A DNA stretch of 64,000 bases, taken from Anaeramoeba ignava BMAN (lineage: Eukaryota > Protista > Anaeramoebae). A model generated the notes under the pieces. The model had not been told where the DNA came from. It ran no database searches and saw nothing but the letters and a program-made list of their open reading frames with translations. This document shows positions 1-64,000 of the stretch, piece after piece. The stretch lies in contig JAPDFW010000026.1 in assembly GCA_028826165.1 (NCBI GenBank), positions 5,761 through 69,760 on the forward strand. The letters are read 5' to 3'. Both the position numbers and the translations under genes were made by a program. Each line of letters begins with the position of its first letter. Positions within the stretch are counted from its first letter, which is position 1.

Positions 1-603
1 ATTGATTTTTTGAACTTGATTTGATTGAATCATTTGGTCAATATTCTGAGTTAATAAATCTCCACAAGATTGAATAAGAAAATCTGATGAAATTCTTTTA
101 GATTTAGAATATACATCAACTAAGTTATCTTGATTTAATGATTGTTGAATATCTTTTTCAATTTTGATTTTGAGTTTTGGTAATATTAGTTTATCAGCTA
201 ATTTGTGATAAGAATCAAAAGATTGTTGAGGAATTTTAATTTCTCCAGTATACAAAAAACCCATAACAGGATCAACAATTCCATATTCAAATTCAGCGAA
301 ATTGATTATCTCCAAATCTTTTTGTCGGAATAATGAATGGAAAAATTGGCTTCTCGAACTTAAAATTAATTTATGGCAACGAAATTCTTTTAGATTTTTA
401 CCACAAATTATTGTAAAATCAGAAAGGGCTGCTTCAGTTTTCAATAAAGCTTTGAGGTCTATCGTGCATTCATCAGAAAGTAAAGCATCAAGTTGATTGT
501 TTGGTAAATTCAATAAGTTTGTATTCATTGCATTTGTGTTCATTGTGTTTGTATTCATTGTGTTTGTATTCATTGTGTTTGTATTCATTGCATTTGTATT
601 CAT
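1..603 (-). CDS. BTB/POZ-BACK domain protein, 5' part (runs off window start)
   Basis: Manual translation from ATG at 603: MNTNAMNTNT...SDFTIICGKNLKEFRCHKLILSSRSQFFHSLF...VMGFLYTGEIKI...LNQDNLVDVY. Contains the BTB motifs HKLIL and FLYTG and a BACK-like segment; open to position 1. Not in the ORF track. Confidence 0.9.
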   Translation of the reverse strand, partial: MNTNAMNTNTMNTNTMNTNTMNTNAMNTNLLNLPNNQLDALLSDECTIDLKALLKTEAALSDFTIICGKNLKEFRCHKLILSSRSQFFHSLFRQKDLEIINFAEFEYGIVDPVMGFLYTGEIKIPQQSFDSYHKLADKLILPKLKIKIEKDIQQSLNQDNLVDVYSKSKRISSDFLIQSCGDLLTQNIDQMIQSNQVQKIN

Positions 604-1804
604 TGTGTTTGTGTTTTTGTTTTTGTTTAAAAAAAAATGAAAAAAAAATGAAAAAAAATTTTTTTTTTAATTTATATTTTTCCTATTTACTCTTATATCA
701 AATTTAATAATAAATAATTTAAGTTCCTTATTTAAATAATTTAAATTTAATTTCAAAAAAATAAATTATTAAAGGTTTTTTTGATTAAAAATTTAATTAA
801 ATAATTTTTTTAATTTAAAATTAGTTTTGATTCTTTTTAAAAATAATTAAATTAAATTATAAATCAATTTAATGAAAAAAAATTAAATAAATTTCCTTTC
901 TCTTCATATATTTACTTGTTATTATTATTGTTATTTTTTTTATTAAATTTTTTTTTCCGATTTTTTATTTATTTTTTTTTTATTTCATTTTTAATTAAAA
1001 AATTAACATAAATTATCTTTTAAAAAAAAATTTTGAATTAAAACTTAATATTTATCTTAAAAGTTAATGAATTAAAATTATTAAAATAGAGTTTTTTTCT
1101 TATTAAAATTATGTTTAATTTATCAAGCCTTTTGTTATATATTTTTTAAATATAATTTTTTTAATTAATTTTATTCTATTTCTTTTTTTCTCATAATTTT
1201 ATTTCACAAATTATTCAAGAAGTTTATTATTATTTGATTATTTTCCTCTTTTTTCTTTTTATTATTCATTTTGCTTCTTTTTATTCATTTTTTATCAATT
1301 TTTCATTTTTAGATTATTTTTAATTTTTATTTTATTATTTATTTTAATTTTAATTTGGATTTTTTATTTTGATTTTTCTTATAAAAAATTTAATAAAATA
1401 AACATTATTTTTTTTTTCATTTTTTTCATTTTTTATTCCTTTATTAATTTTAATTTATTTATAATAAAATGAATGTATCAATGTTTATAAATAAGTTTTT
1501 GTGATTATTTATTTATATTTTAAATTAATTTCAATTTATTCAAATTGGGATTTCTTATTTAAAAAACAAAAAATAAAAACAATTTTCCTTTTTTTATTTA
1601 ATTAATTAAACTTATTTTTGTTTTTGAATTTGTTTTAGAAAGTATAATTTAATATTATAACAAATAAATTTAATATTATTAATGATTCATAGAGATGAGA
1701 ATTTTTGTAGTCTTTAATCAAAATTAAAATCAAAATTAAAATTGAAATTAAAAAATTAATCAAAAAATGGAAAATAAAAACTAATAAGAAACTGGAAAAG
1801 AAGT

Positions 1805-4800
1805 TTTAAATCATTTCTTAATTAATTTTATTGCAAAATAATAAATAAATTATAATTAAAAATTAAATTAAATTTTTATCTAATTTTTGTTTCAAATTTA
1901 TTTCATTATTTTTAATAATATTTTAATTTAGTATTAATAATAAATTCTTTTTTAAAATCATTTCTTAATTAATTTTATTACAAAATAATAAATAAATTAT
2001 TATTAAAAATTAAATTAAATTTTTATCTAATTTTTGTTTCAAATTTATTTCATTATTTTTAATAATTTTAATTTAATATTAATAATAAATTCTTTTTTAA
2101 AATCATTTCTTAATTAATTTTATTGCAAAATAATAAATTAATTATAATTAAAAATTAAATTTTTATCTAATTTTTGTTTCAAATTTATTTCTTTGTTTTT
2201 AATAATATTAATTTAATATTAATAATAAATTCGGTTTTTAAAATCATTTCTTAATTAATTTTATTGCAAAAATAATAAATAAATTATAATTAAAAATTAA
2301 ATTAAATTTTATCTAATTTTTGTTTAAATTTATTTCTTTAATTTAATAATTTTAATTTAATATTAATAATAAATTCTTTTTAAAATTATTTCTTAATTAA
2401 TTTTATTGCAAAATAATAAATAAATTATAATTAAAAATTAAATTAAATTTTTATCTAATTTTTGTTTCAAATTTATTTCTTTATTTTTAATAATATTGAT
2501 TTAATATTAATAATAAATCCTTTTTAAAATTATTTCTTAATTAATTTTATTACAAAATAATAAATTAATTATAATTAAAAATTAAGTTAAATTTTTATCT
2601 AATTTTTGTTTCAAATTTATTTCTTAATTTTTAATAATATTAATTTAATATTAATAATAAATTTGTTTTTAAAATCATTTTTAATTAATTTTATTACAAA
2701 AATAATAAATTAATTATTATCAAAAATTAAATTAAATTTTTATCTAATTTTTGTTTCAAATTTATTTTTTAATAATATTAATTTAATATTAATAATAAAT
2801 CCTTTTTAAAATTATTTCTTAATTAATTTTATTACAAAATAATAAATTAATTATAATTAAAAATTAAATTAAATTTTTATCTAATTTTTGTTTTAAATTT
2901 ATTTCTTTTATTTTTAATAATTTTAATTTAATATTAATAATAAATTCTTTTTAAAATCATTTTTAATTAATTTTATTGCAAAATAATAAATTAATTATAA
3001 TTAAAAATTAAATTAAATTTTTATCTAATTTTTGTTTCAAATTTATTTCTTTATTTTTAATAATATTTATTTAATATTAATAATAAATTCTTTTTAAAAT
3101 CATTTTTTAATTAATTTTATTACAAAATAATAAATAAATTATAATTAAAAATTAAATTAAATATTTATCTAATTTTTGTTTTAAATTTATTTCTTTATTT
3201 TTATTAATATTAATTTAATATTAATAATAAATTCTTTTTAAAATCATTTCTTAATTAATTTTATTGCAAAATAATAAATTAATTATTATCAAAAAATTAA
3301 ATTAAATTTTTATCTAATTTTTGTTTCAAATTTATTTCTTTTATTTTTAATAATATTTATTTAATATTAATAATAAATTCTTTTTAAAATCATTCTTGAT
3401 TAATTTTATTACAAAATAATAAATAAATTATAATTAAAAATTAAATTAAATTTTTATCTAATTTTTGTTTCAAATTTATTTCATTATTTTTAATAATAAT
3501 AATTTAATATTAATAATAAATCCTTTTTAAAATTATTTCTTAATTAATTTTATTACAAAATAATAAATTAATTATAATTAAAAATTAAATTAAATTTTTA
3601 TCTAATTTTTGTTTCAAATTTATTTCATTATTTTTAATAATATTAATTTAATATTAATAATAAATTCTTTTTAAAATTATTTTTAATTAATTTTATTGCA
3701 AAATAGTAAATAAATTATAATTAAAAATTAAATTAAATATTTATCTAATTTTTGTTTTAATTTTATTTCTTTATTTTTAATAATATTGATTTAATATTAA
3801 TAATAAATTCTTTTTAAAATCATTTCTTAATTAATTTTATTGCAAAATAATAAATAAATTATAATTAAAAATTAAATTAAATTTTTATCTAATTTTTGTT
3901 TCAAATTTATTTCTTTATTTTTAATAATATTAATTTAATATTAATAATAAATTCTTTTTTAAATCATTTCAATTAAATTTATTACAAAATAATAAATAAA
4001 TTATAATTAAAAATTAAATTAAATTTTTATCTAATTTTTGTTTCAAATTTATTTCATTATTTTTTATTAATATTACTTTAATATTAATAATAAATTCTTT
4101 TTAAATCATTTCTTGATTAATTTTATTGCAAAATAATAAATAAATTATAATTAAAAATTAAATTAAATTTTTATCTAATTTTTGTTTCAAATTTATTTAT
4201 TTTTATTTTTAATAACATTTATTTAATATTAATAATAAATCCTTTTTAAATCATTTCTTGATTAATTTTATTACAAAATAATAAATTAATTATTATTAAA
4301 AATTAAATTAAATATTTTATCTAATTTTTGTTTCAAATTTATTTCTTTATTTTTAATAATATTAATTTAATATTAATAATAAATTCTTTTTAAATTATTT
4401 CTTAATTAATTTTATTACAAAATAATAAATTAATTATTATTAAAAATTAAATTAAATATTTTATCTAATTTTTGTTTCAAATTTATTTCTTTATTTTTAA
4501 TAATATTGATTTAATATTAATAATAAATCCTTTTTAAATCATTTCTTGATTAATTTTATTACAAAATAATAAATTAATTATAATTAAAAATTAAGTAAAA
4601 TAATAAACAAAATATTTTAATAAATTTATTTCTTTTATTTTTAATAACATTTATTTAATATTAATAATAAATACTTTTTAAATCATTTCTTGATTAATTT
4701 TATTACAAAATAGTAAATTAATTATAATTAAAAATTAAAGTAAAATAATAAATAAAATATTTTAATAATTTTATTTCTTTATTTTTAATAATATTAATTT

Positions 4801-5600
4801 AATATTAATAATAAATTCTTTTTAAAATTATTTTTAATTAATTTTATTACAAAATAATAAATTAATTATAATTAAAAATTAAGTAAAATAATAAACAAAA
4901 TATTTTAATAAATTTATTTCTTTATTTTTAATAATATTAATTTAGTATTAATAATAAATTCTTTTTAAAATCATTTCTTAATTAATTTTATTGTAAAATA
5001 ATAAATTAATTTTATTAAAAATTAAATTAAATATTTATCTAATTTTTGTTTCAAATTTATTTCTTTATTTTTAATAATTTTAATTTAATATTAATAATAA
5101 ATTCTTTTTAAAATTATTTCTTAATTAATTTTATTACAAAATAATAAATAAATTATAATTAAAAATTAAATTAAATATTTATCTAATTTTTTGTTTCAAT
5201 TTTATTTCTTTATTTTTAATAATATTTATTTAATATTAATAATAGAAAAGTTTTTAAAATTATTTTTGATTAATTTTATTACAAAATAATAAATAAATTA
5301 TAATTAAAAATTAAATTAAATTTTTATCTAATTTTTGTTTTAAATTTATTTCTTTATTTTTAATAATTTTAATTTAATATTAATAATAAATTCTTTTTTG
5401 AAATTATTTTTTGATTAATTTTAATGCAAAATAATAAATTAATTATTATCAAAAATTAAATTAAATTTTTATCTAATTTTTGTTTCAATTTTATTTCTTT
5501 ATTTTTAATAATATTAATTTAATATTAATAATAAATTTTTTTTTAAATCATTTTTGATTAATTTTATTGCAAAATAATAAATAAATTATAATTAAAAATT
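1805..5600. repeat. Tandem satellite, ~144-bp unit, ~26-27 copies
   Basis: Unit AAATCATTTCTTAATTAATTTTATTGCAAAATAATAAATAAATTATAATTAAAAATTAAATTAAATTTTTATCTAATTTTTGTTTCAAATTTATTTC... recurs at about 1808, 1955, 2100, 2241, 2384 ... 5401, 5545. Confidence 0.95.
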
Positions 5601-5633
5601 TTTTCATTTTTTTCTTTTCTTTTTGAAAAAAAA

Positions 5634-7609
5634 ATGGATGTTTTTGAATTAACAAAGAAAAAGATAGAAGCATCACAAATACTTCTTGCCGCATTTGGAA
5701 TTAATCCCAGTTTAATTGAAAATAAGAAAAACTTTGCGTTAATTACACAATTCTTTTATCGACAATTCCTTTTAGTTCCAGTAATAATTTCAATTTAAAA
5801 AAAAAAATTTAAATAAAAAATTTTTCTCAATTCAAAAACAACAAAAATGATGAATGAAAAATATTAAAGTGCAAAACTAAATTGGGAGATTTTTGGAAAC
5901 CAACAATAATTGTTTTTGAAAATGAAAAGATAAAGTTAATTCTTCGAGATACAAGAGAAAAAATATTTACATCTAAATTTTCTAATGAAAAATTACAATC
6001 AAATTTATCTCTTGATCATGAAACTATTATTACTGTTTGTGTTGATGGTGAAAATTCTTATTCTTTGAGGTTTGAAAATCGCGAAAAAGCTTTGATTATT
6101 TTGGAAGTTTTTAATGTTATTATTAGTTGTGATCAAGTTCAAAGAAGATTAGAATATATTTCTCATATTAACAAAAGGGATCTTTTAGATGGTTAATTAA
6201 AATTCATTTATAAAATTAAAATTAAATTAAAATTCATTTATAAAATTAAAATTAAAATCAAAATTAAAATTAAAATTAAAATTAAAATTCATTTAAAAAT
6301 TAAAATTAAAATAAAAATTAAAATTAAAATTAAAATTAAAATTCATTTATAAAATTAAAATTAAAATTAAAATTAAAATTAAAATTAAAATTAAAATTAA
6401 AATTCATTTAAAAAATTAAAATTAAAATAAAAATTAAAATTAAAATTCATTTAAAAATTAAAATTAAAATTAAAATTAAAATTAAAATTCATTTAAAAAA
6501 TTAAAATTAAAATTTATTTATAAAATTTATTGTAAAATTTTTTTAGAACAAGACTTCTTGAATGCAATGGTTATTTGTCATTGGGGAAGAAAATCAACTT
6601 CTTTTGATATTACTTTTAAAGAACAACCAGCAACAATCATTTTAAAAAAACATAAACTCATAATTACATTATTTTATAAAATTAAAATTCCAATTTCATT
6701 AAATTTCAAAGTAAAAAATTTGAAAGAAAAAAAAATCAAGAAAAAAAATAAATTGAAAAAAAATTTGGATTAGATTTTTAAGGATCAAACAGATGCAACT
6801 CAATTAATTTTAAAAAGCCAAGGATACAAAGAGCAATTATTAGATCGAAATAGTTATACATTGAGATTTTCAAATGAATTATCACGAAATTATTTAATCT
6901 GGTTAATTTCACTTAAATTCCGAATTCCAAGTTTAAAATTCATTCACACTTTATTAACATCAACAGAAGGATCAACAACACTTCATTCAAATCATCTTTT
7001 TGAGCATCCTTTATACAGAGAAATCAATAAGGAAAAAGTTGTTCGTGAAATGAATATGGTTATTGGCTCTCAAAGATTAAAAGCTCCGATTTTTCTTTTT
7101 TATACAAAAGTCTCGGCAACTTTAATTCTTGATGATAAGAAATTGAAAATAACAAGAGTTTCTGGTGATAGTATTAGTTGTGAATACAAAAATGTTTCCT
7201 TGTTTATGAACAAAAAAAATACTTCAGTTTTTCTACTTCAAATTTCTGTATTTTTTTTTTGAATTTTTAAATTAAATTTTAATTAATTTTTTATCTAAAA
7301 AAACAAAAAGAATCAACCTTCTTTAATTAGAGTTTTCTTTCAACCTAAAAATCCTAATGATTCGGATATTATTATTAATTCATTCTTTTTTTTCAAATTT
7401 TCATCTCCAAAAGTAAATTTTAAATTTTAAATTTTAAATCTAAAATTAAATTATTTATATTTTATTTTATTTAGCCAAGTGTTTTATGGAAAGAAGAACA
7501 TGCAAGATATCTTAGTTTTGAAATGGAAAATTTTGATTCAGAAGAAGAAAATCAAGAAATTCCAGAAAAAAAGCAAATAATAACAATAACAACCAATAAT
7601 CAAAATTAA
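5634..7609 (+). CDS. Hypothetical 6-exon protein with probable PH-like beta-rich repeats
   Basis: Exons 5634-5780, 5870-6191, 6548-6710, 6774-7246, 7311-7412, 7475-7609 joined by GT-AG introns; merges ORFs 5882, 6558 and 6861. The PH-like call is by pattern only (e.g. YSLRFENREKALIILEVF). Confidence 0.7.
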
Positions 7610-7712
7610 TTTCAAAAAAAAAAGAAGAATAAAATAATTTTTTTTTAATTTTTAAATTTTTTAATTTGTTCTAATGAAACAAATGAAATTTTATATTTTG
7701 TTTTTGTTGTTT

Positions 7713-10700
7713 TTAAAAATTGAAAGAATTGAAAAGATGATAATTTGAAATTTCTGTTTTGACTTCTTGATAATAAGTAGAACCATTGCCGAAATGAGAA
7801 TTGAAAAACTCCAAATCATTTGTTTTTCTTAATTTCATATCAGATTCAATTTTCAAAGCTTTTGATTTCCATTTTTCATTTATATCAGTGATATATTTTT
7901 GTATTGAAGAAGCTCTTTTTGAAGCTTTTTCAAGATAATGTTTCAATTTCTTTGTATTTTTCTGTTGAATTTTTTCTGAAGTTTTCTGCATGTTCTGTTG
8001 AACGGATTGGAGAAGTTTGTTTAATCTGGTTTGGATAGAATCTTTGATAGATTTTGCACGTTCACTAAAGTACCATTGGAAGAATTTGAAAGCGATGAGT
8101 TTATTTTGGCGATCGTGATCGTCTTCGAAATTTGAAAAAAGAGAATCGATATTTTGCTTTTCATTTTCAGTTGGATTTTGATTTGAATTTTCAGTTTGAT
8201 TTTCAATTTGATTTGGATTGGCAAAAAGATGGTCCATAAATTCGGTGCTATCTTGAACAATTTTGGAGATTGCCTTCTTATTTTCTTCGAGTCTTCCAAA
8301 GGCATTTTGTAAAATGGAGATGATTTCAATTCTTGTTGTTGTATTGAAAGAGTCGTTATGGATCAAAGCGAGCAAGTAAAGGATACCGTTTGAGTCTCTG
8401 AACTTTGAAGATTCAGCAACAATCTCGAAATCGAAGTGGTTGAGAACTGAGAGGATGGTTTGTTCTGAAGAATGTTCTTTGAGCGTATTTATGAGGAGGA
8501 TATTGAGAACGATATTATCGCGCATTTCAAACAAACCTGCATTTTTCATGGAGGTGCGCACTTGGGTATCGTTTTCTCGGACGAGGAGGTTAATGAATTG
8601 TAATGAGTGGAGGTATATTGTTGGAGTGTAGATGTCTAACGTTTCATCGAAAAACTTTTTCAGACCCACAAAGTTGCGCAGAAGATAGTCGCATGTTTCA
8701 CCGCCTGGAAGCCGAGGGTTTTTGGAAAAGTATTGTAGAATCAATCCGAGAATTTCAGAGTCGAAATTTTTTGCGGATTGGAGTTTCTGAAACTTAGTGA
8801 GTCGTGTGGGTTTTTTGGAGAGTTCGAAAATTATGAGTTTTTGCAAAACGGATCGGATTTTGTTCATCAATTTGATAATTCTTTTTTTACGTTTTTCGAA
8901 AAATTTCTTTTTGTTTGAGGATTCGTTATCGATGGTGTTTGCTTGTGTGTTTTCTGTGAGGATTGCTTTCTGTGAATCTGCAATGTGAATTTCAAGCTGC
9001 AATCTGATGTTCTGCAGAAAGTTCCACAACCACTCCAAAATACCTGCATCCCATAGAAGTTGTGCGTTTTCTGGGTTCAGAAGTTTTTCGAAGTCGAGAA
9101 GAAATTGGTACCGGAGCTCGTACATGTCGTTGATGTGATCGAAATCGGATTCAGAATCTGATTCTGTTTGTGTTTCCTTTTCGCTCTTTTGTTCGTAGTC
9201 GCTTTCTTGGCGCATAAAGAAAAGTTCCACATTTCGCGCCATTTTTGGTTTTTCTTGCGAGATGTTTAATTCTGTTTTTGATTTTGATTTTGTACTTTTT
9301 TCAAATTCAATTTCATTTTTGGTCATTTCGTTTTTATTTTCGTTTTTAATTTCGTTTGTGTCTTCCTCTTTTTGTAATTGAATATCTGTTCTATTATGTT
9401 CTCTGACATGAAGCATATCGAAAAGGATGCGAATCACATCGACATGCACAATTCTCGGCGAAATCTTGCGTTTCGGGAAAACACGAAGACCATCTTTGCG
9501 TTGAGTTGAATCATCCTTTTGAGCAGAGGGTGTTTTCTGGTTGGGTGTCTTACCCTTCTTCTCTTGGCATGCAAATGATCCAATTGCAAGATTAAGAAGA
9601 ACATCAAGTGTTTTTGCTGTTATTCTGAAACTTGTGAGTGTGGATGCAACCGATTCGAAACCGAGCATGCGAGCAAAGGAGTCTCTATTACGACGAGAAA
9701 TATCGAACATCAATCCAATCATTTTGACAGCTAAAATCCTGATGTTTTCTTCTGTTGATTTCAGAAGAATGAAAAGAACTTGGAATCCGCCAATAGTTTT
9801 TAAATGATGAACCAATCGAGCATTTTTCTGCATTTCTTGGAAAATGATATTCAGGATATCCGATTTCACTCGATGGTGCGAGTCGGGTTCTGCGCAGAGA
9901 AACATGAAAAGAGTCTCAAAGGCCTTCTCGTTTGATGTTGATATTAATTTGGATAAAATTGCAAGTAAAATATGGCGATGTTTGGCAGATAATGCAATTA
10001 AGAGATTAATAATCCCAAACAATCCTGGTCCGCCTTCTCCCATCCACACCTGTAGATTTGTGGCTGAATTCAGAATCATATTGCTGAGCATCTTCAGAGA
10101 CATTTTAGTCACATTATCATCATTGAAGGTGCAAATCAAGTTTATAATGCAAAACAAGCAATCCACTCTTTTGAACATTTTAATATTATTCTGTCTAACA
10201 CCATCAGAGCAAATATCGAATAATATCCGAATAATCTCAATCGAGGGTTTGTTTTTACTCAGCAAATGATAAAGAATTGCATATCCGTTGCATTTGTGGA
10301 ATTCTTCTAAATTTCGTTTCGATTTTTCAAGAAGAACTGATAGTATTTGGAGTGCGTTGATTTGATATTGTTCACCAAATTCAAGAAGAGGGAAACATAT
10401 TTTGATTCCGCCAATTTGAGGAATAATTTCCTTGAGTGAGAAGGTGGAGAAAGCGGTTACACCACCAACAAGTTCAGCGACGAAGTTTGCATCTGGAGGA
10501 AGGAGATTTGCAAAACTGAAGTTATTTTGATTTAAATTTTGATTTTGATTTGAATTTTGATTTTGATTTGAATTTGAATTTGAATTTATGCTGCTATTAT
10601 CAATATCAATGTTCACATCAACATCAAGCTTCGTTTCAATAATATTCTCGTTCGTGTTTGTGATTGCTGTGCTCATCTTCATTGCTATTGTTTCCATCTT

Positions 10701-13700
10701 CATTTCTTCAATATTCAATGCTTCAGGTGATTGTATTCCTCCTTGTGAATGTGCTAATTGAAATATGCTCTTTCGATATCCCGAAGATAAAGGATTTCCA
10801 AAAATATTACTTATTCGAGAATTGTTTGTCAAAAACAAATTCTGGATTTGTGTTGAATTATCATTAGATTGAGGTTCTTTTTCCTTGTCTTTGATTTCTT
10901 TAATTTCTTTTGTTTCCTTCTCCTTATCTTTGGTTTCTTTTTCTTTAGTATCTTTGCTTTCTTTTGTTTCCTTCTCTTTATCTTTACTTTCTTTTTCTTT
11001 AGTATCTTTGGTTTCTTTTGTTGTTGTTGTTGTTATTTGAGGTGTTTGTTGGCTGCGCAAGTTTTCAACATCAATATTAGTAACACCAAATTGAAGTTCA
11101 AGTGAAAGTTCCTTTTCCATTCTTGATTCTTTATTTTGATTTTCTTTTACATTTTTCAAATTGGAATCCTGGTCTTTTTCCTGTTCTTCTTTCGGGATTT
11201 TCAAGGTTTGGTCTTGTTCTTTTTCTTGGTATTCTTTGATCGGTTCAATTTCTTTTTTTGGATCTTCAATAAGATTAAGTGTATTTTTCTCCTGATTTTG
11301 ATTTTCGTCTTTTTGATTTTCATCTTTTAAATTTTTCTCTTTTAAATTTTCATCTTTTAAATTTTCATCTTTTTGATTTTCATCTTTTAGATTTTTTTCT
11401 TTTAAATTTTCATCTTTTAAATTTTCATCTTTGATATTTTCATTTGTTTGCGGTTCTTCGTTTATAACTTGAGGGGGAATTGGAACGGCTTCTGTAACAA
11501 GATTTTCGATACTCTTTTCTCTTTTGAGTTTTGGATAATTTTTTGATAGTTTGGAAAATTCAGTTGGAGAAATAACACAAAATTCACGATTTTCAATTCC
11601 AATATCCTTGTATTTTTGGTCGAAATCCATACCGCACCAAAAAAGCTTTTCGCATTGTGCTTTATCAAGAGCATTTTCGCAGAAACGAATTGTGCCCATT
11701 TCACCGTTGAAGAAGTGGTGTGAATAAACAAAGATTTTTTGCTTATCATTTTCACCATCTGTTGTTGAGATGAGATATTCATCTTCTGAGTTGTGTTCTT
11801 GATCGATCGAGTTGATTTTAGGTTGGTCTTGTTTATCTTGTTTTTCTTGTTGTGAATATTTGAATTCCAGCATTGAACCAACAGACGCAAATAAAGGTTT
11901 ATCTTTTGAGACGGTTTTGAAATAGTTGAAATCGGGACATCCACCAATTTCTTTTCCGTTGATATAAAGAGTAACTACGTTTCTTTTATGAGAAAAAACA
12001 AGATGATAAAACCGTTTTGTTGGTGAAAAAATAAACTGGTCAAACATGTGAGCTCTTGTTGTATTTTTAAGCCCAGTAGCATGCACAGATAAACAGTATT
12101 GTTTTGTTCCTGTGTCATTATCTGCCACTCTTTGGAAAAAAAGTTGGAAAATATTGCGCCAATTATCATCGTGGAAATATAGAACTCCGTAACGGTTTTT
12201 TTGGAAGTTGCTTAATCTTACCCAACATTGGAAAGTGTATCCTGTTTTGAGATTGGGGAACTTGTCGAATGGTTTGAGTTTCAGGTAACTCTTGATTCCG
12301 TTGAATGCGAAATATGTTTTCGGTGTTAAACGTTCTGCTGCAAATTTGATTGTCGATAAACAATTCATCCCGATTTTCTCACCTATGCCATTTGCCAATC
12401 CAAGATCTATTGTTTTCTCATTTTCTATTTTTGTTTCCGAGTTTAAATTGTCGCTGGTTTTTTCCTTTTCCGCATTTCCACTTGTTTTTGTTTTTGCATT
12501 TGGATCTGGAACTTGTGAATTTAGATTTGAATTTGAATTTGAATTTGAATTTTGGATCATTTTGGGTAAATTGGAAAAAATTGAGAAATATTTCTTGTTG
12601 GAGTAATACAAATAACGGAAAAGCATTAAAGCCTCACTTGAGCGCAAATGGAAAGATCCCAAAATCGAAAGCAAGATGAACCAGAATTTCATCATTTGAG
12701 GTTCTTGTTTTGCGCGGAAAAGCAGATAGAAAATACCACCATTTTTGGAAAAAAGATGTTGATTTTCTGGGTTTTTCTCGATTACAAAAAGAAGGAAATC
12801 CATGATTTGGCGCCATTTTTCGGTGTCATTTGAATGAATAGGAAGAACTTCGAAAAGCATATAAATTGCATCTGAATTGAGGAAAGTAAGCTTACGAGTT
12901 TTGTGGTAAGATTTAAGATAGTGGATTGTCAGATGAATCAAGCTGTTGTGAGTTTCAATGCGTTTTTCCATTTGAACGAGTGGATTTATTGATACATTTG
13001 TTGTTGGTGCTGATAGTTTGTTCAGTTCTGTTTCAATACTACTATTTTTGGAAAAATTACTGGAATTGCTTTCAGGATCAGAACTCAAGTTTACTGAATA
13101 AGGTTTGTTTGATTCGTTGAAGCTGTATGTACTTATGTCTGTTGTGGAATCTTGAAAATTATTGCTGTTGTTATCGTTATTGATATTCTTACCCAAATTA
13201 TTATTGTTACTATTAGCATTAATATTATTATTAATATTATTATTCATCATTTTGTTCAGTTTGCTAATTGATTGTTTAGTGAAAATGGATTGATCTTCGT
13301 TCAAATCAGAGTGTGGATGAGATGAATTAGATTTAGATTTAGATTTGTTTTTGTTTTTGTTTTTATTTTTATTTTTTGGAAGTGTATCTAAAGAAAGATT
13401 TGCTTTGCGAGAAAATTGCTCAATTTTTTCATTTGAAAGAAAACGTGAGTCACGTATGTCGCTATTGAAAGATCTTATTGCTGAAATGGAAGATGAACGG
13501 CGATGAATTGATCTTAAATCAACTACATCTTTTATTCCTCCATCACTGAAAAGATAATTGTCATCATCATCGTCATCATCTTTTTCATCTCCAAATCCGT
13601 ATTCCTGATCGAAAGAATCATATCTTCTCATTGTTCTGTTGATTTTCACAAATTGTGTATCTTGATCAATTTGTTTTATGCTGTGATTTTCTTGTTTGCC

Positions 13701-16700
13701 TGATTTACGTTCGTTTCCAATTGTTGCGCTTGAGCTTCTGCGATGTGCTTTGATTGTGTTATCAGTTTTCAATTTGCGTGTACAAATCATGGATGATTTG
13801 AACAATGCTTTGGTTTTCAAAATTCTTTGAATTATGTTGATTAATTCAGGATCTTCGAAATTACTGAATGGAAATGTATCATCGTTAAAATTTTTGGAAA
13901 TTTTTGGGATTTGTTTTTTGGAATTTTTCTTCAAATTTAAGCTTTTTGTTAAATTATTTGTTTCTTTGGAATTTGAATTTGAATTTGAATTTGAATTTAG
14001 ATTTGAATTTAGATTTAGATTTTGCTCCTCGTTTTTTTGTTCAGATAAATTGAAAAATTTTTTCTGTTTGTAATAAATCTCGAGAAATGTTCCTTTCATA
14101 GAAAGTTCAAACAAGATGAGAAAAATTTCAGAATCGATTGGAACTTTTGATTTTCGGATGATTTCATAGATGCGGAAATAACCAACGTTATTTTTAATGT
14201 ACATTTTGTTATGGAGACAATCTTCAATCATGGATCCCAAAGTAAGTATGCATTCTCTTGAGAGTTGGATATCATTTGGGTTGATTGATTCAAGAAGAAC
14301 AAGAAGACCTCCTGATTCTCTGAATCTTGTTTTTGTGATTGAGTTGTCTTGATGGCGACTTCGTGGGTTTCGTAGTGAAGCTCTTAAAGATTCGAGAATG
14401 GTAATTTTAGTTGGTTGAGAAATTGATTTACTTTTAAATAAGTGAATGAGATATGAAAATACATCTAAATTTTGGAGATCATTTGATGCGAGTTCTTGCA
14501 TAATCCAAAGAATCAAGTGAGTTATTTTCAAATTGGCATCTTGTGTTATTGTGAGTAAACGGATGAGGATTTTCAATCCGTTTGATTTTTGGAATATTGC
14601 AATGTTTGTGTTGAGATCTTTGCATAGTAAAAGACCAGTGAGTTCAAGCAGAGATAGAGTTGTCTCGTAAATTTTTTCTAATGGTTTTTGATTTTGATTT
14701 TGATTTTGGTTTTGAATTTGAGATGAATATTCTGATAAAATCCCGCAAAAGGAAGCAATAAATTGAGTCTCTGTTTTGGATTGATAATCAACTTTTCTTG
14801 TAATATAATCCGAGAAAATGATTTGAAGTGATTCAAGAATAATTAGTTGAATTTCTATGAGTTGTAATTTGTTTTGAGATTCAATTTTGATGAATAATTC
14901 TATATATTTCGATGGAATAAATGCTGGTTTATAAGAGCTATAAAGGAAGGACATTGTGTTAATAAGATGGAATAAGGAATTGATGAATTCTGTTGAATCT
15001 TTTGCCTTTATATTTTTTTATATAAATAAATATTTTTTTTTTGTAAATAAAATTTTTTTGTTTTAGATAAATAAATTTTACAATATTATAATCCTCTGCA
15101 ATCGCTAATAATTTGTCTACACCATGAATTTCTATCAAAGGAACAACATTTAAAGGTCTAATCGCCAAAATATCATGAAAACAACGAATTGCTTCTTTTC
15201 TAACATCAAGATGCTTTGAACTTTTCATAACAAGAAAAAGAAAACGAAGTGCATTTGGATTTCCAATCTTATCTTCACTATGACCATCAATAATAATTTC
15301 ATAAATGATATCGAAGCAGTGTTTAATGAAAGTGATTCTTTCTTTGCTTTTCATTTCGGCAACTCTATCAAACATTTCAGACAGAATTTTGTATCCTTTG
15401 AGTTTTTTAAACACTAATTGTATTTGTGGATTTTGATGAAGTAATTGTCTGATTGTTTGTATAAGACTCAATCTAAGTTCAGTTTCTGCATCTTTGAGTG
15501 TATTTATCAATCTTTTAAGAGCTCCTTGAATAGAAACAAATTGTTTCATGACTTCTTCTTCTTTTGATTCTAAATTTTGGTTCTCAATTTGATTTTGATT
15601 TTGATTTTCATTTAAATTTTGATTTTCCATATTGCTTTCTAAAAATGATAATTCTTCCTCTTCAATTAATTGTGCATTTGGTGGGAATTCTAGAATTAGA
15701 TCTTCATCTGAAATTTCTTGTTCAGAATTTCCTGTTGGTAAAAGTTTTTGTAATTCAGATAGAAGATAACCTCCAAAACTGCTCATGACTCTGGAAAGTT
15801 TTTCTGTTAGACTTGGGCTTCGTATTAGTGTTGGTTCATCTTTTGAATTTGAATTTTGATTTAAATTTTGATTTAAATTTTGATTTGAATTTTGATTTGT
15901 ATTTTGATTTAAATTTTGATTTGAATTTTGATTTAAATTTTGATTTGAATTTTGATTTGTATTTTGATTTGAATTTTGATTTGTATTTTGATTTGAATTT
16001 TGATTTGAATTTTGATTTGTATTTTGATTTGAATTTTGATTTAAATTTTGATTTGAATTTTGATTTGAATTTTGATTTGTATTTTCATTTTGATTTTGTT
16101 TTGCGGATTTTTGGAGCTTTGTGTTTGTTGCAAGAAGAAATTGAGAAAGAGTTTGGAAAACTTCTTTTGTTAATTCTTTGTCTTTTTCAAGTAAATCTGA
16201 TATTTTTTTGAATCCTTGCAATCTTCCAATTTCCAAAGTGTTTTCCAAGTTTCCTCCAACACTCCCTAATATTCTAACTGCTAATTTTTTTGTTTCAGGA
16301 CTTGTTAATGTATCTAAAAGTCCTAGAATTCTTGTAAGTAATTCTGGTGTTGAACGAATTGTTTCTAAATATTTTTCATCATGAAGAATTAATTCAGCAA
16401 CACTAAGTGCTTTATTTATTAAATCTTTTGTAACTGTTGTAAGAGAATTAGATTCGATTTGGTTTGCTAATAGTTTCGCATTTCTAAAAGGAATAAATTA
16501 TTAATTTTAATTTTAAATTTTAAATTTAATTTTAATTTAAATTTTAATTTTAATTTTAATTTTAATTTTAATTTTAATTTTAATTTTAATTTTAATTTTA
16601 ATTTTAATTTTAATTTTAATTTTAATTTTAATTTTAATTTTAATTTTAAATTTATAAATGAATTTTAATTTTAAATTTAAATTTAATTTTAATTTTAATT

Positions 16701-18830
16701 TTAATTTTAATTTTAATTTTAATTTTAAATTTTTAATTTTTAATTTTTAATTTTTATTTTAAATTTAAATTTTAATTTTTAATTTTAATTTTAATTTTAA
16801 TTTTAATTTTAATTTTTAATATTAATTTTAATTTTAATTTTAATTTTAATTTTTAATATTAATTTTAATTACCGATCAACAACTAAAATGATTTCTTTTA
16901 AAATATCTGTACAATCTCCTATTAGAGAATCTAAAGATCTATCTTTGGCTTTTTTAGCCCATTCTGTATAAGATTGTTGAAATGAATCAAGAAATGCTGT
17001 TAATTTTTGTATTGCTTCTTCTAAATGTCTTTTTTTATCAAAATTTAAAATTTATTATTAAAATTATTATTAAATTTATTATTAAATTTATTATTAAAAT
17101 TATTATTAAATTTATTATTAAATTTATTATTAAAATTATTATTAAAATTATTATTAAATTTATTATTAAAATTATTATTAAATTTATTATTAAATTTATT
17201 ATTAAATTTATTATTAAAATTATTATTAAAATTATTATTAAATTTATTATTAAATTTATTATTAAATTTATTATTAAATTTATTATTAAAATTATTATTA
17301 AAATTATTATTATTAAATTTATTATTATTATTAAAAATTATTATTAAAATTATTATTAAATTTATTAATTAAAATTATTATTAAATTTATTAAATAAATT
17401 TATTATTAAAATTATTATTAAAAATTATTTATTATTAAAATTATTATTAAAATTATTATTATATTTATTATTAAATTTATTATTTATTATTAAATTTATT
17501 ATTAAATTTATTATTAAATTTATTATTAAATTTATTATTAAATTTATTATTAAATATTTTATTATTAAATTTATTATTTAAAATTTATTATTATTTATTA
17601 TTAAAATTTTATTATTAAAATTTATTATTAAAATTTATTATTATTAAATTTATTATTAAAATTATTATTAAATTTATTATTAAATTTTTATTATTAAATT
17701 TATTATTAAAAATTTTAATTATTAAGAATTTATTATTAAATTTATTATTTAAAATTATTATTAAAATTTATTATTAAATTTATTATTAAATTTATTATTA
17801 AATTTATTATTAAATTTATTATTAAAAAATTAAATTTTATTATTAAAATTATTATTAAAAATTATTATTATTAAAAAATTATTATTAAATTTATTATTAA
17901 AATTATTATTAAAATTATTATTAAAATTATTATTAAATTTATTAAAAATTTATTATTAAAATTATTATTAAAATTATTATTATTAAAATTATTATTATTA
18001 AAATTTATTATTAAAATTTATTATTATTTATTAAAATTTATTATTAAAATTATTATTATATTTATTATTAAATTTATTATTAAAATTATTATTAAAATTA
18101 TTATTAAAATTATTATTAAATTTATTATTAAATTTATTATTAAATTTATTATTAAAATTTATTATTATTAAAATTATTATTAAAATTTATTTTATTATTA
18201 AAATTATTATTAAAATTATTATTAAATTTATTATTAAAAATTATTATTAAAATTATTATTAAATTTATTATTATTATTATTAAATTTATTATTAAATTTA
18301 TTATTAAATTTATTATTAAAATTATTATTAAAATTATTAAATTTATTAATTTATTATTAAATTTATTATTAAATTGATTATTATTAAATTTATTATTAAA
18401 TTTATTATTAAATTTATTATTAAAATTATTATTAAAATTATTATTAAAATTATTATTAAAATTATTATTAAATTTATTATTTAAATTTATTATTAAATTT
18501 ATTATTAAAATTATTATTATATTTATTATTAAATTTATTATTAAAATTATTATTAAATTTATTATTAAATTTATTATTAAAATGATTGATTTGATTGTAA
18601 AAGGAAAGAAAAAAAATTTTTTTTTTAAATTTTTCTTTTTATGTTATTTTTTTTTTTAATTATTTTTTCGATCAAATTTTATTTCGAAAATCACTTTTTA
18701 ATTGATTTATTTTTCTTTCAAAAAATTGATTAATTTACCCTTGTTTAGATAATTTTAAATATTCTTCCCAAAGTTTACGAAGTTTTTTATAATTACTTCT
18801 TAAAGTTAATTTTGCTTTAATAGATTGCAT
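7713..18830 (-). CDS. Neurobeachin/LRBA-like ARM + ConA(LamG) + DUF4704-type protein, ~2980 aa, with no PH-BEACH-WD40 module
   Basis: Exons 18830-18739, 17028-16873, 16483-15082, 15005-7713 (8943 nt, in frame, all GT-AG). Motifs YFAFNG...GYTFQCWVRL...FYHLVFSH...LYING...FNGEMG (ConA-like) and SLKEIIPQIGGIKICFPLLE, as in BEACH-family N-terminal halves. Confidence 0.8.
16500..16870. repeat. (TTTTAA)n hexamer microsatellite in intron 2 of the neurobeachin-like gene
   Basis: Directly visible; intron 16484-16872. Confidence 0.9.
17045..18582. repeat. 12-mer repeat (TTATTATTAAAW)n filling the 1.7-kb intron 1 of the neurobeachin-like gene
   Basis: Directly visible; intron 17029-18738. Confidence 0.9.
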
Positions 18831-19187
18831 TTATTTTTATATTTAATTATATTTAATTATATTTCTGTATTTTTATTTATTTTAAAAAGAAATTAAAACA
18901 AAAATTAAATTTAAAAGAAAAAAAAAAGAAAAATGAAAAAAAAATTTTTTAATTTAAATTTTTTTCTTCTTTTTTCTTTTTTTCCTTTTTTTTTTGATCA
19001 TTTTCCTTTCTTTTTTTTAAAATAAAATTAATTAATAAAGATTTTATTTTTTAATTTTAAAAATTAAATTTTGAAAAAGAAAAATAAATTAATTTCAATT
19101 CACTTCTTCAATTTTTAACGAATTAAATTTTTTTCTATTTTTTTTATAAATTTGATCAAAAATAAAAATAATTCACAATTTCTTCCA

Positions 19188-19340
19188 AATTAAATTTATT
19201 AAAGATTTTTAAATTAAATTTATTAAAGATTTTTAATCAATTTTATTAAAGATTTTTAAATTAAATTTATTAAAGATTTTTAAATCAATTTTATTAAAGA
19301 TTTTTAAATTAAATTTATTAAAGATTTTTAATCAATTTTT
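19188..19340. repeat. 23-24-bp tandem repeat (core TTTATTAAAGATTTTTAA), ~6 copies
   Basis: Directly visible downstream of the 19364 gene. Confidence 0.8.
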
Positions 19341-19363
19341 CTTTTGAAAATTTTTCTTAATTT

Positions 19364-20200
19364 TTAATCAATTTTTTGCTTTTTTTCTTTTAAATCATTT
19401 TCAACTAAAAAACAAAAATGAACGTTTTCCAATTCTTGTGAAAAAGAAAAAAGATAACTAAAAATAGCACCAAGACTAATAAATTGAAGTTCAGCCATCA
19501 AAATAGAAACAGAACCAAAAGAAACACCAAGAAAAATTGAATGATCTTTAAAGGGATTAGCAGAAATTGAAATAAAAAGATAAAGTGTGGAAAAAAGTCC
19601 AATTGAATGAAAAATCAAACAAATAATTCGAATTGAAAAAACAAAAACATATTTCTTCAAAGATCCAGAAAAAATCATTGAGAAAATCACAAGAATCATA
19701 TTTACCATTGTGCCAATCCAAAAAAAATTTGCTGAAATAAAATGTAGTTTTGTTTTATATTCAAAATTTGAAGGAAGTTTTGCTGGATTTTCTTGAATAT
19801 CGACAAAATCTTTTTGCAAAGGAAAAATAGCTTGAAAAATGACTCCAAATCCTGAAATTATTCCTGAAAATAAAATCAAAATGGAAATAAAACTTGGTAA
19901 ATTTTTTGATGAGAATTTTGACTTATAAAGAATGATAAAAATCAATATGAAAAATGATCCAATAATCGGAAATGAAAATAAAGAAATATATGATTCTGGT
20001 TCTTGATTTTCTGTTAATGAAACTGCTGAAATTATTGTTGAAAAATGTCCTTGATATTTAGCCACAATTTGACAAGTAAGTGTTGTAATGAAACTAAATA
20101 AAACAAAAATTTTTAATAGAAAACTAACTGAAAAGTTTAAAAATGTTTTTTGATTTTTTTGATTTTGATTTGATTTTAGGAATTTTTTAACTTTATTCAT
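19364..20200 (-). CDS. Multi-pass membrane protein, Frag1/DRAM/Sfk1 (PGAP2-like) family
   Basis: 278-aa ORF with ~6 hydrophobic segments; IS...PE.Y after TM1 and LHFISANFF resemble the Frag1/DRAM pattern. Confidence 0.65.
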   Translation of the reverse strand: MNKVKKFLKSNQNQKNQKTFLNFSVSFLLKIFVLFSFITTLTCQIVAKYQGHFSTIISAVSLTENQEPESYISLFSFPIIGSFFILIFIILYKSKFSSKNLPSFISILILFSGIISGFGVIFQAIFPLQKDFVDIQENPAKLPSNFEYKTKLHFISANFFWIGTMVNMILVIFSMIFSGSLKKYVFVFSIRIICLIFHSIGLFSTLYLFISISANPFKDHSIFLGVSFGSVSILMAELQFISLGAIFSYLFSFSQELENVHFCFLVENDLKEKKQKID

Positions 20201-20403
20201 TTTAAAAATGAAAAGAAAAAAATGAAATGAAATGAACTGAACTTTTTTATTTTGATTTTGATTTTGATTTTGATTTTGATTTTGATTTTGATTTTGTTAT
20301 GAAAGAATCCCAAATCAAGTTAATTTAAAAAAAAAATTGAAAAAAAAAAAGAAAGAAGAAAGAAGAAAGAGAAAGAAATTTTGAAAAAGAAAATGATGAA
20401 AAA

Positions 20404-23400
20404 TTATTTGAAATTAAATTTGAAACTGAAAAAGTTTTGGTATTTCAAAATCAAAACGGAAGCGATCGCAGCAGGAACACCATAATATAAAAGTTTTGAA
20501 AGATCTTTCTTGTCTTGTTCTTGTTCTTTTTCTTCGATTTGAGAAGGAAAATCGATTCTGTCTTGTTGAAGTAAATTTTCCCATTTTTTGATTTCTTCAT
20601 TCAATGAACCGAAGCTTGATTTTTGTGTTACAATTTCTGTAGCTATTTTCTTTGATTCCTCTTCAATAGATTTTTGGTAAACACCGACATCACCAAGCCA
20701 AATATGGTCTTTATGGTAGTTTTTCAAGCTATCTTGAATTTTTTGATTTTCTTTTGTGATTAATTCATATTCGTTTTCGATTGATTTGTATTTTTCTTGT
20801 TTTCTAACCAATTTCATCTGTAATTGTTGCAAAGTTTTTTTTGTTTCTGCAATTTGCTGGTCTATTACCTTTGCATTTGGATCGAGGTTTTGGTTTTGAT
20901 TTTGATCTCTGGTTTTGGAACGCAGATCTTTAATCAATTGGGTCAATTCCTTTGTTCTTTCAATTGCGGAATTTTTTTGGGTTTCAAAAGTTTGCATCAT
21001 TTTATCGTGATTTAAACGGTAGTTTGTTGCTGATTGTTTGGATTTCTCGAGTTTTTTTTGGAGTCTTTTCACTTCTTTTGATTCGGTTTCTTTTTTTTGT
21101 TTTATTGTGTCGATTTGTTGTTGGAGGTATTTTGCGCGTTTAATTTTAGTTGCTGAGACACTTTTTGTAAGGAGTTGCATTTTTTCTTTTTTAGGTGTTT
21201 TTGGTTCTCTTATTGTTTCCTTTATTTTATAAATAATTTTATAAATTAATAAATAATTTTATAAATAATTTAATAAATAATTTAATAAATAAATTAATAA
21301 ATAAATAAATCAATAATTTAATAAATAAATCAATAATTTAATAAATAAATTAATAAATAAATTAATAAATAAATTAATAAATAAATTAATAAATAAATTA
21401 ATAAATAATTTTATAAATAATTTAATAAATAATTTAATAAATAATTTTATAAATAAATTAATAAATAAATTAATAAATAAATTAATAAATAATTTTATAA
21501 ATAATTTAATAAATAAATTAATAAATAAATTAATAAATAAATTAATAAATAATTTAATAAATAATTTAATAAATAATTTAATAAATAATTTAATAAATAA
21601 TTTAATAAATAAATTAATAAATAAATTAATAAATAAATTTAATAAATAAATTAATAAATAAATTAATAAATAAATTAATAAATAAATTAATAAATAATTT
21701 AATAAATAATTTAATAAATAAATTAATAAATAAATTAATAAATAAATTAATAAATAATTTAATAAATAATTTAATAAATAAATTAATAAATAAATTAATA
21801 AATAATTTAATAAATAATTTAATAATTAATTTAATAAATAATTTAATAAATAATTTAATAAATAATTTAATAAATAATTTAATAAATAAATTAATAAATA
21901 ATTTTATAAATAAATTAATAAATAATTTTATAAATAAATTAATAAATAATTTAATAAATAAATTAATAAATAAATTAATAAATAATTTTATAAATAATTT
22001 AATAAATAATTTAATAAATAATTTTTATAAATAATTTAATAAATAATTTAATAAATAATTTTATAAATAATTTTATAAATAATTTTATAAATAATTTTAT
22101 ATATAAATTAATAAATAAATTAATAAATAATTTAATAAATAATTTTATAAATAATTTTTATATATAAATTAATAAATAAATTAATAAATAAATTAATAAA
22201 TAATTTAATAAATAAATTAATAAATAATTTAATAAATAATTTAATAAATAAATTAATAAATAATTTAATAAATAATTTAATAAATAAATTTATAAATAAT
22301 TTAATAAATAAATTAATAAATAATTTAATAAATAAATTAATAAATAAATTAATAATAAATAAATTTAATAAATAAATTAATAAATAAATAAATTAATTAA
22401 TAAATAAATTAATAAATAATTTAATAAATAAATTAATAAATAAATTTAATAAATAATTTTATAAATAATTTAATAAATAATTTAATAAATAATTTAATAA
22501 ATAAATTAATAAATAAATTAATAAATAAATAAATTAATAAATAAATTAATAAATAAATAAATTAATAAATTAATAAATAATTTAATAAATAAATTAATAA
22601 ATAAATTAATAAATAAATAAATTAATAAATAATTTTATAAATAAATTAATAAATAAATTAATAAATAAATAAATTAATAAATAAATAAATTAATAAATTA
22701 ATAAATAATTTAATAAATAAATTAATAAATAAATTAATAAATAAATAAATTAATAAATTAATAAATAATTTAATAAATAAATTAATAAATAAATTAATAA
22801 ATAAATAAATTAATAAATAAATTAATAAATAAATTAATAAATAAATAATTTAATAAATAAATTAATAAATAAATTAATAAATAAATAAATTAATAAATAA
22901 AATAATTAATAAATAAATTAATAAATAAATTAATAAATAATTTAATAAATAAATTAATAAATAAATTAATAAATAATTTAATAAATAAATATATAAATAA
23001 ATTAATAAATAAATTAATAAATAAATCAATAATTTAATAAATTAATAAATAAATTAATAAATAAATTAATAAATAATTTAATAAATAAATTAATAAATAA
23101 ATTAATAAATAATTTTATAAATAAATTAATAAATAATTTAATAAATAAATTAATAAATAAATTAATAAATAAATTAATAAATTTATAAATAATTTAATAA
23201 ATAAATTAATAAATAATTTAATAAATAATTTAATAAATAATTTTATAAATAATTTTATAAATAATTTAATAAATAATTTTATAAATAATTTAATAAATAA
23301 TTTAATAAATAATTTAATAAATAATTTAATAAATAATTTAATAAATAATTTAATAAATAATTTAATAAATAAATTAATAAATAAATTAATAAATAAATTA

Positions 23401-25235
23401 ATAAATAAATTAATAAATAAATTAATAAATAAATTAATAAATAAATTAATAAATAAATTAATAAATAAATTAATAAATAATTTAATAAATAATTTAATAA
23501 ATAATTTAATAAATAATTTAATAAATAATTTAATAAATAATTTTATAAATAAATTAATAAATAATTTAATAAATAATTTAATAAATAAATTAATAAATAA
23601 ATTAATAAATAAATTAATAAATAAAATTAATAAATAAATTAATAAATAAATTAATAAATAAATTAATAAATAAATTAATAAATAAATTAATAAATAAATT
23701 AATAAATAAATTAATAAATAAATTAATAAATAAATTAATAAATAAATTAATAAATAAATTAATAAATAAATTAATAAATAAATTAATAAATAAATTAATA
23801 AATAATTTAATAAATAATTTAATAAATAATTTAATAAATAATTTAATAAATAATTTAATAAATAATTTAATAAATAAATTAATAAATAATTTAATAAATA
23901 ATTTAATAAATAATTTAATAAATAATTTAATAAATAATTTAATAAATAATTTAATAAATAAATCAATAAATAATTTAATAAATAAATAAATAAATAATTT
24001 AATAAATAAATTAATAATTAATTTAATAAATAATTTAATAAATAAATTAATAAATAATTTAATAAATAAATTAATAAATAAATTAATTAATAATTTAATA
24101 AATAAATTAATAAATAAATTAATAAATAATTTAATAAATAAATTAATAAATAATTTTATAAATAAATTAATAAATAAATTAATAAATAATTTTATAAATA
24201 AATTAATAAATAATTTTATAAATAAATTTAATAAATAAATTAATAAATAATTTTATAAATAATTTAATAAATAAATTAATAAATAATTTAATAAATAAAT
24301 TTAATAAATAATTTAATAAATAATTTAATAAATAAATTAATAAATAATTTAATAAATAAATTAATAAATAATTTAATAAATAAATTAATAAATAATTTTA
24401 TAAATAATTTTATAAATAAATTAATAAATAATTTAATAAATAATTTAATAAATAATTAAATAAATAAATTAATAAATAAATTAATAAATAATTTAATAAA
24501 TAAATTAATAAATAAATTAATAAATAAATTAATAAATAAATTAATAAAATAAATTAATAAATAATTTAATAAATAATTTAATAAATAAATTAATAAATAA
24601 ATTAATAAATAATTTTATAAATAAATTAATAAATAATTTTATAAATAAATTAATAAATAATTTAATAAATAATTTAATAAATAATTTAATAAATAATTTA
24701 ATAAATAAATTAATAAATAAATTAATAAATAATTTAATAAATAATTTTATAAATAATTTTATAAATAAATTAATAAATAATTTAATAAATAAATTAATAA
24801 ATAATTTAATAAATAAATAAATAAATAATTTAATAAATAAATTAATAAATAATTTATTCCCCTTTTTATTTAAGTTTTTGTTTTTTTGTTTTTGTTTTTG
24901 CTTTATTTTGTTTTTGTTTATTTGTGTAAATTTACCTGTTTTAAATTGATAATACTCTTTGAAATCTCGTTAATTTGTTTATTATCTTCTGTTAAAAACT
25001 CTTTTTTCGTATTTAATGTGGAAATTAAATTTTGGTTTCTTTCCATTAAATTTTTCATTTGTTCGTTTCTAAAATCAATTTCTGTTTCAATAAATTGAAT
25101 TTCAGAATCAACATTTAAGCGTTTTGTTTGGTGTTTCTTCTTAATTGAAAGAAAAAGACAATTCTGTTTAAGAATTAAATTATCAAGTTGAGAAATTTGA
25201 TTTTGAAGATTTTGTGTTTGTAATTGATTTGTCAT
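20404..25235 (-). CDS. Coiled-coil protein with C-terminal membrane anchor (2 exons, ~371 aa)
   Basis: Exon 1 25235-24936 (CAG|GTAAAT), intron 24935-21220, exon 2 21219-20404 in frame (ETIREPKTPKKEKMQLL...). C-terminal hydrophobic LLYYGVPAAIASVLIL followed by a short basic tail. Confidence 0.75.
21225..24856. repeat. 12-mer repeat (AATAAATAAWTT)n filling a 3.7-kb intron
   Basis: Directly visible. Confidence 0.95.
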
Positions 25236-25486
25236 TATTTAAAATAAATTTGTTTTTTGTTTTTGTTTTTTGTTTTTAAAAAGAAAGAATGAAAGAAAAA
25301 TGAAAAAAAAAATAATAAAAAAATTTTTTTTTGCTTTTTTTTTTGTTTTTATTTTTTATTTATTGTTTTGTTGTTTTGGAAAGTTAAAAAAAAGAAAAGA
25401 AAAGAAGAGAAGAAAAGAGAAGAGAAGAAGAAAGAAAAGAGAAAAGAAAAGAAAAGAAATTGGTTTTTTTTTCTCTTTTTGAAAAA

Positions 25487-28386
25487 TTACCATTTATCAA
25501 CTTTCATTGTTCCATTTTTCTCTAAATATTCTTGCATTTTAAAGACTTTAGAAAGAATCTGAGGTTCATGCGCAGCTTTTTGTTTCAAACAGTGTTGATA
25601 AGCAGTATTGAAGTAATCAGTCAAAATAGGTTTATAATCCGGATGGGCGCATTTATTGATGATTTCCATAGCTCTTTGTCTTGGAGCGAGACCTCTAAGA
25701 TCAGCGAGACCTTGTTCAGTAACAATAACGTCCAAATCATGTTCAGTATGGTCAATATGGGGAGCTTTAGGGACAATGCAAGTGATACCAGTTGGGTCTG
25801 TTTTAGTGGGTCTAACTGACGGACAATGCATCATTGAGATGTAGCAATTTCTCAAGAAATCATTTGATCCGCCCAAACCGTTGATCATTCTTGTTCCGCC
25901 AATAAGCGTTGAATTGGCATGTCCATAGATGTCAACTTCGACAGGTGTATTCATGCCAATCACTCCCATTCTTCTTATCATTTCTGCGTTGTTTGTGATC
26001 TGTTGTGGTCGCAAACAGATCTTTTGTTTGTATTCTTCCCAGTTCTTATAAAGTCGTTCAAATCCTTCCGTTGATAATGTCAATGCAGTTGCGGTTGCAA
26101 AGTCCAATTTTCCAGTATCGAAGAAGTCCAGCATTGTGTCTTGCAAAACTTCTGTCCAAACCTTAACGTTTCTGAATTGTCCTTTTGCCAATCCTGCTAC
26201 AACTGCGTTCGCAATGTTTCCTACTCCGGATTGTAATGGTAATAAATCGGGTGGTGCTCTTCCCGCGTGAACTTCGTTTTCTAGAAAGTCAAGTATGTTT
26301 TGTGCTATTTTTTCTGAGACTTCATCTGGTGGTGATAATGGTCTTCCGTTATCTGGTTTGGTTGATTCAACTATTGCTACTATTTTTTCTGTGTCTACTG
26401 GAACGTATAATTTTCCAATTCGATCGTCTACTCTAGAAATTAAATATGGTCTTCTGTTTGGTGGAACTTCATCAGGTGGAATATCATGAAGTCCAAGATA
26501 TGAAGGCATAGAAGTATTGAGTTCTAAAATGAGTTTCTATTAAAATTTTTATAAAAATTAATTTTTATAAATGAATTTTATAAATGAATTTTAATTTTAT
26601 AAATGAATTTTAATTTTATAAATGAATTTTAATTTTAATTTTATTTTTATTTTTATAAATGAATTTTATTTTTATTTTTATAAATGAATTTTATTTTAAT
26701 TTTAATATTATAAATGAATTTTAATTTTAATTTTATAAATGAATTTTAATTTATTATTCTTCTTACTTCAGAAATATCGCAAACTTCAGGAACTGCTCCA
26801 ACTGATCCAGCTAAAACTAATCCTCCATCAGGAAGAATTTCTGTAACTTCAATTATTCCTAAATCAAGTTTTCCTTTTCTTTCCTTTGTGAAAAATCCAA
26901 ATTTTAAATTTGAAGCATAATTGCATAAATGAATATCTCCCATTTGAATTTTGCCTGTATTAATTCCATTTGCAATATTCTTTCCTGTTTGATATGGCCA
27001 TCTTCTGTTGATCATACCAAGTTTTGCCCATCTATCTTCTGTTTCAGCTCCTACTGATGCTCCAATATACAAATCAAATTTCATCTTCAAAAAAAAAAAA
27101 GAAAAAAAGATTAAATTTTTTATTTTGATTAATTTTGATTAATTTTTTTATTTACTTTTTTTCCAGTTTTTTCAACATAATCTGCAACAGTAACTGGAAC
27201 TACTTTTGGATAACCAACTGGTGTAAATCTTTTTATATAAATAAAATTATAAAAATAATAAATTAATTTATAAATTAAATTATAAATAAAAATATAAATA
27301 AAATTATAAATAAAATTATAAATAAAATTATAAATAAAATTATAAATAAAATTATAAATAAAATTATAAATAAAATATTAAATAAAATTATAAATAAAAT
27401 TATAAATAAAATTATAAATAAAATTATAAATAAAATTATAAATAAAATTATAAATAAAAATATAAATAAAATTATAAATAAAAATATAAATAAAAATATA
27501 AAAAAAAATATAAATAAAATTATAAATAAATAAAATTATAAATAAAATATAAATAAAATTATAAATAAAATTATAAATAAAATTATAAATAAAATAATAA
27601 ATAAAATTATAAATTAAATTATAAATTAAATTATAAATTAAATTATAAATAAAATTATAAATAAAATTATAAAATAAAATTATAAATTAAATTATAAATA
27701 AAATTATAAATTAAATTATAAATAAAATTATATAAAAATAAAATTATAAATAAATTAAAATTATAAATAAATTATAAATAAAATTATAAATAAAATTATA
27801 AATAAAATTATAAATAAAATTATAAATAAAATTATAAATAAAATTATAAATAAAATTATAAATAAAATTATAAATTAAATTATAAATAAAATTATAAATA
27901 AAATTATAAATAAAATTATAAATAAAATTATAAATAAAATTATAAATAAAATTATAAATAAAATTATAAATAAATTATAAATAAAATTATAAATAAAATT
28001 ATAAATAAAATTATAAATAAAATTATAAATAAAATTAAATTATTGTAAAATTATAAATAAAATTATAAATTAAATTATAAATAAAATTATTGTAAAATTA
28101 TTGTAAAATTTAATTCCAAAAATGAGAATTTTGCTAAAAAGATTTAAAAAATAAAATAATTAAAAATAAAATAATTAAAAAAATAATTAAAAAATAAAGA
28201 ATAAAAGGGGGAATAAATTAACAAAGAGAAAATAAAAAAATAAACTCACCCAGACCAGCCAAGTGCTTGTCCATCTTCAAAAAATTTAATAGTATCTTCT
28301 GGTTTGCAAACTTTTGAAAGCAAACTCTTCTTCCCAATTCTTGATGCAATTGAAACAGAAAACTTTCTAGTGATCATAAAACTCAT
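25487..28386 (-). CDS. ACH1: Acetate:succinate CoA-transferase / acetyl-CoA hydrolase (ACH1-like, ASCT subfamily IC), 525 aa, probably organelle-targeted
   Basis: Exons 28386-28250, 27228-27156, 27084-26767, 26536-25487 (1578 nt in frame). Motifs [66 protein letters not shown]. Confidence 0.95.
27235..28095. repeat. 12-mer repeat (AAATAAAATTAT)n in ASCT intron 1
   Basis: Directly visible; intron 27229-28249. Confidence 0.9.
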
Positions 28387-28622
28387 TTCAAGATCAATAA
28401 CTAATAAACCAATTAATTAACTAATGGTTTAAAAAAAAATGAATATCAAATATGAATCATCAAAAAAAATTTTTTTTTTTTATTTTTTTTTTTTTTTTTT
28501 TTTATTTAAAAGGAGAAAAACAATTATTTTTTCTTCTTTTTATTTTTTTTTTCATTTTTTTTTTCTTCTTTTCATTTTTTTTTTCTCCTTTTAATTTAAA
28601 TAATAAATAAATCAATAATAAA

Positions 28623-31600
28623 ATGTTTTATACAAGACATACAACTCGAAATCAATTTACTTTTTCTCAAATTGAACAACTTATAACTAAAAAATCTAAA
28701 ATGGATTATTCAAATAAAAAAATTATTCCAAATCAAGGTTCTGAATCAGGAGATCCATTTCAAGACCTTCCTGATGAACGTAAATAAGCTTTACCACTTA
28801 AATTTATAATTATATTTATAATTAAATTTATAATTAAATTTATAATTAAATTTATAATTAAATTTATAATTAAATTTATAATTAAATTTATAATTAAATT
28901 TATAATTAAATTTATAATTAAATTTATAATTAAATTTATAATTAAATTTATAATTAAATTTATAATTAAATTTATAATTAAATTTATAATTAAATTTATA
29001 ATTATATTTATAATTAAATTTATAACTAAATTTATAATTAAATTTATAATTAAATTTATAATTAAATTTATAATTAAATTTGTAATAAATTTATAATTAA
29101 ATTTATAATTAAATTTATAATTAAATTTATAATTAAATTTATAATTAAATTTATAATTAAATTTATAATTAAATTTATAATTAAATTTATAATTAAATTT
29201 ATAATTAAATTTATAATTAAATTTATAATTAAATTTATAATTAAATTTATAATTAAATTTATAATTAAATTTATAATTAAATTTATAATTAAATTTATAA
29301 TTATAAATTTATAATTAAATTTATAATTATATTTATAATTAAATTTATAATTAAATTTATAATTAAATTTATAATTAAATTTATAATTAAATTTATAATT
29401 AAATTTATAATTAAATTAATAATTAAATTAATAATTAAATTTATAATTAAATTTATAATTAAATTTATAATTAAATTTATAATTAAATTTATAATTAAAT
29501 TTATAATTAAAATTTATAATTAAATTTATAATTAAATTTAATAATTAAATTTATAATTAAATTTATAATTAAATTTATAATTAAATTTATAATTAAATTA
29601 ATAATTAAATTTATAATTAAATTTATAATTAAATTTATAAATATATTTATAATTATATTTATAATTAAATTTATAATTAAATTTATATAATTTTATTTAT
29701 AATTAAATTTATAATTAAATTTATAATTATATTTATAATTAAATTTATAATTATATTTATAATTAAATTTATAATTAAATTTATAATTATATTTATAATT
29801 AAATTTATAATTAAATTTATAATTTTATTTATAATTAAATTTATAATTAAATTTATAATTTTATTTATAATTTTATTTATAATTAAATTTATAATTAAAT
29901 TTATAATTATATTTATAATTAAATTTAAAATTAAATTTATAATTATATTTATAATTAAATTAATAATTAAATTAATAATTAAATTTATAATTAAATTTAT
30001 AATTATTTTCTCTTTGTTCTTTTTGTAATTGTTATTTAGTTATGCTTGAGATATTTTCTTATTTAGAAAAACCTTTTGAACTTGGAATTTGTTGTCCAGT
30101 TAATAATCAATTTGCTAGAATATCTAATGATTATATGTTATGGAAAGAAATATTTAGAAAATATTCAGGATTATTTGATTATAACACTATTAGGCTAGTA
30201 GATTCAACTTATTTTGAAATTATGGGTAGATTTAAAAATAGATTTAAAAATAGATTTAAAAATAGATTTAAAAAATAGTTTAAAAATAGATTTAAAAATA
30301 GATTTAAAAAATAGTTTAAAAATAGATTTAAAAATAGATTTAAAAATATATTTAAAAATAAATTTAAAAATAAATTTATAATTAAATTTAAAAATAGATT
30401 TAAAAATAAATTTAAAAATAGATTTAAAAAATATATTTAAAAATAAATTTAAAAATAAATTTAAAAATAGATTTAAAAATAGATTTAAAAATAGATTTAA
30501 AAATAGATTTAAAAATAAATTTAAAAATAGATTTAGAAATAGATTTAAAAATAAATTTAAAATAAATTTAAAAATAGATTTAAAAATAGATTTAAAAATA
30601 AATTTAAAAATAAATTTAAAAATAAATTTAAAAATAAATTTAAAAATAAAATTTAAAAATAGATTTAAAAATAAATTTAAAAATAAATTTATAATTATAT
30701 TTAAAAATATATTTAAAAATAGATTTAAAAATAAATTTAAAAATAAATTTAAAAATAAATTTAAAAATAAATTTAAAAATAGATTTAAAAATAGATTTAA
30801 AAATAGATTTAAAAATAGATTTAAAAATAGATTTAAAAATAAGATTTAAAAATAAATTTAAAAATAAATTTAAAAATAAATTTAAAAATAGATTTAAAAA
30901 TAGATTTAAAAATAAATTTAAAAATAAATTTAAAAATAAATTTAAAAATAAATTTAAAAATTTAAAATATATTTAAAAATATATTTAAAAATATATTTAA
31001 AAATATATTTAAAAATATATTTAAAAATATATTTAAAAATATATTTAAAAATAGATTTAAAAATAAATTTAAAAATAGATTTAAAAATAGATTTAAAAAT
31101 AAATTTTAAATTAGATTTAAAAATAGATTTAAAAATAAATTTAAAAATAGATTTAAAAATAAATTTAAAAATATATTTAAAAATAAATTTAAAAATAAAT
31201 TTAAAAATAGATTTAAAAATAGATTTAAAAATAGATTTAAAAATAGATTTAAAAATAAATTTAAAAATAAATTTATAATTATATTTAAAAATATATTTAA
31301 AAATAAGATTTAAAAATAAATTTAAAAATATATTTAAAAATAGATTTAGAAATAGATTTAAAAATAGATTTAAAAATAAATTTAAAAATAGATTTAAAAA
31401 TATATTTAAAAATAAATTTAAAAATAGATTTAAAAATATATTTAAAAATAAATTTAAAAATAGATTTAAAAATAAATTTAAAAATATATTTAAAAATAAA
31501 TTTAAAATAAATTTAAAAATAGATTTAAAAATAGATTTAAAAATAGATTTAAAAATAGATTTAAAAATAGATTTAAAAATAAATTTAAAAATAAATTTAA

Positions 31601-32875
31601 AAATATATTTAAAAATAAATTTAAAAATTTAAAAATAAATTTAAAAATAAATTTAAAAATATATTTAAAAATAAATTTAAAAATATATTTAAAAATAAAT
31701 TTAAAAATATATTTAAAAATAGATTTAGAAATAGATTTAAAAATAGATTTAAAAATAAATTTAAAAATATATTTAAAAATAGATTTAAAAATAAATTTAT
31801 AATTAAATTTAAAAATAGATTTAAAAATAGATTTAAAAATTTATTTAAAAATAAATTTAAAAATAAATTTAAAAATTTAGAACCGTTGGGAATTGAAGAA
31901 TATTTCAATCAAAACTCAGAACAAAATCAATCTCTTCAACTCCAAATCGAACAACAACCCAAAAAATTATTTAACGAACAAATAAAAAAATTCCTGAATT
32001 TAAAAAAACAACAAAAAAAAAGACAAAAAGCAAAAGAAAGACAAAAAAAATTGCATAAAACGAAACTATTTCTAACAAGTCCAGGATATGTAACAACAAT
32101 ATTTTGCCTGATATTAATATCAGTAATGTTTGCTTGTTCAAAATTTGAATCATATTTCAACAAGTCATATATTTTTATTGTTTTGCCTGCATTGATTAGC
32201 CTTGCATTTCTTTTAATATTGACAGGATGGTTTGTTGTTTTCCCGTCAACTTCAATAGTTGAAAAAATATATTCAATAACATGCTTTGCTCTTTTTTTTG
32301 ACTTCTTTGCTTCGCTTTTGTTACTGGGTTTAACTGCTGACCACTATTCTGATCTCCAAAATCATTCTTGGATCTTTTTTGTTTGTTTTGCTTTGCTTTT
32401 TTCCCATTTTGTTTTGTGGATCTTTTTGGTGATTTATAACAAGCATGAAATCAAGATTGTTGCTTATAATCAAAATCTTTTCCATCAAATCCATGAATTT
32501 TGGGGATTTTTTTCATTTCCGTTTTTTTTATCAATTGTTTTTTTATTAGTAGCTTTTCAAAAAGCAAAAGTTGCCATGATTTTTTTAATATGTTCAAATA
32601 TTATTCCTTGGATTTTATTTTGCATTTTCCGTTCTCAAGATACTTTTCTTTTTCGCGATCTTCGAAAACTTGAGATTCCTCATTTAGTCATTTCTTTGCT
32701 TGCTTTTGCAACTGAATTGATGATGTATTTTAGATTGTTTCGAAATGTATCGATAAATTGGATTTTGATTTCTCTTCCAATTACAATTCCTTTATTTTTC
32801 TTTTGTATTCTTTTATGTTTCTGCATTTACAAAGAATGTTTGAATCACATGCGTTCAGCATTTTATGATTATTGA
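28623..32875 (+). CDS. F-box protein with ~7 C-terminal transmembrane segments (possibly TMEM185/FAM11-like)
   Basis: Exons 28623-28779, 30040-30225, 31881-32875 splice in frame to give F-box DPFQDLPDELMLEIFSYLEKPFELGICCPVNNQFARISNDYMLWK, then the multi-TM ORF. Confidence 0.85.
28798..30005. repeat. 12-mer repeat (TAAATTTATAAT)n in F-box gene intron 1
   Basis: Directly visible; intron 28780-30039. Confidence 0.95.
30227..31878. repeat. 12-mer repeat (TARATTTAAAAA)n in F-box gene intron 2
   Basis: Directly visible; intron 30226-31880. Confidence 0.95.
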
Positions 32876-33000
32876 ATAATATTTAATTTAATTTAATTTA
32901 TTTTTAATTTATTAATTTGAAATAAAAAACGAAAAAAAATTTTTGTTTTTTTGTTTTTTGTTTTTTTCATTTTTTTCATTTTTCTTTTTTAATTAAGTAA

Positions 33001-35752
33001 ATGTTTGATTTTGATTTTGGAGAAGACCCAATTCTTGATGAAAATTTATCATTATTAATTGAATACACAAAAAAAGAAGATTTAGAAAATTTACAAAAAG
33101 TTTTGACTGAATTTGAATCAACAAAAGAATTAAGTGAACCTTTGAACTTAAACACACCACTTCATTTTGCTTGTGAAACTCAAACAAAAAAATGATTGAA
33201 TTGCTTATTGAAAAAGGAGCTGATGTTAATTTTCTAAATGAGGATGAACAAAATTGTCTTCATATTGCTGCTAAATATTCAAATTCTCCAGAAATCATTG
33301 GTTTTTTATTTTCAAAAGGTGTTAGATATTCAAAAGATCATTTTAAAATGACACCTTTAATTTATTCTTTGTCTCATCATGAACCAAATCTTGAAACAAT
33401 GAAAATTTTATTTGCAAATGGAGCTAAAATTACCGAAACTGTATAAAAAAAATCAAAATATAATTAAAAAATATTTTTTGAATAAAATATTTTTGAATAT
33501 TTGGATTAGAACCCAAAAAAAATCCCATTGTTGTTCGTCATAATAAAAGCAGTCACTGATGAAGCAATATATGATTTCTTAATAGAAAAAGGCGCGGATA
33601 TAAAACAAACTTATAGAGATAGAACATTATTAGATCATGCTATTCTTCTAGATCACAAAATAGAGTTTTTAAAATACTTGATCAAAAAAGGAATTAGTCC
33701 AAAAAGAAAACCCAAAAATACATTGCATTCACTTTTCCACAAAATGGGAACAACAAAATCAACCAGCAAAGAAGTTCTTGATTTGTTCCTTTCGCACGGA
33801 ATTGACCCACTTGCAGACAATGGATCAAATACTTTACTTGCTATTTGCATGAGAAATCAACAAAATATCGAAATTCTCAAGTTGATTTTGTCATATCTTT
33901 CCAAAGAACGAATCCAAGAATACGAAACAAAGAATCCTGAATATTCACTACTTTTTATTGCACTTGAATCACGATCCACTTTTGAAACATTCAAAATATT
34001 AATTGAAGCAGGAACAAACATCAACATAATGACATCAAAAGGAACTCCTTTATTAAATGCAATAGAAAGAGGACTTGATCCTGCAATTCTGAAATTTATG
34101 ATTGAAAATGGAGCGCTTTCGATAAATACGATCGATCAATCCATGCCCAATCAATACTTGCTTAATAGAACACTCCACGATTTGGTTCGATACAAAAGAG
34201 ATCGGGAACTTATTGACATGCTTCTTAAAAAAGGCGCAATCGCAACAACAGATATTATCATCTCATCAATTGAAGACTTTGATGTATTCATTTATTTTTT
34301 GGATTTGTTTCCTGGTAATTTCCCTATTGTCGACCATTTTTGGACAATTTCTAATCATCGCAAGTCTCTTACATTTGAACAAATCAAGATTGTTCTTACT
34401 TATCTAAAGGATATCAATGAAGTCAACAAATACAAGGAAACTTTCCTTCATCGTTTTGTGAGGAGTAAATTATTTAATAAGGAAGCACTTGACTATTTCA
34501 TTTCCAAAGGAGCAAATCTTTTTCATAGAGATGATTCTTTCAAAACTCCTTTTGAACACTACTTGTTTGGAAATTGTTCAATGTATGAAAAAGATACTCA
34601 ATCAATGAAGGAGATTATTCGTATTTTCATCAAGCAAGGAGCTGATGTCAATTTTATAAAACCAGAAAATGGCAATCATATTTTACATTTATTAGTTGCT
34701 TATAATTGCTTTCATATTGAAGTTTGGGAAGAATTACTTCCTTATATTCGTAAAATTCCAAAATATAAAAAATTAAAATTTTAATTAAAATTAAGATTAA
34801 AATTAAAAATAAAATAGAAAGAATTGATCCAATAAATAAGGAGTTTAGAAATCCTGAAGAAGAATTATTTTTTGATCTAAAAACTTATGAATTTGAAGAT
34901 GACTCATATACTCAAATGGGATTTAATTTATTGCATTTCTTAAAACTTTTCAAATCTTATTCAGAAGATTATCTAAATTTCCTTGAAAGACAGGAATTGA
35001 AAGATTTGGAAATTGGATTTGCTTGTGGTTCGAAATTTATGGTTCATCGATTAATTTTAGAAAAAAGAATAGGAAAGCAAAACATTGACAAATTCATTCA
35101 ATTCTCATCACAAAAAACAAAAGAAGAAATGATGCCTTTTTTGAAATGGATTTATTCAGGTCAGTTTGCAGATGAAGAGTTTGAAAAGAAACAACTTGAT
35201 GAATTTAACAAAGCAATTAAAGAACATAAAGAAATTTCTGATTACATAAATGATTTCAGATATGAAAAATTCGATGCAACAAGATTTTTGGTTTACGAAA
35301 AACAAAAAGAGGATTTTAACCACATTTTCAATTTCCTCAAAGAAATTAATGCAGTTGAAACAGAAGAAGAAATGAAGGCAAAATCATTAACATCTGGAGT
35401 AATCAATGATCTTAAGCAATTATATCAAGATGAAGATTCAAAGGATTTTGTGATCGTGACTGAAAAAGAAAGAATTAAGGTTCACAAACTTGTTTTGATG
35501 GCAAGATCTGAATTATTTAGGGGAATGTTTGTTAGTGTGGAAGACAAAACGAATCAAGTTAGTGATTACAGTGGGAAAAGTTCTGAATCAATTAGTCAAC
35601 TTATCAAGTTTTTATATTTTGATAAATTTGATAATGATCTTTCTTTTGAAGTTATTGAGGATTTGAAAGAGTTGAATATCTATTATCAATTAAATCAAAA
35701 TTCAAGTTTTGAAAAACTTCTTCAATTCCAAAAAAATTTCAAAGAAATTTAA
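33001..35752 (+). CDS. Ankyrin-repeat + tandem BTB protein (one apparent frameshift at ~33190)
   Basis: TPLHFAC, GADVN...NCLHIAA and further ANK repeats; introns 33441-33509 and 34750-34817; BTB motifs VHRLIL...WIYSG and VHKLVLMARSELFRGMF. The frame break lies in an A-run at 33186-33192. Confidence 0.85.
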
Positions 35753-35917
35753 ATCAAAAAAAAAAAGCAAATTTATTATTTTTATTTTTAATTTTTATTT
35801 TTATTTTTTTTAAGAAAATCAATAACAAAAAATTAATTTCTTCTTCTTTCAGAAAGTGACAACAAAAAAGAAGGAAAAGACAGCATAGAATAAAAAAGGA
35901 AGTGATTTTTTTCTTTT

Positions 35918-37269
35918 TCATTTTTTTTGATTAAAAGAGGGGTTAATTTGAGTTGAATAAGAAGTATTAAAATTTTCATTTTGCATCATCATTATTATTG
36001 GGTGAGTAGTTGGACTTGCATAAACAGGTTGAGAATGAAAGTAATTAAAAGAAGGATCAAAAAAATAACTTGAAGTTGAATAATTTATTTGTGGATTTTT
36101 TTGTGAATTTTGTTTTGTTTGATTCTCTTTATTTTGTGTTGATAAGTTTAGAAGTGATTGAACTGGCATTTCCATTAATGGTTCTTTTGTTTTTTTGTTT
36201 TTGGGATTTTTTTGTTGAGGTGATTTGGCTATATTTGCTGTTGAATCGGTATTTTCTTGAAATTTTGAAAATGCTTCTGAATATGAAGGTGAATTTAATT
36301 GATTTTTTATATTTTTATTTATATTATTATTTAGATTATTATTTTTTGATTTATATTTAGATTATTATTTAGATTATAAATTATTATTTGAAATTTTATT
36401 ATTTAAATTATTTTGATTTATATTTTGATTTTGATTTTGATTTTGATTTATATTTTGATTTTGATTTTGATTTTGATTTTGATTTTATATTTTGATTTTG
36501 ATTTTGATTTTGATTTTGATTTTGATTTTGATTTTGATTTTGATTTATATTTTGATTTTGATTTTGATTTTGATTTTGATTTTGATTTTGATTTAAATTT
36601 TGATTTTGAATTTTGATTTAAATTTTGATTTTAAATTTTGATTTTGATTTTGATTTTGATTTTGATTTTGATTTTGATTTAAATTTTGATTTTGATTTTG
36701 ATTTTGATTTTGATTTTGATTTTGATTTAAATTTTGATTTTGATTTTGATTTTGATTTAAATTTTGATTTTGATTTTGATTTTGATTTTGATTTTGATTT
36801 TGATTTTGATTTTGATTTTGATTTTGATTTATATTTTGATTTTGATTTATATTTTGATTTTGATTTTGATTTTGATTTTGATTTATATTTTGATTTTGAT
36901 TTTGATTTTGATTTTGATTTTGATTTTGATTTTGAAAAGAATTAAAATAATTTTGTTGATAATTTTGATTAAATTGAGGATTAAAAGGAAAATGAGAAAA
37001 ATTTTGATTTCCAAAAAATTGTTGGTTTTGTTGAAGATAAAGTTGGGGATTTTGTTGGAAAAGCATTTGTTGTTGTTGGTAAAAACGTTGTTGTTGTTGT
37101 TGCATAAATTGTTGTTTTACTTTTTCGTTATTTATTTCTTTTTTTTCTTCTTCATTTTTTGTTTGATTTGTTATTTCATTTTCATTTTTATTTTCATTTT
37201 CATTTTCATTTTCATTTTCATTTTTATTTTTATTATTTCCATTTCGATTTTTGTCATTTTTTTATTCAT
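35918..37269 (-). CDS. Q/N-rich low-complexity protein (broken by indels in A-runs and repeats)
   Basis: ORFs 36593-37105 and 35918-36175 are collinear on one strand; upstream ATG at 37269 needs one extra A in an A-run; long (CAAAAT)n = QN tract. Confidence 0.5.
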
Positions 37270-37539
37270 TTTTTTGAATTATTTTGTTTTAAAAATTTTT
37301 TTTTTATTTTTAATTTTTAATTTTTAATTTTTAAAAAAGAATTAAAATAAATTTAATTGTTTTATAAAATTTTGAGAAAAATGAAAAATAAAAATGAAAA
37401 AAAAAATTAAAAAAAATTTTTTTCTTTATTCTTTTCATTTAAAAAGAGAAAATAAGAAAATTTTTTCTTTTTCAACTTTTTTTAATTAATAATTAGTTAA
37501 AATTTTTATTTTAAAATATTGTAATTAATTTTGCAAGTA

Positions 37540-39860
37540 ATTTAAATCTTTATTTAATATTTTTATTATTAAATTTTTATTAAAATTTGATCAAATAAAA
37601 AATAATCAAAAAAAATTTTTTCAATTTTCTTCTTTTATTTTTTAATTAATTTTTAATAATATTTAATTTAGATTAATTTTAATTTTGATTTTTATTTTGA
37701 ATTTAATTTTTGTTTTGATTTTGATTTAATTATTTTAATTATTAAATTTTTATTAAAAATAATCAAAAATATTTAATTTAATTTTCTTCTTATTTTTTTA
37801 ATTTTTAATTATATTTAATTTTAATTTTATTTTAAATTAATAATTTTTTAAAAATCTTTAATTAATTATTTTAATTTAAATTTTTATTAAAATTAGATAA
37901 AATAAAAAATAATCCAAAAATATTTAATTTAGTTTTCTTCTTATTTTTTTAATTTTTAATATTTATTTAGATTTTTGATTTAAATTAATAATAATAAATA
38001 ATTTTTAAATCTTTAATTAATTATTTTTATTTAAATTTTTATTAAAAATTTGATAAAATAAAAATAATCCAAAAATATTTAATTTAATTTTCTTCTTATT
38101 TTTAATTAATTTTTAATAATATTTAATTTTTATTTTGATTTAAATTAATAATAATAAATAATTTTTAAATCTTTAATTAATTATTTTAATTTAAATTTTT
38201 ATTAAAAATTGATCAAATAAAAATAATCCAAAAATATTTTATTTAATTTTCTTCTTATTTTTAATTAATTTTTAATAATATTTAATTTTAATTTTGATTT
38301 AAATTAATAATAATTTTTAAATCTTTATTTAAATATTTTTATTTAAATTTTTATTAAAATAGATCAAATAAAAATAATCCAAAAATATTTTATTTAATTT
38401 TCTTCTTATTTTTAATTAATTTTTAATAATATTTAATTTTAATTTTGATTTAAATTAATAATAATAAATAATTTTTAAATCTTTATTTAATTATTTTTAT
38501 TTAAATTTTTATTAAAAATAGATCAAATAAAAATAATTCAAAAATATTTTATTTAATTTTCTTCTTATTTTTAATTAATTTTTAATAATATTTAATTTTT
38601 ATTTTGATTTAAATTAATAATAATAAATAATTTTTAAATCTTTAATTAATTATTTTATTTTAAATTTTTATTAAAATTAGATCAAATAAAAAATAATCCA
38701 AAAAATATTTTATTTAATTTTCTTCTTATTTTTAATTAATTTTTAATTATATTTAATTTTTATTTTGATTTAAATAATTTTTAAATCTTTATTTAAATAT
38801 TTTTAATTTAAATTTTTATTAAAATAGATCAAATAAAAATAATCCAAAAATATTTAATTTAATTTTTTTTCTTATTTTTTTAATTTTTTAATAATATTTA
38901 ATTTAGATTTTTAATTTTGATTTAAATTAATAATACATAATTTTTAAATCTTTAATTAATTATTTTATTTTAAATTTTTATTAAAATTAGATCAAATAAA
39001 AAATAATTCAAAAATATTTTATTTAATTTTCTTCTTATTTTTAATTAATTTTTAATTATATTTAATTTAGATTAATTTTGATTTTGATTTAAATTAATAA
39101 TAATAAATAATTTTTAAATCTTTAATTAAATATTTTAATTTAAATTTTTATTAAAATTAGATCAAAATAAAAAATAATCCAAAAATATTTTATTTAATTT
39201 TCTTCTTATTTTTAATTAATTTTTAATTATATTTAATTTTAATTTTGATTTAAATTAATAATAATAAATAATTTTTAAATCTTTAATTAAATATTTTTAT
39301 TTTAAATTTTTTATTAAAAATAGATCAAATAAAAAATAATCCAAAAAATATCTTATTTAATTTTCTTCTTATTTTTAATTAATTTTTAATAATATTTAAT
39401 TTAGATTTAATTTTAATTTTGATTTAAATTAATAATAATAAATAATTTTTAAATCTTTAATTTAAATATTTTAATTTAAATTTTTATTAAAAATTGATCA
39501 AATAAAAATAATCCAAAAAATATCTTATTTAATTTTCTTCTTATTTTTAATTAATTTTTAATAATATTTAATTTTAGATTTTGTTTTAAATTAATAATAA
39601 TAAATAATTTTTAAATCTTTAATTAATTATTTTAATTTAAATTTTTTATTAAAAATAGATTAAATAAAAAATAATCCAAAAAATATTTAATTTAATTTTC
39701 TTCTTATTTTTTAATTAATTCTTAATTATATTTAATTTTGATTTTGATTTAAATTAATAATAATAAATAATTTTTAAATCTTTAATTAAATATTTTAATT
39801 TAAATTTTTTTTAAAATTCTGATAAAATTCTGTTTTAAAAATAATTCAAAAATATCTTTT
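37540..39860. repeat. Tandem satellite, ~150-175-bp unit (about 160), ~14 copies
   Basis: Anchor AAATCTTTA recurs at about 37852, 38007, 38167, 38319, 38476, 38636, 38783, 38946, 39116, 39276, 39451, 39612, 39775; unit contains GATCAAATAAAAATAATCCAAAAATATT and TTTTCTTCTTATTTTT. Confidence 0.92.
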
Positions 39861-39898
39861 TTAATTTTCTGTTTTATTATTTTTAGTTTTAAATTTTT

Positions 39899-40011
39899 GT
39901 TTTAAATTGATTTTGTTTTAAATTGATTCTGTTTTAAATTGATTCTGTTTTAAATTGATTTTGTTTTAAATTGATTCTGTTTTAAATTGATTCTGTTTTA
40001 AATTGATTTTG
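39899..40011. repeat. 16-bp tandem repeat (GTTTTAAATTGATTYT) x7
   Basis: Directly visible just past the stop of the 40016 gene. Confidence 0.85.
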
Positions 40012-40015
40012 CTTT

Positions 40016-40595
40016 TCAATCTTGCTTCTGCTTTGAATGCTCTAGTCTAAAAGCTCGACTATAAAAATAACTCCAAATAAAAACAAGAACCAAATAACCA
40101 GCAATAACAACCCATAAAACCCAAAACCAAGAAAGTTGATGATTTGATAAATTTTCCATAAAAATAATTTGGAATAAAACCAAAAGAAACAAAAGGAGAA
40201 TTAAATGAAAAACTTCGAAATACTTAATCGCTTTTTCAATAGTTTTTTGCTTTCTTTCTTCAGAAAACCAATATTCTTTATTAGGAACTTTAAACCTTCC
40301 TCTTTGAAAAAGAAATGAAGTCAAAAACTTGAAAAGAACAAAAATTGCAATAGAAACAATTAAATAAGATCCAATTAATAATTTTTTACTTGATATCCAA
40401 TCTGGTTCGAGCTGTAAAAATTAAAAAAAAAAAGCAAAAAAATTTTAAATTAATTTGAATTTTGCTTTTTTTTTTTTTTTTTAATACTTTAAAATTATAA
40501 TGAACTGCAACTTGATCTGGTAAAACATAAAAATAATATAAAGATTGTAAAATTGAGAGAAAAAATAGAAACAAAATTAAAATAGATAAAATCAT
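40016..40595 (-). CDS. DUF1648-family small membrane protein (167 aa, 2 exons), bacterial-type
   Basis: Exon 40595-40488, intron 40487-40412, exon 40411-40016 give YYFYVLPDQVAVHYNFK|LEPDWISSK...KVPNKEYWFSEERK. LPxxxxxH...PD.W and PNKEYW match bacterial DUF1648 proteins from memory. Confidence 0.75.
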
Positions 40596-40672
40596 TTTGG
40601 GAAAAATTTTTGAAAAAAAAAAAAAATGAAAAAAAAAATAATTTTAAATTCATTTTTTTTTTAAAAAAGAAA
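40596..40672. promoter_or_regulatory. 77-bp bidirectional promoter with one Inr-like TCATTT per strand
   Basis: Divergent ATGs at 40595 (-) and 40673 (+); AAATGAA at ~40624-40630 and TTCATTTT at ~40649-40656. Confidence 0.55.
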
Positions 40673-43600
40673 ATGAATGAAGATAATCTAAATTGGATAG
40701 AAAATCTTACACAAAAAAAATTAAATCTTAATTTTGATATGAATGAACTCTCTCAAGTTTTAGTTGAATTGATGAAAATAATTGAAGAAAATCAAGGAAT
40801 GTAAATAAATTAAGAAAAAAAAATTTATAATGAAAAAATAAATTCATTTTTTTTCTCAATTTCTTTTTTTCAGTTTAAATCCTCTTCCTTTTAATGAAAA
40901 TAAAAAAAGTGCATTGGAAAACTTTAACTGGATAATCAAAATTTCGAAAAATTTAGGAATTCTTGAAAAATCTTGTTTTGATCCAGAAGAAGTTATTGAA
41001 AATCAAAATTTTCAATTGATCAATAAATTTGTTTCCAAAATGAAAAAAATTTACGAAATCAAAAATTCGCTTGAAAAAATCAATTTCCTGAATTTTTATT
41101 CTCATTTGATAAAAACGGAAGAAACCATTTCACAAGCAATTCTTGTTGTGACTGATTTATTTGAAGGAAGCATGAGCATTGATTGCTATTATTTCCCAGA
41201 AACTCTTTCAAAATTATCTGAATTTGCTTATTTTCAACGAAAAATATTGGAAATCATTTCAAAAAAACTGAAGAATCAAGTTCTCCTCTTTTTAGAATCA
41301 GAAATCAACAAAAAACAAACTTGTATTTTTACTTCTGAAATGGGATATTTTCGCGATTCGAAAAAAATATCAAAAATTATCAAGAATTATTATGAAGAAT
41401 ATAAAGAATATAAAGAGATCGATAAAGAAAAACCTGTTTCTTTATCGGAAATACTCGTTTCCAAGAAATTGAAAAAAGGGAAATATATATACGAGGCTTT
41501 AGCTGGAAATTTACCTGTTTTGGATCAAAAGGAGTTTGATGTTATTGTTCAACAGAAAGTTCAAGACCAGTTGCAAATAGAGAATCAAAAGATATCTTTT
41601 GATTCCAAAAATATTCGGATATTTTCCAAAAATTCCGAAATACAAAAAAAGATTTCGAATTTAGATGTAAAATTTAAATTATCCAAAAAAACAATTTTTT
41701 TAAATTGAAAAAAAAAAAAAAACTTTGATTTAGATTGTGGAATATATCGAAGATACTCATTTTCTACAGATCAGGTTTCTAAATCAAGAAGCACCTTTGG
41801 AAATCAAATTTGAATTCGAAATACTGGGGATGCTTGTTAAAAAAATGATTGTATATTTAAAGGAAAGACAGAAAACAGTTGGAAAAATAAAATCAAAGGA
41901 ATTTGAATCATTGAGGAAATATCTGCATCAAGATGATTTGACGAATAAAAACGACTGGATGGGCAACAAGGAAGAAAACACGAAAAAAGACGAAGAGAGG
42001 AAGATGGAACAAGTAGGAATAGAAGAAGAATACAAGCAAAAAATGCTTTTGGAAAAGAAGCAAGAGAATATTTGCAAGGGAGAATTGAAGATTCGAAACA
42101 ATTTCGCAGGAGGAAAAGCAGAATTCAAAGACGTAGGAATCGAGCGTGATCAATACATATCGAAATGCTCGATTGAATTATTCTCGTATTTCTTCACAAT
42201 CGAGAATTGGGATGGTGAAAAATCAGTGTATCGTTATGATCAAAAAGATTTCGAAATTGATCTTGATCAAAATGAGATCCAAAAAATAGTGATCAAAGAA
42301 GACGGTAAGGTGATACTTAAAATTGTGTTCAGCAGCGGAGCAGAGAAGACAATTTTTTGGAAGACATACTTATTGTTCAAAAAATATCCAGGTCGTTTTG
42401 TGGAATCGTGGGATATTTGTGGGGAAATAATCGACGAAAATCAAGAATATCAAATACTTGCGTTTCGGTGCTGGATCAACACGGAGGCAAGCTTCCAGAT
42501 CCGAGTGATGGATCCGTATATGCAAGCGGTGCCTGCAGTTCTTCGGTTGAGCAAGTCGCATCTGGGGATCTTTGTCCGTGATACACAACCGGACATCTTG
42601 AAATGGACTGATTTCTCAATGGAAATCAATACTCAACCAAAAGACACAAAATTACTTGAGGTTGTTCTCAAAAAGATTGAGAATTCACTCTCCTATTTTT
42701 TCGTCTGTGAATCAAAGTCTCAGCAAAACTTAATCTTGCACTGCTTGCGGACGTTTTACGATTTCCAAGTGATGATCCGCAAAAAAAATAAAAACACAAA
42801 AGAACTTCCAATTGTGGATGAAGATGTTGAGGAAATTGTTGTCAACGAAATGCAAAAAACCGCCGCGATGAATAACTCTAAATGGAGCTCTGAAGGCACT
42901 TTTCCGTGCTCAAAATATCATTATCCGGTGATTCTCAGAAAGGATCTTAAGCAGGAGATCCAAATCTATTCACCGTTATTTACAAAGACAGTTGAACAAA
43001 CACAACGATATGAATCAAAACATATTTTAACCGCCACAAGCTATTTGTATGTGCCCTACTACGAGCAGCAGAAAAATCCCACTTTGAAAACTCGTGTTAT
43101 GGACCAAATCGTGGTTCGAATTTTGGACTCCCATTTGCAAATCGTGTCAATGGGGAAAATTGTTTTATTTGACACACATTTTTCGTTGGAATTCGGGCCA
43201 ACAATCATCTTGCGCTTCTACAGCTTCTATTCCAAGGCAATCATCGATAAGCTCAATCCTCTTCAGTGCAAATTCTGTGTAGATGAGATCGATTACATCA
43301 ACATCTCGTTTCCTTCTCAAGAACTTGCGCGTTTATTCCACAAGAAATTTCAACTTTTCCGGAATTTGTATTTGATTCAAGACTCAAACATGCAAATCAC
43401 ACACAAATTCCCATGTGTCTTCATCACCAAGGAGGAAAAATATCCAGGCTCAATCAAGCTTAAATGCGACCGAATCAAGATTGACTCGGATGTGGATCAT
43501 CTTGTGCTGGAATACTCGCTTAGCAACGAAGCGGTTGTTTTCCAGTCACAAGAAAATTCAATTGATCTCAAGTTATCAGAGTTAACATCGTTGCTTCTCC

Positions 43601-46389
43601 GTTTCCCCGACACTACAACTATGAACCAGTTCACAAGATCCTTTGAGGAGCTCAAACTCAGGTATTTCTCATACTCAATCGGACAGCAATTCTTCAGATT
43701 CTCTCTTGTTCTTGAAGAAATCGCAAAATTCTCATCTTCTGAACTCTGTGACTTCATTCTCACAAAGCAAAGAGTCACCATCTTCCACAGAAACAATACT
43801 GTCGAGACTTACAAACTCGCCGATTGTTTCATCTACGATATCCCCAAAAACAATGAATGCAAAATGCAGCTTTTCCACTCCAAATTCGTAATTCTTTCTT
43901 TTCCCGACAACTCCACAAAAACAGAATTCATTGAAAAATCAATTGATTTCGGACTCGAAGCCTTTTTCGAGAACTCCTCTTGGAATTTCGCCATTTTCCT
44001 TCACGAAAAGGGACCCAACTCAACATCCAAAAAGGGTTTACTTTATCTGAAAGAAGATTCAATCGTTATTGTGGATGACTCCTCAAAATATCAAAACTCA
44101 ATCACCGAGACTGAGATCCTCACTCATCCAAAACACAATCTACTTTTGCAAATATCCTTCATCGATCAGCGAAGTTTTGTTGTATCGTTTGAAGACGAAG
44201 CGAGAAAACAGCTTTTCATCAACAACTTCAGGAAAGTCAACCTCAACATCCTTCACAAGCACCAAAAAAAAGAGGGTTATGAATCTGATGCTGATGAATC
44301 TGATCCAAAATCACCTCAACAAGACCCTCAACTTCCATCCAGTTTCCTCATCCTCATCTGCGATCAAGATTCACACCCTTCCAAAACAGCATCTCTTTCT
44401 CTCACTCCCTCAGGAATATTAATATCCTCTTCTTCTTTTCATGTTTTCTCAACATACAATCACTTCGCAATTAAAACACACTCAAAGAAAAAAGACTTGA
44501 TCCGCCTAGAATTCCCAGATACATCCTCCTTAACAATAAAATTCCCCGATAATCTCATCGTTGACAATTTTTTCCTCAATTTCAATCTTTTCAGCAAGAA
44601 TCAAAATTTAAATAATCAAAATCTACAAAATCAAAATTTAAATAATCAAAATTTACAAAATCAAAATTTACATAATCAAAATTTACAAAATCAAAATTTA
44701 AATAATCAAAATTTAAATAATCAAAATTTAAATAATCAAAATTTAAATAATCAAAATTTACAAAATCAAAATTTACAAAATCAAAATTTACAAAATCAAA
44801 ATTTACAAAATCAAAATTTAAATAATCAAAATTTAAATAATCAAAATCTACAAAATCAAAATTTAAATAATCAAAATTTAAATAATCAAAATTTACAAAA
44901 TCAAAATTTAAATAATCAAAATTTACAGAATCAAAATTTACAAAATCAAAATTTAAATAATCAAAATTCACAGAATCAAAATTTAAATAATCAAAATCTA
45001 AATAATCAAAATTTAAATAATCAAAATTTAAATAATCAAAATTTACATAATCAAAATCCCTATTTGTTAAACATTAAAAAATTCAAAGTGATTCTCAACG
45101 GAAAATTTGAGCAATTATCGGATTTCCAGAATCAACAAGCTAAAATCATCTTTTTTCAAGACAATCTATTTAAATTCGAAACAAAATCAACAGAAATAAA
45201 ATTAACAAAATCAAAGATATTCATTGACAATCAGCAAATTATTAATTTGCAAAACTCTCTCGAAAACGAAAAAAATATCCATTTCGAAACAAAAGAAATG
45301 AAAGTGGATATTTCATTCAATTCAAAAGAAGAAAAAATCCAATTCATGCAATTATCACAGAAAGCTGAATCCAAAACTAACATCCAAAAAAATTCTGAGA
45401 TTGAGAACCTGTTTTTCAATGTTTTCATCCAGGAAAGCCAAACTACCACTAAAAAACAAGCTGAAATCAAACTTACAAAAAACAAAATCATCGTTTCTTA
45501 TCAAAATTCAAATCAGACAACATTTTCACTTGCAAATATTTCCCAATTCTTTTTAGACCCAAAACACGAATCTCTAATCAGACTCCAATTCAGAGATTCA
45601 TCAACACTTGGCATCCATATGAAAAGCAAAGAAGAAAGATCCATTTTTTATGCGCATTTCCAAACAATCGCAAATCAAATCCAACAAAACCCAAATCAAC
45701 CAATCAAACTTCTCCAAAATAAAAAATACAACATTAAAATCCTTAAAGGATTTTTCCATTCAAATATTTCTGCCAGAATGTGGATCGACTCAAATGAACT
45801 GAAATTAGATTTGAATCCCAAGTTGATGAGTTTCCAAATTTTCCCAACAAAAACAAGGATATTCAGCGATCCAAAAAATGCCAAAAAAGCATCAATTTCA
45901 TCAACAAATCGCAAAAAAACCCAAATCACATTTGAATCTGAAAAAGAAAAAATTGAATTTATTGAGTTATTGAATTTCTCAATTAAATGTCTTCGCAATT
46001 TCCAAAAGGAATCAAGACCAAAAAGAAAAATCATACAAAACAGCAATTTACAAAACAAAAATGAAAGGAGTTCGGAATCTTTTTCATCTTCAATAATAAT
46101 AGATCAATCTGAAAATACTTTTGTTTTCAACGTTCAAATTTTGCATGATCAATTTACCTTTTCAGATGGTGAACTAATTTTGAATCCAAAATATATTTCG
46201 TTAAAAGATGAAAGAGCTCAAAAAATTTCAGATAATCTTTCTGATTGTTCTGTTACTTTTGATCCTGACAAAAATATTATTGCATATATTCATTTCAAAA
46301 CAGAAAAAAAGAAAATTGGATTTCGTGATGAATCTTTAAAAATGAAATTCCAAAAAAAATGGGATGAATTTATTAAAATAAAAAATTAA
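40673..46389 (+). CDS. ~1858-aa protein: N-terminal calponin-homology-like domain plus many PH-like repeats
   Basis: Exons 40673-40800, 40874-41666, 41734-46389 (5577 nt in frame). N-terminus WIENL...VLVELMKII...ALENFNWII...LGI...FDPEEVIENQNFQLI is CH-like; recurring 'I.F.S..E...F...F' helix-ending modules are PH-like. Confidence 0.75.
44598..45058 (+). repeat. 15-bp coding repeat (NQNLN/NQNLQ) ~30 copies
   Basis: AATCAAAATTTA(AAT/CAA/CAT) tandem, in frame in ORF 41737. Confidence 0.9.
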
Positions 46390-46422
46390 AAATTATTTTT
46401 TCATTTTTTTTCTTTTTCAAAA

Positions 46423-48207
46423 ATGAATGAAATTTTATTTTTTGGTTTAAATAAATATCCAACTCTTTTCAAAAACAAATCAATTACAATAGCAAAACCA
46501 ATTCAATTTAAATTTGAAAATGAAAATGAGAATGAAAATGAAAATGAAAAACAAATTAAACAAATTTCATCAAGTGTTTATTCAACAATTTTCCTTTTTG
46601 AAAATGGAAAAGCAATAGAATATTTAAATGAAAATGATTCAAATCAAAATATTGAAAAAATCCAAATTGAAGAAAATGTTCAAAAAGTAACTGTTGGATC
46701 TGAAAATGAAACTATTTTAACAATAGAAGGAAATGTATTTGCAAAAGGAAATAATATTAATTCAAATGATCCAAATGAATTTATCAATATTTCATCATTA
46801 ATTGAAGATACAAATGATAGAATAATTCAAGATATTGTTTCTGGAGCTCAATCAATTTATTTATTAACTTCAAATCAAAATGCTTATGGATTTGGTTCAA
46901 ATGAATATGGTCAACTTGGTTTTGATTCTAAAACACTTAAAGAAACAAAAAAACCAATTTTAATGATGAAAAATGTTTCTAAAATATTTTCAGGAAATTC
47001 TTCTTATTATGTTTTTCTTTTAAATTCAAATCAAGAATTATTTGGATGTGGCTATAATGAGTATTATCAACTTGGATTAGGAGAATCAAGAAAAGAAACA
47101 AAAATCCATAAATTAACCAAAATCCAAAATATTCCAAAAGGCGAAATAATTGATATTCAAACTGGGAATTCCCATTCAATAATGTTGATTGAAAATGAAA
47201 ATGAAAATCCAAAAAGAAAACTTTATTCATGTGGATTTTATCAATATAATGGACTTGGCAAAAAAGGAAATACTTATGAATTTACTGAAATCAAATCATC
47301 TTTATTTGAAAATGATGATATTATTCTTCAATTTTTTGTTGGAGGTTACCATACTTTGATTTTAACTTCTAATTCAAAATTAATTGGATTTGGAGATAAT
47401 TTTTATGGTGAATTAGGAACTGGAGATACGAAATATCAATTAATTCCAATTCAAATTAAACTTCCTAAATTAAGATTTAATGAAAATATTTCTAATTATC
47501 GTTTTTCTTGTGGATATTTTAATTCATTTCTTTATTATTCTCTTTCTCCTTTTTCCAATCTTGAAGAAGATTTGATAAAACTATTTAGAAGAAAAGAATT
47601 TTGCAATATTTCATTTAAAACCAAAAATGAAGAAATAATCAAAGCTCATAAATTAATATTGAAATATAGATTAAATCAAAATGAAAATCAAATTGAAAAA
47701 CTTAAAGAAATTATTTCAAAAAAATCAATTAAAGAATCAAATCAAATATTTGAAATGATTTATTCAAATAATTCCAAAATAAATCCAAAATTATATTTTG
47801 AAATTAAAGAAATTATAAATTCAAATGAAAAAATTGAAGAAACAATGAAAAGAATTTATTTAAATGAAAATGAAAATGAAAATGAAAAAGATTTTATAAT
47901 TGAAAGAAAAGAAAAACAATATAAATTTCCTAAACTAATATTAGTAATGAGAAGTGAATTATATAGAGGAATGTTTTTATCTGTAACAGAAGATACTTCT
48001 AATAAAGTTACAGATTATAGTGAATTAAGTAATAAATCATTTCAAATATTTGAATATTGGATTTATTCAAATCAAATTAAAGATGAAATTCAAATTACAC
48101 AAGAAATCATTAATGAAATTCAAATAGGAATTGATTATTTTCAATTAAATCAAACAAATCCAAATTTAATTGATTTATTAATTAACAAATTTAATAATCA
48201 AAATTAA
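46423..48207 (+). CDS. RCC1-repeat beta-propeller + tandem BTB protein, copy 1
   Basis: GSNEYGQLG, GDNFYGELGTG, VGGYHTLIL; AHKLILKYR; RSELYRGMF...WIYS. Confidence 0.92.
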   Translation: MNEILFFGLNKYPTLFKNKSITIAKPIQFKFENENENENENEKQIKQISSSVYSTIFLFENGKAIEYLNENDSNQNIEKIQIEENVQKVTVGSENETILTIEGNVFAKGNNINSNDPNEFINISSLIEDTNDRIIQDIVSGAQSIYLLTSNQNAYGFGSNEYGQLGFDSKTLKETKKPILMMKNVSKIFSGNSSYYVFLLNSNQELFGCGYNEYYQLGLGESRKETKIHKLTKIQNIPKGEIIDIQTGNSHSIMLIENENENPKRKLYSCGFYQYNGLGKKGNTYEFTEIKSSLFENDDIILQFFVGGYHTLILTSNSKLIGFGDNFYGELGTGDTKYQLIPIQIKLPKLRFNENISNYRFSCGYFNSFLYYSLSPFSNLEEDLIKLFRRKEFCNISFKTKNEEIIKAHKLILKYRLNQNENQIEKLKEIISKKSIKESNQIFEMIYSNNSKINPKLYFEIKEIINSNEKIEETMKRIYLNENENENEKDFIIERKEKQYKFPKLILVMRSELYRGMFLSVTEDTSNKVTDYSELSNKSFQIFEYWIYSNQIKDEIQITQEIINEIQIGIDYFQLNQTNPNLIDLLINKFNNQN

Positions 48208-48314
48208 AATTAAAATTAAAATTAATTTAAAAATTAAAATTAAAATTAAAATTAAAATTAAAATTAAAATTAAAAATTAATTTTTCATTTTTTCCATTTT
48301 TTTTCTTTTCAAAA

Positions 48315-50083
48315 ATGAATGATTGTTTATTTTTTGGTTTAAATGAAAATCCAAAACTTTTCAAAAATGAACCAAATAAAATAACAAAACCAATTCAATT
48401 TAAATTTAAATTTGAAAATGAAAATGAAAATGAAAAACAAATTAAACAAATTTCATCAAGTGTTTATTCAACAATTTTCCTTTTTGAAAATGGAAAAGCA
48501 ATAGAATACTTAAATGAAAATGATTCAAATCAAAATATTGAAAAAATCCAAATTGAAGAAAATATTCAAAAAGTATCTGTTAATATTCAAAATGTAGTTA
48601 TTTTAACAAAGAAGGAAATGTATTTACCAAAAAAAATATTAATCCAAATAATCCAAATGAATTTATCAATATTTCATCATTAATTGAAGATACAAATGAT
48701 AGAATAATTCAAGATATTGTTTCTGGATCTAAATCAATTTACTTATTAACTTCAAATAATATAGTTTATGGAATTGGTTCAAATGGTTATGATCAACTTG
48801 GTTTTGATCCTAATACATCTTATAAAGCAGAAAAACCAATTTTAATGATGAAAAGCGTTTCTAAAATATTTTCAGGAAATTCTTCAAATCATGTTTTTCT
48901 TTTAAATTCAAACCAAGAATTATTTGGATGCGGATATAATAATAGTCAACTTGGATTAGGAGAATCAAGAAAAGAAGAAACAAAAATCCAAAAATTAACC
49001 AAAATCCAAAATATTCCAAAAGGCGAAATAATTGATATTCAATGCGGATTGCTTTATTCAATAATGTTGATTGAAAATGAAAATGAAAATTCAAAAAGAA
49101 AATTTTATTCATGTGGGAAATATCTTTTTATTGGACTTGGCCAAAATAAAAATACTTATGAATTTACTGAAATCAAATCATCTTTATTTGAAAATGATGA
49201 TTATATTCTTGATTTTTCTGTTGGATGGTTTCATACTTTGATTATAACTTCCAAAGGGAAAATGATTGGATTTGGAGGTAATTATCATGGAGAATTAGGA
49301 ATTGAAGATACAAATAGTCAATTAATTCCTATTCAAATTAAACTTCCTAAATTAAGATTTAATGAAAATATTTCCAATTATCATGTTTCTTGTGGAACTC
49401 ACAGATCATTTCTTTATTATTCTCCTTCTTCTTTTTCCAATCTTGAAGAAGATTTGATAAAACTATTTAGAAGAAAAGAATTTTGTGATATTTCATTTAA
49501 AACAGAAAATGGAGAAATAATCAAAGCTCATAAATTAATATTAAAATATAGATTAAATCAAAATCAAAATCAAATTGAAAAACTTAAAGAAATTATTTCA
49601 AAAAAATCAATTAAAGAATCAAATCAAATATTTGAAATGATTTATTCAAATAATTCCAAAATAAATCCAATTTTATATTCTGAAATTAAAGAAATTATAA
49701 ATTCAAATGAAAAAATTGAAGAAACAATGAAAAGAATTTATTTAAATGAAAATGAAAATGAAAAAGATTTTATAATTGAAAGAAAAGAAAAACAATATAA
49801 ATTTCCAAAATTAATATTAATAATGAGAAGTGAATTATATCGAGGAATGTTTTTATCTGTAACAGAAGATACTTCTAATAAAGTTACAGATTATAGTGAA
49901 TTAAGTAATAAATCATTTCAAATATTAGAATATTGGATTTATTCAAATCAAATTAAAGATGAAATTCAAATTACACAAGAAATAATTGATGAATTAGAAA
50001 GGGGAATTGATTATTTTCAATTAAATGAAACAAATCTAAATTTATTTGATTTATTAATTAACAAATTTAATAATCAAAATTAA
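48315..50083 (+). pseudogene. RCC1-BTB copy 2 with a single -1 frameshift at ~48608-48610 (pseudogene or consensus error)
   Basis: TTAACAAAGAAGGA here versus TTAACAAAAGAAGGA in copy 3; restoring one A joins ORFs 48315 and 48845. Confidence 0.7.
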
Positions 50084-50283
50084 AATTAAAATTAAAATTT
50101 AAATTAAAATTAAAATTAAAATTAAAATTAAAATTAAAATTAAATTCAAAATTAAAATTAAAATTAAAATTAAAATTATAATTAAAATTAAAATTAAAAT
50201 CAAAATTAAAATTAAAATCAAAATTAAAATTAAAATTAAAATTAAAATTCCAAAATTATTTTTTCATTTTTTTCTTTTCAAAA

Positions 50284-52077
50284 ATGAATGAAATTTTATT
50301 TTTTGGTTATAATCGATTTCCAACTCTTTTCAAAAACAAACCAAATACAATAACAAAACCAATTCAATTTAAATTTGAAAATGAAAATGAAAATGAAAAT
50401 GAAAAACAAATTAAACAAATTTCAATCACAAAATTTTCAACAATTTTCCTTTTTAAAAATGGAAAAGCAATAGAATATTCCAGACAAAATATTGAAGAAA
50501 TCCAAATTGAAAATATTCAAAAAGTATCTGTTGGATCTGAAAATGAAGCTATTTTAACAAAAGAAGGAAATGTATTTGCCAAAGGAAAAGATATTAATTC
50601 AAATGATCCAAATGAATTTATCAATATTTCATCATTAATTGAAGATACAAATGATAGAATAATTCAAGATATTGTTTCTGGAGCTCAATCAATTTACTTA
50701 TTAACTTCAAATCAAAATGCTTATGGATTTGGTTCAAATGAATATGGTCAACTTGGTTTTGATTATGAAACACTTAATGAAACAAAAAAACCAATTTTAA
50801 TGATGAAAAATGTTTCTAAAATATTTTCAGGAAATTCTTCAAAACATGTTTTTCTTTTAAATTCAAATCAAGAATTATTTGGATGCGGAACAAATGAATG
50901 GGGTCAACTTGGATTAGGAGATACAGAAAGAGAATGGAAAATCCAAAAATTAACCAAAATCCAAAATATTCCAAAAGGCAAAATAATTGATATTCAATGT
51001 GGATATAATCATTCAATAATATTGATTGAAAATGAAAATCAAAATGAAAATCCAAAAAGAAAACTTTATTCATGTGGAGTTTATTATATTAATAGAACTG
51101 ATGACGAAGATGAAAATACTAATGAATTTACTGAAATCAAATCATCTTTATTCGAAAATGATTATATTATTGAAATTTCTGTTGGAAATGCACATGGTTT
51201 AATTTTAACATCCAAAGGGAAATTAATTGGATTTGGAGATAACGAATATGGTCAATTAGGAACTGGAGATACAGAAGATAAATTAATTCCAATTCAAATT
51301 GAACTTCCTAAATTAAGATTTAATGAAGATATTTCCAATTATCATATTTCTTGTGATAATTTTTATAAATCATTTCTTTATTATTCTCCTCCTTCTTTTT
51401 CCAATCTTGAAGAAGATTTGATAAAATTATTTAGAAGAAAAGAATTTTGTGATATTTCATTTAAAACCAAAAATGGAGAAATAATTGAAGCTCATAAATT
51501 AATATTGAAATATAGATTAAATCAAAATGAAAATGAAATTGAAAAACTTAAAGAAATTATTTCAAAAAAATCAATTAAAGAATCAAATCAAATATTTGAA
51601 ATGATTTATTCAAACAATTCCAAAATAAATCCAATTTTATATTCAGAAATTAAAGAAATTATAAATTCAAATGAAAAAATTGAAGAAACAATGAAAAGAA
51701 TTTATTTAAATGAAAATGAAAAAGATTTTATAATTGAAAGAAAAGAAAAACAATACAAATTTCCTAAACTAATATTAATAATGAGAAGTGAATTATATCG
51801 AGGAATGTTTTTATCTGTAACAAATGATACTTCTAATAAAGTTACAGATTATAGTGAATTAAGTAATAAATCATTTCAAATATTAGAATATTGGATTTAT
51901 TCAAATCAAATTAAAGATGAAATTCAAATTACACAAGAAATTATTGATGAAATTGAAACAGGAATTGATTATTTTCAATTAAATCAAACAAATCCAAATT
52001 TATTTGATTTATTAATTAACAAATTTAATAATCAAAATCAAAATCAAAATCAAAAAGAAAAATGTTTAATTTTTTAA
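50284..52077 (+). CDS. RCC1-BTB copy 3 with C-terminal CaaX motif (CLIF)
   Basis: 597-aa ORF paralogous to copies 1 and 2; ends QKEKCLIF*. Confidence 0.92.
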   Translation: MNEILFFGYNRFPTLFKNKPNTITKPIQFKFENENENENEKQIKQISITKFSTIFLFKNGKAIEYSRQNIEEIQIENIQKVSVGSENEAILTKEGNVFAKGKDINSNDPNEFINISSLIEDTNDRIIQDIVSGAQSIYLLTSNQNAYGFGSNEYGQLGFDYETLNETKKPILMMKNVSKIFSGNSSKHVFLLNSNQELFGCGTNEWGQLGLGDTEREWKIQKLTKIQNIPKGKIIDIQCGYNHSIILIENENQNENPKRKLYSCGVYYINRTDDEDENTNEFTEIKSSLFENDYIIEISVGNAHGLILTSKGKLIGFGDNEYGQLGTGDTEDKLIPIQIELPKLRFNEDISNYHISCDNFYKSFLYYSPPSFSNLEEDLIKLFRRKEFCDISFKTKNGEIIEAHKLILKYRLNQNENEIEKLKEIISKKSIKESNQIFEMIYSNNSKINPILYSEIKEIINSNEKIEETMKRIYLNENEKDFIIERKEKQYKFPKLILIMRSELYRGMFLSVTNDTSNKVTDYSELSNKSFQILEYWIYSNQIKDEIQITQEIIDEIETGIDYFQLNQTNPNLFDLLINKFNNQNQNQNQKEKCLIF

Positions 52078-52213
52078 AATTAAAATTAAAATTAAAATTA
52101 AAATTAAATTCAAAATCAAAATCAAAATTAAAAATTAAAATTAAAATTAAAATTAAAATTAAAATTAAAATTAAAATTAAAATTAAAAATTGTTTTCTTT
52201 TCTTTTCTTTGAT

Positions 52214-53559
52214 TTAAATTTTATTTCCTGCTCTTGCAATTGGGAAAATAATTTCAGAAAGTTCAAAAGGAAGAATTTTTTGAATAAAATCTTTAAGATC
52301 TTCTTCTTCTTTTTCTTCAGAAATAAATCTTTGATTTTTCATTAAAGAAAAAAAATGTAAATGAGAAATATAATCATTTTCATTTGATAATTGATGAATA
52401 TCATTTGATAATTGTTCAAAAAATAAAGGAGTTAATTTTAAAATTTGAATCATTGCATCTTCTTCAATTCTAAGTTTACAAAATTGTGAAAATATTTTTC
52501 TTGTTAAACTTCTTGGAAATTCAGGTTTTGAATGAATTTTTTGTCTTTTATGATTTTGATTTTGATTTTGATTTTGATTTTCATTTTCATTTTCATTTTG
52601 ATTTTGATTTTGATTTTTATTTTCATTTTGATTTTCATTTTGATTTTCATTATTTTCTAAATTTTCTTCAATTTTTCTTTTTGTTTGTATTTTTTCAAAT
52701 CTTTTTTTTAATGGATTTTTAAATGATAAAGTTTGTGATTTATTGAAATTCATTTTGTTAATAAATTTAGAAATATTTTCTTTTTTTTCAAATTGATTTT
52801 TTTGAATTGGATTAAAATTAAAAGGAATTCTAAGTTGATGAAGATCCAAAAATCTTTGAATATTTGAACTTTCTTGATTTGTAAATGATAATTGATATTG
52901 TTTTTTAGGTGAATTTATGATTTCTAATTCTTGAATATCATTTCTAAAAATAAATTAAAAATAAATTAAAAATAAATTAAAAATAAAATTATAAATATTT
53001 ACGAATCACTTTCAAGATTGAAATTATCTTCTCCATCAGAACTAAAATCTGAAGTATTTAAATTAAAATCAATATTTTCCACATTTTGAATTAGATTATT
53101 TTCATTTTCATTTTCATTTTCATTTTCATTTTCATTTTCATTTTCATTTTCATTTTCATTTTTAATTTCAATTTTTTTATTAGAAATTTGTCTAAAATTT
53201 GGATTTAAAGGATGTTTTGAAGTTTTAACTTTTTATTTGTTTGTTTGTTTAAAAGAAAAGAAAAGAAAAGAAAAGATTAAATTTAAAAAATTTAAAAAAT
53301 TTAATAAATAATATTTTTACTAGCTTTTGCTTGAATTATTTTTTGAATTAATGCTTTTGGTGTTTGAATAGGACTTGGTGTAAAATTTGTTGAAAAATTT
53401 TTATTATTTCTTTTATTTAATGAATTTAATTTATTATTTTGAATATTTTGAATTTTGAATATTTTGATTTTGATTTTGATTATTAATATTAATATTAGAA
53501 GGAGTTAAAATATTTGAAAGAGAACGAATTAAAGATCTTGGTGTTTTATAAACACTCAT
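52214..53559 (-). CDS. CENPT: Centromere protein T (CENP-T) homologue
   Basis: C-terminal histone fold plus extension FPRSLTRKIFSQFCKLRIEEDAM...FFEQLSNDI...LMKNQRFI...ILPFELSEIIFPIARAGNKI (cf. CENP-T LPLEYRQLLIPCAYSGN). N-terminal TPRSLIRSL and TPKALIQKII motifs. Introns 53320-53229 and 53002-52944; one indel near 53450. Confidence 0.8.
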
Positions 53560-53794
53560 TTTTTAATAATTATTATTATTAAAAAATAAAAAAATAAAAA
53601 ATAAAAAAATAATTTTAATTTTAATTTTAATTTTAATTTAATTTTTTTAACGGTTTTCTTTTCTTTTCTTTTCTTTTCTAATTTAAATAAAAAATAAAAA
53701 TAAAAAAGTGGAATAAAAATAAAGTGGAATTTTGAATTAAAAAATAAAGGATTTTATTATTAAAAGTAAAATAAAATTGAATTAAAAAGAAATT

Positions 53795-54816
53795 TTAATC
53801 TGAATTAGAATTAGAATTAGAATTTGAATTAGAATTTGAATTAGAATTAGATTTAGATTTTGATTTAGATTTAGAATTAGAATTAGAATTAGAATTAGAT
53901 TTAGAATTAGATTTAGATTTAGATTTAGATTTAGATTTAGATTTAGATTTAGATTTAGATTTAGATTTAGATTTAGAATTAGAATTAGAATTAGAATTAG
54001 ATTTAGAATTAGATTTGTTATCTTCTTTTGTTTCTATATCTTGATTTAAATTAGTTTGATTAATTTGAAAAGGAATTTTAATTCCAGTTTGTTTTGACAT
54101 CGAAGAAATTCTTTTATTAATTTCATTCTTTATTCTTTCAATTTCATTTTGAATTTCATTACTATTTTTTTCAAAAAGTTTTGCATTTTGATTTGGTTTT
54201 TTTTCTAAAGTTAATCTAATTTGATCCATTTTATCTTTAATTGATTTTTATTTAAATCTAAATCTAAATTTAAATCTTTTTTTTTTCTTCTTTGGTTTTA
54301 ATTGGATTTTTATGATGTTTTTAACATTAATTTCTTTTTATTCTTTTCATTCTTAATATTTTGTTGATGTTTTTTTGCTCCAATTTTATGTTTATGTTCT
54401 TTTTATCTAAATTTAAATTATTATTTGATTTTTTCTTCATTTTCTTCTTTTTATTCTTGAAGCTTTTCTTGGTTTAGGGATTCATTAAATCATTCAAACT
54501 AGTTTTTAAAATTTTTTTTCTTATGTTTATCTTCTTCAATTCTTTTTATTTTTCTTTTTTGATTTTTTATCTTTTTTGATTTGGATTTTTGTGATAAATT
54601 TTCTCCAATTTTTGAATATGTTTTTGGTTCTTGATTTTGATTAAATGATTGTGAATCAGGAAGTAATTCCATTGTTTGATGTATTATTAATCTTGCTTGT
54701 GTTAATGTTGATAAGTATATATTTGTTAATTCTTTAATTTTTTGTTTTAATTGCTCATTTTCTTTTTTTAATTCTAAATTTTGTTTTTTAATTTCTTCAT
54801 TTTCTTTTTGATTCAT
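53795..54816 (-). CDS. Hypothetical coiled-coil protein with SK/SN tail (ORFs 54499 and 53795 probably one gene broken by indels)
   Basis: Two collinear ORFs with coding-like K/N-rich sequence between them; Inr-like motif upstream at ~54862. Confidence 0.45.
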
Positions 54817-54908
54817 TTTTTTAATTATTATTTTAATTATTTTTATTTTTAAAAAGAAAAAAAATGAAAAAATTTTTTTTGCTTTTTTTATTTTTTTTAT
54901 TTTTGGAT

Positions 54909-57900
54909 TTAAAAATTTGATTTTAAATTATCAATATGATCTCTTAAAAAACTCCTTTCATTTAATTGATAAAAATCTTGAAGTTCTTCTAAATCATCAT
55001 AAATAGATTCTTTCATTCCATAATCAATTTCATCATAATATAAAAATTTAATAAAATAAGATAATGATTCATTTGATTTATCACTATAATCATTAACCCT
55101 ATTAGAATTATCATTAACACTAACAAACATTCCTCTAAAAAGTTCACTTCTTGCTTGTAAAATTAATTTATGAACTTTGATTTCTTTATCTTCACTTATT
55201 ATTATAAAATCTTTTCCATTTTTCATCTTCATATAATTTTTAAATCTTCAATTAATCCTTTTCTTTCCTTCTTTTTAATCCATTCTTCATTTTCTTCAAT
55301 TCCTTCGCAAATTCATTAATAATTTCATAATTTCTTTGATAATCATTTTCCTTAATTAATCCTGAATAAATAAATTTAAGAATAATTTCAATTTCAAATT
55401 TTCGTTTTTCTTTAAGAAATTAATTGCTTTTCAAATTTTGTTTCTCCAATTCTTGTTTGTAATATTAATTTATGAACTGGAATAACACAATCTTTCAATT
55501 TAATTTCATAATCACAAAATTCTCTCCTCTTTTAAATAATTTTCCAATATCTTCACAAACACTTTCAAATCTTTCAAAAATTCTTTTACTTCTTGATTAT
55601 AAATTTACAATCAACTGGTTTTTCATTCTTTTTATATTTTAATAATTTAATAATTTAATAATTTAATAATTTAATAATTTAAGAAAATTTACATACTAAA
55701 TAAATTATAAATAAATTAATAATTAAAATGATTATAATTTTTTAAATTTACATTCTTTTTTTTTAAATTTTTAATATTTAATAATAATATTTTTAATATT
55801 TTTAATTTTATACATTTTTAAATGAATTTCTGAACCAAATAAACATAACCAATAAATTGATTGTAAATTTTTATAATTTCTACAAGTAAAATGAAGTGGT
55901 GTATCTTTCTAATTAAATTTAAAAACAAGGGAAGATATTTTTTAAATTTATTTTTAAATTTTCTTTATTTTCTTTTACATCCTTTTATTAAAATAATAAT
56001 TAAAGATTAAATTTTCCCCTAATTTTATAAAAAGAAAAAAATTTTATAATTTTACTTTCTAAAAAAATTAATTATAAATTAAATTAAAAATAAAGATTTA
56101 ATTAATACATTAATAACATTTATCTTTGCTCCAATAGAAACAAGAAAATGAATAAAATTTGAATCTCCTAATAAACAAGCAAAATGAAGAGGTGTTTCTC
56201 CCTAATTTATTTTGAAAGAGAAAATATTATTTTCATTAAATAAAAATTAATAAAAATATTACCATCTAAAATATAAAAATAATAATAATAATAATAATAT
56301 AAAAATAAAATATTATTAAAATATTATTTACTTTCTAATATAAAAATAATAAAAAATTTAAATTAAAATTTTTTACAAAATTTAAAATACATTTTGACAA
56401 TTAATATCAGCTCCTGATTTAATTAATAATTCAACAATATTTTGTGAAGATCCTGATTTACAATATAAATGAAGTGGAAAATTTCCTAAATTTATTAATA
56501 ATTAATTTTTAATTTTAAAATTTTAAAATATAAAAGAAAAACAAACTCTCTAAATATAAATATAATAAATATATAATAATAAATATAAAAATAATTTTAA
56601 TATTTTTCTCTTTTTAAAAATTTTTGTTATAAATTTTATTACATTCTAATTTAAATTTCAAAATTAATTTATTAATAAATTTTTAAATTTTAATTTAAAT
56701 TTTTACATTTGGTTGATTAATTCCAATTTTATTTGAAACAAGAACTTCAATAAATTTTAAATCATTTTTTGATTTTCAAGTGCAAAAATGTAATGGAATA
56801 TTATCCTATTAAAATATTAAAATAAAATTTATTCTAATAATAATAATAATAAATTAAGTTTTATTTACAAACTATAAAATAATTTTAAATTCATTTTCTT
56901 TCTTTTAAATTAAAATAAAATGAATTACATTCTTTATTTTTATATTTAAATTAATATTTTAAATTTTAAAAATTTATTATTATTCAAAATACATCTTTTT
57001 CATCAATTTTTGCACCTGCTTTAATTAAACATAATACAATTTCATAAGATGATTTTTGACAAATTAAATGAAGAGGTGTAAATCCTTTTATTTTATAAAA
57101 TATTTCATTTTTAATTCTAAACAAAATTTTTATAATTTAATTAAATAAAAATTATAATATACTTTCTAATAAAAATTATAAATATTTCAATATTATTTCT
57201 AAAATGAAAATTTTTACATCCTAATCAAAAAATATTTAAAATTAAATTTTAATATATTTAAATTAAATTTATTTAATAAATACATCTTTTAAATTAACAT
57301 CAGCTTTTAGCTTCAATTAATAACTTTATAATCATAAAGAGATGGAGTTTTACCAAAACAGACATTATGTAATGGTGTTCTTTTTCATTATTAAATTCAT
57401 TATAAATTCATTATAAATTCATTTTTGGAAAAAATATATAAAATTATTACTCTCTATTTTTATTGGAATTAATTAATTTATTAATTTTACTTTTTCTTTT
57501 AAAAATATAAATCTTCAAACATCCTTTTATTTTTTAAATAATTAATTAGAAAAGAAAAAAATATTATTATTTTTAATATATAAAATTTTACATTTTGAAT
57601 ATTAACATCATTAGTTGATAAAATTAATAATTTAATTAATTCATCTGATAAATTAAAAGCACAAGCATTATAGTGATGTATTTTCCTAATAAAATAGTAA
57701 AATAAAATAAAATTTAATTTTATTTAATAAAATAATAATATAAAATGAAATAAAATACATCCTTTTATTTTATTTTTAAAAACAATTAAAATTAGTTTAT
57801 TTAAATATAAATTTTATATTTTTACTTTCTAAAAAGAAAAATTTTTAAATAAACATTTTCCAAAAATATAAAAAAAAAAAGATTTTTTCTTTTCAAAATT

Positions 57901-58921
57901 AAAAATACATCTTGTAAATTAGCATTTGCTCCAGATTTAATAAATTCAATTATATTTTATCTAATTTATTTTTACAAGCTGAATGAAGTGGTGAATCATT
58001 CTTTTTAATAATTAATTAATTAATAAATTAATAAATAAATTTATAATTTATTATAAATACTCACATATTTTTATATTTAATTTTAATTTTAATTTTAATT
58101 TTAATTTTAATTTTAATTTTAATATTTTACATCCTTTTTTATTGTTAAAATTAATTTTAATTTAATAAAAATTGTTTTTATAAATCTTAAATCAAACATC
58201 AAGAGAATTAACAATAGCTCCTGCTAATATTAATTTTCAAAAACAAATGGTGCTTTACTTTACAACAAAAATGTAATGGGTTGCATTCTTTTAATTGAAA
58301 AATTTTATTATATTTATTATTATTATTATTTTTGTAAAATATATAAAAATAAATTACATACTTTTTCATTTAAAAATATAATTTTAATTTTAATTTTTAA
58401 TTTTAATTTTATTTAATAAATTATTTTTAATACATTCTAAAATAAAAATTAAAAGGAAAAAGAAAATATTTTTAATTTTTAATATTTTTTTAATATTTTT
58501 TTAATACATTTTTGCATTTGGATCTGCTCCAATGAAATAAAATAATCAATAAACTTCAAATCTGCTCAAATTTACAAAATACATGAAGTGGTGTTTCATT
58601 CTAAATATAAATAATTTAATATTTAATTAAATAATTATTTTTATTAAAAATTATTTTTACATACTTTTTAAAAATAATATTAAAAAGAGAAAAAGTATGT
58701 AAAAAAAAACTCAATTTGCAATTTAAATTTTTATTTTAAAATAATTTTTAAATTGAATTTTTTACATTCTAAAAGTGTATTTATTTATTAATTTTAATAA
58801 ATAAAATTTATAATTTTTAATTTAAATTTTACATATCTTATTGAAATATTTTTCTTTTTGTAATATTATTTTTAATTTCTTTTAAATCTCCTTTTCTTAT
58901 TAATTGATTTAAATTTATCAT
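54909..58921 (-). CDS. Ankyrin-repeat (10 repeats) + tandem BTB protein encoded by ~34 exons including 22 single-codon microexons
   Basis: N-cap exon 58921-58833; ANK exons 58600-58508, 58287-58198, 58000-57909, 57685-57592, ~57385-57284, 57084-56993, 56805-56707, 56485-56391, 56201-56109 (clean 93 nt: GETPLHFACLLGDSNFIHFLVSIGAKINVIN), 55908-55814; terminal exon 55627-54909 with two BTB domains (VHKLILQTR, VHKLILQARSELFRGMF). Several 1-nt indels. Confidence 0.85.
55628..58832 (-). other. Array of paired 3-nt microexons (AG|NNN|GT) between ankyrin exons
   Basis: Plus-strand pattern ac-NNN-ct at 58766-8 (AAT), 58661-3 (TAT); 58434-6 (AAT), 58358-60 (TAT); 58131-3 (GAT), 58061-3 (degenerate); 57826-8 (AAA), 57759-61 (GAT); 57521-3 (GAT), 57451-3 (AGA); 57218-20 (GAT), 57163-5 (AAA); 56929-31 (AAT), 56869-71 (TTT); 56643-5 (AAT), 56547-9 (AGA); 56332-4 (AAA), 56263-5 (ATG); 56056-8 (AAA), 55979-81 (GAT); 55752-4 (AAT), 55693-5 (TAT). 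Confidence 0.88.
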
Positions 58922-59170
58922 AATTTTTGTTTGAAAAAAAATGAAAAAAATGAAAAAAAAAATTTAAATTAAAAATTTTTATTTTTTATTTATTTATAAA
59001 GGAAAATCCACTTTTTCTTTTCTTTTCTTCTTCTTATTAAAATTTCTCAAATAAAATCAAAATAAATTCATATTGGATTTTATTAAATTTTATTAAATTT
59101 TTATTAAATTTAATTGAATTTTATTAAATTTTTATTAAATTTAATTGAATTTTATTAAATTTTTTGGAAA

Positions 59171-62100
59171 TTAATCTGAGTAAATATTATTAAGAAATTT
59201 TGTTTCATCATAAAATTCGCAAGTAATAACATTTCCTCCAAAATATCGATTATCTAAAGAAAATTGAGCTTTATCAGCATTTTCCAAATTTTGATATAAA
59301 ATGAAAATTTTAATATTTTCTTTTTTTTCTTTTTTAGAATTTGATTTATTAGAACTTTGATAAACATAAATATCTTGAATAATTCCAAATTTTGAACATT
59401 CTTCATAAACTTCCCTTTCAAGATCTTCATCAACTTCATTTGAATCAACCATATTTTGTAAACAATACATCGCAGAAGTAGGTTTTTCTTTTCTTTGATA
59501 GTCTTTGGATTGATTATTGATGTCTAGTATTTGTATCAATATGTGAATCATCAAGTTTTTCCATTTCTTCTTGATTTTTTAAGTGATTTTGATTAAATTG
59601 ATTTTGATTAAATTGATTTTGGATTAAAGTGATTTTGATTAAATTGATTTGGATTAAATTTAGATTTGAAGTATTGATTTGGTTTTGGTCGATTTAAATT
59701 GATTTTTGATTAAGTGTTTGTAATTAAATTGATTTGGATTAAAATTGGTCGATTTTTAGATTTTAAATAAATTTGATTTCGAAAAATGATTTTTTAAAAA
59801 TGAGATTTGGAAAATGATTTTGATTAAATTGATTTTGGAAAAATGGATTTTGATTAAATTGTGATTTAGGTGGAGTTTTTGAATTTTTATTTGATGGTTT
59901 GACTTTTAATTGTTTTTCCTGCTAATTCAAATCCATCCATTTGATCAAGTGCTTTTTGTGCTGATTCTTCATTCTCAAATTGAATAAATACATCCTCTGT
60001 GTGTTCCTTTTTGTTTATCAATCTCTTTAAATTGTGATTAAATTAAATTAAAATTAAATTGATTAAATTAAAATTAAATAAAATGTAAATTAAAATTAAA
60101 TTAAATTAAATTAAATTAAATGAATTAAATTAAAATTGAATTGAAATTAAAATTGGAATTTAATGTTAGATAATTGGGCATGATTTAATTTTTCCAAAAC
60201 TCAAAAATTTTGTTCTAAATTTTCATTTGTATTATTTCAATTATTAGATCAAATATAAATTGTTCTTTTTTGAAATTTGATAATCCATTAAAATTTTGTG
60301 ATTCTGATTTGTGATCCGTTGATTGTGATTCTGATTGTGATTCTGATAAAAAGCATTATGAGTCAAATACCATTGAATTTTTGGTTTTTCATGAACTATG
60401 AAAAAATAAATTGAGTCTATCAATTCTTTGCTCTTTTAGCTGATTTATGAAATGAATATTCAATAAAAGACAAATCTTTATGTTTGTTTTGTTGTTGGTT
60501 ATTCTATTTAAAATTTAATAAATTTTAATAAATTTATTTAATTTAATAAATTTTATTCCACTTTTTAAAAATCTATATTATAGTATAAATAAAATAATAA
60601 ATTCAAATCTAAAATTAAATATTAAATTAAATATTAAATTAAATATTAAATTAAAAAATTAAGAAATTAAAATAAACATACAAATGGCATATCCATGACT
60701 TTTAATTGGTCCAAAAGCTCAAAATAAATCTTTAATTTCTTTAATACTTGTATTATTATCCAATCAATTTTGAATAAATAATCTAATTTTTGAATTTTAA
60801 TTGTAATTCTTCTTGTGTTTTTAAATCTAAACGCAGTTTTTAGAAACTTGTTGACTTATTTTAATGAAATATTTCCATTCTAATAAAAATAGAATTAGAA
60901 AAAGAAAAATTTCCATTCATATATAATTATAATATATATTACAAAATAAATAAATAAATATTAAAAATATTAATAATTAAATAATAATTTAAATATTATT
61001 TAACTTTCTATTACTTATTCAATACTATTTTTATCAAAATAAATAATTTCTGTTTTTAAAATTAATTTAGGTAAATGGTCCTTATTTTTACTTCTAAATA
61101 TTATTTTCCAAATTATTTAATTTAATGAATTTAATTTTAAAGTTATGATTAATTACTGTTTGATTAGATTTTGCATTTGTAATATATTTTCATTGCTGTT
61201 CTTTTTCTGAATTCTGGCATAGAACTTGAAGAAGAATATCACTGAAGAGTATTATCATTTTCATTTGAAATTGTTGAATTCTTTGATTTTTATTTGAATT
61301 TCTTGATTCAATTTCCTTAAAATGATTTGATTTACTTTTGAATTTTGAATGATGATTGAAATGTGTTGATTTCTTTTTAAATGGATTGATTTGATGTGAA
61401 TTTCTAAAATGTGTGTATGTGTTGATTGATTTAAATGTTGATTGATTCAATTTTCTTGAATGATTTGATTTGACTTCAATTTGAATTTCTTGAATGATTT
61501 GAATTTCGAATTTCTTGAGAATGATTTGATTTACTTGAATTTTTGAATTTTTTGATTTGAATTTTTGAATGATGTGAAGATGATATGATGGATGATTTGA
61601 ATAATGTGAATGATGTGAATGATGTGAATAATGTGATTTAATTTCTTGAATGATTTTTGAATGATTTAAATATTGCTGATTGTTTGAATTTCTTTACGAT
61701 GATGTATATGTATTTGATTGATTTTAAATTTCTTTGAATGATGTGTATTGATTGATTTAAATGTGAAATTGTTGAATTTCTTGGAATGATGGAATGTGTG
61801 AAAAGAATTTAAATTGAATAGTGATTTCTTGTATGTGTTGATTGATTTAATTTTTGAATTATCTTTTTATTGATTTTCTTGAGTTTTTCTCTTTTCATGT
61901 TTTTTTCATTTTTCTCAATTTTGTTTCTTCTTTTTCTTTTTTTCTTTTAAATTTGTTTTTTTAAATTTGATTAATTATAGTTTTATTTTAATTTTTGATT
62001 TGAAATTGTTTGTTTTAGATCTAAAATCATTATTTGATGTTTTAAATTATCAATTTCATCTGATTTTCTTTGTTTTTGTTTTATCCATAATAGAATGTAA

Positions 62101-63266
62101 TTTTATTTTTTTGAGTTTTTCTTTTTTTTGATTTTTTCTTTTTATTATTTCTTTTTGAATTTCATTTTAGAATTTGATTTTGAATTGATTTTGAATTTGA
62201 ATTTGAAATTTGAATTTGAATTGGTGGTTTTTGATTCTCCTTTGATTTTTGAATTTGAATTTAATTTGAATAAATTTGATTTTGATTTTGATTTTGTTTT
62301 TAATTTGATTTTTAATTTGATTTTGAATTTTGATTTTGAAGTTGAATTTGATTTGATTTTGAAGTGAATTGATTTTGATTTTGATTTTGGATTTTAAATT
62401 ATCTTTTAAATTTGATTTTAAATTTTCTTTTAAATTTTTAAATTTTTTTTTTATCTTTTGATTTTTTTTGATTTTGAATTTGATTTTGAATTTTCTTTTA
62501 AATTTTCTTTTAAATTTTAAATTATCTTTTGATTTTTGATTTTGATTTTTGATTTTACGGGATTTTGATTTTGATTTTGAAGTTGATTTTTTTTAAGTTT
62601 TGATTTGATTTGATTTTGAAGTTGATTTTGAATTTAGTTTTGATTTTGAGTTTGATTTTCGTTGTTTGAGTTTTTATTTGAAGTTGATTTTGATTTTGAA
62701 GTTTTTTTTTCTTTCGAGTTTGAGTTTTTGAAGTTATTTTGTTTTAATTTTCTTTTTAATTTTTGTTGTTGATATTTTAATAAATCAATTTTTCTTTGTT
62801 TTTCTTTTAATCTTTCTTTGTTTTTGGATTTTTTGGGTCTTAAATTAAATTTTATTTTTTTTTTAAAAAGATTTCTTTTAAATTTTTGAATGTTTTGATC
62901 ATTTTCTTCCAATGATTTTTAATTTTTCTTTTAATTTCTTTTAATTGTTTTTTAATTGATTTCTGTTGATTCTGTTGTTTATTTTGAAGAAAAATTGTGA
63001 CTTTATTCAATTTATTTTTGAATGAATTTCATTTTAATTTAATTGAATTCAGATTACGCAGTTAATTTTTTGTTTTTAATTTGTTCATTCTTTTGATTGA
63101 TTCATTAATTGGTGATTGAAGATTTTGATAAATTTAAAGTTTTGATTTTATTTTATTTTATTTTTATTTTTATTTTTACTTTTTATTTGTTTTTTATAAT
63201 GATTTTTATTTGAAAAAGAATGTTTTTCTTTGAAGATTTATTTAAATTATGATTTTCTAAATCCAT
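59171..63266 (-). CDS. PUF60: PUF60/half-pint-like splicing factor (RRM-RRM-UHM) with long low-complexity N-terminus; many indels
   Basis: UHM: LQNMVDSNEVDEDLEREVYEECSKFG...IKIFI...LDNRYFGGNVITCEFYDETKF. RRM1 fragments AFGPIK and MDMPF|NNQQNKHKDLSFIEY (intron 60681-60504). RRM2 FIQFENEESAQKALDQMDGFELAGKTIK. The start at 63266 is tentative. Confidence 0.75.
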
Positions 63267-63659
63267 TTTAAATTTTATTTTTTTTAAATTTATATGTTTT
63301 TTAAAATGAAAAATGAAAAATGAAATTTTTAATTTTACGTTAAAGTTTTCCATGAAAGAAAAATTTGAAAGAAAATTTTTGAAAGAAAAAGAAAATTTTT
63401 GGAAAAGAAAGCATAAAAATCATTATTATCCAAAAATAACAATGATAATTGAATTTAAAAGTTAAAGAATGAGAGAAAAAATGGAAAAAGAAAAATCAAA
63501 ATCAAATTAATCAAAATGAATCAAATTAGATAAAAATATTGATGAATTGAATCAAATCAGGTCAAATTATCAAATTTATTGAATTAAATTAAATAAAATT
63601 AAATTGAATTTAATCAAATGCAATTAAATCAAAATCAGATCAAATTGAATTGAATTGAA

Positions 63660-64000
63660 TCAATCTCTTTTTGTTGAGGATTTTTCTTTAAAACAGATCA
63701 TCCAAAATTTGGCAATTTTAGGTTGTTTAGGTGTTGAATTTGTTTAACTTGGCCTCTTCCTTTCTTGCTCTCCTCCTCTTCCTCTAGAAATGCTTGACCT
63801 GATTTTGTTTCTAAATATCAGGAGGGCTTTACCTTTTGATACCTCCCCGTGTTGTTTGTTCCATTTTTCTTCCCTGATCTTTTTCCTTTTGATTTTACCT
63901 TTTTCTTCTTCTTCCTTCCCGATTTTTGATTTTCTTTATCCTTGTTGCAAATCAGACAAATGTACTATTGTTTGTCAAAAATCTTCTAGTTTTGTTCACC
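63660..64000 (-). other. Probable 3' end of another gene (error-rich, K/E-rich)
   Basis: Higher GC; short reading-frame fragments such as ETKSGQAFLEE and RRARKEEAKLNKFNT; no intact ORF. Confidence 0.3.

Follow-up and report, generated by a model that had tools for sequence, protein, structure and literature searches.

Putative single-codon exons between the repeats of an ankyrin-BTB gene in the amoeba Anaeramoeba ignava

In an ankyrin-BTB (ANK-BTB) gene of Anaeramoeba ignava BMAN, an anaerobic amoeba and metamonad protist, the two residues at the hairpin tip of each ankyrin repeat are likely supplied by exons of one codon each (we put the probability at roughly 0.75). The AG-NNN-GT motifs that frame these triplets exceed chance expectation and are conserved in paralogs and in a second species, the triplets are codon-like in make-up, and the large exons between them fall two residues short of a repeat. 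That the spliceosome keeps the 3-nt pieces in the mRNA is inferred from sequence alone; there is no RNA or peptide evidence.

Results

The gene lies on the minus strand of the window (the whole stretch of DNA that was analysed, 64,000 nucleotides), with its ATG at 58921 and its stop codon at 54909–54911. In this copy, each of the 11 inter-repeat gaps holds two AG-NNN-GT sites (21 clean and one degenerate, the second of gap 3, which reads ATG-TGA-GT), and these cut every gap into three GT-AG introns of 51–107 nt each. The triplets of gaps 1–11 encode the residue pairs N-Y, N-Y, D-?, K-D, D-R, D-K, N-F, N-R, K-M, K-D and N-Y. A sequence-only reading made beforehand had claimed two motifs per gap at all 11 junctions, the same residue pairs and three short GT-AG introns per gap, and all three claims held. 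Across the whole window, AGNNNGTA matches 30 times on the minus strand vs 11 times on the plus strand, with 21 of the 30 falling in three 2-kb bins that span 54–60 kb.

An intact twin of the gene is found on another contig (G000:C72, hereafter C72), where 22 of 22 motifs are clean, including the one that is degenerate in the window (AG-CGA-GT). The ANK exons of the C72 copy (eight of 96 nt, one of 99 nt and one of 93 nt) are all in phase 0 with open frames. All 33 sub-introns begin with GT (29 with GTA), finish with AG and measure 51–107 nt, so that 33 of 33 pass as GT-AG introns by their ends and by lengths in keeping with those of the organism's introns, for which 76 nt is the published mode. 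For a microexon, defined as an exon of at most 30 nt retained in mRNA, the structural criterion of a 3' splice site before the segment and a 5' splice site after it is satisfied at 22 of 22 sites in C72 and at 21 of 22 in the window. Of roughly 1,900 coding nt, the microexons account for 66. The predicted ANK-BTB protein has about 640 residues, and no obvious N-terminal signal peptide was seen by eye. An exact-protein look-up of a window ORF matched no record.

Exon 0, with the start codon (58833–58921, minus strand, as are all features that follow), is 89 nt long in the window, its frame broken by a 2-nt insertion, and 87 nt (29 aa) in C72. It is followed by microexons 1a (AAT, N; 58766–58768; context AG-AAT-GTA) and 1b (TAT, Y; 58661–58663; context AG-TAT-GTA), and by ANK exon 1 (58508–58600; 93 nt in the window, with three 1-nt deletions, and 96 nt in C72). 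Microexons 2a (AAT, N; 58434–58436) and 2b (TAT, Y; 58358–58360) precede ANK exon 2 (58198–58287; 90 nt in the window, 96 nt in C72). At the third junction, microexon 3a (GAT, D; 58131–58133) is clean, and 3b (58061–58063) lacks its AG and reads as a stop codon in the window, the C72 sequence being AG-CGA-GTA (R); ANK exon 3 (57909–58000) has 92 nt in the window and 96 nt in C72. Then come microexons 4a (AAA, K; 57826–57828) and 4b (GAT, D; 57759–57761), ANK exon 4 (57592–57685; 94 and 96 nt, respectively), microexons 5a (GAT, D, followed by GTT; 57521–57523) and 5b (AGA, R; 57451–57453), and ANK exon 5 (57284–57384; 101 and 99 nt), whose C72 3' splice site AG is gone in the window. Microexons 6a (GAT, D; 57218–57220) and 6b (AAA, K; 57163–57165) lead to ANK exon 6 (56993–57085; 93 and 96 nt), and microexons 7a (AAT, N; 56929–56931) and 7b (TTT, F; 56869–56871) to ANK exon 7 (56707–56805), which has 99 nt and an in-frame TGA in the window and is 96 nt long and open in C72. 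Next to microexons 8a (AAT, N; 56643–56645) and 8b (AGA, R; 56547–56549), an overlapping AG-TTT-GT occurs 4 nt downstream of the latter. ANK exon 8 (56391–56486) has lost one G at the splice acceptor in the window, which leaves 95 nt (96 nt in C72). Microexons 9a (AAA, K; 56332–56334) and 9b (ATG, M; 56263–56265) precede ANK exon 9 (56109–56201; 93 nt), the sole ANK exon intact in both copies, and microexons 10a (AAA, K; 56056–56058) and 10b (GAT, D; 55979–55981) precede ANK exon 10 (55814–55908; 95 and 96 nt). Microexons 11a (AAT, N; 55752–55754) and 11b (TAT, Y; 55693–55695) lead into the last exon (54909–55627), which carries two BTB-like regions and the stop codon; its 240-codon frame is open in C72, and in the window it has about 10 indels and only its last ~106 codons are open.

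All Pfam scans and protein searches were run on single exons, never on the joined protein. PF00023 was run against nine of ten ANK exons (all but exon 7); eight matched, five of them above the 21.1-bit cut-off (best 33.9 bits). The alignments begin at profile position 2 or 3 and end at position 32 of 33, and therefore exactly two profile positions are absent per junction. The motif (T/S/I/F)(P/S)LH is present at residues 3–6 in ten ANK exons. Both marks of ankyrin repeats, a profile match and tandem x-TPLH repeats of constant period, are thus met. The sequence-only reading had proposed a 33-aa repeat (31 + 2), which failed: because the C72 ANK exons are mostly 96 nt long and in phase 0, the repeat has 32 + 2 = 34 residues. 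Counting the microexons gives a period of 34, omitting them one of 32. Among intronless ANK-BTB paralogs the period is 34 in 27 cases and 35 in 15, and position 33 is N, K or D in 80 per cent. In the last exon, residues 131–224 match BTB (PF00651) with 56.9 bits vs a 20.5-bit cut-off. An upstream BTB-like region at about residues 20–110 of the same exon was seen by eye only.

The layout is conserved among paralogs. Exactly two motifs are present in 25 of 29 simple junctions from 23 parsed loci (L027–L046, L013, L024 and L018), all of which derive from a heuristic exon parser, and the 75 resulting sub-introns measure 51–101 nt (median 70). Exon and microexons add up to 34 residues in 19 of the 25 two-motif junctions. 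The introns of divergent paralogs are unrelated, yet the two-motif layout is kept. Paralog P0001, which is 45 per cent identical in its BTB part, has two motifs at three of three junctions, and one of its introns contains a satellite of about 500 nt. When the ANK part of P0001 served as a protein query, generic ankyrin proteins dominated the matches. In A. flamelloides, gene P0146 carries two ATAG-NNN-GTA motifs ahead of each of three ANK exons, at distances of 84–101 and ~190–220 nt. This evidence rests on a single gene in which the background of motifs is higher (35 sense vs 14 antisense); another A. flamelloides locus (L026) is without an ankyrin gene.

The motifs are far in excess of chance. 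The 11 gaps of the C72 copy contain 23 of them (the 22 sites and one overlapping match), whereas dinucleotide-preserving shuffles of the same gaps contain 0.82 ± 0.88 (maximum of 5 in 2000 shuffles) and the antisense strand contains one. The earlier claim that chance recurrence is implausible therefore held. Since the 11 junctions arose by repeat duplication within one gene, they do not count as independent cases. Comparisons among the 33 C72 sub-introns gave similarities of 0.27–0.32 vs a null of 0.21 ± 0.07, and neither class-specific nor within-junction likeness was found among them beyond composition; the gene therefore gives no hint that its introns were recently triplicated or belong to a mobile family. 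Genome-wide, two motifs occur 45–105 nt apart at about 1,960 places, not all of which need be exons. A reversed-pattern control for this count was uninformative, as ATG-NNN-GA is common in coding sequence.

The triplets also behave as coding sequence in their stops, composition and homologous residues. Among the 50 microexon codons of the parsed paralog junctions, none is a stop (11.3 per cent expected), and GC by codon position is 0.38, 0.18 and 0.08. The first codon encodes D, K or N in 20 of 25 cases (80 per cent), as does the same position in the intronless paralogs. At position 34, three of the triplets are TGG (W), a residue that the intronless paralogs also have there.

Further support comes from TLDc-BTB genes elsewhere in the genome, whose chains of 3-nt exons have T at codon position 2 in 43 of 48, a coding signature.

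Proposed mechanism

We propose that an ankyrin repeat would be encoded by one 96-nt exon (Pfam Ank positions 2–32) and two 3-nt exons, the latter providing the two residues at the hairpin tip between repeats, at profile positions 33 and 1. Each junction would hold three ordinary GT-AG introns of about 50–110 nt in phase 0, each of them recognised individually, as in other short-intron organisms, and the mature protein would have 34-residue repeats like those of the intronless paralogs. A 3-nt exon sets its 3' and 5' splice sites within mutual reach, and therefore ordered splicing must be assumed.

In a bolder reading, which we regard as unlikely, Anaeramoeba would have a genome-wide system of single-codon exons, with pairs at ankyrin hairpins and chains of dozens in other genes. 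Phase-0 junctions might then let each codon be included or skipped independently, and combinatorial splicing would vary the target-binding surface of a BTB adaptor protein family of >2000 members.

Alternative explanations

One objection to single-codon exons is that mature mRNA joins the 96-nt exons directly, either because the gap is one intron or because the microexons are mostly skipped, and that the conserved motifs are splicing intermediates, regulators or rarely used cassette exons. Every junction is in phase 0, so that skipping the microexons retains an open frame, and introns of several hundred nt are known in the same genes. Moreover, public gene models built with RNA-seq guidance do join the exons directly: NCBI proteins P0001, P0016, P0140, P0141 and P0143 connect 31–32-residue exons without the microexon residues. 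To our knowledge, however, exons of 3 nt are not placed by short-read aligners such as underlie this annotation, and we infer that these models are weak evidence for that reason. Direct joining would also yield 32-residue repeats without Pfam Ank positions 33 and 1, whereas the intronless paralogs have 34; it leaves unexplained why the microexon codons avoid stops and match the residues at the paralog positions, and why the sub-introns have the genome's modal intron size. We therefore consider direct joining unlikely. Less likely still is that the motifs are a chance feature, or a neutral relic that spread as the repeat unit was duplicated in tandem, without a role in splicing. Since all repeats within a gene have a common origin, 11 copies of a single ancestral pair are conceivable. 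Against this, the introns of the gene are unlike one another beyond composition, yet 22 of 22 motifs are kept in C72; the layout recurs in paralogs at 30–45 per cent identity and in another species; and the shuffles predict fewer than one motif. Such an origin is very improbable. Taken together, the single-codon-exon interpretation is supported by every indirect test that was run, with mRNA inclusion remaining an inference.

A further question concerns the window copy, which is not a working gene as written. The sequence-only reading took it for an intact gene and failed on this point: its ANK exons (90–101 nt) have internal frame breaks, it is not translatable, and its exons differ from those of C72 by 23 mismatches and 25 indels (17 deletions vs 8 insertions), with another 108 mismatches in the introns. 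An alternative genetic code and programmed frameshifting were rejected as causes of the frame breaks, given that the frames of C72 stay open under the standard code. It may be a genuine decayed duplicate (pseudogene) of the C72 gene rather than an assembly artefact, a possibility favoured by the substitutions in exons and introns and by flanks that are not colinear with C72 past window position 52,158. Nevertheless, the exon indels are as many as the substitutions, mostly 1–2 nt long, located in homopolymers and biased toward deletion, which is the error pattern of Nanopore reads, and the published A. ignava assembly was made from Nanopore data with Racon, Nanopolish and Pilon. The copy also lies within the last 12 kb of a short contig (C28; 69.8 kb, ending at 69,760); these 12 kb repeat a stretch of C72 with identity that drops from 94 to 93 to 82 per cent toward the contig end, and a 2413-codon frame is unbroken elsewhere on the same contig. 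On balance, an unpolished Nanopore contig end is the likely explanation and ranks above true decay.

Significance

If the single-codon exons are real, the spliceosome of A. ignava would have to define 3' and 5' splice sites three nucleotides apart routinely and twice in succession, and the organism would offer a natural test case for how introns are defined and spliced in order. The error in public annotation would then amount to two residues per ankyrin repeat in many A. ignava protein models, and to dozens of residues in some genes. The sequence-only reading had held that standard predictors would miss such exons, and it knew of no earlier description; the former point is borne out by the five NCBI models checked, and microexons in Anaeramoeba are not mentioned in the literature searched. 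Confirmation by RNA would make this a genome with far more 3-nt exons than any described. The arrangement would also pose a problem of intron origins, namely how three consecutive codon boundaries each acquired an intron, which ties it to near-identical intron arrays elsewhere in the genome.

Comparison with known systems

Animal ankyrin genes with one repeat per exon and phase-matched introns, an arrangement that favours repeat duplication, share with the Anaeramoeba gene the match between repeat and exon and the matched phases. They differ in having a single intron between repeats and the whole 33-residue unit in one exon, with the hairpin unsplit. Recursive splice sites are juxtaposed AG|GT sequences ('zero-length exons') in long Drosophila and vertebrate introns, and they leave nothing in the mRNA. 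The Anaeramoeba gaps resemble them in having a 5' splice site just after a 3' splice site within what looks like a single intron, but the introns are short and three codon-like nt separate AG from GT; as exactly 3 nt do so at every site, we reject recursive splicing as a description of these motifs.

Micro-exon genes (MEGs) of Schistosoma mansoni have runs of very short symmetric exons of 3–81 bp (PMC10526429). As in MEGs, exon lengths are multiples of three and the frame survives skipping. MEGs, however, encode small secreted proteins mostly from microexons and have long introns (up to 5 kb), whereas every microexon of the Anaeramoeba gene is exactly 3 nt long and sits at one fixed position in a folded repeat domain. 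With only 66 nt in microexons, introns of ~70 nt and a product of ~640 residues, the gene is not of the MEG type.

The closest precedents for the exon size itself are the micro-Ex8 of Drosophila homothorax (PMC7392893) and plant microexons (PMC8831610), which show that splicing can include 3-nt exons and that such exons escape annotation pipelines. These animal and plant 3-nt microexons are isolated, often alternatively spliced and tissue-regulated, whereas the putative 3-nt exons of Anaeramoeba come two to each repeat junction and recur across a large family of genes.

Single-codon motifs in the ankyrin-BTB gene and its intact copy

The ankyrin-BTB gene (window 54909–58921) lies on the minus strand, in an extremely AT-rich region (13–17 per cent GC). 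On that strand, the 11 gaps between its ankyrin (ANK) exons contain 21 AG-NNN-GT sites. Every gap has two, apart from gap 3, which has one clean site and ATG-TGA-GT in place of the other, downstream one. The sequence-only reading had claimed such pairs in all 11 gaps (21 clean sites and one degenerate), encoding the residues N-Y, N-Y, D-?, K-D, D-R, D-K, N-F, N-R, K-M, K-D, and N-Y; both the sites and the residue pairs are confirmed. In the window as a whole (64 kb), AGNNNGTA has 30 minus-strand and 11 plus-strand matches; 21 of the former fall in three 2-kb bins that span 54–60 kb.

That reading had also described an ankyrin-BTB gene at this position. The motifs hold, but the window copy is not intact: three-frame translation places internal frame changes in most ANK exons (90–101 nt) and in the first BTB region. 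The C-terminal BTB part, which is intact, was searched against the genome; this returned more than 2,200 BTB candidates and identified a 99 per cent identical twin on contig C72. Aligned over the whole window locus, the twin is 94 per cent identical; there are 56 mismatches, and gaps open at 155 places. Every exon of the C72 copy has an open frame: exon 0 is 87 nt long, the ANK exons (all phase 0) measure 96 nt in eight cases, 99 nt in one, and 93 nt in one, and the last exon runs to 240 codons. This copy has the full set of 22 microexon motifs, with AG-CGA-GTA where the window has its degenerate site.

Between the two copies, the exons show 25 indels as against 23 mismatches. Most of the indels are of 1–2 nt and lie in homopolymers, and 17 are deletions in the window copy. 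Window 52,158–63,305 is colinear, in reverse orientation, with C72:58,525–47,294. Over the final ~12 kb of the contig (C28, only 69,760 bp long; through window 64000), identity to C72 declines from 94 to 93 to 82 per cent toward the contig end, and most of the differences are indels. The assembly was built from Nanopore reads and then treated with Racon, Nanopolish, and Pilon (PMC11550330). On these grounds, the window copy is most likely a redundant, unpolished contig end; that it is a genuine decayed duplicate is less likely. The contig is not poor along its whole length, since a frame at window 7713–14954 is unbroken over 2413 codons.

Elsewhere in the window, positions 22001–24000 are almost wholly A/T (0.1 per cent GC over 2 kb). 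An extra ANK-like exon (NLNTPLHFACETQTKK, then a stop) lies at ~33154 on the plus strand, within a GC-richer block at 32–36 kb, and could be part of a further ankyrin gene, interrupted by introns or by breaks in its frame. Three RCC1-BTB-BTB genes of ~595 residues stand in tandem at 46423–52077 (plus strand), the middle one broken into two frames (48315–48683 and 48845–50083), and several of their paralogs are found on C72 (85–90 per cent identity).

Intron structure of the gaps

The 11 gaps of the C72 copy are 187–249 nt long, with 5 per cent G and 1.6 per cent C. They contain 23 AG-NNN-GT matches (the 22 sites and one overlapping match), against 0.82 ± 0.88 expected from dinucleotide-preserving shuffles (maximum 5 in 2000) and one on the antisense strand. 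The 33 delimited sub-introns are 51–107 nt long, all begin with GT (GTA in 29) and end with AG, and show no similarity to one another past shared composition. Published A. ignava introns have a modal length of 76 nt and a GC content of 8.1 per cent. Given these lengths and ends and the published mode, each gap resembles three ordinary introns rather than a single intron of triple size.

Evidence that the 3-nt segments are coding

Because all junctions are in phase 0, an open frame cannot tell whether the 3-nt pieces code. Searched one exon at a time, the large ANK exons each match the 33-position Pfam Ank profile from position 2 or 3 through position 32, which leaves two profile positions missing per junction. 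In intronless ANK-BTB paralogs the repeat period is 34 residues in 27 cases and 35 in 15, and a 34-residue unit equals a 32-residue exon plus two codons. In these paralogs the two residues preceding G/N-x-T-A/P-L-H are N/K/D (80 per cent) and then Q/Y/N/E/W/R/K.

We surveyed 20 further ANK-BTB loci with a stand-alone BTB exon, together with the C72 copy (L013), L024, and L018, using a heuristic exon finder. Exactly two motifs were present at 25 of 29 simple junctions in divergent paralogs, and the 75 sub-introns measured 51–101 nt (median 70). Exon and microexons summed to 34 residues at 19 of the 25 junctions, and the first microexon codon specified D, K, or N at 20. TGG occurred three times as the second codon, a position at which W is also found in intronless paralogs. 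Stop codons, 11.3 per cent of gap trinucleotides, were absent from the 50 microexons, as were ATT, TTA, TAA, and ATA (jointly 36 per cent of gap trinucleotides). Microexon GC at codon positions 1, 2, and 3 was 0.38, 0.18, and 0.08. Junctions inside one gene are not independent.

The gene for NCBI protein P0001 (L024, G000:C35:663324-667043), a paralog 45 per cent identical in the BTB part, has two motifs at all three junctions in unrelated introns, one of them swollen by a ~500-nt AAAATC-type satellite; its six AG-NNN-GTA candidates are CAA, AAA / AAA, ACT / AAC, AGT. A more divergent ankyrin gene (L017, G000:C1:698000-702500, minus strand) has 0, 1, or 2 candidates per junction; at one junction without a microexon, the flanking exon encodes the hairpin residue.

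Across species, the evidence is one gene of A. flamelloides, whose mean amino-acid identity to A. ignava is only 37 per cent (PMC11550330). This ANK-BTB gene (P0146; GCA_028892595.1 JAOAOG010000325.1:1759080-1781650, L051) encodes 476 residues over 16.5 kb, with multi-kb introns. Two ATAG-NNN-GTA motifs precede each of three ANK exons, at 84–101 and ~190–220 nt upstream, and encode N-K, G-K, and E-G. Its introns contain 35 sense and 14 antisense AG-NNN-GT(A/T) motifs, some in chains spaced at 100–170 nt, which suggests that more microexons are unannotated.

Chains of putative 3-nt exons in other genes

In each of two tandem BTB-TLDc genes of A. ignava (L015, G000:C1:1056500-1066499, minus strand; L016, C1:941000-944000), the TLDc domain has a chain of 3-nt exons inserted behind its GPSFGC motif. 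The codons, 48 in all, form a hydrophobic run (I/L/M/F), with T at position 2 in 43 and variable positions 1 and 3, a bias that is hard to account for without selection on the encoded residue. A third locus (L014, G000:C1:407500-415500) has, on the minus strand at ~C1:409300-413130 and downstream of a coiled-coil exon, ~30 near-identical ~72-nt introns (GTAAATAATTAAAT...AATAAATAG) alternating with variable 3-nt exons (including CAA, TAT, CCA, AGA, GAT, and CTT) that lack stops; one unit has a ~1-kb (ATT)n expansion.

Interpretation and comparison with known systems

Each junction comprises three short GT-AG introns and two codon-like 3-nt segments in a conserved layout. Evidence for the proposed single-codon exons is indirect: in the absence of RNA, cDNA, or peptide data, presence of the codons in mRNA is an inference that we consider likely (probability ~0.75). 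Each short intron would be recognized separately (intron definition) and then removed, leaving both codons in the mRNA; removal would probably be ordered, because each 5' splice site is only 3 nt from the preceding intron's 3' splice site. The predicted product is an ANK-BTB protein of ~640 residues with canonical hairpins. To judge by analogy with other BTB proteins, this product probably serves as a substrate adaptor for cullin-3.

Against inclusion stand the NCBI models P0001, P0016, P0140, P0141, and P0143, in which ANK units of 31–32 residues directly abut. The expectation that standard predictors would miss such exons held for these models; comparison with the DNA, made for P0001, confirmed that its model omits the candidates. 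The annotation drew on RNA-seq mapped with HISAT2 (PMC11550330). Aligners of this kind are not known to place 3-nt exons, and for that reason we infer that the models weigh little against the single-codon exons.

Full-text literature searches found no paper on microexons in Anaeramoeba, and the supplementary note about introns that accompanies the genome paper does not contain the word "exon". An arrangement in which each repeat has a fixed pair of single-codon exons, always in one structural position, appears to be new, in that no description was found; the pairs are inferred from sequence to be retained throughout a large family and in two species, the latter on the strength of one gene. In animals and plants, 3-nt microexons are known, but singly (PMC7392893, PMC8831610), and schistosomes have genes with many short symmetric exons (PMC10526429).

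Follow-up and report, generated by a model that had tools for sequence, protein, structure and literature searches.

Paired single-codon exons in an ankyrin-repeat gene family of Anaeramoeba ignava

An ankyrin-BTB-BTB gene near the end of a contig

The window analyzed here, a stretch of 64,000 nucleotides, is the end of contig C28 of the Anaeramoeba ignava assembly (42.8 Mb, 147 contigs), which was built from nanopore reads and polished with Illumina data (PMC11550330). The minus strand at positions 58921-54909 carries a gene made up of a cap exon, ten exons of one ankyrin (ANK) repeat each, and an exon for tandem BTB domains. Two single-codon exons (microexons) of the form AG-NNN-GT lie at each of its 11 junctions. 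The original prediction concerned the interval 58832-55628, which runs from the first donor to the last acceptor. The features are as follows.

54909..58921, minus strand: whole ANK-BTB-BTB gene; 34 exons and 611 amino acids in the clean copy (L011:5278-9357)
58833..58921, minus strand: exon 1, N-terminal cap, 29 amino acids; frameshift in the window copy only
55814..58600, minus strand: ten ankyrin exons, each 31-33 codons long; the five exons tested match Pfam PF00023 from position 2/3 to 32 of 33
58600-58508, 58287-58198, 58000-57909, 57685-57592 and about 57385-57284, minus strand: ankyrin exons 1-5
57084-56993, 56805-56707, 56485-56391, 56201-56109 and 55908-55814, minus strand: ankyrin exons 6-10
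58661..58768, minus strand: junction 0 microexons, AAT Asn (58768-66) and TAT Tyr (58663-61)
58358..58436, minus strand: junction 1 microexons, AAT Asn and TAT Tyr
58061..58133, minus strand: junction 2 microexons, GAT Asp and a second whose acceptor is lost in the window, where it reads TGA (CGA Arg in the clean copy)
57759..57828, minus strand: junction 3 microexons, AAA Lys and GAT Asp
57451..57523, minus strand: junction 4 microexons, GAT Asp and AGA Arg
57163..57220, minus strand: junction 5 microexons, GAT Asp and AAA Lys
56869..56931, minus strand: junction 6 microexons, AAT Asn and TTT Phe
56547..56645, minus strand: junction 7 microexons, AAT Asn and AGA Arg; overlapping alternative TTT at 56545-43
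56263..56334, minus strand: junction 8 microexons, AAA Lys and ATG Met
55979..56058, minus strand: junction 9 microexons, AAA Lys and GAT Asp
55693..55754, minus strand: junction 10 microexons, AAT Asn and TAT Tyr
54909..55627, minus strand: terminal exon, tandem BTB-BTB, 240 amino acids (PF00651, structural model, fold match); no BACK domain after it
52158..63305: duplicated segment near the contig end, 82-94% identical to contig C72, with differences that are mostly indels

The 11 gaps between large exons are about 190-270 nt long, and each holds its two AG-NNN-GT triplets 50-90 nt apart. A strict scan of 55628-58832 finds 19 sense motifs with exactly 3 nt between AG and GT; other spacer lengths give 0-2 each, the antisense strand gives one, and a relaxed scan recovers 21 of the 22 expected motifs. 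The public annotation holds a 146-residue fragment of this gene, and the triplets are missing from the NCBI models.

Contig C72 carries a duplicate of the surrounding 12 kb or so, and its copy of the gene (L011:5278-9357) is 94% identical to the window copy. The two differ by 40 indels (26 in homopolymers) and 9 substitutions per 1,770 coding nucleotides. Most coding exons of the window copy are frameshifted, so the prediction that every junction falls between codons is verifiable on the C72 copy only. The gene model was built on that copy, and its exons were searched singly. Its 12 large exons all have open frames and every one of the 33 introns is in phase 0, which bears out the modular layout, with one repeat per symmetric exon. 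Since the neighboring genes in the duplicated segment are damaged alike, the comparison points to a redundant window copy of unpolished nanopore consensus; a pseudogene reading was rejected because those neighbors show the same damage and C72 carries an intact copy.

A CENP-T histone-fold gene (52214-52849) and an RRM gene (59171-60021), both on the minus strand, flank the ankyrin gene and are damaged relative to C72. Elsewhere in the window lie tandem RCC1-BTB genes (46372-52188; open reading frames of 412 and 597 amino acids plus an upstream copy), a 144-bp unit repeated 26 times at 6% GC (1804-5600), and long 12-bp satellites (17045-18587, 21224-24856 and 27236-31876). The 144-bp array contains no AG-NNN-GT units and is unrelated to the microexons.

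Placement of the microexons in the ankyrin repeat

The PF00023 match and the D-x-x-G-x-T-P-L-H register identify the gene product as an ankyrin-repeat protein. Each ankyrin exon begins with the G of this motif and ends with a D, so the two triplets supply both x residues of D-x-x-G. These residues lie on the ankyrin binding hairpin and are positions that are randomized in DARPin libraries. Register and Pfam boundaries thus place the single-codon exons at both variable residues of the hairpin, as expected. If the microexons are included, the repeat period is 34, as in intron-poor paralogues; without them it is 32. They account for 22 of the 611 codons and occur in pairs only, rather than forming the majority of the coding sequence as in micro-exon genes (MEGs).

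Occurrence across the family and in transcripts

The single-codon-exon architecture is real, coding and family-wide. Genome-wide, 249 sites have an acceptor two codons before TPLH, versus one for a control pattern, and 17 of 20 such loci examined have the double-microexon layout. The statistics that follow cover 18 genes with 88 junctions and 162 microexons, which are part of the family only. AG-GT motifs with a 3-nt spacer number 164 at these junctions, and other spacer lengths occur 3-13 times. None of the 162 triplets is a stop codon, where 10.7 would be expected from their own base frequencies (P about 2e-5) and 15.3 from intron triplets. The junctions contain zero, one, two, three or four triplets in 4, 12, 67, 4 and 1 cases, respectively, and gap length scales with this number. 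The three introns of a unit are short (median 68 nt).

The canonical D-x-x-G spacing of 7 is obtained at 47 of 53 anchorable junctions with the microexons and at 1 of 53 without them. At junctions with one microexon, the missing residue is made up by the neighboring exon. Aromatic residues favor the second slot (17 of 67, against 5 of 67 in the first; P = 0.009), in line with ordered inclusion. The donor sites of microexons match the consensus at least as well as those of large exons. The ankyrin paralogues also include a large intronless class with canonical annotated spacing.

In four ankyrin genes other than the window gene, the EukProt transcriptome ORFs equal the NCBI models plus extra residues exactly at the hairpin. 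This comparison, made at the protein level between ORF and genome annotation, finds such residues at 21 junctions (5, 4, 11 and 1 per gene), two at 20 of them and one at the other. Because these assembled transcripts of related genes carry the residues in order, we regard the odd gene structure as genuine. Since one of the four genes encodes an ANK-kinase, the layout is not restricted to BTB genes. All four proteins are of the inclusive form, with repeats collinear with the genomic order; de novo assemblies show dominant isoforms, and minor skipping would therefore be invisible in them.

The triplets might instead be chance AG and GT pairs in ordinary 200-nt introns, or assembly noise, given that the window copy is full of errors and that the public annotation skips them. 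Spacer-length specificity, stop avoidance, register compensation, the transcript ORFs and the occurrence in a second species (below) leave this reading effectively refuted. The public A. ignava proteome is consequently short of binding-hairpin residues in many ankyrin proteins. In about 35 annotated ANK-BTB proteins (NCBI, P0030-P0174) the hairpins lack two residues, as would result from missed microexons.

We could find no description of Anaeramoeba microexons in the literature, including the text and supplements of the genome paper (PMC11550330), and the architecture is apparently undescribed.

A second species and the age of the layout

An ANK-BTB gene of A. flamelloides has the same double junction (N/K/G/E, with Lys and Gly as the single codons), identical in two strains. 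Other genes of this species have single phase-0 introns at or beside the same hairpin positions. The average protein identity between the two species is only 37% (PMC11550330), and the microexon layout, judged from this one junction, therefore probably predates their split. In an A. flamelloides ANK-BTB gene (L060, L061), annotated junctions appear to be non-GT-AG or shifted at their boundaries.

A tree of the BTB tails is star-like and gives no direction of intron gain or loss. The microexon genes occupy long terminal branches in it, and its only recent expansion is intron-poor. A first look at the genome gives 2,206 BTB candidates, a very large expansion in which the partner domains are ANK, RCC1, Ras and TLDc, and more than 100 long intronless ankyrin open frames occur genome-wide.

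The BTB-BTB tail and Cullin-3

The predicted BTB-BTB tail is confirmed by Pfam (PF00651, E = 2.8e-15 for the second domain) and by a structural model (pLDDT 95.8) in which the two domains pack like a BTB dimer. Its best fold match is the tethered Miz1-BCL6 BTB pair (TM 0.64), and by sequence it is closest, among solved structures, to KBTBD4, KBTBD2, KLHL3 and SPOP. The genome encodes a Cullin-3: the N-terminus of a cullin on contig C58 matches Cul3 with E = 1e-21 versus 4e-6 for Cul4. At least three Cul4-like genes and Cul1/2-like genes are also present. The first intron of the Cullin-3 gene (L042, G000:C58:18.8-24 kb) is 2.5 kb long and A+T-rich.

Where the phi-x-E Cul3 motif is expected, the tail has an invariant V-x-D (V179/D181). 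The chain ends after the second BTB domain with no BACK hit in Pfam and no 3-box, so Cullin-3 binding is not assured. A role of the protein as a Cullin-3 substrate adaptor is plausible.

Splicing, recombination or ordinary divergence

The original prediction proposed that microexons and ankyrin exons are skipped variously, as in Dscam, to produce variant binding surfaces on a constant tail. The codons fall on the ankyrin binding hairpin, and every exon is symmetric, so any skip would keep the frame. Precedents exist in the LRR exons of brown algal ROCO genes (PMC11378527) and in schistosome MEGs (10.1101/2023.06.21.545858). The transcript ORFs, however, are inclusive and collinear at all 21 junctions. 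A search for mutually exclusive exon clusters found one exon per slot, each needed for the register, so splicing could only delete repeats, unlike in Dscam, and a skip would shorten the conserved hairpin. In the introns, the search for docking or selector pairing and for conserved or complementary elements showed only A+T-rich background repeats. The strong consensus match of the microexon donors also speaks against optional use.

Excess variability at the microexon codons was also anticipated, and none appears. Residue entropy is 3.16 bits at the first position and 3.69 at the second, versus 3.39 and 3.49 in a comparator picked by annotated spacing (one member verified as intronless, one later found to have a single microexon pair), and the bootstrap intervals span zero. 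Among 113 ANK exons of 18 genes, again part of the family, nucleotide identity reaches at most 72%. In 21 cases the nearest neighbor of an exon belongs to its own gene, where 6.5 would be expected; this is consistent with old tandem duplication rather than with current exchange. Introns are as similar between ANK genes (0.58) as within them (0.54-0.63) and have not been homogenized; the predicted shuffling among paralogues is thus not detected. Entropy, exon and intron identity, the lack of alternative exons and the intron-poor expansion leave combinatorial splicing unsupported for the ANK genes, and we consider it quite unlikely.

The idea that recombination acts on these units at the DNA level fares better in part. 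Intron-plus-codon units might behave as a minisatellite in which unequal crossover or conversion adds, removes or swaps single residues of binding loops, under selection for this capacity. Junctions vary from zero to four microexons, those with three or four lengthen the hairpin (5 of 88), and the unit is amplified in other genes, with 20 units in a coiled-coil gene and a run of 16, in phase 1, in the TLDc loop of a BTB-BACK-TLDc gene. Within the ANK genes, the intron, exon and entropy data above reveal no such exchange, and the microexons agree between the C28 and C72 genome copies and between the two A. flamelloides strains. A selected device of this kind is therefore unlikely.

A splicing factor could alternatively set microexon inclusion family-wide, toggling adaptors between binding-competent and hairpin-truncated forms in the manner of animal neural microexons. 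The structure common to ANK-BTB and ANK-kinase binding loops would permit coordinated control, and regulated microexon programs are known in animals (discussed in PMC8831610). No shared enhancer motif was found near the microexons, only the included form is present in the assembled ORFs, and many paralogues have lost the introns, so a regulatory switch is very improbable here.

We favor, as the probable explanation, an old ANK-BTB-BTB gene of a probable Cullin-3 adaptor family whose single-codon exons are normally kept, most likely constitutively. The repeating unit would be an ankyrin exon, an intron, a codon, an intron, a codon and an intron, so that both variable residues of the D-x-x-G beta-hairpin lie between short introns, three in all, and retention of both codons yields an ordinary 34-residue repeat. 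Splicing would proceed by intron definition, with the introns removed singly. Duplications of entire units and of genes may have spread the layout, and intron loss may have eroded it to paralogues with one microexon, none, or no introns; occasional duplication of an intron-plus-codon unit could lengthen the loop. Repertoire diversity would then reflect the number of genes and their ordinary divergence rather than recombination per transcript. What speaks against this explanation is that three introns within 6 nt of coding sequence have been kept over hundreds of junctions, which neutrality alone leaves unexplained. Even if nothing is diversified, ordered tandem three-base exons pose a test for the spliceosome, since such exons cannot accommodate binding at both splice sites simultaneously, and introns on either side of consecutive codons are relevant to intron gain beside existing introns.

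Comparison with known systems

Schistosome MEGs have very short symmetric exons of 3-81 bp (10.1101/2023.06.21.545858), and their runs of such exons are likewise missed by automatic annotation. MEG proteins are secreted; in their genes introns are long, most exons measure 15 bp and alternative splicing has been verified, whereas the Anaeramoeba exons are uniformly one codon long, are separated by introns of about 68 nt, belong to a folded intracellular repeat and are seen included. Brown algal ROCO LRR genes likewise form an expanded family of candidate receptors in which each exon, always of equal phase, encodes one repeat (PMC11378527). They lack single-codon exons and show shuffling, splice variants and positive selection. 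In Anaeramoeba neither shuffling nor splice variants were detected in the sampled genes and assembled ORFs, and residue entropy among the strongly diverged paralogues shows no excess. Ciliate LRR genes are another such expanded family of candidate receptors. Arthropod Dscam1 shares the proposed combinatorial use of modular exons, but the Anaeramoeba gene lacks arrays of alternatives for a given slot, and no docking-selector element was found in it.

Human ABTB1 and IBTK are ANK-BTB-BTB Cullin-3 adaptors. Like these, the Anaeramoeba protein combines substrate-binding repeats with tandem BTB domains, and its tail is comparable to the BTB domains of SPOP and the KBTBD proteins; it differs in its ten repeats, its V-x-D, the absence of BACK and 3-box, and its lineage-specific expansion. 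To our knowledge, F-box and MATH-BTB families do not have a single-codon-exon structure. Their likeness to the present family is that of a very large set of ubiquitin-ligase adaptors with varied N-terminal domains, and the nematode and plant expansions have been proposed to recognize foreign proteins, according to a paper that cites Thomas 2006 (PMC4063957). Microexons of plants and animals are 1-15 nt long, widely misannotated and usually included (PMC8831610). Those are described as scattered singles, whereas in Anaeramoeba they form runs of 16-20 or, at one fixed structural position, tandem pairs.

Single-codon exon arrays in other genes

The pattern W8-AG-NNN-GTA-W6 has 2,028 matches genome-wide, versus 286 with a 6-nt core and 289 with a 4-nt core. 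Spacer length served as the control here; reversed patterns give high counts (1,280-2,274) and are not splice-like. The pattern catches just 40% of the modeled microexons, so roughly two to four thousand candidate 3-nt exons are implied, many of which fall outside ankyrin genes.

Two such loci suggest that intron-plus-codon units can amplify. A coiled-coil gene (L050; G000:C1:409305-413060, minus strand) has a run of 20 open triplets whose flanks are 89% identical and whose triplets are 35% identical. The gene ends in about 35 such candidates, which are separated by near-identical introns of 70-80 nt and split by an ATT microsatellite of about 950 nt. Tandem BTB-BACK-TLDc genes (L051; G000:C1:1057919-1067211, minus strand) have phase-1 runs of at least 16 candidate 3-nt exons in a TLDc loop. 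These arrays differ in length and sequence between paralogues, and none of the 64 ordered pairs would form a stop codon.

The arrays of 16-20 units, with their similar introns, are better candidates for a diversifier than the ANK genes. The single-codon exons might in general be cassettes of active diversification, in which splicing choice, unit turnover or both rewrite the loops of Cullin-3 adaptors residue by residue; the ANK genes would then be an old, mostly fixed form, and the arrays in the TLDc loop and coiled-coil tail the active form. We regard this broader reading as tentative and somewhat doubtful. If the amplified arrays prove variable, this protist, which houses symbionts, would have an antibody-like way of diversifying loops that has not been reported before. 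A paralogue of the coiled-coil gene (L052) has about six older units, and their introns are divergent.
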